A DNA stretch of 64,000 nt from an uncultured Gemmatimonadales bacterium. Its GTDB lineage: Bacteria; Gemmatimonadota; Gemmatimonadetes; Gemmatimonadales; GWC2-71-9. Below, one piece after another: positions 1-64,000 of the stretch. The translations under genes and the position numbers were made by a program. Every line of letters starts with the position of its first letter. Position 1 is the stretch's first letter. The notes under the pieces were generated by a model that worked only from the letters and a program-made list of their open reading frames with translations, searched no databases and was not told the origin of the DNA. Location: contig CAWGJN010000001.1 in the NCBI GenBank assembly GCA_963822925.1, positions 217,622 through 281,621 of the forward strand. Direction: 5' to 3'.

Positions 1-2867
1 TCGCGGAGTGCCCACTTCGTGTCAGGCCGCGCCTCGCGAGCGGCCGCCAGCGCCGCCTCGCAGAACGCCGCCGCGGGAAAAACGGCGGAGCCACCAACCC
101 GATGGTCAGCAAGCCAGGTGAACTGCGCGGGCCCCAGCAGGGTCTCCCAGTGTGCGGCACGACCATCCGCCTGGCGGAAGGCACGGGCGAGGAACGGATG
201 GCGGTTCTCGCGACCCGTGGCGTCCGGAGCGCCCGCGACACCGCCGGAGGGCTCCCACCAGAACCGCTCCCGCTGCCACGGATAATGCGGAAGATCCACG
301 CGCGCATGGCCATCCGCATACAGGCGTCGCCATTCGATGGGGTGACCAATCACGAATAGCGCGCCCAGCGACGAGAGCAGGCTGGCCTGCTCCGGCTCCT
401 CACGTCTCAGCGACGGCAGGGCCATTGCGGGCTGCAGCGCCGGTACGAGCAGGGGATGCGGACTCATCTCGATGAACCCCTCAATCCCGTCTCCCTGCAT
501 TGCCACGACCGTCTCGCGGAATCGCACGGTCGCGCGCAGGTTGCGCCCCCAGTAGGCAGCCTCCAGTGTGCCGCCCTCCACGCGCTCGGCCGTCACAGTC
601 GAGTAGAGCGGGATCGACGCGTGTGTCGGCCGGAGCGCCGCGAGGGAGGTGACGAGCTCCGGCACCAGCGGATCCATCTGTGGGCTGTGCGACGCGACAT
701 CCACCTTCACGAGTCGGCAGAACACCCCTTCGCCGTCCAGCGAAGCAAGCAACTCCTGCAGTGCTTCGGGCTCCCCTGCGACGATGGTGGAGCGCGCGCC
801 GTTGTTCACTGCCACAGAGAGGCGCTCGCCGAATGGATCAAGGTGCGAGGTGGCCTCCTCCAGAGGCAGCTCCACCATCGCCATCGCGCCCTGGCCGCTC
901 GTGCGCCGCATGAGCGCGCTGCGCCGGCACACGATCGCCATCGCCTCCTCGAGGGTGAGCGCGCCAGCCACACAGGCCGCGGCGGCCTCCCCCATGCTGT
1001 GGCCCACCACCGCGGCGGGCTCGACACCGTACGCGCGCCACAGGTTGGCCAGGGCGATCTCCACCGCAAGCAGGACCGGCTGGACGACCGCGATGTCGTC
1101 GAACCGGGTCCCCGCCTGCAACTGCTCCAGCAGCGACCAGTCGACCAGTGGGCGCAGCGCGGCCTCCGAGCGCTCCAGCGACGCGCGAAAAGCGGGCTCA
1201 CGCACGAGCAGCTCACGCGCCATGCCCTCCCACTGCGCCCCCTGCCCCGGGAACACGAACGCGAGCCGGCGCGGGCGTTCATCCATCGCAACACCGGAGG
1301 CCTGCGCCCCGGATGCGTCGCCCTGGGAGAAGCGGCGCAGGCGGTCCACCATGTCGGCCGGCGTCTCACTGACGAAGGCGGCGCGATGCCGGAGCGGGGT
1401 GCGGTACCACGCGGCCGACGCGCAAACGTCTGCAAGTGCCGGCGCGTCCGGCGACTCGAGCAGTGTCGCATAGGCATTCGCAAGTTCGGCGAGCGCAGAA
1501 TGTGAGCGTGCCGACAGCGGCAGCAGGAATGCCCTCGGCAAGAGGCTGCGGACGACGGGAAGAGCGAGCGGCGCCTCCTCGAGTACCACGTGCGCGTTCG
1601 TGCCTGCGATACCCATCGAGCTCACGCCCGCAATGCGCTTCCGACCATCGGACGGCAACGGGATGAGGCGCTGCGGGATTTCGAGCGGCAGCTCACTCCA
1701 CGGAATGGCAGGGTTGAGGACCTCGCAATGCAGGCTCGGCGGCACCGCGCCGAACCGCAGCACGAGCGCGGCCTTGATCAAGCCGGCGAGGCCGGCCGCT
1801 CCCTCAGTGTGCCCCAGGTTCGTCTTCACCGAGCCGACGAAGCAGCGCGCCGTCCGCGCGGGGCCTTCGCAAAGCACGGCTCCCAGGGCACCGAGCTCAA
1901 CCGGGTCACCGGCTCGCGTCCCGGTGCCATGCGCCTCGACGTAGGCCACCCGGGCCGGTGCAATGCCAGCGTCCGAGTACGCTGCACGGAGCGTATCCTC
2001 CTGGCCCGCGCGGCTCGGCGTCCCGAGGCTGCCGCTGGTCCGCCCATCGTTCCCGATGGCGCTCCCCCGGATCAGGGCATGTATGCGGTCGCCGTCGGCG
2101 AGCGCCCGGTCGAGGGGCTTGAGAAGGATCGCGGCGACGCCCTCACTGCGGATGTACCCGTCACCGTGCGCATCACCGAACTTGCAGCGTCCGTCAGGCG
2201 CCATCATCCGGCTCTGAGAGTACGCGATGCTGATGTTGGGTTGCAGGATGACATTCACGCCGGCCGCGATCGCCTGGTCGCACTCGCCGTCAAGGAGGCT
2301 TCGGCAGGCCAGGTGCACCGCGACTAGGGACGAGGAGCACGCGGTGTCCACCGTCAATGCGGGACCGCGGAGGCCGAAAGCGAAACTGATCCGGCCAGAG
2401 GCGGCATAGCGGCCGGTCCCCTGCGCGCTGAAAAAATCCAGCTCCGCCGGGTGAGCGAACATCATGGTCTCGTAGTCGCTCAACCATTCGCCCACGAATA
2501 CGCCGGTGCGCGAGCCTTCGAGCGTTCGCACGTCGGTCCCGGCGTCCTCAAAGGTCTCCCACGCCGTCTCAAGAAGAAGCCGCTGTTGGGGGTCGAGCCG
2601 GATCGCCTCGCGTGGCGCGATGCCAAAGAAGGCAGCGTCGAAGTGATCTACCTGCGGCAGGAACCCTCCCCGTCTCGTCGTCATGCGCCCCGGGGTGGCC
2701 GGCCGCGGGTCATACCACCCGGCGAGCTCACGACGATCCGGAGGAATGTCGGTGACGCAGTCGGTGCCGGCCGCAATGACGCGCCAGAAAGTCGCGGGGT
2801 CGGTGATCCCTCCCGGGAAGCGGCAGCCGATGCCGACGATCGCGAGCGGCTGAGTCCGGGCGCTCAT
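1..2867 (-). CDS. Modular type I polyketide synthase, N-terminal part (KS-AT-start of DH); 3' end lies beyond the window edge
   Basis: Absent from the ORF track because there is no stop in the window. Manual translation of the minus strand from ATG at 2865-2867 stays open to position 3. It shows the KS active site TVDTACSSS (about 2330-2354), AT motifs GHSMGE (about 985-1005) and VDVASHS, then DH-type HPFL...LADHRVGGSAVFPAAAF (about 60-215). The start overlaps the thioesterase stop (ATGA). Confidence 0.9.
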   Translation of the reverse strand, partial: MSARTQPLAIVGIGCRFPGGITDPATFWRVIAAGTDCVTDIPPDRRELAGWYDPRPATPGRMTTRRGGFLPQVDHFDAAFFGIAPREAIRLDPQQRLLLETAWETFEDAGTDVRTLEGSRTGVFVGEWLSDYETMMFAHPAELDFFSAQGTGRYAASGRISFAFGLRGPALTVDTACSSSLVAVHLACRSLLDGECDQAIAAGVNVILQPNISIAYSQSRMMAPDGRCKFGDAHGDGYIRSEGVAAILLKPLDRALADGDRIHALIRGSAIGNDGRTSGSLGTPSRAGQEDTLRAAYSDAGIAPARVAYVEAHGTGTRAGDPVELGALGAVLCEGPARTARCFVGSVKTNLGHTEGAAGLAGLIKAALVLRFGAVPPSLHCEVLNPAIPWSELPLEIPQRLIPLPSDGRKRIAGVSSMGIAGTNAHVVLEEAPLALPVVRSLLPRAFLLPLSARSHSALAELANAYATLLESPDAPALADVCASAAWYRTPLRHRAAFVSETPADMVDRLRRFSQGDASGAQASGVAMDERPRRLAFVFPGQGAQWEGMARELLVREPAFRASLERSEAALRPLVDWSLLEQLQAGTRFDDIAVVQPVLLAVEIALANLWRAYGVEPAAVVGHSMGEAAAACVAGALTLEEAMAIVCRRSALMRRTSGQGAMAMVELPLEEATSHLDPFGERLSVAVNNGARSTIVAGEPEALQELLASLDGEGVFCRLVKVDVASHSPQMDPLVPELVTSLAALRPTHASIPLYSTVTAERVEGGTLEAAYWGRNLRATVRFRETVVAMQGDGIEGFIEMSPHPLLVPALQPAMALPSLRREEPEQASLLSSLGALFVIGHPIEWRRLYADGHARVDLPHYPWQRERFWWEPSGGVAGAPDATGRENRHPFLARAFRQADGRAAHWETLLGPAQFTWLADHRVGGSAVFPAAAFCEAALAAAREARPDTKWALR

Positions 2868-3634
2868 CCCACCTGCTCCCGGGCCATCCCGGCGGGAGGC
2901 GCCAACGCGGCCTCGACCTCGGCCACCAGGGCCAGTCGCTGTTCCGTGAGATAGAAATGCCCACCCGCGAACTCCCGCCGCCGGAATCGTCCAGACGTCA
3001 TGGCACGCCACGCCTCGAGATGCGCGGGCGGCGTTGTGCCATCTGCCGCGCCACCAAACGCGGTGATGGGGCACTCGAGCATTGCGCCTGGCACCCAGGA
3101 ATGCATCTCGAGAGCTGTGAGGTCCGCCCGGAGCGTGGGCAGGAGCAGCGCGAGCAGCTCGGGCTCCGCCAGCACCGCCGCCGGAACGCCGCCGTATCGG
3201 CGGCCAGTCTCGGTGATGAGCGCATCGTCCGGCAACTGGCGCAGCGGAGGCTTCGGGTCCGGTAAGCAGGGCGGGCGGTAGGCCGAGACGAAGAGGTGCT
3301 GGAGTTGGAGCGCGCGGCGCGCAGCGAGCAGGCGAGCCGTCTCGAAGGCGATCACGGCCCCCATGCTGTGGCCGAAGAAGGCAAGCGGCCGGTCGAGCAG
3401 GGGCTCGAGGTGTCCGGCCACTTCTCTCACGATGGCCGGGAGATCACTGATCACGGGCTCACGGACACGGGCCTCACGACCAGGCAACTGGACGGCCCAG
3501 ACCTGGATATCGACACCTAGGGACTCAGCCCAGCGCCCGAAAAGCGCCGGACCGGCGCCCGCCGATGGGAAACAGATCAGGTGCGTTCGCGGATCCGTGC
3601 GGAGCCGCGACCGAACTAGCCAGCGTGACGTCAA
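2864..3634 (-). CDS. Type II (editing) thioesterase, alpha/beta hydrolase
   Basis: ORF 2864..3634, 256 aa. GHSMG nucleophile elbow. Size and layout are typical of the stand-alone TEII found next to PKS/NRPS genes. 4-nt ATGA overlap with the downstream PKS start. Confidence 0.85.
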   Translation of the reverse strand: MTSRWLVRSRLRTDPRTHLICFPSAGAGPALFGRWAESLGVDIQVWAVQLPGREARVREPVISDLPAIVREVAGHLEPLLDRPLAFFGHSMGAVIAFETARLLAARRALQLQHLFVSAYRPPCLPDPKPPLRQLPDDALITETGRRYGGVPAAVLAEPELLALLLPTLRADLTALEMHSWVPGAMLECPITAFGGAADGTTPPAHLEAWRAMTSGRFRRREFAGGHFYLTEQRLALVAEVEAALAPPAGMAREQVG

Positions 3635-3895
3635 AGTTATTTCCTGCTAGCTGGAGGGGGACGGCCCGACCGAGACGGGAAGTCGATCGCTCCTAGCGTG
3701 GACCAAGCTGGCAACACGTGTGCCCAACACTGGCGACGCTGATTACCTGTCAGGGCGCTATCCTGGGCGGTTCAAGCGCTGAGTCTGACGGCACTTAGGC
3801 CGGTTCCTGCCCGCCAGCTGGAAGGGGTGTCGATCTGGCCGTAACGACGCCGTGTTGCGCGGACGCAGCGCTTTAGCAATTGAGCCCTACAGTGC

Positions 3896-5059
3896 TCACG
3901 CCACCAGCATTCGACCGTTGAGCTGGATCGGGCCCACGAAAGGAACACCTTCGAGCACCTGGAGCATCAGCGAGGGTCCGGCACCGAGGGCACGCTCGGC
4001 CCTGCGATCCCACACCAGTGCCTGCACCACGTAGATCCCGCGCGGCACGTTCATCTGCAACTCGACTTCAAGGGAGAACGGCCCGATCGACAGTTTCACG
4101 TCGCTCGTCGAGGTGCCGATCGCCGATACGAATGCTCCGGTCGAGGCGTTACGGACTAGCACGACCACGGGATCGATGTGCTCCGGAACCCCGTCCGCGC
4201 CGATGCTTCCACACAGGCCGATGCGAACCCGACCTCCCGAGCACACGTCACCTGTGCCCTCGAGCCGGAGTCGCTCGATCGTCGCCGGGGCATCGCCATG
4301 CGGGACGAAGCCACCGCGATCGGGGTCGAGGTAGTCGGCGATGCACTCCTGCGGTGTGCCCTGACGGACCACGGTACCGTGGTCCAGCAGCAGGGCGTGA
4401 GTGCACAACTCGGCGATGCGATCGAGCTGGTGCGAAACCATGACGACCGGGATGCCGGAGCGAACCAGCTCCCGCATCCGTGCGTATGCCTTCTGTTGGA
4501 ACGCGAGGTCGCCGACCGCCAGGACCTCGTCGACAAAGAGGACCTCGGGATCGAGGTGCGCGGCGATGGCGAAACCGAGCCGTGCATTCATGCCGCTCGA
4601 GTAGCGCTTCACCGGTGTGTCGATGAAGTCGGCGACCCCGGCGAATTCCACGATCTGGTCGAACTTTCGGCCGGTTTCCGCCGACGACATCCCCATGATC
4701 GCGCCCTGCAGGAAGAGGTTCTCGCGTCCAGTCAGGTCCTGGTGGAAACCCGCCGCCACCTCGATGAGCACGCCCTGCCGGCCGCGGACGCGAACGGTAC
4801 CGTGGGTGGGCCGCAGGATCCGGGTCAGCAGCTTGAGCAGCGTGGACTTGCCCGCCCCATTGGGTCCGATGACCCCGAGCGCCTCGCCGGGTAGCACCTC
4901 GAACGACACGTCACGCAACGCCCAGAACTCCCGCGCTGCGCCGCGCCGCGCCCTTCCGCGGCGCAGCAGCGCCGGGAGGAAATCGCGCAGGCTGTCGTGG
5001 TGTTCACCGCGGCGGAACCGCTTCCACACCTGTTCGCACCGCACGCCGGGGTCGGTCAT
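3896..5059 (-). CDS. ABC transporter ATP-binding protein, Wzt/TagH-like glycan exporter with extra C-terminal domain
   Basis: ORF 3896..5155 trimmed to ATG 5059 (MTDPGVRCEQVWKRF), which overlaps the permease stop (ATGA). Walker A GPNGAGKSTLLKLL, signature YSSGMNARLGF, Walker B LFVDEVLAVGD. About 170 extra C-terminal residues, as in Wzt-type proteins. Confidence 0.85.
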   Translation of the reverse strand: MTDPGVRCEQVWKRFRRGEHHDSLRDFLPALLRRGRARRGAAREFWALRDVSFEVLPGEALGVIGPNGAGKSTLLKLLTRILRPTHGTVRVRGRQGVLIEVAAGFHQDLTGRENLFLQGAIMGMSSAETGRKFDQIVEFAGVADFIDTPVKRYSSGMNARLGFAIAAHLDPEVLFVDEVLAVGDLAFQQKAYARMRELVRSGIPVVMVSHQLDRIAELCTHALLLDHGTVVRQGTPQECIADYLDPDRGGFVPHGDAPATIERLRLEGTGDVCSGGRVRIGLCGSIGADGVPEHIDPVVVLVRNASTGAFVSAIGTSTSDVKLSIGPFSLEVELQMNVPRGIYVVQALVWDRRAERALGAGPSLMLQVLEGVPFVGPIQLNGRMLVA

Positions 5060-5967
5060 ACGAACTCGGACAGATCCGGCTCGACGCGATGGAACGCGAG
5101 GGAGCTGACGAGCAGCCCGCCCAGCGCCCAGGCCGCGCTGTAGGCCAGGTACCACGGCGACCAGGCCGCGACGTCGCCTCGCGGGGAAGACGCGGCCAGC
5201 GGCAGGAGCAGGTTCTGACCCTCGAGCACTGCGAGCCGCATTCCCTCGAGCAGAGGTGCGAGGGGATTCAGCATGACGAGGTGCGCGCCGGTGGGGCCGA
5301 GCATCGCGGGCTCGTAGAACACAGGGGTGAAGAAGATGCCGAAGGTGAGCAGCACCTGCACGATGTACTTCACGTCACGGAAGAAGACGTTGGCACAGCT
5401 CAGGAGCAGCGCGATGGCCGTGGTGAGACAGAAGAGCAGGGCGAGGAGCAGCGGCAGCCACAACAGCCCGGTCGAGAGCGGCACGCCGAGCCATGGCGCC
5501 AGCGCGAAGAGAAGCAGGCTTCCGACGAGGGTATCCACACCCTGCGCGAGGACCGTGGCGATGGGAAGCATCTCACGGGGGAAGTACACCTTCGACACCA
5601 GGTTGCCGTTGGCGGCGAGGGAAGGCGTGGCCATCCCGATCGCGCCGGCGAAAAAGCCCCAGCCGAGGCCCTTGAGGGCGAGCGCGGCAACGGTCGTGCG
5701 GTCGAACGAGCCGGCCGTCATCTGTGCCATGGCGAACCGCACCAGCATCCCGGAAAGCACCACCAGCGCGGGCATGAACAATGCCCAGGCCGCGCCCAGT
5801 ACCGCCTGCTTGTAGCGGACGCGAAGATCCCGGATCACGAGCTGACGCAGGAGATTCCGATACCCTGACAATTCCGCGGCAATCTCGCGCAGCGCCGTGA
5901 CCATGGGAACGCTCTCCACGGCCTGCGGTGGTGGAACCGCCGCACCGGTCTGGTCCGTTGAGGTCAT
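5056..5967 (-). CDS. ABC-2 type transporter permease (Wzm-like)
   Basis: ORF 5056..6132 trimmed to ATG 5967 (MTSTDQTG...). Contains LVIRDLRVRYKQAVLGAAWALFMP, typical of ABC-2 permeases, and multiple hydrophobic helices. Coupled to the ATPase gene. Confidence 0.8.
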   Translation of the reverse strand: MTSTDQTGAAVPPPQAVESVPMVTALREIAAELSGYRNLLRQLVIRDLRVRYKQAVLGAAWALFMPALVVLSGMLVRFAMAQMTAGSFDRTTVAALALKGLGWGFFAGAIGMATPSLAANGNLVSKVYFPREMLPIATVLAQGVDTLVGSLLLFALAPWLGVPLSTGLLWLPLLLALLFCLTTAIALLLSCANVFFRDVKYIVQVLLTFGIFFTPVFYEPAMLGPTGAHLVMLNPLAPLLEGMRLAVLEGQNLLLPLAASSPRGDVAAWSPWYLAYSAAWALGGLLVSSLAFHRVEPDLSEFV

Positions 5968-6121
5968 CGGCGTCTCGAGAAGGGGAACTTCGCGGCTGCC
6001 CGGGTTGATAAGACTACGCAACCCCTCGCGGGTACGCGAGCGCGCCATCCGGTACGACGCCGCTCCGCGAGCAGTTTGACGGGGGCCAGCCATCGGGATG
6101 ATCCAGGGGCACAAAGCGAAG

Positions 6122-6147
6122 CGGGGCAACACCTTGTCGTGCTGCCC
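6122..6147 (-). terminator. Possible intrinsic terminator after pilC
   Basis: GGGGCAACAC / GTGCTGCCCC stem (10 bp, one mismatch) with a 6-nt loop. On the minus strand it is followed by GCTTCGCTTTGTG, a weak U-tract. Confidence 0.35.
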
Positions 6148-6180
6148 CGCCCCGGCGCGGCCCGCCCCATGCGGGGACGA

Positions 6181-7391
6181 TTACTGGATGGCGTTCATCA
6201 TGTCGAAGATCGGCAGGTACATGGCCACGACCATGCCACCGACCACCACGCCGAGCACCACGATCATCACCGGCTCCATGAGGGCGAGCAGCGCGCTCAC
6301 CGCCACGTCCACCTCTTCGTCGTAGAAGTCGGCGATCTTCGTGAGCATCTCGTCGAGTCCGCCCGTCTGCTCGCCGACCGCGATCATCGAGATGACCATG
6401 GGCGGGAACACCTTCGACTTGTCGAGCGGGGCTGCGATGGTCTCGCCGCCGGCGATCGAGGCGCGGGACTCCATGACCGCATCGTGGATGACGCGGTTGC
6501 CCGCGGTCTTGGCCGTGATCTCAAGGCCGTCCAGGATGCTCACGCCCGAGGAGATCAGCGTACCGAGCGTGCGGGTAAAGCGCGACACCGCGGACTTGCG
6601 CACCACGTCGCCGAGCACCGGGGCCTTGAGCATCAGGCCGTCGACGGTCTTCTGTCCCGCCGCCGTCGCGTAGTAGCGCTTGAACATGAACCAGAGCCGA
6701 AGCCCACCGCCAGCATCAGCCACCAGTAGCTGGTGAGGAAGCCGGACATGCCGATCACGATGCGTGTCGGCAGCGGCAGTTCCATGTTCACCGAGGCGAA
6801 CATCTTCGAGAAGGTCGGGATCACGAAGATGAGCAGCACCGTGATCGCGATCGCGGCCACGCTCATGATCACGACCGGGTACACCATGGCGCCCTTCACC
6901 TTGCGCACCAGCGCGTCGTTCTTTTCCATGAACGTCGCGAGGCGCAGGAGGATCGTGTCGAGAATACCACCGTGCTCACCGGCCGCGATCATGTTGACGT
7001 AGAGCTCGGTGAACGCGTTGGGGTGCTTCCGAAACGCGTCGGCCAGGGTGTTGCCGGCTTCGACGTCGAACACCACCGACCGGGTGACGTCCTTGAGCGT
7101 CGCGTTCTCGGTCTGCTTGCTGAGAATGTCCAGCGACTGCACCAGCGGCAGGCCGGCGTTGATCATCGTCGCGAACTGTCGCGTGAAGATCACGATGTCG
7201 CGCGTCTTGACGCTCGGCTTGCCGAAACCGAAGCTGAGCTTGAGCGGCTTCGGTGCCTCCCGGAGGCTGACCAGCATCATCCGGTTCTTCCGGAGATACG
7301 AGGTCACGTCGTCCTTCGACGGGACGTCGAGCTGGCCCTTCTGGATCTGGCCCGTCGACGGGTTGCGTGCGGTATACTCGAAGAGCGGCAT
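6181..7391 (-). pseudogene. pilC: Type IV pilus platform protein PilC (GspF family), split by one frameshift
   Basis: ORFs 6633..7391 (N-terminal GspF repeat) and 6181..6723 (C-terminal GspF repeat ending MYLPIFDMMNAIQ) overlap in different frames. They join as ...SYWWLMLAVG / LRLWFMFKRYY... to give a normal roughly 400-aa PilC. The junction is near the CCC run at 6703-6705. Confidence 0.85.
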
Positions 7392-7406
7392 CGGTCCTTC
7401 TCCCGG

Positions 7407-8546
7407 TTAGCGGCGCCCGCCGCTGGTGCTGGCCATCTTGCCCGAAGGCGCCGAGCCGATTTCCTGGTCCTCGAGCGGCTTCTCACCGATCATGCGCAGG
7501 AACTCGTTCGGATCTGGCGATACCCGAAGGCACTCTTCCTGAGCGACCTCGCGATTCATGTACAACTGGTACAGTGAGCTGTTCATCGTCTGCATGCCGA
7601 ACTTCTGGCCGGCCTGCAAGGCGGACTGGATCTGGTGCACCTTGTCGTCGCGGATCAGCGCCCGGATCGCGGGCGTCACCACCATGATCTCGGTGGCCAT
7701 CACGCGACCCCGGCCGCGCGAGCGCGGCAGCAGCGTCTGGGTCAGCACGCCCTCGAGCACGAACGCCAGCTGGGCCCGCACCTGGGACTGCTGGCTCGAC
7801 GGGAACACGTCGATGATGCGGTTGATCGACTCCGCCGCCGAGTTGGTGTGCAGGGTCGCGAGAGCGAGGTGGCCGGTCTCGGCGATGGTGAGCGCCGCGG
7901 CGACCGTCTCGAGGTCTCGCATCTCTCCCACCAGAATAACGTCGGGATCCTCCCGAAGGCAGTACTTGAGGGCCGACGCAAAGCTCTTCGTGTCGGTGCC
8001 CACTTCGCGCTGGTTGACGATGCAGCTCTGGTGGCGGTGGATGAACTCGATCGGGTCCTCCACCGTAATGATGTGACCCTTCCGCTCCTTGTTGATCTTG
8101 TCGATGATCGCCGCGAGCGTCGTGGACTTGCCCGAGCCGGTGGGCCCGGTCACCAGGATGAGCCCGCGCGGACGCTCGGCCAGCTTGGCCACCACCGGGG
8201 GCAGGCCCAGCTCGCTGAAGGTGCGGACGTTGAACGGGATCATGCGGATGGCCACCGACACGCAGCCCCGCTGCTTGTAGACGTTGCCGCGGAAGCGGGC
8301 CAGGTTCTGGATGCCGAAAGAAAAGTCGAGCTCATCCTCGGTTTCGAACCGCTTCTTCTGGTTCTCGGTCAGCACCGAGTAGGCGAGCGAGAGCGTGTCC
8401 TTGGGATTCATGACGTCGCCACACGAATTCGCGTTCGTGATGTCGCCGTCCACGCGGAGCTTCGGCCGCTCGCCCGCAGTCAGGTGCAGGTCCGAGGCTT
8501 CCCGCTCGATCATCTCCTCAAGGAGCACCCGGAGGTTGACGCTCAT
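7407..8546 (-). CDS. pilT: Twitching-motility ATPase PilT
   Basis: ORF, 379 aa. Starts MSVNLRVLLEEMIEREASDLHL. Walker A GPTGSGKSTT. PilT-like length and layout. The start overlaps the pilB stop. Confidence 0.9.
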   Translation of the reverse strand: MSVNLRVLLEEMIEREASDLHLTAGERPKLRVDGDITNANSCGDVMNPKDTLSLAYSVLTENQKKRFETEDELDFSFGIQNLARFRGNVYKQRGCVSVAIRMIPFNVRTFSELGLPPVVAKLAERPRGLILVTGPTGSGKSTTLAAIIDKINKERKGHIITVEDPIEFIHRHQSCIVNQREVGTDTKSFASALKYCLREDPDVILVGEMRDLETVAAALTIAETGHLALATLHTNSAAESINRIIDVFPSSQQSQVRAQLAFVLEGVLTQTLLPRSRGRGRVMATEIMVVTPAIRALIRDDKVHQIQSALQAGQKFGMQTMNSSLYQLYMNREVAQEECLRVSPDPNEFLRMIGEKPLEDQEIGSAPSGKMASTSGGRR

Positions 8547-10258
8547 GCTGCGGTCTCCTTCACGACTTCTTCGAGTGTGGTAACGCCCTTCGCGACCTTC
8601 ATCATGCCGTCCATGCGCAGGGTAAGCATGCCCTCCGCCACTGCCGCGTCACGGAGCTCGGACGAGGCATCGCCCCGGAGGATCATGCGGCGCAGCGTGG
8701 GCGACAGATTCATCACCTCGTAAAGGCCTGCGCGTCCCTTGTAGCCCAGGCCGCCGCACGCATCGCACCCGCGGCCCTTCATGAACGGGATCGACCGGAA
8801 CTGCTCAATTTCTGTGCCCAGCGACGACAGCACGTCGTCGGGATAGCTCGTGGGCTCCTTGCAGGACTTGCAGATCCGGCGCACGAGCCGCTGGGCCACC
8901 ACCAGGTTCACGGCGCTCGCCACGTTGAAGGCCTCGAGCCCCATGTCAATCATACGGGTGACGGTGCTCGGCGCGTCGTTGGTATGCAGGGTCGAGAGTA
9001 CCAGGTGGCCGGTAAGGGCCGCCTTGATGGCGATGCTCCCCGTCTCCAGGTCTCGAATTTCGCCGATCATGATGATGTTGGGGTCCTGCCGGAGGAACGC
9101 CCTCAGCGCCGCGGCGAAGGTCAGCCCGATCTCGTTCCGCACCAGCACCTGGTTGATCCCCATGAGGTTGTACTCGACGGGGTCTTCCGCCGTCATGATG
9201 TTCGTCTCGATGGTGTTGATGCGCGAGAGCGCCGAGTAGAGCGTCGTCGTCTTGCCGGAACCCGTCGGACCGGTGACCAGCACCATGCCGTACGGATTGA
9301 GGATCGCTTTGAGCAGGTCCGCCTCGGCCTTGGGCTCGAACCCGAACTTGCTCAGGTCGAGCGTCAGGTTGCCCTTGTCGAGGATTCGCATCACGATCTT
9401 CTCGCCGAATAGCACCGGCAAGGTCGAGACGCGGAAGTCGATGACCCGGTTGCCCATCTTGAGCTTGAGGCGGCCGTCCTGCGGCACGCGGCGCTCGGCG
9501 ATATTGAGCTGGGACAGAATCTTGACGCGGCTCGTGAGGGCGGCCCGCAGCTTGAGCGGCGGCTTCATCACCTCGACCAGCGCGCCGTCGATGCGGTAGC
9601 GCACCCGGATCTCGTGCTCGAACGGCTCGATGTGGATGTCGCTGGCTCCGCGTCGCACCGCATCCGTGAGCAAGCCGTTGATCAGCTTGACCACCGGGGC
9701 GTCGTCGATCTGTTCCCGGGTCGCGACCTCGTCGGCCTGCTCCTCGAGCACCTCGACGTCGTCCTCCAGCCCTTCCATGTCCCGGATCAGGTTCTGGAGC
9801 TGCTGCTCGTTGCCGGCGTTTTCGTAGTGGCGCTCGATCAGGGCCCGGAGAGTCACCTCACCCGCGATGACGGGAAAGAGATCGTACCGGGTGATGAACT
9901 TGAGGTCGTCCAGGAGACCATGATCCGACGGGTCCGCCACCGCCACCGTGAGGGTACGACCCTCACGCTTGAGCGGGAGCACGATGTGCTTGGCGGCGAC
10001 TTCGCCGGGGATCAGTTTGAGGGTGCGGGGATCCACCTCGAACTTGGTCAGGTCGACCGCCGGCATCCGATGGTGCCGTGCCAGGAGCTTCGTCACCTCG
10101 ATTTCGGGGACGATACCCTGCTTGGCCACCACGTAGCTCAGCCGCAGGCGGGACGACTTGGCCTCGGCGACGGCCGCCGAAAGCTGGTCGCGAGTCAGCA
10201 GACCTTCCTGCAGAAGGAGGTCGCCGAGAAAGTTGCCGCCTACCGCCACTGACGCCAT
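8543..10258 (-). CDS. pilB: Type IV pilus assembly ATPase PilB
   Basis: ORF 8543..11290 trimmed to ATG at 10256-10258 (MASVAVGGNFLGDLLLQEGLL...), giving 571 aa. Walker A GPTGSGKTTTLY and a tetracysteine CKSC...CDAC motif. The upstream 340 codons of the ORF are Arg/Pro-rich and overlap the ComEA-like gene, so they are treated as spurious. Confidence 0.9.
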   Translation of the reverse strand: MASVAVGGNFLGDLLLQEGLLTRDQLSAAVAEAKSSRLRLSYVVAKQGIVPEIEVTKLLARHHRMPAVDLTKFEVDPRTLKLIPGEVAAKHIVLPLKREGRTLTVAVADPSDHGLLDDLKFITRYDLFPVIAGEVTLRALIERHYENAGNEQQLQNLIRDMEGLEDDVEVLEEQADEVATREQIDDAPVVKLINGLLTDAVRRGASDIHIEPFEHEIRVRYRIDGALVEVMKPPLKLRAALTSRVKILSQLNIAERRVPQDGRLKLKMGNRVIDFRVSTLPVLFGEKIVMRILDKGNLTLDLSKFGFEPKAEADLLKAILNPYGMVLVTGPTGSGKTTTLYSALSRINTIETNIMTAEDPVEYNLMGINQVLVRNEIGLTFAAALRAFLRQDPNIIMIGEIRDLETGSIAIKAALTGHLVLSTLHTNDAPSTVTRMIDMGLEAFNVASAVNLVVAQRLVRRICKSCKEPTSYPDDVLSSLGTEIEQFRSIPFMKGRGCDACGGLGYKGRAGLYEVMNLSPTLRRMILRGDASSELRDAAVAEGMLTLRMDGMMKVAKGVTTLEEVVKETAA

Positions 10259-10337
10259 GGCCACCGTACCTGACCGTGAGCCTAAGTGATTACGTTGCTG
10301 CTGGATACACTGCGTGTACACGGACGCTGGATCGCTG

Positions 10338-10979
10338 TCATTGCTGCCCGGCAGCAGTCCAGAGAGACTGAGCAAGCGCAAGGCTGATGCCGAGCACACG
10401 GGCCAGGTCCGAGGGACTGCGGAAGGCCCCCGCGCTGTCGCGAAAGGCGACGATCCGCGCCGCCCGCCGCCGCCCAATTCCCGTGATCCGCTCGAGGTCG
10501 GTCGCCGAGCCGCGGTTGATGACCTCCGTGAGCACCGGTCCCGGCACTGATGGTCCGACGGGTATGACGGCGACCGGAGCGGCCGGGCGGGGGGGCGCCG
10601 AGAACGCAAGATTCGGTGCCATGCGCCGCAGTTTCGAGGGTCCGATGCCCTGCACCCGGCGCAGTGCCGCGGTGTCCCCGAAAGGACCAGACCGGTTGCG
10701 CTCCTCGACGATGCGGCGCGCCAGACCCGGGCCCACGCCGGGGAGACGCTGAAGCTCCTGGGCCGACGCGCGATCCACGTCCACCCGCTCGCCAGCGGCC
10801 AGGGGGCGGGCAAGGCGCACCAGACTGTCGCGTCGTGCGAGCGCAGCCGACGAAGAGGAGGAACCCGGCAGGTGAACCTCGCCCGGCGGCCGGCGGGCAT
10901 CCGACGCGACCATGCGCACCACATGGCCGGCCAGGCCCAGGCCAAGGAGCAGAAGTAGCGCTCTGTGTTCGGGAGGCAT
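10338..10979 (-). CDS. ComEA-like protein with two helix-hairpin-helix DNA-binding modules
   Basis: ORF 10338..11081 trimmed to ATG 10979 (MPPEHRALLLLLGLGLAG, membrane anchor). Two HhH modules: LQRLPGVGPGLARRIV...VQGIGPSKL and LERITGIGRRRAARIV... Confidence 0.7.
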   Translation of the reverse strand: MPPEHRALLLLLGLGLAGHVVRMVASDARRPPGEVHLPGSSSSSAALARRDSLVRLARPLAAGERVDVDRASAQELQRLPGVGPGLARRIVEERNRSGPFGDTAALRRVQGIGPSKLRRMAPNLAFSAPPRPAAPVAVIPVGPSVPGPVLTEVINRGSATDLERITGIGRRRAARIVAFRDSAGAFRSPSDLARVLGISLALAQSLWTAAGQQ

Positions 10980-11034
10980 GGGTGCGAATGTCGGGCATGG
11001 CCCCGGAAAGGGCGCACCCAAAAACCGTGTTCGG

Positions 11035-11973
11035 CTACTTCTTTCCGCCAGCCTCCAGCCGGAGCACTGCCATCGCCACATCGCCCACGACCTGCAGGCT
11101 CGCGGCGCTGAGCTTGTCGGGCGTGTCGTCGAGCGTGTGCCAGAGGCTGTTGTTGCTGCCGTAGCTGAAGTCGATTACGTCGATGGCCCGGATACCGGCG
11201 AGTTGCAGTGGAAGGTGATCGTCGATGAGGCTCTGTCCTGGAGTCGCGATGAATACCTTCTGGTAGCCGGCGATCTTCGCCGCGTTCCACACCCGCTCCA
11301 CCACCTCGGGCGCGCCCAGCAGGGAGTTGCCCTCCTGGTAGATCTGAAGGTCACGGTCGCCCACCATGTCGAACAGCACGGCGAACAATGGCCGCGGTCC
11401 AGGCGCCTGGTTCTTCGCGTAGTAGCGCGCCCCGAGCAGCGTTTCGGTCGAGTCCTCGAAGCTGCCGAAGTCCTCACCATCCACGAACAGCAGGTCCACG
11501 CCCAGTGTCGAGGGCGTCTTCCGGAGCGCATCGGCCACCCCGAGGAGCACCGCGACACCGGAGGCGCCGTCATTCGCGCCCGGGATCGGCGTGTTGTGAT
11601 CGGCCGGATTGATGGCCTTGTCGGCGGTGGGCCGCGTGTCCCAGTGCGCGAAATACAGGATCCGGTCGGCGGCGGCTGGGTTGAACCGCATCATCACGTT
11701 GTGCAGCGGAACCTTGGCGCCCTTCGAGGTGACGTTCACCCAGTCCTGGATGAAGACCGTGTCAGCCTTGGCGCGGGCGAGGGAGTCGAGCCAGGCCGCC
11801 ATCCGACGATGCCCCTCGGTGCCTGGAACACGCGGCCCGAAGGCCACCTGGGTCTCGACATACCGCAGCGCGGCGGCGCCATCGAACTCCCTCGGCGGGG
11901 CCGGGGGCGACGAGCTGCAGGCCGTGAGCAGCGCGAGCAGCACGAATAACCCGGTCAGGCGGTACCGCATCAT
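11035..11973 (-). CDS. M28-family metallopeptidase-fold lipoprotein, glutaminyl-cyclase-like
   Basis: ORF, 312 aa. Lipobox LLTAC. Metal-ligand-type motifs HWDTRP, NDGASGVAVLL, VDGEDFG and LIDDHLPL. The start overlaps the sprA stop (ATGA at 11970-11973). Confidence 0.75.
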   Translation of the reverse strand: MMRYRLTGLFVLLALLTACSSSPPAPPREFDGAAALRYVETQVAFGPRVPGTEGHRRMAAWLDSLARAKADTVFIQDWVNVTSKGAKVPLHNVMMRFNPAAADRILYFAHWDTRPTADKAINPADHNTPIPGANDGASGVAVLLGVADALRKTPSTLGVDLLFVDGEDFGSFEDSTETLLGARYYAKNQAPGPRPLFAVLFDMVGDRDLQIYQEGNSLLGAPEVVERVWNAAKIAGYQKVFIATPGQSLIDDHLPLQLAGIRAIDVIDFSYGSNNSLWHTLDDTPDKLSAASLQVVGDVAMAVLRLEAGGKK

Positions 11974-14900
11974 CGGTAGTCCCCGGCGAAGAGCGACAGG
12001 TTGAGAGAAGCCACGAGGAACAGCTGGGAGTTCTTCCGATCGAGGCTGCGGAAGTCATTCAGGGTGTACCCGATCTGCAGGCCCGCCGTCAGCGTGGAGA
12101 TGATATCGGTATCGATGCTCCCGCGATACTCCTGGCGCCGGGTATCGGAGATCACCTGGCACTGCGTGTTGAGATCGCGGGAGAGGCACTGGGTAGCCTT
12201 GGACACCACGACGCTGAACGACGAGCGGGCGAGCTTGCGCACCCGGCTCAGCGCCCGCGGTAGCGGGAACGCATACGAAAGACTGCCGTTCAGGTCCGCC
12301 TGGTCCAGCAGCGTCAGCGATCCATTGCTGGCTGTTTCCTGCTTGAGGAGGCTGAGGTTGCTGGCGATCGCCATGCCATTGCGGAACGTGAGGCCCAGTT
12401 CGGGGGAGAAGTTCTTGGTCTGGTTCGAGATGATGGAAACGACGGTCGCGCTGACCGGCTGGGTGGTGGAACCCTGTCGCTGCCGCAGCGTGGCACCGAG
12501 CGACAGCAGGGCAAAGGGGCCGTGCGCAAACGGGCGGCTGAAACGGATCTGCCCCGAGGGCCATTCGCGCTGGAAGATGACCGCCAGGCGCTGCGCCCCG
12601 CCAATCGCCTGGTATCGATCGGTGGTCGTTTCGCTGTAGAGACCCGAGATGGACAGACCGAACCCGAAATCCAGTCCGGTCCCGACCTGTTTCGTCACTG
12701 TCTGCGTGGCACCGAGCGCGAGTTGCCCATCCTGGCTCAGGAAACTCGACAATCCACCCAGGCCGAGGATGTAGCTGAGGGAAGGCTCGAATATCGCGAG
12801 GTCGTAGGTAGACGTCCGGGTGGTGCGCTGGCTGATGTCGAGGGGCCGGAAACGGCGGATGAGGTTGCCCACACCGGAGGAATCACCCAGTAGCTGGCGG
12901 ATCCCCCGGGCATAGTCGATCGAGAATCCCCACTCATAGCTGCGCAGGTTGGAGAATGTCTGGGGGAGGATGAACGCGCCCGCTGTGTCTCCCTCCGTGC
13001 GCACCAGCTGCCGGCTGTTGAGGTATCGGTTGAGCACGAAGTTGCTGGTGGTGCCGAACCTCGGCCGGAACCACGAGGCGATGCGGGGCGCGATCAGCAG
13101 GCTCGTGCCGGTGGTCCGGTCGCGCTCCACGCCGACGTCGATGCCCAGGAGGTCCTGTCGTTCCGCGGTCGCGAGCCGCGCCTGCGGAGTCGAGTCACCA
13201 TACTGGCGCAGGTCGCGCGTGCTGGCGATGTCGGCGTTGAAGAGCAGCATGCCCAACGGCTGCCAGGTGAGCCCCGCGGTGTTGCGCCACACATAGTTGA
13301 GCGCGAGCGCCGGGATCACCGTCGCATCGATCGGCCGTACCACCGGCGACACGTACGAGAAGAAGTTGCTTTCGTCGCGCGAAAGGCCACTGCGCAGGCG
13401 CACGGCCGTCGGGAGCAGGGTGTATGACGCGGTCTTGAGACTGTTGCCGAAGTCGCTTTCCCGCATCCAGCCGGGCAGGCTGTTCACGAGCCCGCCCAGG
13501 TTGATCGGCTTCCCCCGCCGGGTCACCGCGATGCTGTAGCTCAGCGCGGCGTTGTAGTTGTCCGTCGAACTCTGCGACAATTCCGTCTGTCCGCGACCAC
13601 GGGTGTACCCGCCGGCAAAGGTGAGCGGATCCGCCAGGATGCGCATCCACGGCGTACTGCCGCGAGCCGAGCGGCGCACCAGCAGGTTGATGCTGCCGGT
13701 GTTGCTGTTGGGCTTGCGCAGGCCGGGCAGCGCATCCGCCTGGATGTCGCTCCCGGTGAGGAGCTGGGGGTCCACCTTCGTGGTGGCGTAGCTCAGGCTG
13801 ATCGGGATGAGCAGGCCTACCGACGCCGGCAGGAAGCGGTCAATGCGGAAGTTCCCCGAGGTCAGCAGACCGCCGGTGGTACGGAACGTCGGCTGGTCCC
13901 CCAGCTGCCGGAACTGTCCGTTGACGCTCGACATGAGGAAGGTCAGGTCGAAGACGTCGCCGGCCGCGAGTCGCGCGTCGAGCGCCCAGGCCGTACCCAT
14001 CGTGGTGATGGGCTCCGAGAGGCGGACGTCGTCCACCCAGAGTTCGGTGGAGTCCGAAACTCCGGGGCCGACCCGGATGATGCCGGTCGATAGCCCCTGC
14101 GCCGCCGCCAGGTTCGGCGGGTTCACGCCAGGGTTGAGGATGTGAACGATGTATCCGCCCTGGCATGCCACGTAGGCCGCGGGATCACCGCCGCATTCGG
14201 CCGCACCGGAGGGTGGCAGGCCCTGCTGGATCTCCGATTCGATCTGGGTGCGAAGGTTGGTCCATGTCTCGAGGTTCACCACCACTTCCGGATTCCAGGC
14301 GGCTTCCTCGCCGATGCTGTGGAGTGGCGTCTGGTACATGTAGAAGTTGTTGGCGTCGCTTTCGACCTTGATGTAGCCGAGGAGTTCGCCCGTGTCCCAG
14401 CCAGGGAGGTTGTGACCGCCCCGCATCCATACCTGCAGCTGGCGGTAGGCCAGCAGCCGCTGGCTGCCGGCCGGAAAGCGGAAGTAGGCCTCGGCGCGCG
14501 ACCCCTGCTCCAGCTGGCGTGCGATCACCCGCAACGACTTCTCGTCGATCACGGCGCCATTGGACTGTGGATCCGCCTGCAGGTTGTTGAGGGAGATCAG
14601 CACGCCCGGTGGCGGGATGTATCCCAGCGACTTGTCCAGAGTCGATATCACCGACACGACTACGCTGCCGGTGGGCTCGGCGGTGGATCCCGCGATGCCC
14701 TCGATCGGCGCCGGCGCCCGGGCAAGCCACGGCGCGCCCACGAACGTGAGCCGCGAGAGCGCGATGCGCGCGACGATGTCGTCGATCGCCGGCGGGGCCA
14801 CCAGGGTGACGCGGAGCGCCTGCACCAGCCGGATGTTCGGCGTGCCGATGACCGCGGTCGGGGTGCGCAGCGGAACGCGGTAGAGGGTCCAGCCGGCGCC

Positions 14901-17900
14901 CGTGGGATCCTGGACTCCCTTCCGGACCACAAACTGCGTGTCGGTCAGGCTCACGACATACCGGTTCACGTTGTCGTTGGGCCCCTGCGCGTTCAGGACG
15001 TTGTCGCCGTTCAGGTCCTCGGTATCCAGGAAGCCGTTGCCCCGCGTACACCGCGCACTGAGGTCGCCCCATGGAAATACCTGCACCGAGGTACCCAGTA
15101 CCGTCTGGCACAATGGGAATGCCGGGTCGGTGTCCAGGTCGGGCAGCACTATCGGCGGGATGTCGCCCAGAATGCCGATGTCGTCGGTTTGTGCGTTGAA
15201 GATGCCGGTCGATTGTCGCTCGCGTATTGAGCACGCCCACGCCGACATACTGGCGCCCGGTGTAGACCGAGTCGTTTCCCGCCTCCACGGTGAGCGTATC
15301 GGGGGCGACCGCGAGTGCATCCTCGTTTACCTGGCCCAGGTCGAAGATGAGGTTGACGCCCGCGTTCTCCGCACTCTTGGCGGCGTCGTTGTACAGCCAG
15401 AACTCGATGTAGCTCACGCCGGTGAAATCGACACCCACGGTGCTGATCGCGGTCTGCATCGACCGCCAGCGCGGCGTTCCGGGGCGCGGCGGCTGGGTCC
15501 ACTGTGATGCGTTGTTCTGCTGCACCACGCCCCCGGCGGTGTCGGCGTGGAGCGTCAGGTACATCACCGTCTCGGACACCTGCGACCTGCCGTTGGTGAT
15601 GAACAGCGTGTCGATGTCCTTGGGGAAGAACTCCACCACGCCACCATTGGGCCCCGGAATCAGGTTCTGCCAGATCATCTGCACCGCGTCGGCGCTGTCG
15701 AACGTGGTACCGAAGCCAAGCGAGGGATCGAGGCCCGCGGTCGACTGCGGCTGGCTTCCGTACTGCCACACGGCGGATCCCAGGCTCACCGCGATGCCGG
15801 ATACACCCTCGAATTCCTCGAGGTAGGCCTGTCCGGTTCGGTTTGGGTCAGGCTGGGTAAAGGCGAACTCGCCATTGATGTCGAGGAAGGCTTCGGAGGA
15901 TCCGTTGCGGTTCGTAATGGAGCTGACCAGGCGGCTCAGCGCTGTCGGGCGGAAATGCAATTCCGTATTGACGCCGGCCACAAGATTGGCGCTGGCCTCG
16001 AAGCCGAGCGCCGGGCGCGCAAACGCCGAGCTCTCGCGCTGGTAGATGCCGATGAAGTTGATTCCGCCGGTCCGGCCCAGGTCGTAGTGCGTGGTGAGGC
16101 CGAAGATCGAGGTCGGCGCAACGGCGAAGATGCCGCGCTCCTCGAATCGCGCGGTGATCTGTACCACCCCGGTGCCGAACAGCGCATCCGGGTTGAGGAA
16201 GGTGATGAGGCCGGTTTCGTAGGCGATGGTGTAGTCGGTGCCGCGGGTGAGCAGGCGGCCACCCAGGTACAGTTTTTCGGAGCCTTCGAGGATCTGCAGT
16301 GCGTTCAGATTCAGGGTGGTGCGGTCGCCGGCGCCGGTGGAGTTGTATCGCAAACGGAACTGGTACTTGGTCGGCGGCCCCTGCGAGAACAGCAGGTACA
16401 CCGGTGTCTGGTACAGCGAGTCCGCCAGCTCGGTGGGCCCGAGCACGGCGCGATTGGCGAATGGCTTGATGTTGGGAAACGCCAGGTACGATTCGCGGAT
16501 GATGAGCTCCGCCCCCGGGTCACGAGCACGCGGAAAGAGCCGGTTCTCCCGGTCGAAGGTGTTCTGGTCCGTGGGCACCGACAAGCCGAGCGCCCCGAGA
16601 TACGTGGAGAACGAGGACGGTGGCAGCGGGCGCTCGGACCGGTTGAGCGAGATGTCCACCTTGAGCGATACCGGGTCGAGATCCTGACCGGCCACCCGGT
16701 AGAACTGCCGCATCTCGTGCCAGAAGGAGGGCTGGTCGTTGCCGACCAGCGGTTCCACGATCATACGCAGCGTGTCCACCGAGGCGCAGGTAGTTCCGGC
16801 AGTGGGACTCGGCTGGCCCGGAAAGCTTCCCACCTGGGTGCCCCCCTCGGTCACGTAACTGATCGCGATGTAATCCGACCTGAGGTCCACCTTTTGTGCG
16901 AGCGCGATCCAGAGGCCGGATGGATCGGTGTAGTAGTCGGCGCCGAGCACCAGCAGCTGCCACGGTACCGGTCCGAAGGTCTTGCCCGCCGGGCCCTGGA
17001 ATGCGCAGGCCGGAATGCCGCCGAGATTGGGATCCACGCCGCCGGTCAGCTGAGGCACCCGATAGCGGTACACCCGGATTTCTGCGGGTCGGACGGCGGG
17101 CGACACGGTCAGCGTATCCAGGCTCAGGACGTCGATGGCGGGATAGTGCGGCAGCGTGCGCGGATCCACGGTCCAGTAGAAGCGCCCGTACTCGAAGTCG
17201 AGGTCGCGCTGGCTGCGGTCCTGCGGCGTGGCGGTGGCCTGGCCGATGGTGAACACGCGCTCACCGATGGCACTGCCCTTCTGGGTGGCCGCGAGCACCT
17301 GCATCTGCAGCTGGCCCAGCTCGAAGAGCGCGTTGACGCCGAAGTTATTGGTGGGAATCGACGCGGTGAGGTAGCGCGAAGGTGGGGGACGGAACGCGAC
17401 GCTGCCCACTTCCACGCGCCGCACCGGTTCGTCCTCGAGTCCCTCGTAGAACACCTGGATAATGTTACTATTCGTATAGTCGCGCTGCGTGTCCCAGTCG
17501 ACATTCACGCGAAGGCGACGCCCAATCACGCCGCCGCTGCGAATACTCATCTGGTTGTCGAGTCGCGGCCCGTTGATCTCTCCCCGGCAGCCGCTGGATG
17601 GATCGCTCAGCGATGCGGGCGTGCAGCGCAGGTTCTTGAGCCGGTCGGCCCGCAGCTCGAGACGGATGTTGCCGTCGAGCGTGAGGTCCACGAGGTTGCG
17701 GTTGATCCCGAACAGGCCGCGCTTCTGCAGCTCGGCCTCGGCCGAATCAGCCGCCTCCTGGCTCCCGCCGTAGAGACTGATGAGGACCTGGTTGTTGGTT
17801 CGTGCGGTCTGGGCGGAATCGACGGCGGTGTTGAGCGAGGCCTGCCACGCGGTGGCGGTGGCGCCCGGCAGTGGCCGCGGACCGAGCAGCCAAGGCTGCT

Positions 17901-18069
17901 GATATTGGGGCGGCACGCGCAGGGCGAGTGGTGGCGCGCCAAGCGTCGCCCTGACTCCCACCCCGGGCACCGCGGTCGTGTCGGGTGAGAGTCCCAGGGA
18001 ATCGGCTTGCGCGGCTGCCACAGCGGGACTGAAGGCAATGACGCCCAGGGCAAGGAGAAAGCGCGTCAC
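11970..18069 (-). pseudogene. sprA: SprA-like giant T9SS outer-membrane protein (about 2030 codons), interrupted by one frameshift
   Basis: ORFs 14185..18126 and 11970..15320 overlap in different frames. They join as ...GRQYVGVGVL / IRERQSTGIFNAQTDDIG near 15215-15235. Signal peptide (V)TRFLLALGVIAFSPAVAAA|QA if GTG 18069 is the start (alternative ATG 18126). The N-terminal region (GVIGRRLRVNVDWDTQRDY...IIQVFYEGLEDE...VEVGSVAF...QKGS...DFEYGRFYW) matches my recollection of the conserved SprA N-terminal domain. Confidence 0.7.
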
Positions 18070-18171
18070 GCTCAGGAAGCCACTGCGATCGTCATAAGTG
18101 GTTTGGATTCCTGAACATAACGCCACGTCTGGGACCCATCAACCGAGCCAGGAGCCCGCCCAGAAATCCCC

Positions 18172-19719
18172 GTGCGTGTCCTTTCCAGGTACCTCCTCCG
18201 CCAGCTGGCGCTGCCGTTTCTCTTTGGCCTGCTCGCGCTCACTGGCGTCATGCTCCTCAACCTCATCGGGCGGAAATTCGGCAGCCTCGTGGGAAAGGGG
18301 TTGCCTTGGTCGGTCATCGGCGAGGTCTTCCTCCTGAGCGTTCCATTCCTGCTCGCCATGACCCTGCCGCTGGCCGTGCTCGCCGCAACCCTCTATGCCT
18401 TCAGCCAGTTGGCGAATGACAGCGAGATCACCGCAATGCGGGCTGGCGGCGTGAGCACCATCGGCATGCTGCGCCCGGTGCTGGCGTGGGCGGTCGTGAT
18501 GGGCCTGGTGACATTCGGCTTTGTGGACCAGGTGCTGCCGCGGAGTAACGCGCGGCTGCGCAATCTCTACTTCGACATCGCCAAGAAGAAGCCCACCTTC
18601 TCCCTGGCGGAGAGCGTCATCAACAAGGTGCCGCCGTCACAGTACTTCCTGCGTGCCGAGCGGATCGATCCCGGCACCGGGCGGCTGCGCAGCGTGTCCA
18701 TCTACGACGTCGGACAGGCTGACCGGCGGCGCATCATCTACGCGGACAGCGGTCGCATGGGCTACACCCCCGACGGCCGCGACCTGGTCCTGAAGCTCTT
18801 TCACGGATCGGTGCAGCAAGTCACCTCAGCCGACCGGCCGCTGTTCGAGCACACCACCTTCTCAACGCAGGAAATTGTCTTCAAGGACGTCTTCGACCAA
18901 CTGGAGCGGAGCGAAGATCAGTTGGACCGGGGCGACCGGGAAATGACGAGCTGCGAGCTCATGGGAGTGGTGGACAGCGCCCGCCAGGAAATCCGCGACG
19001 CGAGGTCCCAGCGTGCCGACCTTACTCGTTCCGACCTTCAGGTCCTGCTGGGACGGACCCCGGAACCTGTCCCCGTCCCCGCCGAGACGGCAAGGCGGGG
19101 TCCCTACCGAGGGGCCTATTGCGGCGCCTTCGCGGCCATTTCGGGCGCCGTCAGGAGGGGGACGGCGAAGCCGGGTGGAACCGCACAGCCGGCCGCTGCC
19201 GCGCCGCCGGGCGTGGCTGCGAACCCACCTGCCCCGGCCACATCACCCCCGGCTCCCCCCGCGGCGGGCGCACCCCGGCTGAGCGACAACGGCACGGTGG
19301 TGGCCGTCCGGGAGCGGGAACAGAACGCCGTGCGCCGGGCCAACCGGTACCGGGTCGAGATCCACAAGAAGTGGTCACTCAGCTTTGCCTCGATCCCTTT
19401 CGTGCTGATCGCCGTGGCCATGGCCCTCCGTTTTCCCCGGGGAGGCATGGGCCTCGTACTCGGCGGCGGGATGTTCGTCTACGCGGTGTTCTACGTGGGT
19501 CTCACGGCAGGAGAGACGCTGGCGGATCGCGGCTATGCGTCACCGGCGCTGGCCATGTGGTCGCCCAACATCGTCCTCGGCGTGCTCGCGATCGCCGGCC
19601 TCATGCTGGTGCATCGTGGCGGCGGAACGTCGCGCGGCGGTGAGTTCGCCGACCTGCTGCGCTTCTTCCGCCGGAGGCCCGCCAGCGCCGCCGCGCCCGC
19701 ACGCGCAGTGGCAGGCTGA
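18172..19719 (+). CDS. LptF/LptG family permease (YjgP/YjgQ) with a long Pro/Ala-rich insertion
   Basis: ORF, 515 aa. Starts (GTG)RVLSRYLLRQLALPFLFGLLALTGVMLL, typical of the family. Stop and next start share a base (19719). Confidence 0.8.
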   Translation: MRVLSRYLLRQLALPFLFGLLALTGVMLLNLIGRKFGSLVGKGLPWSVIGEVFLLSVPFLLAMTLPLAVLAATLYAFSQLANDSEITAMRAGGVSTIGMLRPVLAWAVVMGLVTFGFVDQVLPRSNARLRNLYFDIAKKKPTFSLAESVINKVPPSQYFLRAERIDPGTGRLRSVSIYDVGQADRRRIIYADSGRMGYTPDGRDLVLKLFHGSVQQVTSADRPLFEHTTFSTQEIVFKDVFDQLERSEDQLDRGDREMTSCELMGVVDSARQEIRDARSQRADLTRSDLQVLLGRTPEPVPVPAETARRGPYRGAYCGAFAAISGAVRRGTAKPGGTAQPAAAAPPGVAANPPAPATSPPAPPAAGAPRLSDNGTVVAVREREQNAVRRANRYRVEIHKKWSLSFASIPFVLIAVAMALRFPRGGMGLVLGGGMFVYAVFYVGLTAGETLADRGYASPALAMWSPNIVLGVLAIAGLMLVHRGGGTSRGGEFADLLRFFRRRPASAAAPARAVAG

Positions 19720-20792
19720 TGCGCTGGCCGCTGCTCGATCGCTACGTCTTCCGCAGCTGGATACGGCTGTTCCTGCTCACGATCCTGGGCTTCCCGATCG
19801 TGGCCACACTCATCGACCTCACCGACAGCCTCAAGAAGCTGCTCGACCGCGGCATTCCGTTCAGCGGGATCGCTCTTGGCTACGTGTACCTGCTGCCGGA
19901 AAAGATGTTCGAGATCATCCCGGCCGCCGTGCTCGTCGCGACCGTATTCACTGTCGGCACGCTGGGGCGGCACTCCGAGCTGACCGCCGCGAAGGCCGGC
20001 GGCATCAGCTTCCACCGCTTCGTGCTGCCCATCTACGTGGGGGCCGTGCTGGCGGCGTTCCTCTGCCTGTCACTCGAGGAACTCGCGCCTGCCATGACGG
20101 AGCGGAAGGTGCAGATCCACGGCGAGCGGGTCGGCTCCCGGGGGCAGCGCTACAACTTCGTCTATCGTGCCGAGCGCGGGTGGGTCTATACCGTGCGCAC
20201 ACTCGATTCGAAGACGCAGCGGCTCATGGATGTCGTGCTGACGCGGCAGGGCAACGGGAGGAAGAACCCCTCACTCGCGGTCACGGCGGACAGCGCCACC
20301 TGGGACAGCACGGGCTGGCGCCTGTGGAACGGGTCGAGCCGCGCCGTCGTGGACGGGGCGGAGCAGGCCAGTTTCCGCTTCCGTTCGATGCGCCTCAACA
20401 GCATGACGGAACTGCCATCCGACCTGCTCGCCGAGCCGCGAAGGCCGGAGGAAATGCGCTACGCCGAGCTGGGGAGGTACATCGAGGCAGTGGAGAACTC
20501 GGGGGCGGATGCCGGCAAGCTGCGGGTGATGCGAGCGCTCAAGCTCGCCGTGCCGGCCACCTGCATCATCATCGCGCTGTTCGGGGCGCCGCTGGCCATG
20601 ACGTCCTACCGCGCCGGCACCGCCATCGGTATCGGCATCAGCCTCGCGACGACGATCGTGTTCCTGTTGTTGGTGCAGCTCTCGCAGGCGCTCGGATCGG
20701 GCGGGCTCGTCAAGCCCGAGGTCGCCGCCTGGCTTCCCAATGCCGTGTTCGGTGTTGCCGCCGTGGTGCTGCTGCTGCGCGCACGGACCTGA
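19719..20792 (+). CDS. LptF/LptG family permease
   Basis: ORF, 357 aa. MRWPLLDRYVFRSWIRLFLLTILGFPIV... Six predicted helices. Paired with the preceding paralogue. Confidence 0.8.
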   Translation: MRWPLLDRYVFRSWIRLFLLTILGFPIVATLIDLTDSLKKLLDRGIPFSGIALGYVYLLPEKMFEIIPAAVLVATVFTVGTLGRHSELTAAKAGGISFHRFVLPIYVGAVLAAFLCLSLEELAPAMTERKVQIHGERVGSRGQRYNFVYRAERGWVYTVRTLDSKTQRLMDVVLTRQGNGRKNPSLAVTADSATWDSTGWRLWNGSSRAVVDGAEQASFRFRSMRLNSMTELPSDLLAEPRRPEEMRYAELGRYIEAVENSGADAGKLRVMRALKLAVPATCIIIALFGAPLAMTSYRAGTAIGIGISLATTIVFLLLVQLSQALGSGGLVKPEVAAWLPNAVFGVAAVVLLLRART

Positions 20793-23700
20793 CTAGAAGC
20801 CGAACCGCCATTTCGCGCCCAGCTGCATGGTCCAGCGCGACTGCCGCTGTCCGTACACGGTGCGCTCCACCACCGCCGGCTGCGTGAACTGGTAGATCGG
20901 CCGGTCGTTGACCGTGTCGTAACCGGCTACGCTGAGGAACGCGGGACCCTCCTCGAACGCGCTCACTTCCTTGTACAACCCCCAGTCGCTGCTCAGGAAA
21001 TTCAGGAAGTTGAAGATGTCGAGGGTGAGCTCGATGCCGGAGCCCTTGACCTCGGGCGTGGTCCAGCCGACGCGCAGGTTGAAGTAGTTCTGCCATGGGT
21101 TGCGGCAGGAGTTTCGCTCCAGGATGCCGCCGCGCGCGGCCGCCAGGCACTTCTGGCCGCTGATGAAGCTCTGCAGCGAGTCGTACGCCGACGGGTTGCT
21201 CAGGGTAATCTGGCTCGGGTCGGCCGGCACGAACACCAGGTCGTTGCCGGCAATACCGTCCCCATTGGCATCGCCATTGGTTCCGGCTGGTCCGGAGTTG
21301 ATCATCCAGCCATACGGCGCGCCGGAAAACCCGGTGTAGAACACCGAGAAGTCGAAGCCATACGGAAGGTCCACCGTCCCGGTCAGCGTCACCTTGCCCG
21401 GCACATCGAAGAACGAAGTAGTCACGTCGCGGTTCGCAATGGTGCCTGCGCCGATCGAGGCGAACTGGTAGTTGGAGAAGGCCTGGCTCGATGTCGCCGA
21501 GATCTGGTCGGTGGTGTGCGAGTAGGTGTATGCCGCGTTCATCTCGAAGTGGTTCGCGAAGTTCTTCTGCACCTGGATCGTGCCAGCGAACGTCTGCCCT
21601 TCCGACGTGTTGGTGTGGAACACCGCACTGGTGACCGCCGCGGTGCGCCGCACCACCGTCGCCCGCCCGTTGGCCGCGTCGAAGGTGCCGTAGATGGCGC
21701 GGCCTTCGCCCGAGGTGGTGGGGTCCTGCGGAATGTTGGTGTCCTGCAGGTAGATCTGGTTCACCTGCTTCGCGTAATAGCCGTCGAGCGTGAGCACGAA
21801 GCCGCCGGGAAGCCGCTGGTCGAAGCCGAGCGAGGCCCGGAAGTTCTGCGGATACTTGAAGTTCGGGTCGAAGTAGTCCACCTCGCCGGCCACGCCCGTG
21901 GGAGTGCCGGTACGGCACGCGATCAGGCTGCGCCGCGGGATCCACCGTGAAGTCGGGCGTAGCCGCACCAGTGCAGGTCACCTGGATGAAATCCGCACCC
22001 GTGTTGGTGAACGAGTTCGCGAGCCACACGTACGGCGGCCGTCCCGAGAAGATGCCCACCCCGCCGCGAACGATCGTGCGCGCCTGCCCGGTCACGTCCC
22101 AGTTGAACCCGAGGCGTGGCGACCAGAGGACGTTCGCATTGGGAAAGTTCCCGGTGTTGATCGGCAGGTTCGGGTCGTTCACCAGCGCCGGGTTGGTCCT
22201 CGGGCTGTTGATGAGCGGAATGTCGGCGCGGATACCGAGTGTCACCGAGATGCGCTCGGATGGCGACCACTGATCCTGGGCGTACAGGCCGAACTGCTGC
22301 GCCCCGATGAGCGCGATCGGCCCCTTCGGCTGCAGCGGCGTCGCGATGCGGCGCTGGAAGGCCGAAGGCGTGCCCGCGGCCAGGCTGTCGAGGCTGCTGA
22401 ACGACCAGACGCCGATGCTCGCCTGGAAGAACTTGTTGTCGAAGCTGAAGAACTCATTCTGCGTGCCCACGGTGAACCGGTGTGAGCCGGTGCCGAACGA
22501 GAAGTTGTCGGCCACCGAGAAGATGTTCTGGTCGAGGCTGTTGGTCTGGGAGAATCGTTCGGCACCGGCGGCGAGCCACGAGGTCGACGCGCCGATGTTG
22601 CCCACCGCCGTGAGAATGAGCGGCACCTGCTCGGGCAGGTCGCGCGAGTCGCGCACCGTCTGGTAGCCGGTGAGGAACTCGTTCGAGAGTCCCTCGCCAA
22701 AGTCGGCGATCCAGCGCGCGCGCAGGGTATTCACCTTGCCGATCTGGACATAGCCGCTGTTCGAGAGCTGCCAGCCGTCGCGCATGCGACCGGTGATCGC
22801 GACGCCAGTGGGGTTACGGATGTATGAGCCGAGGTCGGCGTCGGAATAGTTGTAGGACAATTCGAGCTGGCTCGACTCACCGGTGTTGATCGAGAGCTTG
22901 CCGAAGAGGTTGGTGAGCGGGTTCTCCACGTTGGGCGTGCTGCCATCCCCGGAGTTTGTGATACCATAGGACCCGAGGATGTCGACGAACTCGTCTACCG
23001 TCGTGGTGGTGAAGCCGGTGTTGGCCAGGTCAGTCGCATCGTTTCCGGTGAGGTTGTACGGGGACGAGAACGCCGATTCGCGCGACTGGATGTCGGCCGA
23101 CACGAAGAAATGCAGCTTGTCGGTGAGAATCGGGCCACCAAGCGTGGCGCCGTACTGCCAGATGCTGAGGCTGGTGAAGGTCGGGTCGTCGCGGTAGCCG
23201 GCGAGGCTCTTGCTCTGCCGGTACACGAATGCCGAGCCGAGGAACCGGTTCGTGCCCGACTTGGTGATGCCGTTCACCATGCCGCCGGCGAAGTTGCCCT
23301 GGCGCACGTCGTACGGCGCCACCATCACCTGGAACTCGGACACCGCCTCGAGCGAGATCGCCCGTGCGCCCGACTGGCCACCCGGCACCCCCGACGCCGC
23401 GAGGCCGAAGAGATCGTTGTTGACTCCGCCGTCGATCTGAATGTTGTTGTACCGGTTGTTGTTGCCGGCGATGGATGTACCGACCGCCTGGGGCGCGCTC
23501 GTGATGAGGTCGGTGAAATTACGTCCCTGCAGTGGCAGGCTCTGGATCGCGGAATCACCAATGATCTGTGACGGGCCGGTGCGGCTCGCATCGAGCAGCT
23601 TGTTGTCTTCCTGCGCCGCCACCTCAATTTCCTGGAGCTGCACCACGGTTGGCTTGAGCGCCACGTCGCGGGTCATGCGCGTGCCCAGACCCAGGGTCAG

Positions 23701-24003
23701 ACCCTGCTGCACCACGGGCAGGAACCCGATGGCGCGGACGGTTAGCTGGTATCCGGAACCCGGCGTGACGTTTTCGAAGCTGTAGCGCCCATTGCTCCGG
23801 GTATTGGCGATGAAGGTCTGCCCCGTCTGCAGGTTCTTGAGCTCTATGCGCGCGGCATCTACCGGGGTGACCGCACCCTCCTGGGTGACCGTGCCCTGAA
23901 TTGCGGCGGTCGTGACACCCTGCGCATGGAGCGAACGCCCACCTGCCAGCAGGACCGCGAGCGACAACGCCGCGCGGCCGATCATTCGGGGGCAGCTTTG
24001 CAT
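20793..24003 (-). pseudogene. TonB-dependent receptor with carboxypeptidase-regulatory-like N-terminal domain, interrupted by one frameshift
   Basis: ORFs 20710..24051 (good to ...PDFTVDPAAQ) and 20793..21968 (good from LIACRTGTPTGVAGEVDYFDP to the C-terminal WRFGF) join near 21920-21940. Signal peptide ...GGRSLHA|QG. Plug-like IIGDSAIQSLPLQGRNFTDLI. ATG 24003 is preceded by GAAGGAAG. Confidence 0.8.
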
Positions 24004-24356
24004 GAGGCGCTTCCTTCGACGACTCGCGGGACGCTGGCAAACCACCACCAATGGCTGGAACCGCCCGGGAGGCCGGGCGAACGGCCATAACTCGTTTACT
24101 GCATTTGGTTTAGCTGATTCGGTGAGCTGCCGATCCGGGCCGCCTGGCTGTCTATGTATAGGCCAGTTGCCGCATCACAAACGCTCACTGGGGGAGAAGT
24201 TACGCACCAGTCGATCTGCGTCAAGCACGCTGCGCAGCCATTTACGATCTCGTGACTGGTTGTCGATGAAGTCCACTGGTTGACAGGGACCAATCGCGGT
24301 CGTTCTTTACCCCGGTTCCCGCACCGGGGACTGGATTCGACCCAAGGAGCGCGCAA

Positions 24357-25340
24357 TTGGCCGCCGCAAAGCCCACGATCCTCGCTGATCTCGTCACCCT
24401 GACCAAGCCGCGCATCATTTCGCTGCTGTTGGTGACGACGGTGGCGCCGATGTTCATGACCGATCGCGGACTGCCTTCGGCGATCCTTGTTTTCTGGGTG
24501 GTAGTCGGCGGCTACCTGATGGCGGGCGGTGCCAACGCGATCAACATGTGGTTCGACCGGGATATCGACGACCGGATGACCCGCACGCGCCTGCGCCCGA
24601 TACCGGCCGGCCGGATCACGCCAGCGCAGGGACTCGTCTTCGGGGTAGCGCTTGGCGCGATCGCGTTCGGAATCTTCTGGTACCAGGTGAACCCCCTGAG
24701 CGCCTGGCTCGCCATGGGCGGGCTGCTGTTTTACGTGCTCATCTACACCATGCTGCTCAAGCGGAACACGGCGCAGAACATCGTCATCGGCGGGGCGGCC
24801 GGGGCATTTCCTCCGCTGGTGGGATGGGCCGCAGTGACCGGGCGTCTCGACCTGGCGGCGCTCTACCTCTTCGCCATCATCTTCTACTGGACCCCGCCGC
24901 ACTTCTGGGCCCTGGCCCTCATCAAGCAGGGCGAGTATGCCAAGGCTGGCGTCCCGATGATGCCGGTCGTGAAGGGGGAAGCGCGCACCAAGTGGGAGAT
25001 GCTGGTCTACACCCTGCTGCTGCTACCCCTCACCATCATGCCCACGGTGTTCGGCGCGCTCGGCCCGTTCTACCTGGTGGCGGCCGTGCTGCTTGGCGCC
25101 CGGCTTCTCTGGTACTGCATCGCGCTGCTGCGCGAGGCCGGCGTCACGCCGACGGCGTGGAAGATGTACCGCTATTCACTGCTCTACCTGTTCCTGCTCT
25201 TCCTGGCGATGGGTATCGACCGCTACCTGCCGCGCGCCAGCCGCGAGGCGGCACCCGAAGTGGTCATCCTTCGCCAGAACGACGAAGCGGCAACCCAGGC
25301 CGCCCGGAAGGCGGGACTGGAGTTGCCGCTGGCCCAATAG
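24357..25340 (+). CDS. ctaB: Protoheme IX farnesyltransferase (heme O synthase)
   Basis: ORF, 327 aa. UbiA-family motifs GGANAINMWFDRDIDDRMTRT and WTPPHFWALA. TTG start preceded by AAGGAG. Confidence 0.9.
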   Translation: MAAAKPTILADLVTLTKPRIISLLLVTTVAPMFMTDRGLPSAILVFWVVVGGYLMAGGANAINMWFDRDIDDRMTRTRLRPIPAGRITPAQGLVFGVALGAIAFGIFWYQVNPLSAWLAMGGLLFYVLIYTMLLKRNTAQNIVIGGAAGAFPPLVGWAAVTGRLDLAALYLFAIIFYWTPPHFWALALIKQGEYAKAGVPMMPVVKGEARTKWEMLVYTLLLLPLTIMPTVFGALGPFYLVAAVLLGARLLWYCIALLREAGVTPTAWKMYRYSLLYLFLLFLAMGIDRYLPRASREAAPEVVILRQNDEAATQAARKAGLELPLAQ

Positions 25341-25359
25341 GGCCCGGTCGGACGCGAAA

Positions 25360-26790
25360 CTAGTACGACGCGTTGTTGCTGCTGTAGAAGTCCACGGCGA
25401 GGAAGCGCCCCGCTTCGCGTACGCCGTCCTCGGTCAGAATGTTACGCCAGTCAGGCTGCTTCGGCTCCTTCAAGTCGCTCGAGACCATCAGCCGCCAGTC
25501 CCCGACGCCGGTCCGGTCGGCAAAGATGTACCACTTGCCCTGGCCCATGTCCTGGTAGTTCCACACCTCGAACGGCGGGGCCCGCTGGATCTGCGCGCGG
25601 CGCCACATGGACGTCGCGGCACCATTCTTGGCGAATATGCGGCCGCGATCCGTCTTCCAGCCGGGAATGTTGCGTTCCTTGTAGTTCTTGTTGGCGAACG
25701 CGATCGCGGCATAGAACTGGTCGCGCGCCTCGTTGACCTGCGTACCCTTGTTCGGGTCGCGTGCCGCCCAGAAGTCCGTAAGGTACTTCCGCTTCGCGTC
25801 GTCACTCAGCGACTTGTTCCACACCTTGAGTTCGCTCGGTGAAGCGATGTAGTACAGCGGGGCAAAGGCGGTATCGAGCGCCTCCGGACTCATGTACTTG
25901 AAGTAACCCTCGTCGGACGTCTTCTCGGTGTTGATGCGGCTGACTTCCTGCTGCAGCGTGGTATCCAGCGCGGCCATGGTCATGGGGGCTGAGCGATCGA
26001 TCCCGCGGCCGGCGAGCTGCAGAAGCACCTTCAGCTGGTAGCGGCCCGGTGGCAGGCCCTCGAGATTGAGCCGTCCCTTCAGCATCCCGCCGGATGCGGC
26101 CACCTTCACCGGCGTGTTGGCCGTCTGGACCAGCGCCTTGCCGCCGGCGTCCACCACTTCCACCGCCATCGTCCCCGATTCTTCCGTGCCTTCGTTGTAG
26201 GCCTCGAGCACGTAGTACGCTTCCGGCTCGAGCGGCGTCAGGCGCAGCACGGCGGATGGGCTGAAGAGGGTGCTGCCCTTCCGGATCTCGCCCGGCTTGG
26301 GCACCGAGTCGCTGGCCGTGGCCGACCGCATCGCGGACGCAAGGGTAAGGTCGGAAGCATCGGGCCGGCTGGTGTAGGCCTCCACCGGAATGCTGTTTGC
26401 GAGCGTCCGTCCCGACACGGAATCCGTGACTTCCACCGACACGGTGTACGTCCCGGGCGCGATGGCGAAGTCCATCATCTCGAGTCCGTTGTTACCTGGG
26501 GTGCGAACCGCGGCGGCCGAGAAGCGCGTGCGCCACGAATCGGTGTGGAGGGTGATGCCGGCCTGGTCGGTGACCTTGACCCCCACCAGGTACACCGCGC
26601 CGGTGGGACCCGGCTCCATGACGGAAAGCGGAACCTGGATCAGGACGCGCACCCGAGTCTGGCCGCCGTTTTCGGGACGGTATGACCTCACGGCGCGAAG
26701 GGAAAGTCCGTCAGGGGCCTGGGCCAGGACGGCGGGGGCCTGAACGAGCAGCGCCAGCAGGGCCAGAGCGAGACAGCTCCGGAATCGCAC
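25360..26790 (-). CDS. GWxTD domain-containing secreted protein
   Basis: ORF, 476 aa. Signal peptide ...APAVLA|QAP. C-terminal PGWKTDRGRIF...PPFEVWNYQ matches the GWxTD motif context. Confidence 0.8.
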   Translation of the reverse strand: MRFRSCLALALLALLVQAPAVLAQAPDGLSLRAVRSYRPENGGQTRVRVLIQVPLSVMEPGPTGAVYLVGVKVTDQAGITLHTDSWRTRFSAAAVRTPGNNGLEMMDFAIAPGTYTVSVEVTDSVSGRTLANSIPVEAYTSRPDASDLTLASAMRSATASDSVPKPGEIRKGSTLFSPSAVLRLTPLEPEAYYVLEAYNEGTEESGTMAVEVVDAGGKALVQTANTPVKVAASGGMLKGRLNLEGLPPGRYQLKVLLQLAGRGIDRSAPMTMAALDTTLQQEVSRINTEKTSDEGYFKYMSPEALDTAFAPLYYIASPSELKVWNKSLSDDAKRKYLTDFWAARDPNKGTQVNEARDQFYAAIAFANKNYKERNIPGWKTDRGRIFAKNGAATSMWRRAQIQRAPPFEVWNYQDMGQGKWYIFADRTGVGDWRLMVSSDLKEPKQPDWRNILTEDGVREAGRFLAVDFYSSNNASY

Positions 26791-26896
26791 GTTGATTGCT
26801 CCGTTGGGACGGTAACTCGGGAACGGATGGCGCCCGCGGGCGCCATCTCGCGCTGTGAACCTGCCACCGGAGACGACAGGCAGGCCCCGAAAGACA

Positions 26897-26924
26897 CAGG
26901 CGGGCCCCGGGAGGGGCCCGCCTG
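26897..26924 (-). terminator. Intrinsic terminator-like hairpin after porV
   Basis: Perfect 12-bp stem CAGGCGGGCCCC / GGGGCCCGCCTG with a 4-nt loop. On the minus strand it is followed by TGTCTTTCG. A second 9-bp hairpin lies at 26826-26847. Confidence 0.5.
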
Positions 26925-26942
26925 CCGGGTTGCTACCCCGGT

Positions 26943-28082
26943 TCAGAAGCCGACGCTGAACGTGAAGAAGTTCGTCGGCCCGAGCGTGCCCATGTACTTG
27001 TAGGCATAGTCGAGGCCGACGCTGAACTTGCTCGCCGTCTGGAAGGAAAGGCCGCCACCGAACGCCAGGCCCTGCAGGTTCTCCTCGTCCGCCACCGAGC
27101 TCGGGAGCTGGGTCGGGGTGATGTTGTTGGCCGGCTGATAGCTGTAGCTCACCCGGAGCGCCGCGCCGAAGCCCGAGCCGCCGAGGTGCTTGAAATCCGC
27201 TTCAGTGCCGAAGCCGAACGACGCCTTGTTGCTGATCTGCTGGTTGAAGTCGCCGATCAGCGTCCAGCGGGTATCGGTCTTCGAGACGATGTCGTAACCC
27301 AGGGCGACCTTGAAGACGGTCGGCAGGCCGTAGCCCTTGGTGCTGAGTACGCCCTGCTGCGGGTTGGTTGGCACCGTCGGAACGCCCGGCACCGAGTCAC
27401 GCGGCACCTGGACGATCAGCGGGTCGCCGGCGTAGCTGATGTTCGAACCGAGGTTCATCAGCGTGAACGAGAACTGGATCGGGTGCCCGCCCAGCCGTGA
27501 GTGGAAGTTCGTGCCGAAGTCGACGGCAAACGCGCTGCCGGTGGCGCCACCCAGGTTGTCGAAGATGAACTTCGCCGTGATGCCGGCGCTGAACCGGTCG
27601 GAGAAGTTCTGGGCGTAGGTGAGGCCGCCGAAGGTTTCGCTCACCGAGTACACCGAGCCGGTGCCATCGGGTTGCTCGACCGTGTAGACCGGCTGGTCAC
27701 CGAAGCCGAAGGTGCCGAACTGAAGGCCGAAGGCCTTCGACCGGCCGCCGAACGGGAACGAAAGGCCCGCCCAGGCATAGCTGGTGTTGGCAACGTAGTC
27801 GTACGCGCTGGCCGTGAACCCGCTGGTTCGCTGCAAGGCGATACCGGCAGGGTTGTAGTACAGCGCGCTGACGTCGTTGGCGATCGCGGCAAACGATGTT
27901 CCGAGTGCCGCGCCGCGCGCCGAGGCGCCGAGCAGGAGGAATTCCGCGGAGGTGGTGCCGTACGACGTGTTGTCGCCTTGGGGCACCGATGCGCTGGTGT
28001 CCTGCTGGGCCGCAAGCAGCGTCGGGCTCCCGATGAACAGCATCCCCGCCAGTGCCCAGCGAAGTCTTTGAGAATCACGCAT
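26943..28082 (-). CDS. porV: PorV/PorQ-family T9SS outer-membrane protein
   Basis: ORF 26943..28136 trimmed to ATG 28082, preceded by AGGAGA. Signal peptide ...PTLLAA|QQD. GTTSAEFLLLGASARGAALGTSFAAIANDVSALYYNPAGIAL is the hallmark PorV N-terminal pattern. Beta-barrel-like C-terminus ending in F. Confidence 0.75.
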   Translation of the reverse strand: MRDSQRLRWALAGMLFIGSPTLLAAQQDTSASVPQGDNTSYGTTSAEFLLLGASARGAALGTSFAAIANDVSALYYNPAGIALQRTSGFTASAYDYVANTSYAWAGLSFPFGGRSKAFGLQFGTFGFGDQPVYTVEQPDGTGSVYSVSETFGGLTYAQNFSDRFSAGITAKFIFDNLGGATGSAFAVDFGTNFHSRLGGHPIQFSFTLMNLGSNISYAGDPLIVQVPRDSVPGVPTVPTNPQQGVLSTKGYGLPTVFKVALGYDIVSKTDTRWTLIGDFNQQISNKASFGFGTEADFKHLGGSGFGAALRVSYSYQPANNITPTQLPSSVADEENLQGLAFGGGLSFQTASKFSVGLDYAYKYMGTLGPTNFFTFSVGF

Positions 28083-28148
28083 GATCTTTCGATCTCCTGA
28101 GGTAGGTGGTGGGGCCCCGTTCGGAACCCCACTCACCGGGCCAGTGGA

Positions 28149-31100
28149 CTACTGGGCGAAGTTCACCACCGTAAAGCGGCCGACCCTGCGTGCGTCGCCG
28201 GCTTCGATCATATAGAAGTACACACCCGACGCGACGACCTGGTTGTTCCGGTTGCGGAGGTTCCATGCCTCCGAACCGCTGTAGTCGGTCGAGTTGTGCT
28301 CGAGCATGCTCACCAGGATACCGCTGGACGTGTAGATGCGGATGATCGCCTGGGTCGGCAGGTTCACGAACTGGAGGATCTTCGCTTCAGTCGTGGCCTC
28401 GTACCCGTTGGTCACGTAGTACGGATCTGGCACCGTGTGCACCCGGGTCAGGTCCAGGTTGGTGGTCGCCACCGTAGCTGGTCGGCTGCGTCACCGTGAA
28501 CTTGACCTGCAGGCCCGGGATGGCCGGGGAGCGCACGACCGGCGCGAAGCGTGTACCCGGTCGGCGTGGTGCCTGCCGGCAGTGTGCCGGCGGCCGCGTC
28601 GCCGGCGGCGGCCTTCACGACGCCGCTGTAGGTGCGCAGCGTCCACTTCGTTCCCGGCCGCGCGGCAGTGCGCCGCCGGTGAGCTGGAAGATGTAGCGCT
28701 CACCGTTGATGTAGAGGCCGATGCCCGTGCCCGTCGCCGGCAGCTGCCGGTGCATTGGGTGATGACGACCGGTCCCGGCGCGACGGTATTCACGAAGCCG
28801 CACCGTGTCCGGCCAGGTCGGCCGGCCCGAGTCCGCCACCTCATTGATGCAGTACTCCGCCACGTTGGGCGACGTAGTTGAAGTCGAGCCCAGTTGACCA
28901 CGCCGTCTGCCGTCCGCGTCGGTGACGAAGCCCCATGAGGCGCCGCCTGCGTGTTGAACGGCACCGGGACGTCGTGCGTGATGTCTGACCGACTCCATCG
29001 TGCCACCCGGTGCCCCACGTGAGCACCACGTCCGCCTCGCGGCTCAGGCCGGCGAAGCCGTAGCGCGAAGAACTGGATGTCGTGCCGTTGTTCGCCGGTG
29101 ACGCTGCAGCGACCGTCGGCGTGAGCGGATTCTGGTCCACGTGTTGATCGGGGCCCAGATCGTGTCCACACCGGTCAACCCGCTGCCGACCCGGATGCTG
29201 TACGCCGGGTGGTTCGACCGTTTCGTTGTCGCCCTGGAACCAGCGCGAACCGCCGGGCGAAACAGCGGCCGTGGCAGCTGGTCGTTGCCCCCGACGCAGC
29301 GCACGAGCGCGGCGGTGTTGTTGCCGATCAGGTTTCGGCGGGCCGCCTGGCCCTCGAAGCTGGAGAACTGGATGTACTGCCGCTCGGTGACACCGACGGC
29401 GGCATTGCCGGTCACCGTGCCCGGGATGCCGTACGTCGCGGCGGCAGTCGGGTCGATGTTGACCGGCTGCGCGCCCAGCTGGGCTTCGAACTGGGTGATG
29501 CCGTCGAAGCTGCTCCAGATCGGCCACGGCGTCACCGTGACGAACGGGGTCTCGCACGCCATCCTTGTTGAAGGTGACGTAGAAGATGTAGCAGGCGCCG
29601 CCGCCGCCGAAGTTGGTCACGCCACCGCACAGTCGGGTTGTTGGTGTCGTAAGCCGTCACCGAGTCGATGACTGCGGTCGAGGTTCAGCGCCGGCAGCAG
29701 CGCCGGGATCAGCGGTGCAAAGGCACCGGACACGCCGTTGGTCGCCGGCGGCGTGCCGTTGAAGCGGCCGGTGGCCGCGTCGATGTCGAACGGGCGGTCT
29801 GACGTCGAGCGCCGTATCGCCCGTCACCGAACAGGCCGGACGACAGCTGCGGCGCCTGGACGTTGGACCCGTTGACGCTCGGCGTGACCGGCTTGGCCAC
29901 CCGCGGAGACTCGAGGCTGCTCGGGCCCGACTGGTAGCTGTTGACGTCGAACGCCGTCACCGAGTAGAAGTAGCGGAAGTTGTTCTTCGGCTCGCGATCG
30001 ATGAAGCCGAACGGCACGCCGTTGTCGGAGAGCTGCGGGTAGCCGCCGTTCGCCGCCGACGTCAGCGCCGTGTCCGAGTTCGCGATCGACCAGCGCGCAG
30101 GAGTTCGACGAGGCAATCGCTCGCCCGGAACCTGCCCCGGGTTGACCACCACGCGCGACGCGGAACCCGAGCTTGACCTGGATGAACTGGCCCACCAGCG
30201 GATACGCCGTCGACACCGTCGCCGAGATGCCGCTGAACTGGACGTAGTTGAACGCCACCGGGCAGGCGATGGTCACGCCCGAGCTCGGGAGCGCAGGTCG
30301 ACACCGGCTGGATCTGGCCGGTGAAGTCGCTCATCTGCGGTGCCGGCGTAGTCGAACTGGGCCACCAGCGTGAGCTGACCCGAGTTGTCGACGCGGCCGC
30401 GATAGATCCGGTAGCCCTCGACGTCGTACTGCCGGTAGTTCGGGTCGTAGAGCGACGTTCGGGCTCGAGCGGCGTGCCCGGGTCGCTGGCGACCACGAAG
30501 TACGGGTCACCCTGGATTTCGGACGCCGTGGGCTGCCAGACGATGGAGACCTGGTTGTTGCCCGGGATCAGGTAGAAGTTCGGCGTGACCGGCGCGAACG
30601 GGAGGAGGAACCCGTTGTCGAAGATGACCTGCGCCGTGAGCGCCTTGTTGAGCAGCGAGCCCGGGATGGTCCGGAACTCGCTCTGCTCCACCGTGCCGCT
30701 CGCCGTCGATGTCGGTGTAGCCGTTGAACCCCGTGAGCGAGTCGATCTCGTTCGCGCCCACGCTGAGCTGCGACACGTTCGGTCAGGCGCACCGGGTTGC
30801 CCGGCGTCACGTCGGTGCTCGCCGTCGGCGCGAAGCCTGGGATCGCGACCGGGGCGGCGAAGATGTACGCCACCACGATGCTGCCGAAGCCGCCCGGGGT
30901 CAGGTTGAGCGCCGTGGACGACTGGTAGAAGCGGGAGTCGGCCGCGGACGGGTTGATGAAGCAGATGCCCACCGCGAAGACCACCGGTCACGTTGCAGGC
31001 CTGGTCGCCCTGGGCCGGATCCAGGTTGCCGGACAGGTAGCGGAAGAGCTGGAACACGTTGGCCGGGTCACGGAAGCCCGTGGCCGCGTTGATCGTGTTG

Positions 31101-32162
31101 GAGAAGAGCTGGATCTCGCCGGCGCCGGTGGGGCTCCGGAGGTACTTCACGCCCACGAAGCCCGGACCACCGAAGAACGGCGGGCCCCAGATCGTCGGGT
31201 TGTCGTACTGCTCACCGGTGGACGGGTCGAACGTGAACGTGTGCTCGTAGCAGAAGCCCAGCGCGAACGGGATGTTCACCGAGCAATAGTTCGTGCCGGC
31301 TGACGACACGTCCATGTCGGCCGCGAAGGCCGAGAAGAGGCTGTCGATCGCATAACCGCCCGCCGGCAGGTTCACCCGGAACTTGGCGTTGTTGCTGGAC
31401 ACGAACGTGGCGCCCAGCTGCTGCATGGTGGGACGGATCGCCGGCCGGACCGCGGAGTACGCGGCCGGGTCGCTCGCCGTCACGTTGTAGAACGTGAAGG
31501 TGAAGTAGACGATGTCCTCGTTGCCCGTCGGGTAGTTCCACCCCAGGCCGCGGGACTCGACCGCGACACCGAGCGGGTGCGGGCGTCCGGCGATGAGGCT
31601 CGGGTTGCCGTCCCAGGTCACGAACCAGACGTCACCCTGCGACGCCGAGATGATGCCCCGGAGCACCGGGTTGTAGAAGTTGTCGGCCTCGTTGATCTCG
31701 ACCGGCACGCGCGCGGCATCGGGCCACGCGCCGGCGTCCGCCGGGTTCTGGAAGTTGTAGATCGGCTCGACGCCGTCGCCGTGCTCCGTCGTGCCCTTGG
31801 GATCGAAGAAGAAGGCGCCGGAGACGTCGCCGTCCCACGCGCCACCGGGGTTGCTCGACCTTGCCGGCGATCTGCAGGCCGGAGTTGAAGACGAACTGGT
31901 TGCCGGTGCCCTTCGGCCAGAAGCCGCCGCCGATGGTCGACGAGTTCGTCGAGTCCACGCCGATGTTGCCCTTGGACGAACTGAGGCCCAGGTACACCCG
32001 GTTGACGGTCATGGCTCCCAGCGTACGGGCGAACAGGCGGAAGCCCCGCGGGCGCGCGCCCGGCTCAGGCTTTGCCGCGGCCGTCGCGGGAATGAGTGCG
32101 GCCAACGCCAGCGCCAGCAGTCCTCCCGCCGCGAGGCTTCTCGAACGCAACAAGACTTTCAT
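28149..32162 (-). pseudogene. Large secreted protein (about 1330 codons) with a T9SS/FlgD-Ig-like C-terminal domain; the reading frame is interrupted many times
   Basis: Signal-peptide ORF 31632..32162 (MKVLLRSRSLAAGGLLALALAALIPATAAA). C-terminal beta-sandwich ORF 28149..28472 (...AIIRIYTSSGILVSMLEHN...WNLRNRNNQVVASGVYFYMIEAGD...). Ten further overlapping minus-strand ORFs in all three frames have protein-like stretches that abut end to end. See the findings for junctions. Confidence 0.75.
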
Positions 32163-32240
32163 TGCCGTCCTCTCAGAGTAGAAGCGCAGCCGGGCCCGAC
32201 CGAACCTGGTACGGTTCGGCCGAGCCGGAGATGCACCACG

Positions 32241-35200
32241 TTAGAAAGTGAACTCCACGCCGAGCCGCAGTTGTGTTCCCGCCCCATAGAAGTAGGTCGG
32301 TGCGGCCTGGTTCGCGTAGTAAAGCGCATTTGAAGCGTTCAGCTGCTCATCCACGGTGTAGATGCCGTCGCCGTTGCCGTAGCGCTGTTCTGCCCGGATC
32401 AGGTAGACGCAGTTCGGGACCGACGGGTCGTTGGAGGCGTTGACCCAGTCGCCGCAACCGCTGGCGCCGGCGCCACCGAACGTGAGGTTCATGGTACCAG
32501 TCTCCTCGTCGTACACGCCGTTCCCGACGCCTTCCTGCGCATTCCGGCGTGCTGTCCGCCGTGAAGTTCTGCTCCCGCTCGATCTCGCTCGTGATGCTGT
32601 TCGTGGTGACGTACTGGGTCAGCACGTTCGTGAAGTTCAGGATGTTCCGGGCATCAAGGTACAGGGACAGCTGGCTGCCGCCCAGGTTGAAGCCCTTCAC
32701 GAAGCGCATGTCGAACTGCTTGAAGGTCGGCAGCCGCTCGCTGTTGAGGCCGCTGACGAAGCCGCCGCGGCCACAGACCTGGCCCGTGAGCACCGACTGG
32801 TTGCCGTCGGGCACTCCGCAGGCCGTGTACGCCGTGCCACTGGCGAACCGGAACACCGCGTAGACCTGGAAGTTCTGCAGGATCGAGCCGATCGTCGAGC
32901 CCGCGTTCCACCCGTTCGGGAACGTAAGCGCCAGGCTGCCGACCAGGTTGTGCGGGCGCGACAGTGCGACCGGCGCAATGGCCTGCGGGGGCGGCTGGTT
33001 GCCGCCGGTAACCTGGTTCACGACCCGCGACCCGAAGTTGATGTAGGTGAACGGGTCGGTGCCGGTGTTGCTCGCGTTCGTGTAGCTGTACCCGAGCGTG
33101 CCGTTGAACAACTGCCCGAAGCGACGGTTCAACCGCAGGTCGAGACCCTTGGTGTTGCCGAAGTCCGAGTTCGTGATGAGCCGCAGGTCCTGGTTCTGCG
33201 TGGTGAGCGGATCGAACGAGCTCACCAGGCGGCCGGCGGCGTTCGCGAGGTTGTCGCGGTTGTAGGCCGAGATGTCCAGCACCATGTCGTCGTTGAAGGC
33301 GTGCTGGATGCCGAACTCGAAGATGATCGACTTGCCGTAGTCGACGTTCTGGCCGTACACGTTGTTGGTGTTCGTGACGCTGATGTCGGTATTGATGCCG
33401 CTGAGCGTGAGCGCGAAGTCCGGCGACTGCACCGCCTGGGCATACGAGAGGCGGAAGTTGGTCCGCTCGGTGACCGGGAAGGCCACCTGCACGCGCGGGC
33501 TGATGTAGTCGAACGACTCGTCGGCCACGTACAGGTCCGTCGGGTTCTGGCCCGGCTCGAGCGCCGGGTTGGTGGAGATACGGGGGAAGCCCGTCCACCG
33601 GCTCGCGTTGGTGCTGAAGTGGTCGTACCGCACGCCGACCTGCACCACGACGTCACCGATGTCGAGACGATCCTGGATGAACGCCGCGTAGCGAGTCGGC
33701 TTTTCCGCCCAGAAGTCGGAGAACGCCTGGCTGGCGATCTGGGCCGCGTAGCTGGTCATGTCGTAGCTTGACGTACTCGCCACCGAGCTGGATACGGTTG
33801 TAACGGTCGAGCTGCCAGTCGAGCGTGGCGTTCCCGACCCACCGGTTCTCCTTGTACAGCTGGAGAAACGCGTTGCTGAGACCGCCGTCGGGGAACGTCT
33901 GCGCCAGGCCGTACGGGTTGGAGCGATAGGTCACCTGGGCCGTGTGCGCGTTGACCGAGTCGGCGTTGTTGAGGTCGATCGCGCCGAGGCAGGTCTTTTC
34001 GTTCCGGATGAAGCAGTCGAGCTTCGTGAGGGTCTGCCCGTCGATGTCGTACGTCTGGTCGATCAGGTCGAAGCCGTACTGCAGCGGGATCGGGCTGAAG
34101 TAGAAGCCCAGCGTTCCCGTACCCGGCCCGCCATCCGCGAACGGGCTGAAGATGAACCGATCGGTCTGGTACGACAGGTTCACGTCGAGGGCCAGGGCGC
34201 GCTCCGCCGACTTGGACAGGTTCTGGGTCCAGTTCAGCGTGTAGACGGCGTTCTGCGCCCGGAAGCCAGCCTGCTGGTTGGCCGGCATGTTCGGGTTCAG
34301 CACGTTGAAATAGCTGCTAGGGCGCCGGGTACGTTGGCGTAGCTCCGACCCTGGTTCTGGCTGCCGGCGCCGCCAATGCGCAGGCGCGAGCCATTGCCGT
34401 AGGAGAAGTTGATGTTGGCACCAAGCTGGGCGGCGGAGAAGCTGGAAAACGGCACGCGCGCGCCGTGGCAGCTCTCACCGTTGTTGGACGCGATGTCCGC
34501 GTTGGAATTGCCGGCAAACGTATTGCAATCGCCGGTATAGATCGAGTACTGGTTGACGTCGACGGGCGCGGTTTCGTCGCCGACCCCGGTCGGGTTCTGC
34601 ACCGTCGTGTCGACACCCGTCGCGACGAACAACGGGACATCCTCCCGGCCCTTGCCGGCCCGAATCGATTCGTTGCCCTCGCCAGCGACGTTCAAGGCAA
34701 AGGTGAGCCCCTTGAGCACGAGCGGGCCGCTCAAGTTGCCCTCGAACCGGTTGTAACCCATGCCCATGGTCGAGCCGAACATCTCGTCGGACTCGGCCGA
34801 GAGCCGGCCGGCGAACTTGTTTCCGCCCGTGCGCGACGTGAGGTTGACGATGCCGGACTGGGCGTTGCCGTACTGCGCCGCCGCGGCACCGGTGGTGACC
34901 GACACTTCTTCGAAGCCGTTGGTGCCCATGGTGACGCCCGAAGCGCTCGATGCGCCGCCGGCGTTCGTCGAACCGGTGCTGTTCGCCCCGTTCGAGGCGG
35001 TCGTACCGGCGGCCACGAACCCGTTGCCGCGGTTGCCCGGCTGCGTGGAGACGCCGTCAACGTAGGTCGCCGCTTCGTCCGTCCGGCCGCCGCGAATCGA
35101 GAGCTGCGTGCCGTTGCCTTCCGCCACGACGCCCGGCTGCAACTGCAGCACCTGGCCCACCCGGTCGACCGGCAGGTTCTCGGTGAACTGACCGTCGATG

Positions 35201-35625
35201 CGCTGCTTCGTCGTGACTTCGTCGCGGGGCACCAGCGCGTTGGCCGCCGTGCTGACCGTGAGGGAGTCGAGGACGACCGTCGCCTTCTCGAGCTGGATGT
35301 CCTGGGTGATCGTCTGTCCCGCGAGGATCTTCACGCCCTCGATCTCGGTCTTCTTGTATCCGATGAAGGCCCCGCGCACCGCCACCGTAGAGGCGGGAAT
35401 GTTGTTGATGAAGTAGTAGCCCTGGGCGTTCGTGAGTGCACTGAATGCGGTGCCCACGATGAATACCTGGGCACTCTGGATCGGCGCACCCGCCTGATCC
35501 CGCACTTTGCCTTCGAGCTTACCAGTCTGTGCCGCGAGCGCTCCCGCGCTGGCGAACAGCAGCACTGCCGACAACGCGAAACGTCTCGCGAGTCGGGCGA
35601 AGGCGCTGACTCCGCTTTGTGTCAT
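32241..35625 (-). pseudogene. TonB-dependent receptor with carboxypeptidase-regulatory-like domain, interrupted by three frameshifts
   Basis: ORFs 34297..35682, 33653..34303, 32347..33783 and 32241..32516 join at about 34315-34330 (RSYANVPG / SSYFNVLNPNMPA), about 33760-33775 (QLGGEYV / SYDMTSYAAQ) and about 32545-32560 (EREQNFTADS / RRNAQEGVGNGVYDEETG). ATG 35625 is preceded by AGGAGGAAGG. Signal peptide ...SAGALAA|QTG. C-terminus LGVEFTF. Confidence 0.8.
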
Positions 35626-35842
35626 AGAAGCCTTCCTCCTGGGCGTAAACCGCGCTGCTAATCCACTCATCAATGCGATCACCGCTGGAGCGGGCGCTCC
35701 GGAGCATTCGTTGAGGGAAACGAATACGCCTCAGCGGCGCACTGCGCTGCTTCGCGCTAGCGCGCGAAGCGTTCTTCCTTGGGTCGAGAGACTGCTGGGG
35801 TTGTGCAACGGAACTCCGTCCTGGCCGGGACGGCGCGAGACA

Positions 35843-35871
35843 AGTATGAAGTGCGGTACCGTCGGTGTCAA
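35843..35871 (-). promoter_or_regulatory. Sigma-70-like promoter for the receptor gene (TTGACA-17 nt-CATACT)
   Basis: On the minus strand: TTGACA (35866-35871), a 17-nt spacer, then CATACT (35843-35848). It lies about 210 nt upstream of ATG 35625, leaving a long hairpin-rich leader. Confidence 0.4.
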
Positions 35872-35981
35872 GCAACGGCGACCGGGCCGTGATGTTCCGG
35901 TGACCGTCCGTAACTGCCTGAAACGCCTGCGGATACCCGGAAAGCAACGTTGGGGATTGCGACAACAGCGCGCCCCACACC

Positions 35982-37158
35982 TTACGCCTCGATGATCAGC
36001 TCCCGCTGGGCCCCGGCGGGGGTCACGAAGGCCTCGCCCGGGGTCAGGTACATGTTCACTTCGCTCCGCACCCCGAACCGGCCGGCAAGATAGATCCCCG
36101 GCTCGACCGAAAAGCCGGTTCCGGCCAGCAGTTGCCGGTCGTCATGGGTCTCGTAGTCGTCCAGGTGCGGTCCCGACCCGTGCAGCCGGTGGTCGATGGA
36201 GTGCCCCGTCCGGTGGACGAACGCACTCGCCGAACCCGGCGGCGGTGATCACGCCACGGGACACCCGGTCCACCTCGAACCCACGGATCGGGCGTCCCGC
36301 CGACCACCCCGACTGCACGAACTCGATCGCCGCATCCCGGGCATCGCGGACCGTCTTCCACACCTTCTGCACGTCGGTCGGCGGCCGGCGCCCGCTGAAG
36401 CCCATCCAGGTCTGGTCAGCGTAGACGGCGCCAAGCCGGCGCCCACCCCACAGGTCCAGCAGCACCACTTCGTCCCGCGCCAGCGCCCGGTCGTCTCCCG
36501 CGCGCGGCTCATAGTGCGGATTGGCGGCGTTCGGCCCGAAGCCGACGATCGGCGGGTGATCGAAATCGAGTCCGCCAGCGCGGATCGCATCGATGACTTC
36601 CTGCTGGAGCGCACTCTCGGTGAGCCCGGTACCACCGGCCGTGACCGCGCGTCGCAGGGCCTGTTGCGCCACGCGCGCCAGGACTGCCGCCGCGGCAAGA
36701 TGATCGGCCAGGTCGTCGGCACTCCAGGTGGAGGCGAACCGGGTCACCAGCGGTGCCGACGGCACCACCGTGGCGCCAAGCTTCTCGAGCAGCTGCACCA
36801 CGCCACTCGGCACCCGGTCGAGGTATGGCACCGCATCGTCGACCGCCACTTCCATAGCGACACGCTTTCCGCCGACCACGGCGCGGAGCGCCGCATGCAG
36901 TTCCTCCCAGCGGGAGTAGGGCATGATGCGCCCGGGGAAACCGGCCACCGACTGGAGTTCGATCCGGTGCGCCACGGCCACCGCCTCGCCGGTGCGTGGC
37001 AGGTAGACGAACAGCCGTCGACTGCCCATGCCGCCAATGCCGAGCACCTGGCCCAGCACCGGGTTTACGCCCTGGAAGTCGTAGAGCAACCATCCATCGG
37101 CCCCCGCCACCTCGAGCGCCGCGGCCAGCTCGGCACGATCCGGCGTCACCAGGGTCAT
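35982..37158 (-). pseudogene. M24-family metallopeptidase (Xaa-Pro aminopeptidase-like), interrupted by one frameshift
   Basis: ORF 36142..37218, trimmed to ATG 37158 (MTLVTPDRAEL), is good to ...VITAAGFGE. A different frame continues FVHRTGHSIDHRLHGSGPHLDDYETHDDRQLLAGTGFSVEPGIYLAGRFGVRSEVNMYL...ELIIEA to TAA at 35982-35984. The junction is at about 36215-36232. Confidence 0.8.
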
Positions 37159-37784
37159 CGATACCCTTCCGCCTCGGCCCAATGCCACACACAGACCACG
37201 TCGCCCCGTGAGCGACAACGGTCGTGCGTCATCGCCCCTTCCATTCCCGCGAGCAGTCGCAGCAGTTCGGCCAGCATCGCTCCGATGAAGCCACAGGCCC
37301 CGCCATCGGGCATCGCCGCGATCGTAAGTGGCTCGGCAACACGCGCTTCCACGGCTCTCCCGGCGCCGCGGAGTTCGACCCCAAGGGTGCGGGACGCCAC
37401 GCGCGACGCGGTGCGGAATCCCATCCGCCGGCTCATACCTCCCGGTGCCACCTTGATCAATGCGCGCGCGCCGCGCCCGGCCGCCTTGGCGGCATGACGC
37501 GCCGCCCGACGGCCGGCATCGGCAAAGGCGAGCTGAGCATCGACCCGCCGCCCGACCAGCCTGATCACGCCAAGCGCTTCGTCCTGCGGGACTTGTTCTC
37601 CCCGCTCCACCGCTTCCTCGTAGCGTTCGATCTGGGCGGCGACCGTTTCGCTCAGGCCGAAGCGCTTGGCCACCATCTCGCTGGCCAGTTCCTCGAGCCC
37701 ATCATCGAGTGGGGCGTCGAGGTTTCGCAGCGCCTGGAGAAGGCTGAGCGGAATCAGGGCGGGGACGGTGGACCGTGCTGTCAT
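37155..37784 (-). CDS. V4R (4-vinyl-reductase-type) small-molecule-binding domain protein
   Basis: ORF 37155..38444 trimmed to ATG 37784 (209 aa); the upstream part is Arg/Pro-rich and antisense to the DUF92 gene. The C-terminal GGACGFIGAMLAELLRLLAG...THDRCRSRGDVVCVWHW fits the V4R Cys pattern. The stop overlaps the M24 gene start (ATGA). Confidence 0.55.
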   Translation of the reverse strand: MTARSTVPALIPLSLLQALRNLDAPLDDGLEELASEMVAKRFGLSETVAAQIERYEEAVERGEQVPQDEALGVIRLVGRRVDAQLAFADAGRRAARHAAKAAGRGARALIKVAPGGMSRRMGFRTASRVASRTLGVELRGAGRAVEARVAEPLTIAAMPDGGACGFIGAMLAELLRLLAGMEGAMTHDRCRSRGDVVCVWHWAEAEGYR

Positions 37785-37869
37785 GTGATGGCGATCACAA
37801 AGTAATCGACGGGCATTCCCCTCTCTAGGGTGCTTGCGCCGTGACCGGGCAGGCGGGGACATTGGCCAC

Positions 37870-38655
37870 ATGAAGCCTGACCCCCTGATATCGGTGCTGG
37901 TAGCGGTAGCGCTTTCGGCGGGGGGATGGGCGGCGAGGGCCCTGACCGGCACGGGCGCCCTGGCCGCTGGCCTTGTCGGTATTGCGGTGCTCTCTGGAGC
38001 GGGATGGCCCGGCGCCGCGGTGCTCGGTGCATTCTTCATCCTGAGCAGTGCGATCGGCCGGATCAGTCGACGCCGGGTGGCTGTCGGCGGCGACGGCAAG
38101 GGAGAGCGGCGGGATTCCTGGCAAGTGCTGGCGAACGGAGGATTCGCCGCACTGGGCGCGGTGCTCGCCGGCCGCGACATGGCCCTCGCACTCTGGGTAG
38201 TTACCGGGAGCCTGGCTGCCGCCGGCGCGGACACCTGGGCCACTGCGATCGGGACGCTGAGTCGCCGTCTGCCGCGATTGCTCCTGGTCGGCCGCCCGGT
38301 ACCCGCCGGCACCAACGGGGGTATGACCCTCCTCGGTACGGCAGGCGCCATGCTTGGTGCGGCCGTCGTCAGTGCGGCGGGCGCGTTTGCTTCCGGCATG
38401 CTGCTTCTCCTGCCGTGGGGGATCGCGATTGGCAGCGCCGGCATGGCGTTCGATTCGCTGCTGGGGGCAACGCTGCAGGGCCGTTTTCACTGCCCGGCCT
38501 GCGGAGTCGACAGCGAGTGGCGCGTGCATCGGTGCGGCAACCGGACGACACGTACCGGAGGCCTGGCATGGCTTACCAACGATGGAGTGAACGCGGCGAC
38601 TACGGCGGCAAGCGCCCTCGCCGGCTGGCTGGCGTGGCACTGTGCCTTTCCCTGA
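37870..38655 (+). CDS. DUF92 (TMEM19/VTE6-type) integral membrane protein
   Basis: ORF 37834..38655 trimmed to ATG 37870. Family-like motifs RRDSWQVLANGGFAAL, GADTWATAIGTLS and GTNGGMTLLGTAGAMLGA. C-terminal CPAC...HRC zinc-ribbon-like segment. Confidence 0.7.
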   Translation: MKPDPLISVLVAVALSAGGWAARALTGTGALAAGLVGIAVLSGAGWPGAAVLGAFFILSSAIGRISRRRVAVGGDGKGERRDSWQVLANGGFAALGAVLAGRDMALALWVVTGSLAAAGADTWATAIGTLSRRLPRLLLVGRPVPAGTNGGMTLLGTAGAMLGAAVVSAAGAFASGMLLLLPWGIAIGSAGMAFDSLLGATLQGRFHCPACGVDSEWRVHRCGNRTTRTGGLAWLTNDGVNAATTAASALAGWLAWHCAFP

Positions 38656-38671
38656 CCCGCGCTGCCCTGTG

Positions 38672-39877
38672 ATGCTGCCCGTCAAATCCTCTGCGTGTGT
38701 CGACGCACTCATCATCGGCGCCGGCCCCGCCGGCAGTGCCTCCGCCACACTGCTCGCCGAGGCGGGCTGGCGGGTACTGGCGATCGATCGCGCCACATTT
38801 CCCCGCGAGAAGCCCTGCTCCGAGTACATGAGTCCCGAGTCGGTGCGGATGCTCGACCGGCTGGGCGTCACAGCCGAACTCTGCTCGGCGGGCGCAGCGT
38901 CGCTCAGCGGCTCCAGCGTCACCGCCGCGCGCGGCGCCCGGCTGGTGGGTCGCTTTCCGGAGGGTCAGGGCCTGTCCATCGCGCGGCGCGAACTCGACCA
39001 TGCCCTGGTGCGCGCCGCTCGCGCCCGCGGCGTGGACGTGCTGGAGGGAACATCGTTCGAGCGCCTCATCGTGGAGGATGGTCGCGTCGCCGGCGCGCTG
39101 GTCCGCGGGCGTGACGGAGAGCCGCGGAGCATACGGGCTGCAATCACGATCGGCGCCGACGGCCTCCGGTCCCGGGTCGCCCGCGCCCTGGGCGGACAAC
39201 GTCTCGGATGGCCGGCCCGCATGGCCTTTGTCGCCCATGTCGAGGGCGTGCCCGCCATGGCCGACCGGGCCGAGATGCACGTGAGCGGGCAGGGATACGT
39301 CGGGCTCAACGCGATCGGTGGCGGCATCACCAATGTCGCGCTCGTGGTGCCGCAGGCACGCGCCGCGCTCGCCGCGGGCCGTGCCGAAGCGTACTTCATG
39401 GAGGAGCTGGATCGATTCCAGGGCGTACGCGGACGGGTGGAGGCGCGGCACATCGTGCGGGAGGTCCTTGTCACAGGACCATTCGCGGCCCGGGCCCGCC
39501 GCATTACCGTTCCCGGCGCCTTGCTGGCGGGTGACGCCGCCGACTTCTTCGACCCATTTACCGGTGAGGGCATCTGCGCGGCCCTTGTGGGCGCCGAGCT
39601 GGTGGCACAGAGCGTCGGGCACGCGCGGGGCGACCTGGCCGCCATCGATCGAGCCCTCACAGTCTACCGTCGCGCACGCTGGCGTCGGTTCGCCGGAAAG
39701 TGGGCGGTCGAGCGCCTCATCGGTTACTCGATGACGGTACCCGGACTCTTCGATCATGCCGTCGCCCGTATCGGCCGGCGGCGGGGCATGGCGGATACGC
39801 TCGTAGGCGTTACCGGCGCCGTGCTGCCGGCACGCGCGGTTCTCAATCCTTTCTTCCTCGCCCGGATGGTCCTGTGA
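38672..39877 (+). CDS. FAD-dependent oxidoreductase, geranylgeranyl reductase family
   Basis: ORF 38642..39877; ATG 38672 is preferred. Dinucleotide fold DALIIGAGPAGSASATLLAEAGWRVLAIDRATFPREKPCSEYM. GADGLRSRVA and GDAADFFDPFTGEGI are typical of the family. Confidence 0.8.
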   Translation: MLPVKSSACVDALIIGAGPAGSASATLLAEAGWRVLAIDRATFPREKPCSEYMSPESVRMLDRLGVTAELCSAGAASLSGSSVTAARGARLVGRFPEGQGLSIARRELDHALVRAARARGVDVLEGTSFERLIVEDGRVAGALVRGRDGEPRSIRAAITIGADGLRSRVARALGGQRLGWPARMAFVAHVEGVPAMADRAEMHVSGQGYVGLNAIGGGITNVALVVPQARAALAAGRAEAYFMEELDRFQGVRGRVEARHIVREVLVTGPFAARARRITVPGALLAGDAADFFDPFTGEGICAALVGAELVAQSVGHARGDLAAIDRALTVYRRARWRRFAGKWAVERLIGYSMTVPGLFDHAVARIGRRRGMADTLVGVTGAVLPARAVLNPFFLARMVL

Positions 39878-40356
39878 CCCAGAACGCCGTTGACCAGGCA
39901 CAGTTCCGCCAGCTGCTGGGCCGGTTCGCCACCGGAGTCACCGTGATCACTGCCCGCGACGCGGACGGGCGGCCACACGGCATGACCGCGAACAGCCTCG
40001 CCTCGGTGTCGCTCGAGCCCCCGCTGATCCTCCTGTCGATCGACCACGAGGCGTCCATGCACGGCCTGCTGGTCACGTCTCCCGTGTTCGCGGTGAACAT
40101 CCTGGCGAGCAACCAGGAAACCGTGAGCCGGCGCTTTGCCCAGGACCGGGAGGAGCGATTTGACGGGATCGGCTACCAGGAGAGCCCGCGGGGGCTCATC
40201 CTCCTCGACAGCGCCCTCGCGCACATCGAATGCGAGCGCGTCGCTACGCACGAAGCCGGCGATCATACCATCCTCGTGGGCCTCGTGGTGGCGGGCAATG
40301 CGAGCGACGGCCGTCCGCTCTGCTACTTCCGCGGCGGGTACGCGTCGCTGGCCTGA
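39874..40356 (+). CDS. Flavin reductase (FMN-binding split-barrel)
   Basis: GTG 39874 overlaps the previous stop (GTGA). FRQLLGRFATGVTVITARDADGRPHGMTANSLASVSLEPPLILLSI is the flavin reductase domain signature region. Confidence 0.85.
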   Translation: MTQNAVDQAQFRQLLGRFATGVTVITARDADGRPHGMTANSLASVSLEPPLILLSIDHEASMHGLLVTSPVFAVNILASNQETVSRRFAQDREERFDGIGYQESPRGLILLDSALAHIECERVATHEAGDHTILVGLVVAGNASDGRPLCYFRGGYASLA

Positions 40357-40359
40357 TCG

Positions 40360-41052
40360 ATGGCAACCCTCGCATTGTCGCCCATCGGGCACGAGCTGCT
40401 GGATGATCCCGGCGCGGACCCGGCGATTGTCACCGAGTCCTTCCGCAACCTGGCCCGCTCCAACTGGTGGTTCGGCGGCGCCGCGGCGGTGCGCTTCGGG
40501 CTGGCCCAGTTGATCCCTCGTGCGGCCCGCGGAACATCGCTCACGCTGCTCGACATCGGCACCGGGGTGGGCGACCTGCCCTGCAGTGCCGCGCGATGGG
40601 CGGCGCCGCGGGGCGTGCGGCTGCGCAGTGTCGGCCTGGAGCGCAGTCGCGTCGCCGCGTCGCTGGCGCGGCGGGGCGGATTGCCGAGCGTGGTCGGATG
40701 TGCCGGCGCACTGCCCTTCCGGGCCCGCAGCGTGGACATCGTGATGATGAGCCAGTTGATCCATCACCTGTCGCGCGACGCCGCCGTCGAGGTCATACGC
40801 GCCGCCGACCGCATCGCGCGCGTCGGGGTCGTTCTCGCCGACCTGCGGCGGAGCTCCCTGGCCGCGTTCGGTTTTCACATAGCGTCCGGGCTGCTCGGAT
40901 TCGACGCCGCCACCAGGGCCGATGGAGTCACCTCGGTGCGTCGGGGGTACCTGCCTCATGAACTCTCGGCGATGCTGCGCGACGCGGGAGTGACAGCGTC
41001 GGTGCGACGCCGGCCCGGCTTCCGGCTCGTCGCCGCGTGGCGCCCGAGCTGA
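40360..41052 (+). CDS. SAM-dependent methyltransferase
   Basis: ORF, 230 aa. Motif I LLDIGTGVGDL. Class I methyltransferase layout. Confidence 0.75.
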   Translation: MATLALSPIGHELLDDPGADPAIVTESFRNLARSNWWFGGAAAVRFGLAQLIPRAARGTSLTLLDIGTGVGDLPCSAARWAAPRGVRLRSVGLERSRVAASLARRGGLPSVVGCAGALPFRARSVDIVMMSQLIHHLSRDAAVEVIRAADRIARVGVVLADLRRSSLAAFGFHIASGLLGFDAATRADGVTSVRRGYLPHELSAMLRDAGVTASVRRRPGFRLVAAWRPS

Positions 41053-41528
41053 TGCGCACGGTCGACCGCGCCGTCATCCGCGCCCCAATGAACGACGCCT
41101 TTCGCGCCGCGTGGGATGTGGAACGCTGGCCCGAGCTGCTGCCCCACTACCGCTGGGTGCGCTTCCTCGACCGGCGGAACGATGGCGGCATGGTGGAGAT
41201 GTCCGCGAACCGTCCCTTCGGCCCTTTCGACTGGCCCACCTGGTGGGTGTCGGAGATGTGGATCGAGCCAGGCCGAAACGCCGTGCGCTATCGGCACGTC
41301 CGGGGCGTCACCAGCGGCATGGACGTCGAGTGGACGTTGCGGGACACCGCCGAGGGCGTGGATGTCTCGATCGTGCATGAATGGAGCGGCCCGTCATGGC
41401 CGCTCATCCGCCAGCCGGCCGCGGAGTGGGTAATCGGTCCGGTATTCGTGCATGGCATTGCGAGCCGCACGCTCGCCGGCCTCAAGCGCGCGATAGAGAG
41501 CGGAGCACAGGTGAAAGGAAAGACGTGA
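41052..41528 (+). CDS. SRPBCC-superfamily protein (polyketide cyclase/dehydrase and lipid-transport fold)
   Basis: ORF 41037..41528; ATG 41052 shares one base with the previous stop. The pattern VDRAVIRAPMNDAFRAAWDVERWPELLPHY...W is typical of SRPBCC/START-like proteins. Confidence 0.65.
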   Translation: MRTVDRAVIRAPMNDAFRAAWDVERWPELLPHYRWVRFLDRRNDGGMVEMSANRPFGPFDWPTWWVSEMWIEPGRNAVRYRHVRGVTSGMDVEWTLRDTAEGVDVSIVHEWSGPSWPLIRQPAAEWVIGPVFVHGIASRTLAGLKRAIESGAQVKGKT

Positions 41529-42772
41529 AGCCCAGGCGAGTCGTTATTACGGGCATCGGTGTCGTGACGCCGATAGGTACCGGGCGTGAAGCATTCTGGG
41601 AGGGGTTGCAGGGGCGAGTGTCGGCCGTGGGCCCGATCACGCGCTTCGACCCCTCGCCATTCCGCACCCGGATGGCGGGCGAGGTGCCTGACTTCCGCCC
41701 AGAGGATCACATCGAGGCCCGGCGGGTTCGCCGCTTCGACCGGTTTGCCCAGTTCGCAGTCGCGGCCACGCGCCTCGCCCTGGTCGACGCCGCAATCGAC
41801 CTGGCCCGCGAGGACGGCGAGCGGATCGGGTCGAGCATGGGAACGGCGCTCGCCGGGGTCGCCCGCGCCGAGGAGGAGCACGGCAATTACATGCGGGGCG
41901 GGCTTCGGGCGGTGGATCCGTCGCTGGCACTGGCCGTCTTCGGCGGGGCCGCGAGCTGCAACGTGGCCATCGAGTTCGGTCTCTCGGGGCCCAACACCAC
42001 GAACGGGATGAGCTGCGCCTCCGGCAGCATGGCCATCGGCGACGGCTTCCGTTCCATCGTCCGTGGCGACGCCGACATGATGGTGAGTGGCGGCACCGAG
42101 GCACCACTCGCCCCACTCTGTTTCGGCGCGTTCGCCGTAATCCGCGCGATGTCGACCCGCAACGATGATCCCGCCACCGCGAGCCGGCCGTTCGACCGAG
42201 AGCGGGACGGCTTCGTCATGGCGGAGGGCGCGGCGGTGCTGGTGCTGGAGGAGCGGGAGCGCGCACTCTCACGGGGCGCGCCGATCTACGCCGAGGTCTG
42301 CGGTTACGGCGTCACCAACGATGCTCATCACATGACGCAGCCGCGGCCCGACGGACGCCAGGCCTCGCGCGCCATGGCCCTCGCCCTGGCCGAGGCGCAC
42401 GTGGCGCCGGGCGAGATCGGCTACATCAACGCGCACGGCTCCTCGACCCCGCTCAACGACCCGACCGAGACGAGCGCGATCAAGCAGTTGTTCGGGGAGC
42501 ATGCGAGGGGCGTGGCGATCAGCGGAACCAAGGGGTACTACGGCCACGCACTCGGCGCGAGCGGCGCCTTCGAGGCGGCTATCTGCGCGCTGGCGAGCCA
42601 GCGCCGCTGGCTGCCCCCGACGGTCAACCTCACCACACCTGATCCGGCCTGCGATCTCTCCTACATCGCCGGGGAGGGACAGCTCGCCGACCCCGAATAC
42701 CTGCTCAGCAATTCATTCGGCTTTGGCGGGATCAACGCGGCGCTGGTATTTCGCCGACACGACGGCAGATAG
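41525..42772 (+). CDS. Beta-ketoacyl synthase, KAS II (FabF-like), catalytic Cys-His-His present
   Basis: ORF 41381..42772 trimmed to GTG 41525, which overlaps the previous stop. RRVVITGIGVVTPIG, NGMSCASGSMAIG (Cys), NDAHHMTQP (His), YINAHGSSTPLND (His) and GTKGYYGHALGASG. Confidence 0.9.
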   Translation: MKPRRVVITGIGVVTPIGTGREAFWEGLQGRVSAVGPITRFDPSPFRTRMAGEVPDFRPEDHIEARRVRRFDRFAQFAVAATRLALVDAAIDLAREDGERIGSSMGTALAGVARAEEEHGNYMRGGLRAVDPSLALAVFGGAASCNVAIEFGLSGPNTTNGMSCASGSMAIGDGFRSIVRGDADMMVSGGTEAPLAPLCFGAFAVIRAMSTRNDDPATASRPFDRERDGFVMAEGAAVLVLEERERALSRGAPIYAEVCGYGVTNDAHHMTQPRPDGRQASRAMALALAEAHVAPGEIGYINAHGSSTPLNDPTETSAIKQLFGEHARGVAISGTKGYYGHALGASGAFEAAICALASQRRWLPPTVNLTTPDPACDLSYIAGEGQLADPEYLLSNSFGFGGINAALVFRRHDGR

Positions 42773-42794
42773 ACTGCAGCGTGCACCGCAAATG

Positions 42795-42857
42795 GTGAAC
42801 GGTGAACTGGAGCACTGCCACCCGCTCACCGTTCACGGTTCACGGTTCACGGTTCAC
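42795..42857. repeat. Inverted heptad-repeat element (GTGAACS units), copy 1
   Basis: Left arm GTGAACG GTGAACT (42795-42808), a 14-nt spacer, then right arm CGCTCAC CGTTCAC GGTTCAC GGTTCAC GGTTCAC (42823-42857). It lies between the convergent KAS II and ccmD/ccmC genes and can fold as a hairpin. Confidence 0.7.
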
Positions 42858-42981
42858 GCTTTTCTTCGTTCCTCGCCCTCAGCATCAGCGTCAACGAGTA
42901 TCCTAGCAAGACCACGGCCACGATCGTGTACGCCACCAGCATGTAGCCTCCGTTGTCGGGCGGCTCAGGCAGCAGGAACAT
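42847..42981 (-). CDS. ccmD: Heme exporter protein D (CcmD)-like small membrane protein, 44 aa
   Basis: Below the ORF-track size cutoff. Manual translation gives MFLLPEPPDNGGYMLVAYTIVAVVLLGYSLTLMLRARNEEKREP. One TM helix followed by basic residues. It overlaps the ccmC stop by 17 nt and sits in the canonical ccmABCD position. Confidence 0.55.
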   Translation of the reverse strand: MFLLPEPPDNGGYMLVAYTIVAVVLLGYSLTLMLRARNEEKREP

Positions 42982-43723
42982 GGCGCGCCTCCCGAAGTTC
43001 GCGCAGCCGTCCCAGGCCGTAGCGCATCGTCACCAGCCCCAGGTAGAGCAGCGTGAACGCGGAGAGTGAGAAGAGCAGCGTGGCCACGAACGACCCCGGC
43101 ATGGTCGGGCCTTCGGGATTGAGCACCACGGGCCGTGGATGAATGGTGCGGAACATGTAGACGCTGAGGTGGATGAAGGGCACCAGCATGGCGCCGAGGA
43201 TGCCCACCACCGCGCTGTAGCGCGCGCGTTCCGCCGGGTCGAACATCGTGCGACGCAGCGTCAGGTAGCCCACAAACAGGAAGAACAGGAAAAGCGTGGA
43301 GGTGAGCCGGGGCTCCCACTGCCACCAGGTGCCCCAGATCGGCTTGCCCCACAGCGGCCCGGTGATGAGCACCAGTCCCGTCAGCACCACGCCCACCTCC
43401 GCCGATGCCTCGGCGAAGGTGTCGAGCCGCCGGTCGCCCAGCCACAGGTACAGCCCGCTGCAGATGCCCACGAGCCCGAATGCGAGGAAAGCGCACCATG
43501 CCGAGGGCACATGCACATACATGATCTTCTGCGCCAGCCCCTGCACCGCCTCCACCGGGGTGAACGAAATGGCCCGCGCATAGGCCGCCGCGACGCCCAC
43601 GAGCCCGATGACGGTGAGCACGCGCCCGGTCGCGAGCGCGCGGCGGGCTGCCACGCGTGAATCGCTACTCGTCAAAGAGGGCGGGAAAGACGAGGACACT
43701 GAGTGTGACGAAGGTGATGTCAT
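42965..43723 (-). CDS. ccmC: Heme exporter protein C (CcmC)
   Basis: ORF, 252 aa. VEAVQGLAQKIMYVHVPSAW and the tryptophan-rich WGKPIWGTWWQWEPRL (WWD-type motif). The true start may be internal (TTG 43675 or GTG 43654), because the ORF start overlaps ccmB by 59 nt. Confidence 0.85.
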   Translation of the reverse strand: MTSPSSHSVSSSFPPSLTSSDSRVAARRALATGRVLTVIGLVGVAAAYARAISFTPVEAVQGLAQKIMYVHVPSAWCAFLAFGLVGICSGLYLWLGDRRLDTFAEASAEVGVVLTGLVLITGPLWGKPIWGTWWQWEPRLTSTLFLFFLFVGYLTLRRTMFDPAERARYSAVVGILGAMLVPFIHLSVYMFRTIHPRPVVLNPEGPTMPGSFVATLLFSLSAFTLLYLGLVTMRYGLGRLRELREARHVPAA

Positions 43724-44357
43724 AGACCAGGAGAAGGCGGAGCCAGCCTGCGCTCTCGATGAGAGGCCGCCCGTTCAGCAGCGCCGCGGTGACCTGCGCC
43801 GCGCCGGCGAGCGGCGGCAGCATGAACGGCAGCAGGAGCACGGGCAGCATCAATTCGTTGAACCGCACCCGCGCGGTGAGGGCGCTGAACACGGTGCCCA
43901 CCGCCACGAACCCGACCGTCGCCAGCACGGCCACCAGCAGGATGCCCGGCAGCGCGCCCTTCAGGCTCACGTTGAAGAATAGCACGAAGAGCGGCAAGGT
44001 GATGCCTTCCACCACGAACACGAAGGCCAGGTTGCCGAGGAACTTTCCGAGGAACAGCGCTTCGCGCGGCACCGGGGCCAGGAGCAGGCCGTCGAGCGCG
44101 CCGTGCTCGAGTTCCACCGAAAATGCGCGCGACAGCGCCGTCATCGCGGCGAAGGCACAGGTGATCCAGAAGGCACTGGGCGCCAGCTGCTCGGCCCGCA
44201 ACGCGGTCGGGTCGCGCGCGAAGTTGAAGATCACGAGGATGAGGGCGGCGAACACCACGGCCGACACGAGCGCGGTGCGGCGCCGGAGTTCTGAACGCAG
44301 GTCTTTTCCCGCGATGATGAGGCCCGCGGCGATCGTTCCGGGCAGGCTGGACCTCAC
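43665..44357 (-). CDS. ccmB: Heme exporter protein B (CcmB)
   Basis: ORF, 230 aa. Six hydrophobic helices. IIAGKDLRSELRRRTALVS... is typical of CcmB. The start overlaps the ccmA stop. Confidence 0.85.
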   Translation of the reverse strand: MRSSLPGTIAAGLIIAGKDLRSELRRRTALVSAVVFAALILVIFNFARDPTALRAEQLAPSAFWITCAFAAMTALSRAFSVELEHGALDGLLLAPVPREALFLGKFLGNLAFVFVVEGITLPLFVLFFNVSLKGALPGILLVAVLATVGFVAVGTVFSALTARVRFNELMLPVLLLPFMLPPLAGAAQVTAALLNGRPLIESAGWLRLLLVYDITFVTLSVLVFPALFDE

Positions 44358-45028
44358 GCGGCCGCGATCCCGATGCTGCCTGCGTGGAGCGCGAGCACGC
44401 GCGAGGCGACGTCCCGCGCTTCATGCACCTGGTGCGTCACGATGATGGTGCCGAGACCTGCAGGACGGCGTGCGGCAAGCAGTGATGTGAGGCGTCCCGT
44501 CGCCGCGGCATCGAGCCCGGTGAACGGTTCGTCCAGCAGCAGGAGCCGCGGCGCATGCAGGAGCGCGCGCGCCAGGGCCGCGCGCTGGATCAGGCCGCGA
44601 CTGAGCGTGCGCGGCGAGTCGCCGGCGCGGGCAAGGAGCTCCACCTGGTCCAGCGCCTCGCGGGCGACCCTGCGCGGTTCGTGCAGGCCATGCAGCCGCG
44701 CCACGAACTCGAGGTTCTCCTGCAGGGTGAGGTCGTCATAGAGCATCGCGCGATGTGAGAGGAGCCCGATCGCGGCACGACTCTGCGGGTCTGCCGTGCG
44801 CACCGCGAGGCCGTCGAGCAGCACCGTGCCGGCGGAAGGGCGCAGCAATCCCGCGAGAATCCGGAGCAGCGTAGTCTTTCCCACGCCGTTGGGGCCGATC
44901 ACCGCAATGGTCTCGCCTTCCGCAAGCGTAAGGTCGACCCCGTCGAGCACCAACCGTTCGCCAAAGCTGCGGCGCAGGCCGGTGGCCTGGAGCAGCGGAC
45001 CCTGGTTGCGGGAATTGGCGTCGGTCAC
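44354..45028 (-). CDS. ccmA: Cytochrome c biogenesis ABC ATPase CcmA
   Basis: ORF, 224 aa. Walker A GPNGVGKTTLLRILAG, signature LSRGLIQRAALARAL, Walker B LLLDEPFTGLD. Confidence 0.85.
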   Translation of the reverse strand: MTDANSRNQGPLLQATGLRRSFGERLVLDGVDLTLAEGETIAVIGPNGVGKTTLLRILAGLLRPSAGTVLLDGLAVRTADPQSRAAIGLLSHRAMLYDDLTLQENLEFVARLHGLHEPRRVAREALDQVELLARAGDSPRTLSRGLIQRAALARALLHAPRLLLLDEPFTGLDAAATGRLTSLLAARRPAGLGTIIVTHQVHEARDVASRVLALHAGSIGIAAA

Positions 45029-45185
45029 GGCGGGAGACTAATGGCCGCTCGCCGCGCCGTCTACCGGCAGCGGCAACCTGCCGCCGTGCCGCTCATGAAA
45101 ACGATGACAGGCCGGAGCGGGGCGTTGCCAGACCTCGTTCCGACCTGCCACCGGGACGACGCAGCTTGCGCTGCGCCGCCGTCTC

Positions 45186-45500
45186 TCAGACCCCTGCGGG
45201 TTCGAACTCGAAGAGCATGCTGAGCTTCGTGATGTTGAGCAGGAAACGGAGTTCGTCGCTCGGATTCTCGAGGACGACTGCCTGCCGTCGTTCTGCGGCC
45301 CGGCGCTGCACCAGCATCAGTGCGCCGAGACCTGCGGAATCCACGTGTCCTGTGGCAGCGAGATCGACGATGAGCCGGCCCTCACCCTCAGGCATCGACT
45401 CGAGGAGCTCGAAAGCTCCAGTGCGGAATGCGACTCGTGTGTCGAGACCCAGGGTCTCGGGTGCAGCCATCTCCCGTACGAACTGAGGTGTGGATCGCAT
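45186..45500 (-). CDS. STAS-domain protein (anti-sigma-factor antagonist-like)
   Basis: ORF 45186..45545 trimmed to ATG 45500. LIVDLAATGHVDSAGLGALMLVQRRA is the STAS/SpoIIAA-type core. Confidence 0.65.
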   Translation of the reverse strand: MRSTPQFVREMAAPETLGLDTRVAFRTGAFELLESMPEGEGRLIVDLAATGHVDSAGLGALMLVQRRAAERRQAVVLENPSDELRFLLNITKLSMLFEFEPAGV

Positions 45501-45877
45501 GATTCTGCTCCCACACCCGATAAGGAAACCCGCGGTTGCCCGCAAATTTCTCCACCTTCGGCACCGAGCTATCTCGCGAACCGCCGTAGTGCGGTACAGT
45601 CGAGACCTCTAGTTTTGCGGCCCCGGATCACTCCGGGTGTGCTCTTATCGGGCGGATCAGGTTCAATTGTCGGGACGACGCTGCGTCCCGTCCCATGACA
45701 TAGCGAGACTGATGCCACGTTTGCCAGGTGCCTATATTCACACGACTTGGCTCCTCCGCTGCAGCGCGCCGCACCGAGTTTCGCGGATTTCTCCGGCAGA
45801 CCGCCAAGCAACGCTCTGCACGTACCTGTGCGGAAACTTGCACTTTCGCGTTTCTACCTTCTCCAGAGACGCCCGTC

Positions 45878-47833
<1,956 letters not shown>

Positions 47834-47834
47834 C

Positions 47835-49811
47835 TCAGAACTGGATCTGGGCGCCGAGCTCCACCACCCGGTTTGGTGGAAGCTGGAAGAAGGCGGTGGC
47901 CGATTGTGCGTTGCGCGCCATCAGGGCGAAGAGCTTCTTGCGCCACCGCGGCATGCCGGGAAGCCCGCCGATCCCCTCGCCCGATGATGAGGCGGAGCGC
48001 GGCGGCGCGCCCGGCTTCGCCTTCGGCTTGGGCAGGACGATGAGCGTCTCCCGCCCCAGGTAGAAACTCGTGTCCGCGGTGCGGAAGGTGGCGGTATCCT
48101 TTCCCCCGCTGCGCAATTCGTCCGACAACTGCAGCAGCGCGAGGGGCACGTCGGGCGTTTCCATGAAGCCATAGTGCGCCTTCACCAGGTAGAACCCTTC
48201 CCCCAGTGACTCGCTCTCGATGCGTTCGGCCGCCGGCACCAGCGGGATGTCGTTGGTGGCCACAGACATGATCACCACGCGCTCATGCAGGACCTTGTTG
48301 TGCTTCAGGTGGTGCAGCAGCACCGGGGGCGCGCCCGAGGCTTCCGAGGTGAGGAACACCGCAGTGCCGGGCACGCGCGGCGGCTTGCGCCGAGCGATGT
48401 CGGGAAGGAAGAGGTCGAACGGGAGGGTGTTCTCCTTCACGATCGCCCAGAGGCGCCGGCGCCCCACGCTCCACGTGGTCATGAGCAGGTAGATCACGGC
48501 CGCAATCACCAGCGGGATCCACCCCCCGCTCGCCACCTTCACCAGGTTGGCGCCGAAGAAGCCGAGGTCGACCACCAGGAACAGGAGCGCCAGCGCTCCC
48601 GACACTGCGACGGGCCAGTGCCACCGCTCGCGCGTCACCGTGTGGAAGAGGAGCGTGGTGATGATCATGGTGCCGGTGACCGCGATGCCGTACGCCCCGG
48701 CCAGCGCTGTCGAGCTCCGCATCCCCAGCACCAGCGCGATGCAGCCGATGCAGAGAAGGGCGTTCACCTGCGGGATGTAGATCTGCCCCGATTCCCGGGC
48801 GGAGGTGTGCTGGATGGTGACCCGCGGCGAATAGCCCAGCTGGACCGCCTGCTGCGTCAGCGAGAAGGCACCCGAGATGAGCGCCTGTGACGCAACGACC
48901 GCCGCCGCGGTGGCGATGGCGACCATCGGATACAGTGCCCATCCCGGCACCAGCGCATAAAAGGGATTGTGCAGCGCGTCAGGATGATGCAGCAGCCACG
49001 CGGACTGGCCGAAGTAGTTGAGCAGCAGCGCTGGCAGCGCCACGGCGAACCACGCGAGGCGGATCGGCCGGCGACCGAAGTGCCCCATGTCGGCGTAGAG
49101 CGCCTCGGCGCCGGTGACCACGAGCACGACCGATCCCAGGATGAGGAAGCCGGCCATGCCGTCATCGCGGAAGAACCGGACGGCATGCACCGGGTTGATG
49201 GCGGCGAGCACGGAGGGATCCTGCATGAGGCCCCGGATGCCGAGCAGTGCGATGCACACGAACCAGATCACCATGATCGGGCCGAACACGGCCCCGACCC
49301 GGGAGGTGCCGGTGCGCTGCACCATGAAGAGCACCAGCAGGATGGCCGCCGACAGATAGGGCACCCAGCCCTCGAAGATGCTGGTGGCCACGGTGAGGCC
49401 CTCCACCGCACCCAGCACCGAGATCGCGGGCGTGATGATGCCGTCGCCATAGAGCAGTGCGGCGCCGAACAGACCCGCCCCGATGAGCACTACGCGCCGC
49501 CGCGTTGCCCGCTGCCCGTGCGGCCGCACCAGGGCGAGGAGCGCCAGGATGCCGCCCTCGCCGCGGTTGTCGGCCCGCAACACGAACGTGATGTACTTGA
49601 AGGAGACCACGAAATTCATGGCCCAGAACACCAGGGACATCACCCCCATCACGTTCTCGCGCGTGGCGGACAACCCGTGCACCGGGTTGAAGCACTCCTT
49701 CAGCGCGTAGAGTGGGCTGGTCCCGATGTCGCCGTAGACGACGCCGAGGGCCCCAAGGGCGAGGAACGCCAGTTCGCTCCTGGAGCGACCGGCGCGGGTA
49801 TCGTGTGTCAC
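47835..49811 (-). CDS. kup: KUP/HAK/KT potassium uptake transporter
   Basis: ORF, 658 aa. GALGVVYGDIGTSPLYALKECF signature. 12 TM helices plus a cytosolic C-terminal domain. Confidence 0.9.
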   Translation of the reverse strand: MTHDTRAGRSRSELAFLALGALGVVYGDIGTSPLYALKECFNPVHGLSATRENVMGVMSLVFWAMNFVVSFKYITFVLRADNRGEGGILALLALVRPHGQRATRRRVVLIGAGLFGAALLYGDGIITPAISVLGAVEGLTVATSIFEGWVPYLSAAILLVLFMVQRTGTSRVGAVFGPIMVIWFVCIALLGIRGLMQDPSVLAAINPVHAVRFFRDDGMAGFLILGSVVLVVTGAEALYADMGHFGRRPIRLAWFAVALPALLLNYFGQSAWLLHHPDALHNPFYALVPGWALYPMVAIATAAAVVASQALISGAFSLTQQAVQLGYSPRVTIQHTSARESGQIYIPQVNALLCIGCIALVLGMRSSTALAGAYGIAVTGTMIITTLLFHTVTRERWHWPVAVSGALALLFLVVDLGFFGANLVKVASGGWIPLVIAAVIYLLMTTWSVGRRRLWAIVKENTLPFDLFLPDIARRKPPRVPGTAVFLTSEASGAPPVLLHHLKHNKVLHERVVIMSVATNDIPLVPAAERIESESLGEGFYLVKAHYGFMETPDVPLALLQLSDELRSGGKDTATFRTADTSFYLGRETLIVLPKPKAKPGAPPRSASSSGEGIGGLPGMPRWRKKLFALMARNAQSATAFFQLPPNRVVELGAQIQF

Positions 49812-49836
49812 GAAAGCAGGCGGGGCCGGCCTCGGC

Positions 49837-50532
49837 TCACTGGGTGGGTGCGGCCGGCAGCGGGGCGATCGAGTCTACGATGTGCTTCAGCATGTCGTAC
49901 GGAATGCCGCCGCTCGTCATGCGCCCGCCGATCACGAACGTGGGCGTCGACGGGACCTTCAGCCTCATGCCCTCGTCGAAGCTTGCCTGGATGCGTCCGG
50001 CATACTTCGCGCTTTGCATGCACGCGTCGTACTTCCCCATGTCGATACCCAGCGGTTTGGCCAGGTTGTGCAGCTCGCTCACCGCGTCGGACTGGAAGGC
50101 CCAGTCGTTCTGCGCCTCATAGATGAACCGATGCATCTCCCAGTACTTGCCCTGCTCATCGGCGCAGGCCGCGGCATGCGCCGCGAGTCGCGCCTGCGGA
50201 TGGATGTTGCTGAGCGGAAAGTCGCGATAACGCCAGCGTACCCGGCCGGCGTCGATGAGGCGCTCCTTCACCGTTGGGAACTGTACCGCGTCGAAACCCG
50301 CACAGGCCGGACACTGGTAATCGGCATAGACGGTGACCTCGACCGGCGCACTCGCGCTCCCCAGGATGTACCCGTTGAACCCTGCCGTGTCGCTCACGGC
50401 TATGGTCGCGTCCACCGGAATGCTCACGGCCTTCTTTTGCGACATGAGCAGCATGGCGCCAACGCCGATCACGGCCACAGCCGCGAGCACGACATAGAAC
50501 CGCTTCAATCCGCTGGGCGCGGGCGCCGCCAT
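49837..50532 (-). CDS. DsbA-family thiol:disulfide oxidoreductase, membrane-anchored
   Basis: ORF, 231 aa. N-terminal anchor helix. CPAC active site in YADYQCPACAGF. Confidence 0.8.
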   Translation of the reverse strand: MAAPAPSGLKRFYVVLAAVAVIGVGAMLLMSQKKAVSIPVDATIAVSDTAGFNGYILGSASAPVEVTVYADYQCPACAGFDAVQFPTVKERLIDAGRVRWRYRDFPLSNIHPQARLAAHAAACADEQGKYWEMHRFIYEAQNDWAFQSDAVSELHNLAKPLGIDMGKYDACMQSAKYAGRIQASFDEGMRLKVPSTPTFVIGGRMTSGGIPYDMLKHIVDSIAPLPAAPTQ

Positions 50533-50810
50533 GGCTCTTCGTCCTCCGGGTCTTCGAGGGTAAAGGGGTTGTTCAACGCGTCCTCAACGAGCTGCCGGTG
50601 TTCGGCGATTTCGGGCGTATCATAGGTGCTGCGCACCTCGTAATGGAACAGCTCGCTCCGCGCGTCACCCAGCATGCGCTGCAGCTCGGCGCTCGATGCC
50701 AGCAGGGTGTCCTTCCGGTCCAGCTCCCGGATGAGGTCGGCGAGACGGCGCAGCAGTGCCTTGAGCCGATCGGCCCGCGCGTCATCGTAGAGCTCTTCAT
50801 GCTCCGCCAT
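50505..50810 (-). CDS. Hypothetical acidic protein, 101 aa
   Basis: ORF with coding-like composition. It overlaps the DsbA-like start by 28 nt. No family recognised. Confidence 0.4.
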   Translation of the reverse strand: MAEHEELYDDARADRLKALLRRLADLIRELDRKDTLLASSAELQRMLGDARSELFHYEVRSTYDTPEIAEHRQLVEDALNNPFTLEDPEDEEPWRRPRPAD

Positions 50811-51023
50811 GGACTGCCCTCACCGGACGCGTTCGCGTCCTCTCAGGTGTACGGCGGGGAAATGTATATCGCCCGGCCACGGGACGGGCAAAAGCCACCT
50901 AAGTCACGCTACCGCAGCGGCCTGGGGCACACGCGCAGCGGTTGAGCACGGGGTTTGCACCATATAGTGCTATCCGGTTATAGTTACCGGCGCGAAGTAC
51001 ACGGCTCCAGCATAGGGGAAGGG

Positions 51024-51293
51024 ATGTCCAAGCAGAAGAAGACCCGTAGCACACCGGCAGTTGCTTCCACGCAGGACCAGGCGCGTGACGAGTTGTTCAG
51101 TCACATCCTGCGCTGCGGCGTCATCGAAGCCCTTCCGGAACACCAGAAGGAATGGATGGACGACACCATGCAGTATCTCGCCGAACGGTATGACGACCTG
51201 ACCGACACGGAGCTGACGCAGCTTCGCGAGCTCGGCGAGCGGTACTGCCAGCCGGTACGGCGCAAGGAGACGGCGGGCTCAGGCGCCGCCTGA
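51024..51293 (+). CDS. Hypothetical protein, 89 aa
   Basis: ORF 50955..51293 trimmed to ATG 51024 (MSKQKKTRST...). Followed by a strong hairpin. No family recognised. Confidence 0.4.
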   Translation: MSKQKKTRSTPAVASTQDQARDELFSHILRCGVIEALPEHQKEWMDDTMQYLAERYDDLTDTELTQLRELGERYCQPVRRKETAGSGAA

Positions 51294-51321
51294 TAGCTCC
51301 GCGGTCCCTGCAGGTGATGCG

Positions 51322-51345
51322 CGCCCCGGCAAATCCGCCGGGGCG
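51322..51345. terminator. Bidirectional intrinsic terminator-like hairpin between convergent genes
   Basis: Stem CGCCCCGGC / GCCGGGGCG (9 bp) with a 6-nt loop, followed by TTCATGTTT on the plus strand. Confidence 0.55.
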
Positions 51346-51361
51346 TTCATGTTTACGGGGT

Positions 51362-51772
51362 TCAGCCAAGCTCGAGCTCGTAATTCACGGCTATGTCGGG
51401 CGCGAGCGAGTGCAGCACCGAGCAATACTTCTCGAGGGACAGGTCGATGGCACGTCTCACCTTCGCCTCATCCAGCGATTCACCCCTGGCCCGGAAACGA
51501 AGCCGCAGGCTGGTATAACGACGAGGCGCCTCATCCCGCCGGTCGCCCCAGGCCTCGATGTCGAGACTGCTGAGTTTCTCGCGCATCTTTGCGAGGATGT
51601 CCACGACATCCGCTCCGCTGCACGCCGCCGCCGCCAGCAGCAACTGCAGCATCGGTCCCGGCGCCTCGGCATTGTCGCCGTCGATGAGCGTGGTGGGACC
51701 GCCGGATTCCCCTCCGCTGAAGCGCAAGCCGCCGGTCCAGGCGAGCGTGACGTGCTTGGTCTCCATCCGCAT
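51362..51772 (-). CDS. OsmC/Ohr-family protein
   Basis: ORF 51362..51820 trimmed to ATG 51772. ATG 51766 is equally possible and has better spacing from GGAAGGG. APGPMLQLLLAAAACSGADVVDIL...LEKYCSVLHSL carries the two conserved Cys regions. Confidence 0.75.
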   Translation of the reverse strand: MRMETKHVTLAWTGGLRFSGGESGGPTTLIDGDNAEAPGPMLQLLLAAAACSGADVVDILAKMREKLSSLDIEAWGDRRDEAPRRYTSLRLRFRARGESLDEAKVRRAIDLSLEKYCSVLHSLAPDIAVNYELELG

Positions 51773-51782
51773 CCCTTCCGGT

Positions 51783-52337
51783 TCATTGTGACCCCAGTCG
51801 CCGTCGCAGGCGACGTGCATGGTAATAGTCCCAGATCGCGTAGAGGCCGATGCCGCTCGTAGCCCAGGCCATGGGACGCAGGTACGCCGGCGCCACCAGG
51901 TAGGCGAAGAGCGTGAGCAGCTGGGCCAGCGTCACGGCCTTCCCTCCCAGCCGCGCCGGAATGGACGACGCGCGACCCAGTCCCGCCGTGATGAAGAATG
52001 CAAGGGACGCCGCGATGTCCCGCAACAACACGCCCCCGACTTCCCACCAGTGCAGGAGTCCGGAGAATGCCACGACGCCGAACCCGCAGGCCATGAACAG
52101 CCGGTCGGCAACGGGATCGACGAAAACGCCGAGGCGCGAGGGACCGAGTCGCCGCGCGAGGAAGCCGTCGAGCAGGTCGGACACGGCGGCCAGCCCGAGG
52201 ATCGCCAGCCGTGCCGGCGTGCCCGGGAGCAGCACGAATGCCACCGCCAGGGGGATGCGCAGCGCGGAGCAGACGTCGGCAATGCCCCATCGCGGACGCG
52301 CTTGCTCGCCCCCAAGGGCGGGACTAGCTTCGGTCAC
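51783..52337 (-). CDS. CDP-alcohol phosphatidyltransferase family protein
   Basis: ORF 51783..52460. Family motif DLLDGFLARRLGPSRLGVFVDPVADR, i.e. D(x)2DG(x)2AR...D(x)3D. The start is uncertain; GTG 52337 was chosen so the gene does not overlap the divergent gene. Confidence 0.7.
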   Translation of the reverse strand: MTEASPALGGEQARPRWGIADVCSALRIPLAVAFVLLPGTPARLAILGLAAVSDLLDGFLARRLGPSRLGVFVDPVADRLFMACGFGVVAFSGLLHWWEVGGVLLRDIAASLAFFITAGLGRASSIPARLGGKAVTLAQLLTLFAYLVAPAYLRPMAWATSGIGLYAIWDYYHARRLRRRLGSQ

Positions 52338-52366
52338 CTTCGCCACCTGCGGCCTCCCGGCGTGCC

Positions 52367-52825
52367 ATGAACCTTTCAGTGTTGCGCAATACGGCCCTTT
52401 TTGCCGACCTCGACGAGGCGCAACTGGGCCGGGTGGCGGAAATCTGCCTGGAGCAAACATACCGCTCCGGCGAGATCATCTTCCGCGAAGGTGAGCCCGG
52501 CAACCGGCTCTTCATCATCGTCACCGGGAGCGTGCGCATCAGCCGCGACATCCCCAACGCCGGCGAAGAGGCACTGGCGGTGCTCAAGCCCGCCACCTGC
52601 TTCGGCGAGATGAGCGTGCTCGACCGCTCGGAACGATCCACGGACGCTATCGCAGCGGAAGACTGCGTGCTCGCCACGATCACGCGACCCGACCTGGAAA
52701 TGCTGCTGGAGTTCGACAAGGAACTCGCCTACGTCGTGCTCCGCTCGTTCGTGCGCATGCTCTCGGCCCGGCTGCGTGCCACCAACGACAACCTTCGCAC
52801 CTTTCTCGCCATGTCGATGTTCTGA
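52367..52825 (+). CDS. Stand-alone cyclic-nucleotide-binding (CAP effector) domain protein
   Basis: ORF, 152 aa. FREGEPGNRLFIIVTGSVRI...FGEMSVLD...RSTDAIA is the cNMP-binding beta-roll pattern. Confidence 0.8.
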   Translation: MNLSVLRNTALFADLDEAQLGRVAEICLEQTYRSGEIIFREGEPGNRLFIIVTGSVRISRDIPNAGEEALAVLKPATCFGEMSVLDRSERSTDAIAAEDCVLATITRPDLEMLLEFDKELAYVVLRSFVRMLSARLRATNDNLRTFLAMSMF

Positions 52826-53604
52826 TGGCACTCGATACTGCGATCATCCCCTGCGGCGGCCTCGGCCGCCGGCTCCGCCCGATCACGAACTGGGTTCCCA
52901 AGGAAATGCTGCCCATCGGCCTCAAGCCGGCACTCTACTGGGCGCTCGATGAGGCTGCCTCCGCGGGACTGTTGCGCGTCATCCTGATCGTGACGCCGCA
53001 CAAGCCGGTCATCGAGGCGGCCGCGCGGCAGTACCAGGGCCCGCTCGAACTCGAGTTCGTGCCGCAGACGGCATTCCGCGGGCTGGGCGACGCGATACTG
53101 TCGGCACGGGACGCGCTCGCCGGCTCGCCGTTCCTGCTGCTGCAACCAGACCAGCTTTTCGACGGGCCCAACCCCACCACCGCCGTGCTCGCCGCGTACC
53201 GGGCGTCACGCCGTACCACGGTGGCCCTCGTCGAGATCGGAAAGGTGGAGGCCGCCCGCACCGGTGCGCTTGGTCGCGCCACCGCGCGCACGCTGGACAC
53301 CGGACGGATGCTGGTCGACGCGCTCGATGCGCGAGGATCGAGCCTGGGCCGGTTCGATGTGGAGGACGCACCGGTGCTCGCACCCACCGGACGGGTCGCC
53401 TACAACAGCGATGCGTTCGACGATTTCGACGCGGCGGCCGCGGCCGTGCCGCCGGGTGCGGAGGTCGATGACCGCCCGGTGCTGCAGCGCATCGCCGCCC
53501 GGGGCGCGCTCGACGGCGTGAGCGTGCCCGCCAGGCTGTACGATCTGGGCGTGCCGGAGGGATATCGCGACGCGGTGGGCCGCTGGCCGGCGCGGGTCAG
53601 CTGA
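52825..53604 (+). CDS. Sugar-1-phosphate nucleotidyltransferase (GalU/RmlA-like)
   Basis: ORF, 259 aa. N-terminal AIIPCGGLGRRLRPITNWVPKEMLPIG resembles the GalU-type signature. The start shares one base with the upstream stop. Confidence 0.7.
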   Translation: MALDTAIIPCGGLGRRLRPITNWVPKEMLPIGLKPALYWALDEAASAGLLRVILIVTPHKPVIEAAARQYQGPLELEFVPQTAFRGLGDAILSARDALAGSPFLLLQPDQLFDGPNPTTAVLAAYRASRRTTVALVEIGKVEAARTGALGRATARTLDTGRMLVDALDARGSSLGRFDVEDAPVLAPTGRVAYNSDAFDDFDAAAAAVPPGAEVDDRPVLQRIAARGALDGVSVPARLYDLGVPEGYRDAVGRWPARVS

Positions 53605-53605
53605 G

Positions 53606-53917
53606 GTGGCACATTACGCCCTGCGGACGGTCGAGCTCGATGGCATCGCGCCCCAGCGGCTGCTGGACGAGAGTCAACTCGCGGTAGCCGCCGTCGGAGC
53701 GGCGGGCGCCATGGGCATGTCGGCGGAGGGGCCACCGGTGACGCGATCCTCACCCAGCGAGATATCGGTCGCACTGCTCTGTCGCGAGGGCCACATCGTG
53801 CTGCATGCGGTGGCCGCCGAAGGGATCTGCCTCATCGACCTCGCCGGGCGTCCTGGCGTGCAACTGGAGCGAGGCCTGGAGGTCATCGTCCGACGGTTGG
53901 GCGTTACGCTCCCCTGA
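53606..53917 (+). CDS. Small S-adenosylmethionine-decarboxylase-like protein, apparently lacking the ES processing site
   Basis: ORF, 103 aa. ISVALLCREGHIVLHAVAAEGICLIDL resembles the AdoMetDC core (..LAESHISIHTWPE..aDvf.C), but with RE-G in place of ES. This is a weak call. Confidence 0.35.
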   Translation: MAHYALRTVELDGIAPQRLLDESQLAVAAVGAAGAMGMSAEGPPVTRSSPSEISVALLCREGHIVLHAVAAEGICLIDLAGRPGVQLERGLEVIVRRLGVTLP

Positions 53918-56519
53918 CCACTCCCTCCGCGCGGTTACCCGAAAACGCCGCCCCCGCCACCTCACGAATCGCTTCCGCCGTCACCGAGCGGTAGCGCGCC
54001 GCCGGATCCTCCAGTTCGCGCAGGCCCTCACCGGCCAGCCACGCATCGACGATTTCCCCCACCACGGCCCCGGCGCTCTGGCGGGAAACCGCCGCCTGGC
54101 CCGACAGATAGTTCACGCCCTCCCTCAGCTCCTGCTCGCTGACCCGCTCTTCGGCGAAGCGCGTGAGTTCCTCCAGCATCGCGCTTCGCGCCTCCTCCTC
54201 GCGCTCAGGAGAGGTCGCGATGTATGTGAGGATGGCGCCACCGTCGCGTCGGGGCCATGCGGTGCCCACCACTGTGTACGCGAGGGACCGGCGGTCACGG
54301 AGCTTGTCGAACAAGCGTCCTCCCAGGCCGCTCGCCACCGCACCCCATACGTCCGCCGCATGACGCAGCGGGTCGCGGCGATCAGGGCCGGGGAAGGCCA
54401 TCGCAAACGCCGTCTGCGCCTTGGCGCGCGGCGTGACCCGCAGCCAGTCGGCAGGATCGGGGTCGACCAGCTGTCGCGCACGCGCCGGGGCCACCGCCGC
54501 ACCCGGCACATCCGCGAACACACCGGCCAGTTCCGTCGCCGCCGAATCCGGATCGAGGTCGCCCACCACCACCAGCGCACCGCGCCGGCCGGCGAAACTG
54601 TTGCGGTGCCAGGTCCGCACGTCGTCGAGGCCCAGCGTGGGCAGGGTCTCCACGGTACCGCCCACTGGTCGGCCGTAGCCGCGATCGCGAAATGCCGCGC
54701 CGAAGGCAAGGAGGAACGGGTAGCGGAACATGTCATCCGCCACCTGGCGTGCTTCCTCGAGCAATAGTCCGCGCTCGGTGAGCACGTCCACCTCATTGAA
54801 GGCGGGCTCGAAGGCGGCGAGCCGCAACAGCGTCGCGGCCGGCGCGAGGTTCCCGCTCAGGACCGGGAGGCTGAGCCCGGCCCAGTCGATGCCGGCGCTC
54901 GCGCTCAGCGTGCCGCCCAGGCCCTCGGCAGCAAAGGCGAGCGCCGCGCCGTCGAGCGACCCGGCGCCTCGAGTCAGAGACCGCATTGCCAGCGCGCCGA
55001 TACCCGCCATGCCGGGAGCCTCGGAGGCATCGCGAGGCACGTAGTAGCCCAGCGTCACCGCCGGCACGCCCGGCTTGCGCCGCACGAGGAGATCGAGCCC
55101 GCCCAGCGTAACGTGCAGGACTTCAGCCGTGCGCGTGCCCTGTGCCTTCCGCGGCGCACGCGGCGCCGGCGGCCGCGCCTCGGGCGAAACGATGGAGGTG
55201 AGTGGGGCCACCGCGAACGCGGCCGCAAGGCGCTCGGCGGTGAGATCTTCGCCCACGCCATCGGGCAGATAGACCACGCCACTCACGCTCTCCGGAAGCA
55301 GGTAGCGCCGCGCCACTTCACGCACCTCATCAGCGGAGATGCTGCCGAGCCGCTCGTACTCCTCGTCGAGCAGCTCGATGCGCCCGAGCGCCTCCGCACT
55401 CGCCAGGGCCGACGCGCGCCCTTCCATCGACTCACTCCGGCGCGCCCATCGCGCCAGCAGCAGCGTCCGCGCGCGACTGAGGTCGGTCTCTCCCGGACCG
55501 AGGAGCGCGAGCCGGCTGGTGGCCGACGCGATTCCCTCGAGCGCCTGGTCGACGCGGTCGGGCTCGACATCGGCTGAAATGGAGAAGACTCCGACGTCGC
55601 CCGGGGCATAGTTCGCCGCGCTGACACCGGTGACGACGCCGGGCTCGCGCAGGATGCGGTAGAGCCAGCTGCCGCGACCGGCGCTCAGCACTGCCGCCGC
55701 TACGTCGAGCGGTACGCTATCAGGATGCAGCGCGTCCACCGTCCGCCAGCCGAGCGAGAGCTCGGCGCGCGTCACGTCGCCACGCAGTGTGCGCGCCCGC
55801 ACACCCTCGCGCGGCGGCTCCTCCGGAGAGGGATCGACCGCGCCCGGCGCCGGGGACCAGTCACCATAGGCCGCGCGCAGAACGGCGAGCGTCTCCTCGA
55901 CCGGCACGGCACCCACAACGGAGACGATCGTACGCTCGGGCACATAGCGCGAGTGGTAATAGCCGGCCACGTCGTCGCGCGTGTAACCGGCGAGCTGGTC
56001 CTCGGTGCCTATGCGCCAGCGGCGGATCCGGTGACGGTCGAACATCAGTTCGTGGAGTGTCTCGTATGTCACCGCGTCGGGCGTGTCCAGCTTCCGCTTC
56101 GCCTCCTGGATGATGACGCGCAATTCGCGCTCGAGCTCGCCGGCGTCGATGAGCGAGTGCCGCAGCGCGTCCGCCTGGATGTCCACGGCCCGCGCCAGGG
56201 CCGATGCCGGGAGCACCACGAAGTAGCTCGTGCGGTCGTAGGAGGTCGAGGCATTGAGGTAACCGCCGGCCGCTTTCGTTTCCCGCGCGATCTGACCCAC
56301 GGCGCGCGTGGGCGTGCCCTTGAAGAACATGTGCTCCAGCACGTGCGAGATGCCGATCCACCGATCGGGTTCATCGAAGAAGCCAGCGCGGACGTGCGTC
56401 ACGGCCGCCACCGCGGGCGCGGAATCATCGCGCTGCACGAGGAGCGTGAGGCCGTTTGGGAGCACCTCGCGGTGGACGTCGGCCGTCCAGCGGCGGGGTG
56501 AAGTGGCTGTGTCGGTCAT
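53904..56519 (-). CDS. M16-family (pitrilysin/insulinase-like) zinc peptidase, double-length
   Basis: ORF 53904..56594 trimmed to ATG 56519 (MTDTATSPRRW), because the first 25 codons lie in the heptad-repeat element. HxxEH motif in ISHVLEHMFFKG. Two tandem M16 active/inactive pairs, judged from length. Confidence 0.85.
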   Translation of the reverse strand: MTDTATSPRRWTADVHREVLPNGLTLLVQRDDSAPAVAAVTHVRAGFFDEPDRWIGISHVLEHMFFKGTPTRAVGQIARETKAAGGYLNASTSYDRTSYFVVLPASALARAVDIQADALRHSLIDAGELERELRVIIQEAKRKLDTPDAVTYETLHELMFDRHRIRRWRIGTEDQLAGYTRDDVAGYYHSRYVPERTIVSVVGAVPVEETLAVLRAAYGDWSPAPGAVDPSPEEPPREGVRARTLRGDVTRAELSLGWRTVDALHPDSVPLDVAAAVLSAGRGSWLYRILREPGVVTGVSAANYAPGDVGVFSISADVEPDRVDQALEGIASATSRLALLGPGETDLSRARTLLLARWARRSESMEGRASALASAEALGRIELLDEEYERLGSISADEVREVARRYLLPESVSGVVYLPDGVGEDLTAERLAAAFAVAPLTSIVSPEARPPAPRAPRKAQGTRTAEVLHVTLGGLDLLVRRKPGVPAVTLGYYVPRDASEAPGMAGIGALAMRSLTRGAGSLDGAALAFAAEGLGGTLSASAGIDWAGLSLPVLSGNLAPAATLLRLAAFEPAFNEVDVLTERGLLLEEARQVADDMFRYPFLLAFGAAFRDRGYGRPVGGTVETLPTLGLDDVRTWHRNSFAGRRGALVVVGDLDPDSAATELAGVFADVPGAAVAPARARQLVDPDPADWLRVTPRAKAQTAFAMAFPGPDRRDPLRHAADVWGAVASGLGGRLFDKLRDRRSLAYTVVGTAWPRRDGGAILTYIATSPEREEEARSAMLEELTRFAEERVSEQELREGVNYLSGQAAVSRQSAGAVVGEIVDAWLAGEGLRELEDPAARYRSVTAEAIREVAGAAFSGNRAEGVVRGA

Positions 56520-56539
56520 GAGGGAAAGGTAGTGAGATC

Positions 56540-56608
56540 GTGAACGGTAAACAGTGAACCGTGAACGGGAGTCGGCACCCGTTTTACGGTTCACCGTTCA
56601 CTGTTTAC
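56540..56608. repeat. Inverted heptad-repeat element (GTGAACS/GTAAACA units), copy 2
   Basis: Left arm GTGAACG GTAAACA GTGAACC GTGAACG (56540-56567), a 13-nt spacer, then right arm GTTTTAC GGTTCAC CGTTCAC TGTTTAC (56581-56608). 56547-56567 can pair with 56588-56608 at 19 of 21 positions. It lies between the TPR gene stop and the M16 gene start. Confidence 0.7.
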
Positions 56609-56614
56609 GGCGTT

Positions 56615-57730
56615 TCAGTGCAGGATCCGAAGCACTCCCGCTTCCGAGCTTCCCCGGATGAATGCTTCTGCATCGGTCAGTGGAATGACGATGCCGGTCT
56701 CGGTACGCCCACGGCGGGCCAGGCTCGCCATGAACTCGCTCATCGGCGCATCGGCCCACTCGGGTTCGGCCGCCTTCATCTGCATCAGGATCTCGTCCCA
56801 CGTGCCCCGGAAGGAATGGCCCGCCAGGGTCGCAACGTGGTGCGAATCGCCGCCGGGGCGCTTCTGCATCGCCTGGAGTTCCGTGAGCAGGGTACCGAAC
56901 AGTTCGAGCTGGTGCGGATCGCGTACGGTGCCATCCGGCTGCTGCGCCTCGATCTCGGCGAGCAGCATGTCGATGGCATCGGGCTCACCGGCCACCTCGC
57001 CGAGCCGGCTGTACCATGGCCCCAGCTCGAGGTCATCATCGGGCAGTCGGTAGACGGTCTTCTTGAGCTCGATGCAGCGCCACAAGCCGAGCTCGTCGTA
57101 GTGATCGTCCGGCTCGGTGCGCTCGAGGTGGTGCAGCGCGGCTTCGGTCTCGCCGCGGTCATACAGCATGTTCGCGAGGTAGATCCGCGCCTCGGGATAC
57201 TGTGGCTCGAGCTCGAGCGCCCGGCGAATCCAGAAGAGCGCGCCGGGATCATTGCCGAGCCGGTGCGAGGCATAGCCGAGACAGGCCGCCGCCTCGGGCG
57301 ACTCGCCGTGCGCGGTAACGGCGAGCTCGAAGTAGCGGTGGGCCTGCGCCAGCAGGCCCTCGCGGAAGCAGGCCCGGCCCAGCTGCAACATGAGCTCGAG
57401 GTCTTCGCGGAACCCGAGCGCCACGATGCGTTCATACGCGCGTAGCGCACCGGCCCGGTCGCCCAGCTTGAGCAGCGCCTCGCCCAGCCCCGCCAGGGCG
57501 TCCTCATTGTCGGGATCGAGCGCGATGGCGGTTTCGAAGCTGCGGCGGGCCCACGCGTAGTCCTCGCGGGCGAGATGGGCGTAGGCGGAGCCGACGTGCA
57601 ATTCCACCGCGTTGGGATACAGCGAGAGCCCCTCGCGCAGCAGCGCGAGCGCTTCCTCGTAGGATCCTTCGTTGTAGAGCTGGTGGGCCTGTTCGTCGAA
57701 CTCGTCGGAGCTACGGAATGCATCCGACAT
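56615..57730 (-). CDS. Tetratricopeptide-repeat protein
   Basis: ORF, 371 aa. Several TPR units (for example YEEALALLREGLSLYPNAVELHVGSAYAHL and ARRSFETAIALDPDNEDALAGLGEALLKLG) plus a non-TPR C-terminal third. Confidence 0.75.
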   Translation of the reverse strand: MSDAFRSSDEFDEQAHQLYNEGSYEEALALLREGLSLYPNAVELHVGSAYAHLAREDYAWARRSFETAIALDPDNEDALAGLGEALLKLGDRAGALRAYERIVALGFREDLELMLQLGRACFREGLLAQAHRYFELAVTAHGESPEAAACLGYASHRLGNDPGALFWIRRALELEPQYPEARIYLANMLYDRGETEAALHHLERTEPDDHYDELGLWRCIELKKTVYRLPDDDLELGPWYSRLGEVAGEPDAIDMLLAEIEAQQPDGTVRDPHQLELFGTLLTELQAMQKRPGGDSHHVATLAGHSFRGTWDEILMQMKAAEPEWADAPMSEFMASLARRGRTETGIVIPLTDAEAFIRGSSEAGVLRILH

Positions 57731-57887
57731 CGGCAGGGGGCCTCCCGTGCGGGTTGGTCAATATTACGGACAGGGGCCCCGTCAGGCAAGAGTTTGGGCC
57801 GCGACCGTCTCGAAATATCTATCGCCAACGGCGGGAAAGGCTTGCCGCACCTTGGTCAACGGTATTGCGGACCGCTCCCATCTCGAT

Positions 57888-57911
57888 ATATTACTGACCA
57901 GTCAGTTATAT
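57888..57911. promoter_or_regulatory. Candidate TetR operator: AT-rich imperfect palindrome
   Basis: ATATTACTGAC-CA-GTCAGTTATAT (10 of 11 arm positions complementary). It sits 17 nt upstream of the TetR GTG start and just before its CAGGAG ribosome-binding site. Confidence 0.45.
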
Positions 57912-57927
57912 CAGGAGCCGCAACACC

Positions 57928-58578
57928 GTGCTTGAGACATCACCTTCCCCCCGCTGGCAACGCCGCCCCGACGCCCGCCCCGAAGAGATCCTGGACGCCG
58001 CCTTGGAGGTTTTCGGTGCGCAGGGCTTTTCGGGCGCGCGACTCGAGGACATCGCCCGTCGGGCCGGCGTCAGCAAGGGAACGCTGTACCTCTACTTCGA
58101 TTCGAAGGAAGCGTTGTTCCGCGCCATGATCCGCGCGCGCATCGTGAGCGTGCTCGAGGAGGGTGAACGGGAGCTGCTGCATGCCGAGGGCGACACGCGC
58201 ACCAAGCTCGAGCGACTCATGCGCCGCATCTGGGCGGTGGTGGGCGATCCCTCGATGGCGCGCATCATCAAGCTGGTGCACGGCGAGCTGAACAACTTCC
58301 CCGAGCTTGCCCGCTTCTACTTTGAAGAAGTGATCCTCCGGGTGCGCGCGCTCGGCCTTGCGGTGCTGGCCCAGGGCGTGGCCGCAGGCGAGGTGCGGCC
58401 GGAGCAGGCACAGTTCGCCGCGCGCGCCATGCCTTCTCTGCTGGTGATGGGCAGCAAGATGCTGCACTTCTTCGCGCCCCTCGACCCGGCACCACTCACC
58501 GAGGAGGCGATCGTCTCGGGCACCATCGACCTCGTGCTGCACGGCGTCCTGCCACGCGACACCGGGACCGGACGCTGA
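57928..58578 (+). CDS. TetR/AcrR-family transcriptional regulator
   Basis: ORF, 216 aa. HTH region ILDAALEVFGAQGFSGARLEDIARRAGVSKGTLYLYFDSKEALF. Confidence 0.85.
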   Translation: MLETSPSPRWQRRPDARPEEILDAALEVFGAQGFSGARLEDIARRAGVSKGTLYLYFDSKEALFRAMIRARIVSVLEEGERELLHAEGDTRTKLERLMRRIWAVVGDPSMARIIKLVHGELNNFPELARFYFEEVILRVRALGLAVLAQGVAAGEVRPEQAQFAARAMPSLLVMGSKMLHFFAPLDPAPLTEEAIVSGTIDLVLHGVLPRDTGTGR

Positions 58579-58580
58579 CC

Positions 58581-59900
58581 ATGCATTTCCTTCGCATGAC
58601 CGTGGTCGCATCATTGCTTGCCGCTTCGCCCCTCGCAGCACAGGCACCGACACTCGTTCCACCCGGACCGCTCACGCTGGATGACGCGATGCGCTGGGCC
58701 TGGCAGCGAGGCGTGGCCGCCTCGGTAGCCCGGCTCAATGCCGACGTGGCGCAGTCGCGCGTAGGCCAGCGGCGCGCCGACCTGCTGCCCCAGGTGGCGG
58801 GCCAGGCGGACTATTCGCGCCAGACGCTCAACCTCGACGAGTTCGGCATCCCGATCGCCACGGGCATCACCGACCCATTCAACCTCTATCACTTCCGTCT
58901 CACCGGCGCGCAATCGCTCGTGAACCTCGCAGCGATCAGCCGGGTGCAGTCCGCGTCCGACTCTTCGGTCGCAGCCTCGTTCGATGCGCAGTCCACCGGC
59001 AGCAATGCTGCCGCGCTCGCGGGCGTGGCGTACGTGCGGGTCCTGGGCATCGCCGAGACGATCCGCGCGCGCGTGGCCGACAGCGTGATTGCCGCTGACC
59101 TCCTTTCCCAGGCGCGACAGCTGGCCGACGCCGGGATCAACGCTGCCATCGACGTCACCCGCAACGAGGTGAACCTCGCGGCGGTCCGCACCCAGCTGGT
59201 GATCACCCGGAACCAGCTCTCGCGGGCGAAGCTCGACCTCGCCCGCGCCCTGAGCGTACCGCCGGAGACGCCGATCGAGCTGGCGGATTCGCTGGGACAG
59301 GAAGACCAGCAGTTGCCCACCGATCAGGACTCGGCGGTTGTCTTCGCGAAGGATCACCGCCCCGAGGTGCTGGCCGAGCATCGCCGCACGGAAGCGGTGC
59401 GACTGAGCCGCCGGGCGGTGGGGCAGGAAAACCTGCCGAGCGCCGGGGTCGCCGGATCAGTGCAGGAGAGCGGCCAGCAGACGGACGCGCTCGCCGGCAC
59501 CTGGGCGGTACAGGTCGGGATCTCCGTACCGATCTTCGATGGCCTGCGCCGGCAGAAGCGCCGGGATGAGCAGACCGCGCGCTATGACGCGCAGAAACTG
59601 CGGGAGTACGATGTGACCCAGCAGGTGGATGCCGAAGCGCGGCAGGTGGTGCTCGACCTGACCGCCGCGCGGGAAGAGCTGGCCGTGGCGGTGCAGCGGC
59701 TCCGCCTTGCCGACCTCGAGCTCACGCAGGCGGATGAGCGGGTCGCGGCCGGCGTGGCAGGCAGCGTCGAGACGACCAATGCGCAACGCAACCTCGTGGG
59801 CGCGCGCGACGCGCTCATCCAGGCCCGGGTTTCCCTGGACATCGCCCGGGTCAATTCATACCGCGCGCTCGGCATCATTGTGCCCGCGAACAGCCAGTGA
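58581..59900 (+). CDS. TolC-family outer-membrane efflux protein
   Basis: ORF, 439 aa. Signal peptide ...AASPLAA|QAP. Two internally repeated coiled-coil/beta segments typical of OEP/TolC. Confidence 0.85.
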   Translation: MHFLRMTVVASLLAASPLAAQAPTLVPPGPLTLDDAMRWAWQRGVAASVARLNADVAQSRVGQRRADLLPQVAGQADYSRQTLNLDEFGIPIATGITDPFNLYHFRLTGAQSLVNLAAISRVQSASDSSVAASFDAQSTGSNAAALAGVAYVRVLGIAETIRARVADSVIAADLLSQARQLADAGINAAIDVTRNEVNLAAVRTQLVITRNQLSRAKLDLARALSVPPETPIELADSLGQEDQQLPTDQDSAVVFAKDHRPEVLAEHRRTEAVRLSRRAVGQENLPSAGVAGSVQESGQQTDALAGTWAVQVGISVPIFDGLRRQKRRDEQTARYDAQKLREYDVTQQVDAEARQVVLDLTAAREELAVAVQRLRLADLELTQADERVAAGVAGSVETTNAQRNLVGARDALIQARVSLDIARVNSYRALGIIVPANSQ

Positions 59901-59931
59901 CGCACCGTACTTGCACCAGCGAGCCCCGATC

Positions 59932-61041
59932 ATGACTGACGTGCTGACTGATATTTCTGCCGCTCCGTCCCGCGCCGCCACGGCGCCGGAGAGCGAACCC
60001 GCCACCCGCGCCTCGCGCGTACGACTCGTGGTGATCCTGTTCCTGGTGGCGGCCGGCGCCGCGTGGGGTATTCGCACCTGGCTCGCCAGCCGGCTCGTCG
60101 TGACCAGCGACAACGCGCAGGTCGACGGGCATATCACGCCGATCGCGCCCAAGGTACAAGCCTTCGTGAGCCGCGTGCTGGTGGAAGACAACCAGCAGGT
60201 GAAGAGGGGTGACACGCTGGTGGTGCTGGACGCGCGCGACCTGCAGCTGCGGCTGGAGCAGGCCCGCGCCGACCTCGCCTCGGCCCGTGCCCAGGCCGGT
60301 ACGGGCCGCAATGCGGGCCAGGCGGCGGCGCAGCTGGCTGCGACGCAAGCACAAGCGGCGGGCGCGGAAGCCACGGTCGCGGCGGCGGAAGCCGCGGCCC
60401 GGAAGGCGGCGGCCGACCTCGAGCGTTATCGCGGGCTGGCGGCCACGAAGGTGATCGCGGCCCAGCAGCTCGATGCAGCCCAGGCCGCCAATGACGCGGC
60501 GATCGCCAACCTCGATGCGGCGCGGCGCCAGGCGACCGCGGCGAGGAGTCAGATCGCGGCCTCTGCGGCAGCTCTGAAGGGCGCTGATGCCCGCCTTGCG
60601 GCGGCGGACGCCGCGGCGGGCACTGCCGAAACCCAGGTGGGATACACGGTCATCACCGCCCCGATCAGCGGGATCGTCGCGCGCCGCCGGGTGGAGCCGG
60701 GCGAACTGGTGCAGCCAGGCCAGGCCCTGTTGTCGATCGTTCCATCCACCGACGTGTGGGTGACCGCGAACCTCAAGGAGACTGAGCTGCAGAACGTGAA
60801 AGTGGGCGACCCGGTCGAGTTCACGGTGGACGCCTATCGTGGCACCACTTTCAAGGGCACTGTCGAATCGCTCAGCCCGGCCACGGGTGCGCGCTTCGCG
60901 CTGCTCCCACCCGACAACGCGAGCGGCAACTTCACCAAGGTGGTGCAGCGCGTACCGGTGCGGATCGCAGTACCGGCGGAAGATCCGGCGCATCCGCTCC
61001 GGCCTGGCATGTCGGTGGACGTGAAGATCCGGGTCAAGTAG
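59932..61041 (+). CDS. HlyD-family membrane fusion protein (EmrA-like)
   Basis: ORF 59707..61041 trimmed to ATG 59932 (MTDVLTDISAAP). TM anchor, lipoyl-like VKRGDTLVVLD, a long Ala/Gln coiled coil, and ITAPISGIVARRRVEPGELV. Confidence 0.85.
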   Translation: MTDVLTDISAAPSRAATAPESEPATRASRVRLVVILFLVAAGAAWGIRTWLASRLVVTSDNAQVDGHITPIAPKVQAFVSRVLVEDNQQVKRGDTLVVLDARDLQLRLEQARADLASARAQAGTGRNAGQAAAQLAATQAQAAGAEATVAAAEAAARKAAADLERYRGLAATKVIAAQQLDAAQAANDAAIANLDAARRQATAARSQIAASAAALKGADARLAAADAAAGTAETQVGYTVITAPISGIVARRRVEPGELVQPGQALLSIVPSTDVWVTANLKETELQNVKVGDPVEFTVDAYRGTTFKGTVESLSPATGARFALLPPDNASGNFTKVVQRVPVRIAVPAEDPAHPLRPGMSVDVKIRVK

Positions 61042-61051
61042 CGGCAGCAAC

Positions 61052-62638
61052 ATGGCCATCGCCGCACTTCCCCTGCGCCTCGAGCGATCGGAAGCGGAGG
61101 TCTACCGGCACCGGTACCTCATCGCGTTCGCCGTCACGCTCGCCAGCGTCCTCGAGCTCGTGGACACGAGCATCGTGAACGTGGCGATTCCGCACATGAT
61201 GGGGAATCTGGGCGCGACGCTGGAAGAAGTGGCCTGGGTGAGCACCGGCTACATCGTGGCCAACGTCATCATCCTTCCGCTCACGAGCTGGTTCTCCGTC
61301 CGCTTCGGGCGCCGGAACTACTACACCGGGTCGATCATCCTCTTCACGACGGCCTCGTTCTTCTGCGGCAGCGCGCGAAGCCTCGAGGCACTCGTATTCT
61401 GGCGCGTCATTCAGGGGATCGGCGGCGGGGCGCTCATCTCCACGGCACAGGCGATCCTGTTCGATGTGTTCCCCCTCAAGGAACGGGGCACCTCCACTGC
61501 CATCTTCGGCATGGGCGTCATGGTGGGACCGGCTCTCGGTCCCACACTGGGCGGGTGGATCACCGATAACTACTCCTGGCCCTGGATCTTCTACATCAAC
61601 ATCCCGCTTGGCATCCTGGCGGCGTACCTCACCTGGTCGTACGTGCCGGAACCACGGTACAAGGCCCGTCAGGACGGCGGCGTGGACTGGCTCGGCCTGC
61701 TCTTCCTCATCATGGGTGTGGGCGCGTTGCAAATCCTGCTCGAGCGGGGCGAGTCGAAGGACTGGTTCGAGTCGCGGGAGATCATCATCGAAACTGCGAT
61801 CGCGGCGTTCGGCCTGATCGCCTTCGTATGGCATGAACTCACGACACCCCACCCGATGGTGAACCTGCGCGTGCTGAAGCGGCGGCAGCTCGCCGTGGGC
61901 GTGCTCTTCGCCAGCATCCTTGGCTTCGCGCTGTACTCGAGCGTCTTCGCCCTGCCGGTCTTCCTGCAGAACTACCTCGGCTTCAGCGCCTGGGACACCG
62001 GGCGCGTGCTGCTGCCGGGGGCCATCGCGACCGCGGTGACAATGGCGTTTGCCGGTCGGATGGCGAACAAGATCGACGTGCGCCCGATGATCGCGTTCGG
62101 CGTGGTGCTCTTCGCGCTCTCGATGCGGCTGCATTACCACTTCACGCTGGAGACCGGGCAGGGCGACCTGTTCTGGCCCATGATCCTTCGTGGTGTGGGC
62201 CTCGGCCTCATCTTCGTGCCGCTGACCGGGCTCGCGGTGGCAGGCCTGCCGGCATCAGACATTCCCCAAGGCACGGGCCTCTATAACCTGAGCCGGCAAC
62301 TGGGCGGGAGCTTCGGCATCGCGATCACCGCCACCCTCCTGACGCACTTCCGCGAGCAGAGCCGAGAGGCGCTTCGGGCGCACGTCACCGTGTACGACGA
62401 GGCCACCCGCGGCTGGCTCGCGCAGGTGACGCAGAAGATGCTGGGCGAGACCGGCAGCCTCGCGGCGGCACAGCAGAAGGCCCAGGCCCTGCTGGCCCGG
62501 GTGATCGAGGGCCAGGCGGGGGTCATCGCCTTCGAGAAGGTCTTCTTCATCATGGGCGCGGCGTTCCTGCTGGCCACGCCGCTGCTGCTGCTGTTCCGGA
62601 CCGGCCGCGTCAGTGGCAGTGGAGGGGCCGCGCACTAG
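61052..62638 (+). CDS. MFS transporter, DHA2/EmrB family (14 TM)
   Basis: ORF, 528 aa. LDTSIVNVAIPHM and GRRNYYTGSIILFTTASFFCG motifs typical of EmrB/QacA-type exporters. Confidence 0.9.
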   Translation: MAIAALPLRLERSEAEVYRHRYLIAFAVTLASVLELVDTSIVNVAIPHMMGNLGATLEEVAWVSTGYIVANVIILPLTSWFSVRFGRRNYYTGSIILFTTASFFCGSARSLEALVFWRVIQGIGGGALISTAQAILFDVFPLKERGTSTAIFGMGVMVGPALGPTLGGWITDNYSWPWIFYINIPLGILAAYLTWSYVPEPRYKARQDGGVDWLGLLFLIMGVGALQILLERGESKDWFESREIIIETAIAAFGLIAFVWHELTTPHPMVNLRVLKRRQLAVGVLFASILGFALYSSVFALPVFLQNYLGFSAWDTGRVLLPGAIATAVTMAFAGRMANKIDVRPMIAFGVVLFALSMRLHYHFTLETGQGDLFWPMILRGVGLGLIFVPLTGLAVAGLPASDIPQGTGLYNLSRQLGGSFGIAITATLLTHFREQSREALRAHVTVYDEATRGWLAQVTQKMLGETGSLAAAQQKAQALLARVIEGQAGVIAFEKVFFIMGAAFLLATPLLLLFRTGRVSGSGGAAH

Positions 62639-62708
62639 CCACCCCGCCGCACCGGGCCGGGGCCTATATTTGGCCCATGCCGGCATCGCCGTCCGTTGAT
62701 CGCCCCCA

Positions 62709-64000
62709 ATGACGTTCCAGCAGAAACTCCTTCTCGGCTTCGGGCTCATGGTCCTCCCGGTGCTGCTGGTGGGCGCCGAGGCAATCCGCAGCAACGCGCT
62801 GGAACGCCGCGCCCTGGAAACCCTCGGCGAGAGCCTGACACGGACCCGGACCTACTCCGAGGTAGAGACGGCGATGTTCAACCAGAGCGAGGTGATCTGG
62901 CGCTCCCTCAGCGGCATGGAGCCGCGCGCGCGCGAGGAGTTCCGGCTCAGTAGCGAGGTGGTGGACTACTGGCTTGATCGCTGGACCTCCGAACTGCAGC
63001 CGGACGAGAAGGAACTGGCCGATGGCGTGCGGCACATCGAGATGGAGATCCGCGCGGTAGCAGACAGCGTCTTCGTGTTTGAAGACCTCGGGAAGCGCGC
63101 AGAGGCGTACGCCCTGGCGAAGGGGCAGATGAAGGAGCGGCTGCTCCCGGCCCTCACCGAGCTGAATCACCAGATCTACCGGCGCGCGCGCGAGTTCAGC
63201 GTGTCCCGGGCGTTCAGCCGCGTGGCCGAGATCGTGAACAGCGAGCGCACGCTGCTCTTCTGGATCCTGCTGCTCTCGGTGGCGGCCGGGTTCGCCGGGG
63301 CATGGCTCATTGCGCGCAGCCTGGCGCGTCCGATCGGCGAACTGCGCCAGGCGATGGCGGTGGTGGGCGGCGGCGATCTCGACCACCCGATCACCCCGCG
63401 TTCCGGCGACGAGATCGGCGACCTCGCGCGGAGTTTCCGGCAGATGACGGCCAACCTCCGTCAGTCACGTGCCGACCTGGTGCACCTCAACGCGGAACTG
63501 GCGGCCAAGGTGGGCCAGCTCGAGACCGCGCAGGCCCGGCTGGTAGAGCAGGAGAAGCTGGCGTCGGTGGGACAGATGGCCGCGGGCGTGGCCCACGGCC
63601 TCCGCAATCCACTGGCGAGCCTGCGCGCGTCCGCGCAACTTGCGCTGCAACATCCCGATTCGCCGGCGGGACGCGAGTCACTCGAGTCGATGATCAGCGA
63701 GGTAGATCGGCTCGACAAGCGCATCGCGCACCTGCTCACGTTCTCGCGCCCGGCGCCGGTGCATGCCATGCGCGAGAACCTGGCGACGCTCGTGGCGGGG
63801 CTCGTGCCCGGCCTCAGCCAGCTCCTGCAGGACCGGGCGGTTACCCTGCTGGCCGACCTGCCCCAGGACCTTCCCGACACCATGCTCGATCCCATGAAGG
63901 TGGAGCAGACGATGCACGAGCTCATCGCCAACGCGCTCGATGCGATGCCCGGCGGCGGTACGCTCCGGCTGGCCGCGCACGCCAGTGATGATCGGCGCAG
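62709..64000 (+). CDS. Sensor histidine kinase with HAMP domain, partial (runs off the window)
   Basis: Absent from the ORF track because there is no stop. Manual translation from ATG 62709 (MTFQQKLLLGFGLMVLPVLLVG) stays open to 64000. HAMP ARSLARPIGELRQAM...GDEIGDLARSFRQM, H-box QMAAGVAHGLRNPLASL, N-box HELIANALDAM. Confidence 0.85.
   Translation, partial: MTFQQKLLLGFGLMVLPVLLVGAEAIRSNALERRALETLGESLTRTRTYSEVETAMFNQSEVIWRSLSGMEPRAREEFRLSSEVVDYWLDRWTSELQPDEKELADGVRHIEMEIRAVADSVFVFEDLGKRAEAYALAKGQMKERLLPALTELNHQIYRRAREFSVSRAFSRVAEIVNSERTLLFWILLLSVAAGFAGAWLIARSLARPIGELRQAMAVVGGGDLDHPITPRSGDEIGDLARSFRQMTANLRQSRADLVHLNAELAAKVGQLETAQARLVEQEKLASVGQMAAGVAHGLRNPLASLRASAQLALQHPDSPAGRESLESMISEVDRLDKRIAHLLTFSRPAPVHAMRENLATLVAGLVPGLSQLLQDRAVTLLADLPQDLPDTMLDPMKVEQTMHELIANALDAMPGGGTLRLAAHASDDRR

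Follow-up and report, generated by a model that had tools for sequence, protein, structure and literature searches.

In Bacteroidota, the porU and porV genes lie next to each other. The PorU sortase is anchored by PorV (reviewed in PMC7463736). Consensus errors of long-read metagenome assemblies have been described separately. R10.4 consensus is near-finished at about 40x coverage, and its indels cause frameshifts (PMC9262707). For the MFD MAGs, Flye assembly (--meta --nano-hq) was followed by a single round of Medaka and short reads were not used (PMC12313526), and Flye merges strains that are ~98.7% identical into one consensus (PMC8302730). Here we analyze a gene that lies directly upstream of a PorV/PorQ-family gene in a 64-kb stretch of Gemmatimonadales DNA (hereafter the window) and that, as written, changes reading frame many times.

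A conserved Gemmatimonadales gene beside a PorV/PorQ-family gene

The gene is a member of a conserved, uncharacterised Gemmatimonadales family of ~1330 aa. A TonB-like outer-membrane protein gene precedes it and a PorV/PorQ-family gene follows it, and the same order is found across Gemmatimonadales (Table 1). As stated in the first-pass annotation of this DNA, a signal-peptide ORF (31632..32162) and a C-terminal ORF (28149..28472) are present at the two ends, and the minus-strand ORFs between them overlap and use all three frames. The signal peptide, MKVLLRSRSLAAGGLLALALAALIPATAAA, is identical in orthologues L039, L008, and L007. The N-terminal domain (30990..31855) has a beta-rich fold in the AF2 model of homologue P0006 (pLDDT 79).

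We took models PF18962/TIGR04183 (type A) and PF13585/TIGR04131 (type B) as the criterion for a T9SS C-terminal domain (CTD). The C-terminal domain matched CHU_C with 23.8 bits (E = 5e-5) and Por_Secre_tail with 14.1 bits, both under the 27-bit cut-off; a FlgD_ig match was also below the Pfam threshold. Such sub-threshold CTD matches recur in four orthologues. T9SS machinery is encoded in the window by genes for SprA (TIGR04189, 270 bits; cut-off 200) and a PorV/PorQ-family protein (NF033709, 137.7 bits; cut-off 90). The signal peptide was recognized by eye. The earlier label of T9SS cargo is plausible, but the CTD matches stay below threshold. The label porV holds at the level of the PorV/PorQ family.

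Position upstream of porV raised the question of a PorU identity. In an NCBIfam search (E ≤ 0.01) there was no match to PorU, and the C-terminal domain alone gave a weak match, to the C-terminal end of the PorZ model (E = 1.9e-5). A PDB sequence search with a profile of 31 orthologues returned no match. In a fold search with an AF2 model (N-terminal 629 aa), matches were limited to beta-supersandwich domains, those of GH94, GH116, and GH15 enzymes and of YidC, with TM-scores ≤0.29; the 50 best matches included no gingipain-like structure. PorU identity is thus without support from NCBIfam, the PDB profile search, or the fold search, which covered the N-terminal 629 aa.

Table 1. Features of the gene and its neighbors, in positions of the window
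Feature	Position	Strand	Remarks
Putative T9SS-linked cargo gene, protein ~1327 aa	28149..32162	minus	As written, 30-35 frameshifting indels; conserved in Gemmatimonadales
Sec-type signal peptide, N-terminal	32073..32162	minus	From translation; cleavage site inferred by eye
Stretch without frameshift, most conserved N-terminal domain	30990..31855	minus	Best-segment identity to L039 96%
Indel zone, 29-34 frameshifting events	28476..30980	minus	~1 per 80 nt, overwhelmingly +1 insertions
Intact C-terminal domain, ~107 aa, T9SS-CTD-like	28152..28472	minus	Sub-threshold Pfam matches
First frameshift, extra base bracketed: GT[C]GAGC	31856..31857	minus	Orthologues GT-GAGC or GT-CGTC
Insertions, part 1	30980, 30779, 30701, 30461, 30454, 30337, 30281, 30168, 30123, 30103, 30087	minus	MAFFT
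Insertions, part 2	29825, 29800, 29680, 29632, 29555, 29305, 29272, 29219, 29081(+2), 29069, 29011	minus	MAFFT
Insertions, part 3	28908, 28887, 28872, 28812, 28797, 28660(+2), 28549, 28478	minus	MAFFT
Deletions in the zone	~29147, 28987(-2), 28945	minus	MAFFT
PorV/PorQ-family outer-membrane protein gene, downstream	26943..28136	minus	Intact; NF033709
CarboxypepD_reg/Plug TonB-like outer-membrane protein gene, upstream	32241..35682	minus	Three frame changes
Frame changes in the TonB-like gene	+1 ~32549; +1 ~33770; 23-nt insertion ~34315-34337	minus	
SprA/Sov translocon gene	11970..18126	minus	TIGR04189; split by one frameshift near 15207
OMP_b-brl_4/CarboxypepD_reg outer-membrane protein gene	20710..24051	minus	PF25183; one frameshift near 21940
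Lone +1 insertion in gene matching, by synteny, the M24 peptidase gene of related loci	36223..36229	minus	

Number, position, and character of the frame changes

Two alignments served to map the junctions, one to four intact orthologues and the other a frameshift-aware protein-to-DNA alignment (dynamic programming), the latter in place of default gapped tblastn, which blurs frame changes. The frameshift-aware alignment with the four references gave 30-35 events in the gene. By MAFFT, the frameshifting insertions comprise 29 of one base and 2 of two bases, and the frameshifting deletions 2 of one base and 1 of two bases; two 3-nt indels were resolved in addition. At 28650-28840 the four references do not agree with one another, which leaves indel placement there with an uncertainty of a few bases. 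A GC3 frame plot showed ~18 phase changes at 28456-31858, while most other genes keep one phase for 1-3 kb. The first-pass annotation had correctly seen many switches in this one gene but, at ~24, had undercounted them. Each junction that it quoted was recovered within a few bases (~31856/7, 30979/80, 30777-80, 30701, 30454-61, 30337/8, 30280/1, 29551-5, and 28476-9). The interval 30990-31855, described as clean, indeed contains zero frameshifts, and the density, described as far above background, amounts to at least 30 events in the gene, with ~8 candidates in the 60 kb outside it (Poisson P~1e-41).

The candidates outside the gene are located at 15207, 21940, 32539, 33766, 34318, 36223, and perhaps at 6694 and 19671. 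In the SprA gene, ORF 14185..18126 covers TIGR04189 profile positions 378-792 and ORF 11970..15320 covers 1081-1729, with the upstream frame remaining open for 1,023 nt beyond the switch; this split shows the background error rate of the contig. Likewise, PF25183 positions 1-494 and 511-807 lie in different frames of the OMP_b-brl_4 gene. The PorV/PorQ-family gene, 92% identical to that of L008, has 0 frameshifts over 360 aligned codons. The lone frameshifts in the SprA gene, two OMP genes, and the M24 peptidase gene agree with an unpolished long-read contig.

Within the gene, ~90% of the breaks are insertions, which outnumber deletions ~10:1. The inserted base is the same as a neighboring base in only 6/29 cases, while random insertions would give 45-49% (P = 0.002-0.005). 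The earlier placement of junctions at 2-4 nt homopolymers is therefore not borne out. At 31859-31860, the example given for it, the conserved GG/CC is unchanged, and the extra base is C at 31857 or G at 31856. For 18/29 insertions (62%; null 23-24%, P~1e-5), the extra base coincides with the alternative state of the orthologues in the adjacent column, the null including a simulation in which random bases were inserted into intact orthologues, which were then realigned. The same signature was present in L066 (11/18), L002 (10/12), L065 (10/15), and L007 (6/13). Contexts TCG, CTCG, and GTCG are enriched around the inserted base, in agreement with a C/G wobble SNP written twice. The inserted bases look as if second SNP alleles had been set into the consensus beside the first. 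By codon phase, 7 insertions follow position 1, and positions 2 and 3 are followed by 11 each; a phase preference was rejected since this distribution is not different from chance.

Random read errors at very low effective coverage, or in an unpolished patch of one or a few raw reads, could produce an artefact without any mixture of strains. In the low-quality Flye contigs L002 and L066, whose neighboring genes are broken throughout, this gene is about as densely hit (16-24 frameshifts per 4 kb), and a rate of one error per ~80 nt approaches that of raw reads. Modal read accuracy is 99% (PMC9262707). Random errors would not, however, be expected to yield a 10:1 excess of insertions, avoidance of homopolymers (6/29 versus ~47%), or the match to orthologues' alternative bases (62% versus 23%), and we regard this explanation as unlikely.

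The strikingly uniform +1 direction and the limitation of the events to one surface-protein gene would suit biological recoding, by programmed ribosomal frameshifting or editing at each site, or targeted insertion-type mutagenesis. Such a process is extremely improbable: insertion sites share no slippery or stimulatory motif beyond the TCG and CTCG contexts, no frameshift site is conserved in any orthologue, the orthologues being one uninterrupted frame, and unrelated genes of other long-read MAGs show the same pattern. We know of no precedent for ~30 recoding sites in one bacterial gene.

The repaired frame and the state of the locus in other assemblies

A repaired translation was built by protein-guided alignment to orthologues. 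Removal of the indels yielded 1,327 aa with 0 stops, 86-88% identical over the full length to the intact orthologues L039 and L008. This comparison had been proposed in the first-pass annotation as a check; it also gave 38 window-specific substitutions in the broken part versus ~35 indels (about 1:1). dN/dS in the broken part is 0.16-0.26, compared with 0.14-0.19 between intact orthologues in the same region; purifying selection is retained. Window-specific changes at codon positions 1+2 number 29/1229 in the broken part versus 3/710 in the 5' part. These changes and the slightly raised dN/dS could be due to codon mis-assignment beside indels or to substitution errors, and selection may have relaxed slightly there.

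Three observations would also be compatible with a genuine pseudogene, recently inactivated and decaying beside an intact porV: the full protein is not encodable from the sequence as written, dN/dS to some references (0.23-0.26) is slightly above that of intact pairs, and changes at codon positions 1+2 are in excess. Decay of bacterial pseudogenes proceeds mostly by substitutions, with indels biased to deletions, and natural +1 insertions are mostly slippage duplications. Here ~35 indels are accompanied by 0 stops and only ~38 lineage-specific substitutions, and the inserted base avoids its neighbors, unlike in slippage. The same signature occurs across various genes of long-read assemblies and is essentially missing in short-read ones, and the family is intact in most loci from other genomes. 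We therefore consider inactivation highly improbable.

An uninterrupted frame of at least 1,230 codons is present in 40/58 loci from GTDB representative genomes. Systematic breakage of the gene in all assemblies is ruled out by the intact ~1330-codon frames that the genome scan found in most species. A large protein search returned fragments of 679 aa or less and nothing full-length, a result that reflects contig ends, broken long-read copies, or an index property. In the search for a same-species reference, the closest sequence was L064 (92% nt), a 2.2-kb contig that ends at window position 30904, and the next is ~85% identical (nt). In JGI metagenomes, an exact or gapped pattern scan found nothing, and a protein-guided scan reached at most 89% aa identity. 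Short-read contigs end within the gene in L005, L013, L026, L028, L030, L038, L043, L056, and L064; such ends would suit strain variability, but since these contigs are mostly short we place no weight on them.

Frameshifts in four genes of the locus differ by sequencing technology. Over ~78,000 aligned codons of 27 short-read loci, there were 0 events in the OMP and PorV genes, 5 compensating events in one low-identity alignment of the cargo gene, and 1 event in GWxTD. Among Microflora Danica nanopore loci, 13/22 have frameshifts in the same four genes (97 insertions versus 33 deletions). These are patchy, and the affected gene differs per MAG: OMP in L007 (+8/-1) and L037 (+7/-3), in both of which the cargo gene itself is clean, and GWxTD in L011 (+7/-1). 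After repair, genes of the frameshifted nanopore loci are stop-free in all but one locus (L057). Insertion-biased, patchy clusters are thus present in other Flye 'contig_N' nanopore MAGs and essentially absent from the 27 short-read assemblies.

We conclude that the gene is very likely intact in the organism and that the frame switches are consensus errors of a nanopore-only, Flye/Medaka-type long-read metagenome assembly, the kind of assembly from which the window appears to derive. Of the two options offered earlier, local artefact or decaying pseudogene, the first is strongly supported by the stop-free repair, orthologue-like dN/dS, insertion bias, and long-read-only signature, all of which speak against the second. 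That the +1 insertions are truly present in the DNA is very improbable. Confounding of the polisher by paralogue reads from another genomic locus, the cause suggested with the artefact option, finds a parallel in MAG MFD09212.bin.2.127, which has two copies of the locus on separate contigs (L033 and L061). Those copies are too different for cross-mapping, however, L033 being 97% identical to L035 and L061 only ~59% identical to its best reference, L017. In addition, tblastn of a full orthologue against the window yielded a single copy, and clusters in other MAGs strike single-copy neighbors such as the OMP and GWxTD genes. The suggestion was not borne out, and interference by paralogous reads is quite improbable.

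Probable collapse of strain alleles and comparison with known systems

The long-read artefact was probably caused by collapsed strain alleles; the signature of the inserted bases points to a strain mixture, rather than to low coverage alone. Two or more co-occurring strains would contribute reads whose alleles diverge in the middle and C-terminal part of the gene, and these reads would be collapsed into a single consensus. At many SNP sites, often the C/G wobble of Leu or Val codons, the polisher may then have set both alleles side by side, each doubly written site becoming a +1 insertion. Conserved stretches with few strain differences (the N-terminal domain at 30990-31855, the C-terminal domain, and porV) would have stayed clean. 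To our knowledge, an error mode in which both alleles are written has no published description, and this step is our inference. Between-species variability was rejected as a sufficient cause of the cluster: neighboring stretches such as 35800-37600 and 25700-26600 are as variable between species as the broken part, yet clean. Because of these clean, equally variable neighbors, a locally diverged allele must be postulated. We tentatively suggest, as a possibility that falls short of an even chance, a population in which the middle and C-terminal 2.5 kb exist as two or more strongly diverged alleles between near-identical flanking genes. If so, a hypervariable or dimorphic surface antigen would adjoin porV in Gemmatimonadales.

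In annotation and in gene counts, this gene should not be treated as a pseudogene, and a T9SS-linked function should not be taken as lost from the lineage on its account. The analysis also provides a read-free diagnostic for this class of error with five components: insertions are clustered, they far outnumber deletions, the inserted base avoids its neighbors, it equals the orthologues' alternative base at an adjacent site, and the repaired frame is stop-free. Five independent long-read loci show this signature (the window, L002, L007, L065, and L066). The uncharacterised ~1330-aa family may itself merit study.

With the porU-porV pair of Bacteroidota, the locus shares a protein of >1100 aa with a signal peptide and a CTD-like end, a PorV-family gene directly downstream, and SprA nearby; unlike PorU, the product has no PorU match in NCBIfam, no PDB-sequence match, and, for the N-terminal 629 aa, no gingipain-like fold match. 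As in bacterial pseudogenes with many frameshifts (e.g., in reductive genome evolution), one gene has, as written, many disabling frameshifts and its neighbors are intact. The differences are the lack of stops, near-normal dN/dS, excess of insertions, ~1:1 ratio of indels to substitutions, and lack of slippage-type insertions. The link to strain-oblivious consensus, as treated in the Strainberry paper (PMC8302730), is that the inserted bases in the window resemble second alleles at variable sites. Strain collapse is usually discussed as an SNV-rich consensus, whereas here it would appear as +1 insertions, and the mixture of strains is our reading of them. The literature on nanopore MAGs stresses homopolymer indels, whereas in this gene homopolymers are avoided, ~90% of events are insertions, clustering is tight, and the alternative-allele signature is present. 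In other respects the window resembles nanopore-only MAGs, whose frameshifts are likewise indel-dominated, ORF-truncating, and coverage-dependent (Sereika et al., 2022, PMC9262707; PMC12313526; proovframe, 10.1101/2021.08.23.457338): the frame is stop-free after repair, and errors of this kind affect 13 of the 22 nanopore loci and leave the 27 short-read loci essentially clean.

Frame breaks in the cargo gene

In the window, the gene for the putative T9SS-linked cargo protein (28149..32162, minus strand) is broken into overlapping minus-strand ORFs, which lie in three frames and fill the space between a signal-peptide ORF and a C-terminal ORF. In a third-position GC (GC3) frame plot, coding phase changes about 18 times from 28456 to 31858, while other window genes mostly hold one phase for 1-3 kb. 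The phase changes and the ORFs in three frames together establish that the frame switching reported in the first-pass annotation is real.

The breaks were mapped by aligning the window gene and four intact orthologues in MAFFT, and by our own frameshift-aware protein-to-DNA alignment, run with each of the four as reference. These orthologues come from the four closest relatives, which share 82-85% nucleotide identity with the window and all carry the gene as an uninterrupted frame; L039, L008, and L007 are Microflora Danica nanopore MAGs, and L006 is a MEGAHIT short-read contig. The MAFFT alignment contained 36 window-specific indels. Thirty-four were frameshifting (29 one-base and 2 two-base insertions, 2 one-base deletions, and 1 two-base deletion), and 2 three-base indels kept the frame; insertions thus outnumber deletions by about 10:1. 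The frameshift-aware alignment gave 30-35 events per reference, matching the MAFFT result in kind and place. The roughly 24 switches counted by hand in the first-pass annotation were therefore an underestimate, but every junction quoted there was recovered. Neither alignment method placed a frameshift between 30990 and 31855, the stretch previously described as free of switches.

The 12.9 kb alignable to the four relatives contains 43 window-specific frameshifting indels, of which 33 sit in the cargo gene. Codon-usage Viterbi segmentation and profile splits yielded about eight other candidate frameshifts in the entire window, two of them doubtful. Against this background, at least 30 events in 4 kb have a Poisson probability of ~1e-41.

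Features of the cargo locus and candidate frameshifts elsewhere in the window
Feature	Position	Strand	Remark
SprA gene	11970..18126	-	profile match; candidate frameshift, switch ~15207
OMP_b-brl_4 gene	20710..24051	-	candidate frameshift, switch ~21940
GWxTD protein gene	25360..26790		annotation supported
PorV/PorQ-family gene	26943..28136	-	downstream of cargo gene; NCBIfam subfamily, 137.7 bits (cut-off 90)
C-terminal ORF of cargo gene	28149..28472	-	
Signal-peptide ORF of cargo gene	31632..32162	-	
TonB-like OMP gene	32241..35682	-	upstream of cargo gene; three candidate frameshifts
+1 insertions in TonB-like OMP gene	~32549, ~33770	-	
23-nt insertion in TonB-like OMP gene	~34315..34337	-	window-specific
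M24 peptidase gene		-	one candidate frameshift
Lone +1 insertion	36223..36229	-	the candidate frameshift of the M24 peptidase gene, a gene assigned by synteny with related loci
Non-coding call	37759-38705		codon-usage segmentation

Single frameshifts split two of the other genes. In the gene for the T9SS translocon protein SprA/Sov, TIGR04189 profile positions 378-792 fall in one frame and 1081-1729 in another, and the upstream frame remains open for 1023 nt beyond the switch. In the CarboxypepD_reg and OMP_b-brl_4 gene, positions 1-494 and 511-807 of Pfam PF25183 are in different frames. The 23-nt insertion in the TonB-like gene, whose flanks are locally divergent, is missing from all four relatives and differs in kind from the +1 insertions. 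The GC3 plot is noisy over ~36-38.5 kb, where GC is ~70%.

Coding capacity of the repaired gene

The first-pass annotation had offered two explanations, a decaying pseudogene or a local assembly or polishing failure. Removal of the indels restored a 1327-residue protein with no stop codons, which matches L039 and L008 over its entire length at 86-88% identity. In the broken part, dN/dS was 0.16-0.26, compared with 0.14-0.19 for pairs of intact orthologues in the same region, and just 38 lineage-specific substitutions accompany ~35 indels. Natural gene decay is dominated by substitutions, shows a deletion bias, and leaves slippage duplications. These hallmarks are absent from the cargo gene. 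Indeed, the inserted base repeats a neighbor in only 6 of the 29 single-base insertions, fewer than the 45-49% expected for random insertion (P=0.002-0.005), so the junctions are not associated with homopolymers as had been proposed. The stop-free repair, the near-orthologue dN/dS, the insertion-rich spectrum, and the non-slippage character of the insertions leave the decaying-pseudogene explanation unsupported.

Long-read and short-read assemblies

In other genomes, the OMP, cargo, PorV, and GWxTD genes of the locus were put through the frameshift-aware alignment. In 27 short-read loci, recognized by k141_ or NODE_ contig names (~78,000 aligned codons), no frameshift event was found in the OMP and PorV genes; the GWxTD gene had one event, and the cargo gene had five compensating events, all within one low-identity alignment. 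Of 22 Microflora Danica nanopore loci, 13 carried frameshifts in the four genes, with 97 insertions versus 33 deletions, and with one exception the repaired frames were stop-free. The events were patchy. L007 had +8/-1 in the OMP gene and a clean cargo gene, L011 had +7/-1 in GWxTD, and L037 had +7/-3 in OMP. Since such clusters fall in different genes, a single shattered gene on a clean contig is a recurrent pattern in these assemblies and is not specific to the cargo gene. DNA alignment of the upstream region of L007 (L007:1600-5583; MFD02134.bin.2.230, contig_11795, a 2.6-Mb nanopore contig) revealed 13 lineage-specific +1 insertions and one deletion; most of these events hit the TonB-like OMP gene, and nine are packed into 800 nt. 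The SPAdes-named locus L001 (NODE_59272_length_4688_cov_0.700410, k-mer coverage 0.70) has 23 deletions versus 5 insertions; this deletion-biased spectrum in the same gene is the opposite of that of Flye contigs, and may reflect a hybrid assembly whose gaps were filled with long reads.

The Microflora Danica MAGs were assembled with Flye (--meta --nano-hq) and one Medaka round, without short reads (PMC12313526). Nanopore consensus of that kind needs ~40x coverage, below which indel frameshifts occur (PMC9262707). Given the isolated frameshifts elsewhere in the window and the matching error signature, the obvious inference is that the window stems from the same kind of long-read assembly. Taken together, the stop-free repair, the indel spectrum, the clusters in long-read loci, and the nearly clean short-read loci support the second of the two explanations, specifically a long-read consensus artefact and not real biology.

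The inserted bases suggest how such an artefact could arise. In 18 of 29 single-base insertions, the extra base matches the alternative one that orthologues show in the directly neighboring column; for example, the window reads T-C-G where relatives read T-G or T-C. The same was seen at 24% of random junctions of this alignment and in 23% (38/163) of random bases put into intact orthologues and realigned likewise (P ~1e-5 against the realignment null). Allele-like insertions were in similar excess in other long-read loci, making up 11/18, 10/12, 10/15, and 6/13 of those in L066, L002, L065, and L007, respectively. The contexts TCG, CTCG, and GTCG are enriched around the inserted base, the pattern expected from Leu or Val codons whose C/G wobble SNP was written twice. 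Flye collapses co-occurring strains into one consensus (PMC8302730). Reads of co-occurring strains were probably collapsed here, with the polisher then emitting both alleles at many SNPs. The cluster would correspond to a 2.5-kb stretch with unusually diverged strain alleles, and the conserved N-terminal domain, the C-terminal domain, and porV would have stayed clean. Between-species variability alone fails to predict the cluster. The sole remaining reading of some interest is that the artefact may mark a gene for a surface protein that is hypervariable among strains.

The locus and its product

The window has a GC content of ~67% and is most closely related to MAGs from Gemmatimonadales. A protein-guided scan that covered each GTDB species with a single genome found 58 loci, 40 of which carry the cargo gene as a single uninterrupted frame of at least 1230 codons. 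The gene order is conserved: sigma and anti-sigma (zf-HC2) factors, DUF92, M24 peptidase, a CarboxypepD_reg/Plug TonB-like OMP of ~1100 aa, the cargo gene, a PorV/PorQ-family gene, and GWxTD. This neighborhood recurs across Gemmatimonadales (window ~11.9-37.9 kb, loci L003-L063). One MAG, MFD09212.bin.2.127, holds two very divergent copies of the whole locus on separate contigs (L033 and L061), one 97% identical to L035 and the other 59% identical to L017, owing either to genuine paralogs or to contamination of the bin. A large protein search returned 111 homologues, none longer than 679 aa, despite ~1330-codon frames in many public genomes; the ends of contigs, breakage of long-read copies, or the index itself could account for this.

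Once repaired, the protein carries a Sec-type signal peptide, and no Pfam domain exceeds threshold. Its C-terminal ~100 residues give sub-threshold matches to CHU_C, Por_Secre_tail, and FlgD_ig, consistently in the window and in four orthologues, and also match the PorZ model at its C-terminal end. Because the gene lies upstream of a PorV-family gene, a PorU-like identity was tested and gained no support: NCBIfam gave only a weak PorZ-tail match and no PorU, a 31-orthologue profile found no sequence in the PDB, and the N-terminal 629 residues of homologue P0006, modelled with AlphaFold2 (pLDDT 79, pTM 0.81), matched only beta-supersandwich domains (GH94, GH116, and GH15 enzymes, and YidC; TM-scores ≤0.29). 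The cargo gene is best described as encoding a conserved uncharacterised Gemmatimonadales protein. The protein is probably secreted through the T9SS, a system described in some reviews as specific to Bacteroidetes; in the window, SprA is encoded ~10 kb from the conserved neighborhood.

Follow-up and report, generated by a model that had tools for sequence, protein, structure and literature searches.

An operon of a soil Gemmatimonadales bacterium, at positions 37870-42772 of the window (the whole 64,000-nucleotide stretch of DNA that was analysed), contains a portable core of four genes, which encode a PRK06202-type SAM-dependent methyltransferase (MT), a geranylgeranyl reductase (GGR)-superfamily FAD flavoprotein, an SRPBCC protein and a FabF-type ketosynthase (KAS). 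We give a probability of roughly one half to the reading that this core is a pathway to a phenolic or quinone lipid, in which a ketosynthase (KS) and a cyclase replace a type III polyketide synthase (T3PKS). The anatomy of the cassette, its conservation, the family relationships of its proteins and its complementary distribution with T3PKS operons are established here, and the chemistry is predicted.

Operon anatomy

All six open reading frames of the operon are intact and lie on the plus strand. The first encodes a DUF92 integral membrane protein (37870-38655; 261 aa), which PF01940 covers over profile positions 2-250 of 251 (167.8 bits). It is followed by the flavoprotein (38672-39877; 401 aa; matched by TIGR02032) and by a flavin reductase (FR) of the HpaC/StyB type (39874-40356; 160 aa), which is spanned by positions 1-152 of 153 of PF01613 (142.5 bits) and scores below the cut-off of every equivalog model. 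The MT of the PRK06202 family (40360-41052; 230 aa), the SRPBCC protein (41052-41528; 158 aa; PF03364 / PF10604) and the KAS (41525-42772; 415 aa; matched by TIGR03150 at 503.7 bits, above the cut-off of 493.75) complete the operon. In gene order, the junctions are a 16-nt gap, a GTGA overlap that joins the flavoprotein gene to the flavin reductase gene, a 3-nt gap, a 1-nt overlap (TGATG) and a further GTGA overlap, exactly as in the six coupled plus-strand genes described in the earlier note.

The operon promoter is presumed to lie in the spacer at 37785..37869, which separates DUF92 from a divergent gene upstream on the minus strand; a scan of 37600-43000, this region included, found no sigma-70 consensus. 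Between the KAS gene and the convergent ccmC, the sequence shows a heptad-repeat hairpin with a T-rich tract behind it (42795..42857), which is likely a bidirectional terminator. A domain search found no acyl carrier protein (ACP), ketoreductase, dehydratase, acyltransferase or thioesterase encoded in the operon, which agrees with the previous view that this is not a standard fatty-acid, aryl-polyene or type II PKS cluster; chain-length factor (CLF) and prenyltransferase genes are also missing from the operon.

Conservation and the portable core

Among ~220 related loci, the commonest architecture by far is M24-peptidase< DUF92> flavoprotein> FR> MT> SRPBCC> KAS> <ccmCBA, in a tally that includes contig-truncated parts of this order. 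The six-gene order is kept in well over 100 Gemmatimonadales loci, and such wide conservation, which had been proposed as a check on the neighbourhood, rules out a chance juxtaposition. The six genes, described in the earlier note as one operon, are not an indivisible unit, because the DUF92-FR pair stays without the core and the core travels without the pair. The order MT>flavoprotein>SRPBCC>KAS is found in 50 loci, from other Gemmatimonadota and ~27 Paenibacillus species, and Longimicrobiales share this cassette form with Paenibacillus. DUF92 is missing from these loci and flavin reductase from the Paenibacillus-type cassette, and the DUF92-FR pair is retained at the M24/ccm locus in three cassette-less genomes (G477, G457 and G458). 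DUF92 is a locus resident outside the portable core, and its role would be unrelated or only loosely related to that of the core. The flavin reductase probably supplies reduced flavin to the flavoprotein, and would be a locus resident that the flavoprotein has recruited.

The pairing of the SRPBCC and KAS genes is invariant, with KAS always directly 3' of the SRPBCC gene. The cassette modules do not depend strictly on one another: the MT is missing in genus g25, genome G532 keeps flavoprotein-FR-MT without SRPBCC-KAS, and in family f9 MT>flavoprotein occurs without either synthase. The cassette is rare or missing in whole families (2/37 in f7 and 0/13 in f10), and because it is dispensable there, it is not part of core lipid synthesis.

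Relationship to type III PKS operons

The nearest systems are hidABC (hierridin, picocyanobacteria), the planctomycete mtr-fdo-t3pks operon, srsABC of Streptomyces griseus and pkqABC of mycobacteria and Streptomyces sp. MNU77 (PMC8086630, PMC6836626, PMC10896814, PMC9927152). As in the hid, srs and pkq operons, a PRK06202-type MT has a GGR-superfamily FAD flavoprotein as its partner, a likeness to HidA/B, SrsB/C and PkqB/C that was judged via their Gemmatimonadota counterparts only. The Paenibacillus/Longimicrobiales form of the cassette has the same MT>flavoprotein>synthase order as the hid type, where hidA>hidB>hidC corresponds to MT>flavoprotein>T3PKS (PMC8086630; PMC10896814), and MT>flavoprotein>T3PKS operons occur in Gemmatimonadota loci L356-L359. 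Unlike the hid, srs and pkq operons, the cassette has no T3PKS, and the slot is filled by an aromatase/cyclase (ARO/CYC)-like SRPBCC protein and a FabF-type KS. Also unlike them, the Gemmatimonadales form runs in another order (flavoprotein>FR>MT), with a flavin reductase among its genes. In the window's own genome, PF02797 (T3PKS) has no match.

Judged by profile matches, the cassette MT belongs to the same family as the MTs that accompany T3PKSs. No model other than NF004851 matches the window MT strongly (127 bits, below the equivalog cut-off of 243 bits, with the next model <30), and it is also the only strong model for the cassette MTs (127-155 bits) and the T3PKS-adjacent MTs of the phylum (147-284 bits). 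The sole member above the cut-off, in G566, lies directly 3' of a T3PKS. Among 14 control genomes, NF004851 is found in one, Deinococcus radiodurans, itself one of only two controls with a T3PKS. Within G030, the T3PKS-linked MT is the second-best match to the window MT (101 bits; next 24).

Four genomes of 95-98% completeness (G477, G457, G551 and G575) carry a full hid-like operon, the MT and flavoprotein of which are the best genome-wide matches to those of the window; for the flavoproteins, identity is 32-33% (E 1e-11 to 1e-17). All four are without the cassette and without the SRPBCC protein, and no second FabF is present in the two that were checked (G477 and G575). The exchange is visible within genus g49, in which three genomes (G519, G478 and G526) carry the cassette but no T3PKS; in G457 and G477 the T3PKS operon is present, the cassette is missing and the old locus is reduced to DUF92-FR. 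Both T3PKS and cassette are carried by four genomes. The cassette and T3PKS operons show a complementary distribution, an anti-correlation that is confounded by phylogeny.

The flavoprotein

The flavoprotein seems similar to HidB-type flavoproteins and probably acts as a hydroxylase that depends on reduced flavin. The motif GYVGL is common to the window flavoprotein and the T3PKS-linked flavoproteins of the phylum; the flavoprotein tree is a polytomy in which no sister relationship to the T3PKS-linked clade is resolved, and other GGR-like paralogs match with similar E-values. Like ChlP/BchP, the archaeal DGGGPL reductase and MenJ, it has the FAD GxGxxG fold, a KPC Cys after the first beta-alpha-beta unit and FTGEG. 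At this Cys motif near the flavin (PREKPCSEY in the window, of the K-x-C-G kind), most copies of both cassette types read KPC, some of type A (L031, L037, L045 and L035) read KAC, and the T3PKS-linked clade has KVC.

The TIGR02032, MenJ and DGGGPL-reductase models all match the flavoprotein, which would suit an operon that tailors an isoprenoid or prenylquinone, a reading close to that of the earlier note. In such an operon, DUF92, of the VTE6 family, would be a prenol-phosphate kinase, the flavoprotein a GGR/MenJ-type reductase that saturates an isoprene unit, the MT a quinone methylase (UbiE/MenG models match it weakly), the SRPBCC protein a Coq10-like quinone binder (PF03364 also takes in Coq10/RatA, and some sources name SRPBCC relatives so) and the KAS incidental. 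Such tailoring is distinctly improbable. At the position of the (Y/F)xWxFP substrate-channel motif, which we take to be defining for the geranylgeranyl reductase family, the flavoprotein carries GYVGLN instead of YxWxFP, while GGR-type paralogs in related genomes (L377, L381 and L385) keep GYAWIFP or FYAWIFP. Its scores also fall short of the cut-offs of TIGR02032 (137.7 vs 158.8 bits), of MenJ by a wide margin (67.7 vs 700) and of BchP-ChlP (63.9 vs 343), and by context its closest relatives, like those of the MT, are T3PKS tailoring enzymes rather than isoprenoid genes. Furthermore, DUF92 and the core can occur apart, a prenyltransferase is missing, the SRPBCC profile favours ARO/CYCs (E 1e-8), with the RatA-like 1t17 behind at E 0.009, and the KAS is not incidental because no other core member is as conserved or as tightly linked.

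Among PDB entries, halogenases (8zop, CndH 3e1t and ChlB4) match the flavoprotein sequence best, and together with the co-encoded flavin reductase this could indicate a two-component flavin-dependent halogenase that modifies a small polyketide or an aryl lipid. There is strong counter-evidence, which makes a halogenase highly improbable: in the alignment to CndH and 8zop, GWFWYIPL stands opposite GYVGLNAI, so that WxWxIP is absent, and the Lys-bearing strand stands opposite SLSGSSVT, with the catalytic Lys position aligned to Ser/Gly. The phylum does have genuine halogenase-like paralogs with WxWxIP at another locus (L380), and these differ from the cassette flavoprotein.

The ketosynthase and the SRPBCC protein

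The KAS is a FabF-derived paralog with 45% identity to the genome's own FabF. The only canonical acpP of the genome (C6:70481-70705) lies on another contig, directly 5' of the housekeeping fabF (C6:70724-71944, 608 bits), and the concern that the KAS might be the organism's only housekeeping FabF is thereby removed; the whole genome has two ACP-like matches, neither near the operon. Like FabF (KAS II), the KAS passes TIGR03150 and keeps the Cys-His-His triad, as previously noted (Cys164, His304 and His341, all invariant); Lys336 and Phe400, the gating residue in GFGG, are kept too. By score, FabFs (406 bits) are nearer to it than the actinorhodin KS (307 bits) is. Unlike the housekeeping FabF, it is a second copy unlinked to acpP, it falls in a separate, long-branched clade (100/100 support) that takes in the Paenibacillus copies and leaves out housekeeping FabFs, and its acyl-pocket helix is changed from PFFVPM...I to PxLALxVFGGAASC.

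The SRPBCC protein resembles the aromatase/cyclases, with a predicted helix-grip fold to which TcmN and WhiE are nearest by both sequence and model. Its profile (hmmsearch) matches the BexL, WhiE-ORFVI and TcmN ARO/CYCs (E 2e-8 to 7e-7) and otherwise nothing but 1t17, weakly, and Foldseek ranks 1-6 for its AF2 model (pLDDT 88) are TcmN and WhiE (TM 0.77-0.80). Invariant W26, Y33, W65 and S67 are the equivalents of TcmN W28, Y35, W65 and S67, and R34 and R54 are also invariant; unlike in TcmN, the position of Arg69 is an invariant Met69. As in type II PKS systems with mono-domain ARO/CYCs (TcmN, WhiE-ORFVI and ZhuI), a KS of the FabF/KS-alpha superfamily adjoins an SRPBCC protein. Unlike those systems, the operon has a single KS, nearer FabF than the actinorhodin KS, with no CLF and no dedicated ACP.

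Several of these features would also suit the modification of fatty acids, in which the KAS, as a FabF paralog, elongates an unusual acyl-ACP, the SRPBCC protein is a dehydratase, isomerase or lipid chaperone, and the acyl chain is methylated by the MT and reduced or hydroxylated by the flavoprotein, presumably in a manner functionally like BfaB/BfaA of 10-methyl fatty-acid synthesis. The KAS exceeds the FabF equivalog cut-off with all catalytic residues kept, its nearest PDB relatives are genuine FabFs, neither CLF nor dedicated ACP is present, and the GGR-type Cys motif of the flavoprotein is compatible with C=C reduction. However, the MT does not belong with the CMAS-type alkene methyltransferases but with the family of T3PKS companions, and the only solved sequence relatives of the SRPBCC protein, bar the weak 1t17, are polyketide aromatase/cyclases. 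The within-genus swap with MT-flavoprotein-T3PKS operons would be left unexplained, and the dispensability of the cassette in f7 and f10 also speaks against this role, which we consider rather unlikely.

Proposed pathway and significance

For a pathway to a decorated phenolic or quinone lipid, by analogy with the alkylresorcinol-alkylquinone operons hidABC, srsABC and pkqABC, the following steps can be proposed. The KAS would take a fatty acyl-ACP from the housekeeping FAS and extend it with malonyl-ACP without reduction, and the ARO/CYC-like SRPBCC protein would bind the resulting poly-beta-keto chain and cyclise it to a resorcinol-type ring. The HidB-like flavoprotein would then hydroxylate the ring using FR-derived reduced flavin, and the PRK06202-type MT would methylate it. 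An alkylated, methylated quinone-like lipid, as earlier suggested, is reasonable as a product class; the accompanying 'one Claisen condensation' was an assumption, and the T3PKS analogy, if right, needs several condensations. No precedent was found in the literature for iterative non-reducing extension by a lone FabF-type KS. Two observations on the synthase count against the pathway: the KAS scores as a true FabF, and no CLF, ACP or thioesterase is encoded with it. The Met in place of TcmN Arg69, the polytomy of the flavoprotein tree, the modules that occur apart and the four genomes with both T3PKS and cassette also speak against it. If the proposed pathway is true, the cassette may represent a route to phenolic or quinone lipids that has not been described before.

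Operon structure and genomic setting

The operon occupies window positions 37870-42772 on the plus strand of a Gemmatimonadales metagenome-assembled genome (G000; 3.7 Mb, 90.5% complete), in which the window spans C1:217622-281621. Its six open reading frames, all intact, encode DUF92, a GGR-superfamily flavoprotein, a PF01613 flavin reductase (FR), a class I methyltransferase (MT), an SRPBCC protein and a FabF-type ketosynthase (KAS), in that order and with Pfam and NCBIfam in agreement. The junctions described in an earlier note on this DNA (a 16-nt gap, GTGA, a 3-nt gap, TGATG and GTGA) were confirmed in the sequence. A consensus scan of the operon region found no sigma-70-like promoter inside the operon, and the sole terminator-like match (38012-38030, within DUF92) is no more than shuffled sequence would give.

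On its 5' side, the operon is bordered by two divergent minus-strand genes, one V4R-like and one for an M24 peptidase, and on its 3' side by convergent ccmCBA genes beyond a heptad-repeat hairpin. Within this minus-strand stretch (36142-37784), the M24 gene is apparently broken across frames, and the ORF of about 209 aa preceding it, which had been labelled V4R, has no Pfam match. In the gap between KAS and ccmC (42795-42857), GTGAACG heptads and their complement make up a long hairpin, imperfect in its pairing, ahead of CTTTTCTTC; the hairpin is probably a bidirectional terminator. The heptad-repeat element has a reported second copy at 56540-56608. Farther upstream, frames of 1061-2448 aa with seven KS domains span G000:C1:183782-220275 (window 1 to about 2700 and the sequence before it), and make up an extensive modular PKS (or PKS/NRPS) cluster ending inside the window. 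Its distance from the operon (about 35 kb) and the lack of synteny between the two, the operon's own synteny being independent of the cluster, ruled it out as a parent cluster.

Conservation, modularity and range

Of 40 relatives, 33, from three families of the order, carry a full-length flavoprotein ortholog (at least 42% identity), and in two more the ortholog is interrupted by TGA stops. A first set of 20 loci was followed by a survey of about 220, drawn from genomes and metagenomes alike. By far the commonest order was M24<, DUF92>, flavoprotein>, FR>, MT>, SRPBCC>, KAS>, <ccmCBA, complete or cut short by a contig end, and the dominance of this single order across the ~220 loci excludes the chance juxtaposition that had been raised as a possible objection. 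The earlier description of a six-gene operon therefore holds for gene set and order, but not as a single unit: a four-gene cassette (MT, flavoprotein, SRPBCC and KAS) is interleaved with a resident DUF92-FR pair, since each is found without the other. The form MT>flavoprotein>SRPBCC>KAS, its genes overlapping by 4 nt and accompanied by neither DUF92 nor FR, is found in other Gemmatimonadota (Longimicrobiales and further lineages) and in about 27 species of Paenibacillus. Conversely, three genomes of the window's own family (G477, G457 and G458) have no cassette. The syntenic locus reads M24<, DUF92>, FR>, <ccmCBA in G477 (L386, G477:C2:1160000-1176000) and G457 (L387, G457:C8:45000-61000); in G458 (L388, G458:C1:1612000-1628000) DUF92>FR and ccmCBA are present, the DUF92 match is in two pieces, and M24 was not seen in the stretch fetched. 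At the syntenic locus, the full set of six is present in G519, a congener of G477 and G457.

The cassette itself can be partial. Longimicrobium carries MT>flavoprotein and SRPBCC>KAS at two separate loci; genus g25 has DUF92-flavoprotein-FR-SRPBCC-KAS with MT missing (L393, G383:C2:126000-142000); G532 has DUF92-flavoprotein-FR-MT with SRPBCC-KAS missing (L394, G532:C14:145000-160000); and family f9 has MT>flavoprotein pairs (L390-L392) in genomes with neither SRPBCC-KAS nor a type III PKS (T3PKS). No other synthase or conserved partner adjoins the stand-alone MT>flavoprotein pairs (Longimicrobium, f9) or the SRPBCC>KAS pair of L088. Outside the Gemmatimonadales, the four-gene cassette of some lineages has an Omp85-like gene on its 5' side and a DUF4126 membrane-protein gene on its 3' side, at 3084-4991 and 8640-9728 in L090 and at 2437-4269 (L308), and an RpoD-like sigma-70 gene lies farther 3' in L088 and L090.

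The SRPBCC marker was present in 162 of 251 sampled Gemmatimonadota species genomes, including 104/113 in family f1, 42/52 in f2 and 2/37 in f7; these tallies include four unpublished genomes (G391, G429, G486 and G511), on which no specific claim depends. A homologous-protein search and two related-locus scans returned almost exclusively Gemmatimonadales and so do not bear on the range beyond the phylum. Within a 301-genome Bacillota sample, the SRPBCC protein occurred in the query genome only (1/301), and the Paenibacillus carriers surfaced solely in a targeted scan. Among plasmids, the SRPBCC protein had no match and a tblastn search with the flavoprotein recovered only distant NAD(P)/FAD oxidoreductases, two of whose neighbourhoods were inspected and held no T3PKS or KS.

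Links with type III PKS operons

A three-gene operon of MT, FAD oxidoreductase and T3PKS is widespread, as hidABC in cyanobacteria, mtr-fdo-t3pks in planctomycetes, and srsABC and pkqABC in actinobacteria, and these operons yield alkylresorcinols, from which methylation and hydroxylation give hierridins or alkylquinones (PMC8086630, PMC6836626, PMC10896814, PMC9927152). Whereas these operons encode a T3PKS, the cassette has a KS and a cyclase-like protein in that slot. A PF02797 search detected T3PKS in 17 of the 251 Gemmatimonadota genomes and gave no match in the window's own genome. Four of the 17 (G477, G457, G551 and G575) have the hid-like order MT>flavoprotein>T3PKS, and in each the window's MT and flavoprotein find their best match genome-wide in the T3PKS-linked pair. 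The SRPBCC protein was searched for in these four and is absent from all, and the two checked for FabF (G477 and G575) have a single copy. Within genus g49, three genomes carry the cassette without T3PKS (G519, G478 and G526), and two of the four above (G457 and G477) carry the hid-like operon without the cassette. T3PKS and cassette coexist in four genomes (G030, G371, G021 and G496); in the two examined (G030 and G371), the T3PKS has no adjoining flavoprotein, and in G371 no adjoining MT either. It looks as if one synthase has displaced the other next to a common tailoring pair; the counts are phylogenetically non-independent. The DUF92-FR pair may have its own function, or, in G477 and G457, its FR may work with the T3PKS-linked flavoprotein.

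The MT provides a second link. NF004851 (PRK06202) is the sole strong model for cassette and T3PKS-adjacent MTs alike, with 127 bits for the window MT, 155 for that of Paenibacillus, and 147 and 201 for T3PKS-adjacent MTs. The sole above-cut-off member in the phylum sample (G566, 284 bits) lies directly 3' of a T3PKS. G030 has both systems; there the window MT finds its second-best match, at 101 bits, in the T3PKS-linked MT, ahead of the next MT at 24. Among 14 control genomes, NF004851 was matched only in Deinococcus radiodurans, and PF02797 in D. radiodurans and Bacillus subtilis.

Ketosynthase and cyclase

That the operon KAS might be the organism's only housekeeping FabF had been named as a possible objection. 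An acpP-fabF pair elsewhere (C6:70481-71944) shows that it is not; the two copies are 45% identical and score 608 (housekeeping) and 504 bits (operon). In a tree, the cassette KASs, Paenibacillus copies included, form a 100/100 clade on a long branch, which leaves out the housekeeping FabFs that these genomes also have. Every catalytic and gating residue is retained, and the FabF acyl-pocket helix PFFVPM...I...AAG is replaced by PxLALxVFGGAASC. The cassette KAS is still closer to genuine FabFs than it is to the KS of actinorhodin synthesis.

The SRPBCC profile matched only the polyketide aromatase/cyclases (ARO/CYCs) BexL, WhiE-ORFVI and TcmN in the PDB at E <1e-6, the only other match being a weak one to 1t17 (E 0.009). 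In structure, the confident AF2 model (pLDDT 88) is matched best by TcmN and WhiE (TM 0.78-0.80). Equivalents of TcmN W28, Y35, W65 and S67 are invariant, whereas Arg69 of TcmN is Met in the cassette protein. Modification of fatty acids would suit a KAS so close to FabF, and sits less easily with an ARO/CYC-like partner; we regard it as unlikely.

The flavoprotein

The nearest solved relatives of the flavoprotein by sequence are halogenases, followed by an archaeal GGR, and it has neither the halogenase WxWxIP and catalytic Lys nor the GGR YxWxFP. In an alignment with paralogs from related genomes, the motif position reads YAWIFP in GGR-type paralogs (L377, L381 and L385), WxWxIP in halogenase-type paralogs (L380a and L380b) and GDAAH in PHBH-type paralogs. 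Gemmatimonadales-type cassette flavoproteins have GY(V)G(L/M) (GYVGLN in the window) and T3PKS-linked ones GYVG(L/V), while those of the Paenibacillus/Longimicrobiales type retain of this motif just G(L/I/V)AP; all cassette and T3PKS-linked flavoproteins share K(P/V/A)C. The flavoprotein tree, in which the L358 entry is a wrong-frame ORF, is a polytomy with unresolved deep nodes, so the kinship of the two groups rests on motif, context and best hits and not on a resolved clade.

A halogenase identity was rejected on the missing hallmark motifs, and halogenation by the cassette is very improbable despite the nearest relatives. Isoprenoid or prenylquinone tailoring, which GGR-superfamily membership would favour and the missing YxWxFP disfavours, is improbable, if somewhat less so. 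Separately, a gene cluster of the Gemmatimonadales relative G040 (L380, G040:C104:1-11186) encodes two flavoproteins with intact WxWxIP (ORFs 4621-5934 and 8289-9536, minus strand) and is a candidate halogenating BGC.

Proposed pathway and significance

The gene content and context point to a phenolic or quinone lipid pathway in which a KS and a cyclase take the usual place of the T3PKS, a reading to which we assign a probability of about one half; what the alternatives leave over falls to something else. We infer all of its catalytic steps: the flavoprotein would be a hydroxylase supplied by FR, the MT would methylate the ring, and the KS with the SRPBCC cyclase would stand in for the T3PKS. 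Its main weaknesses are the KS, as we know of no precedent for a lone FabF-type enzyme building a poly-beta-keto chain, the missing ARO/CYC Arg, the unresolved flavoprotein tree and the partial cassettes. More tentatively, a homodimeric FabF-type KS, using the housekeeping ACP and with the ARO/CYC-like SRPBCC protein as its guide, might iteratively assemble a poly-beta-keto chain and cyclise it to an alkylresorcinol, a third route independent of both T3PKS and CLF, whose hydroxylated and methylated product might be a polyketide quinone or membrane-protective lipid of Gemmatimonadota and some Paenibacillus.

Consistent with the earlier view that this is not a described pathway, our literature search found no paper on this gene combination or on alkylresorcinols in Gemmatimonadetes. 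Monoalkylresorcinols are said to come from T3PKSs only (PMC6836626). BGC rules that demand a T3PKS, CLF or ACP miss the cassette, which is common in a major soil phylum and in about 27 cultivable Paenibacillus species, and its carriage by cultured Paenibacillus strains opens the hypothesis to direct test. If true, a FabF-plus-cyclase route would be new enzymology for widespread membrane, antibiotic-tolerance and respiratory lipids.
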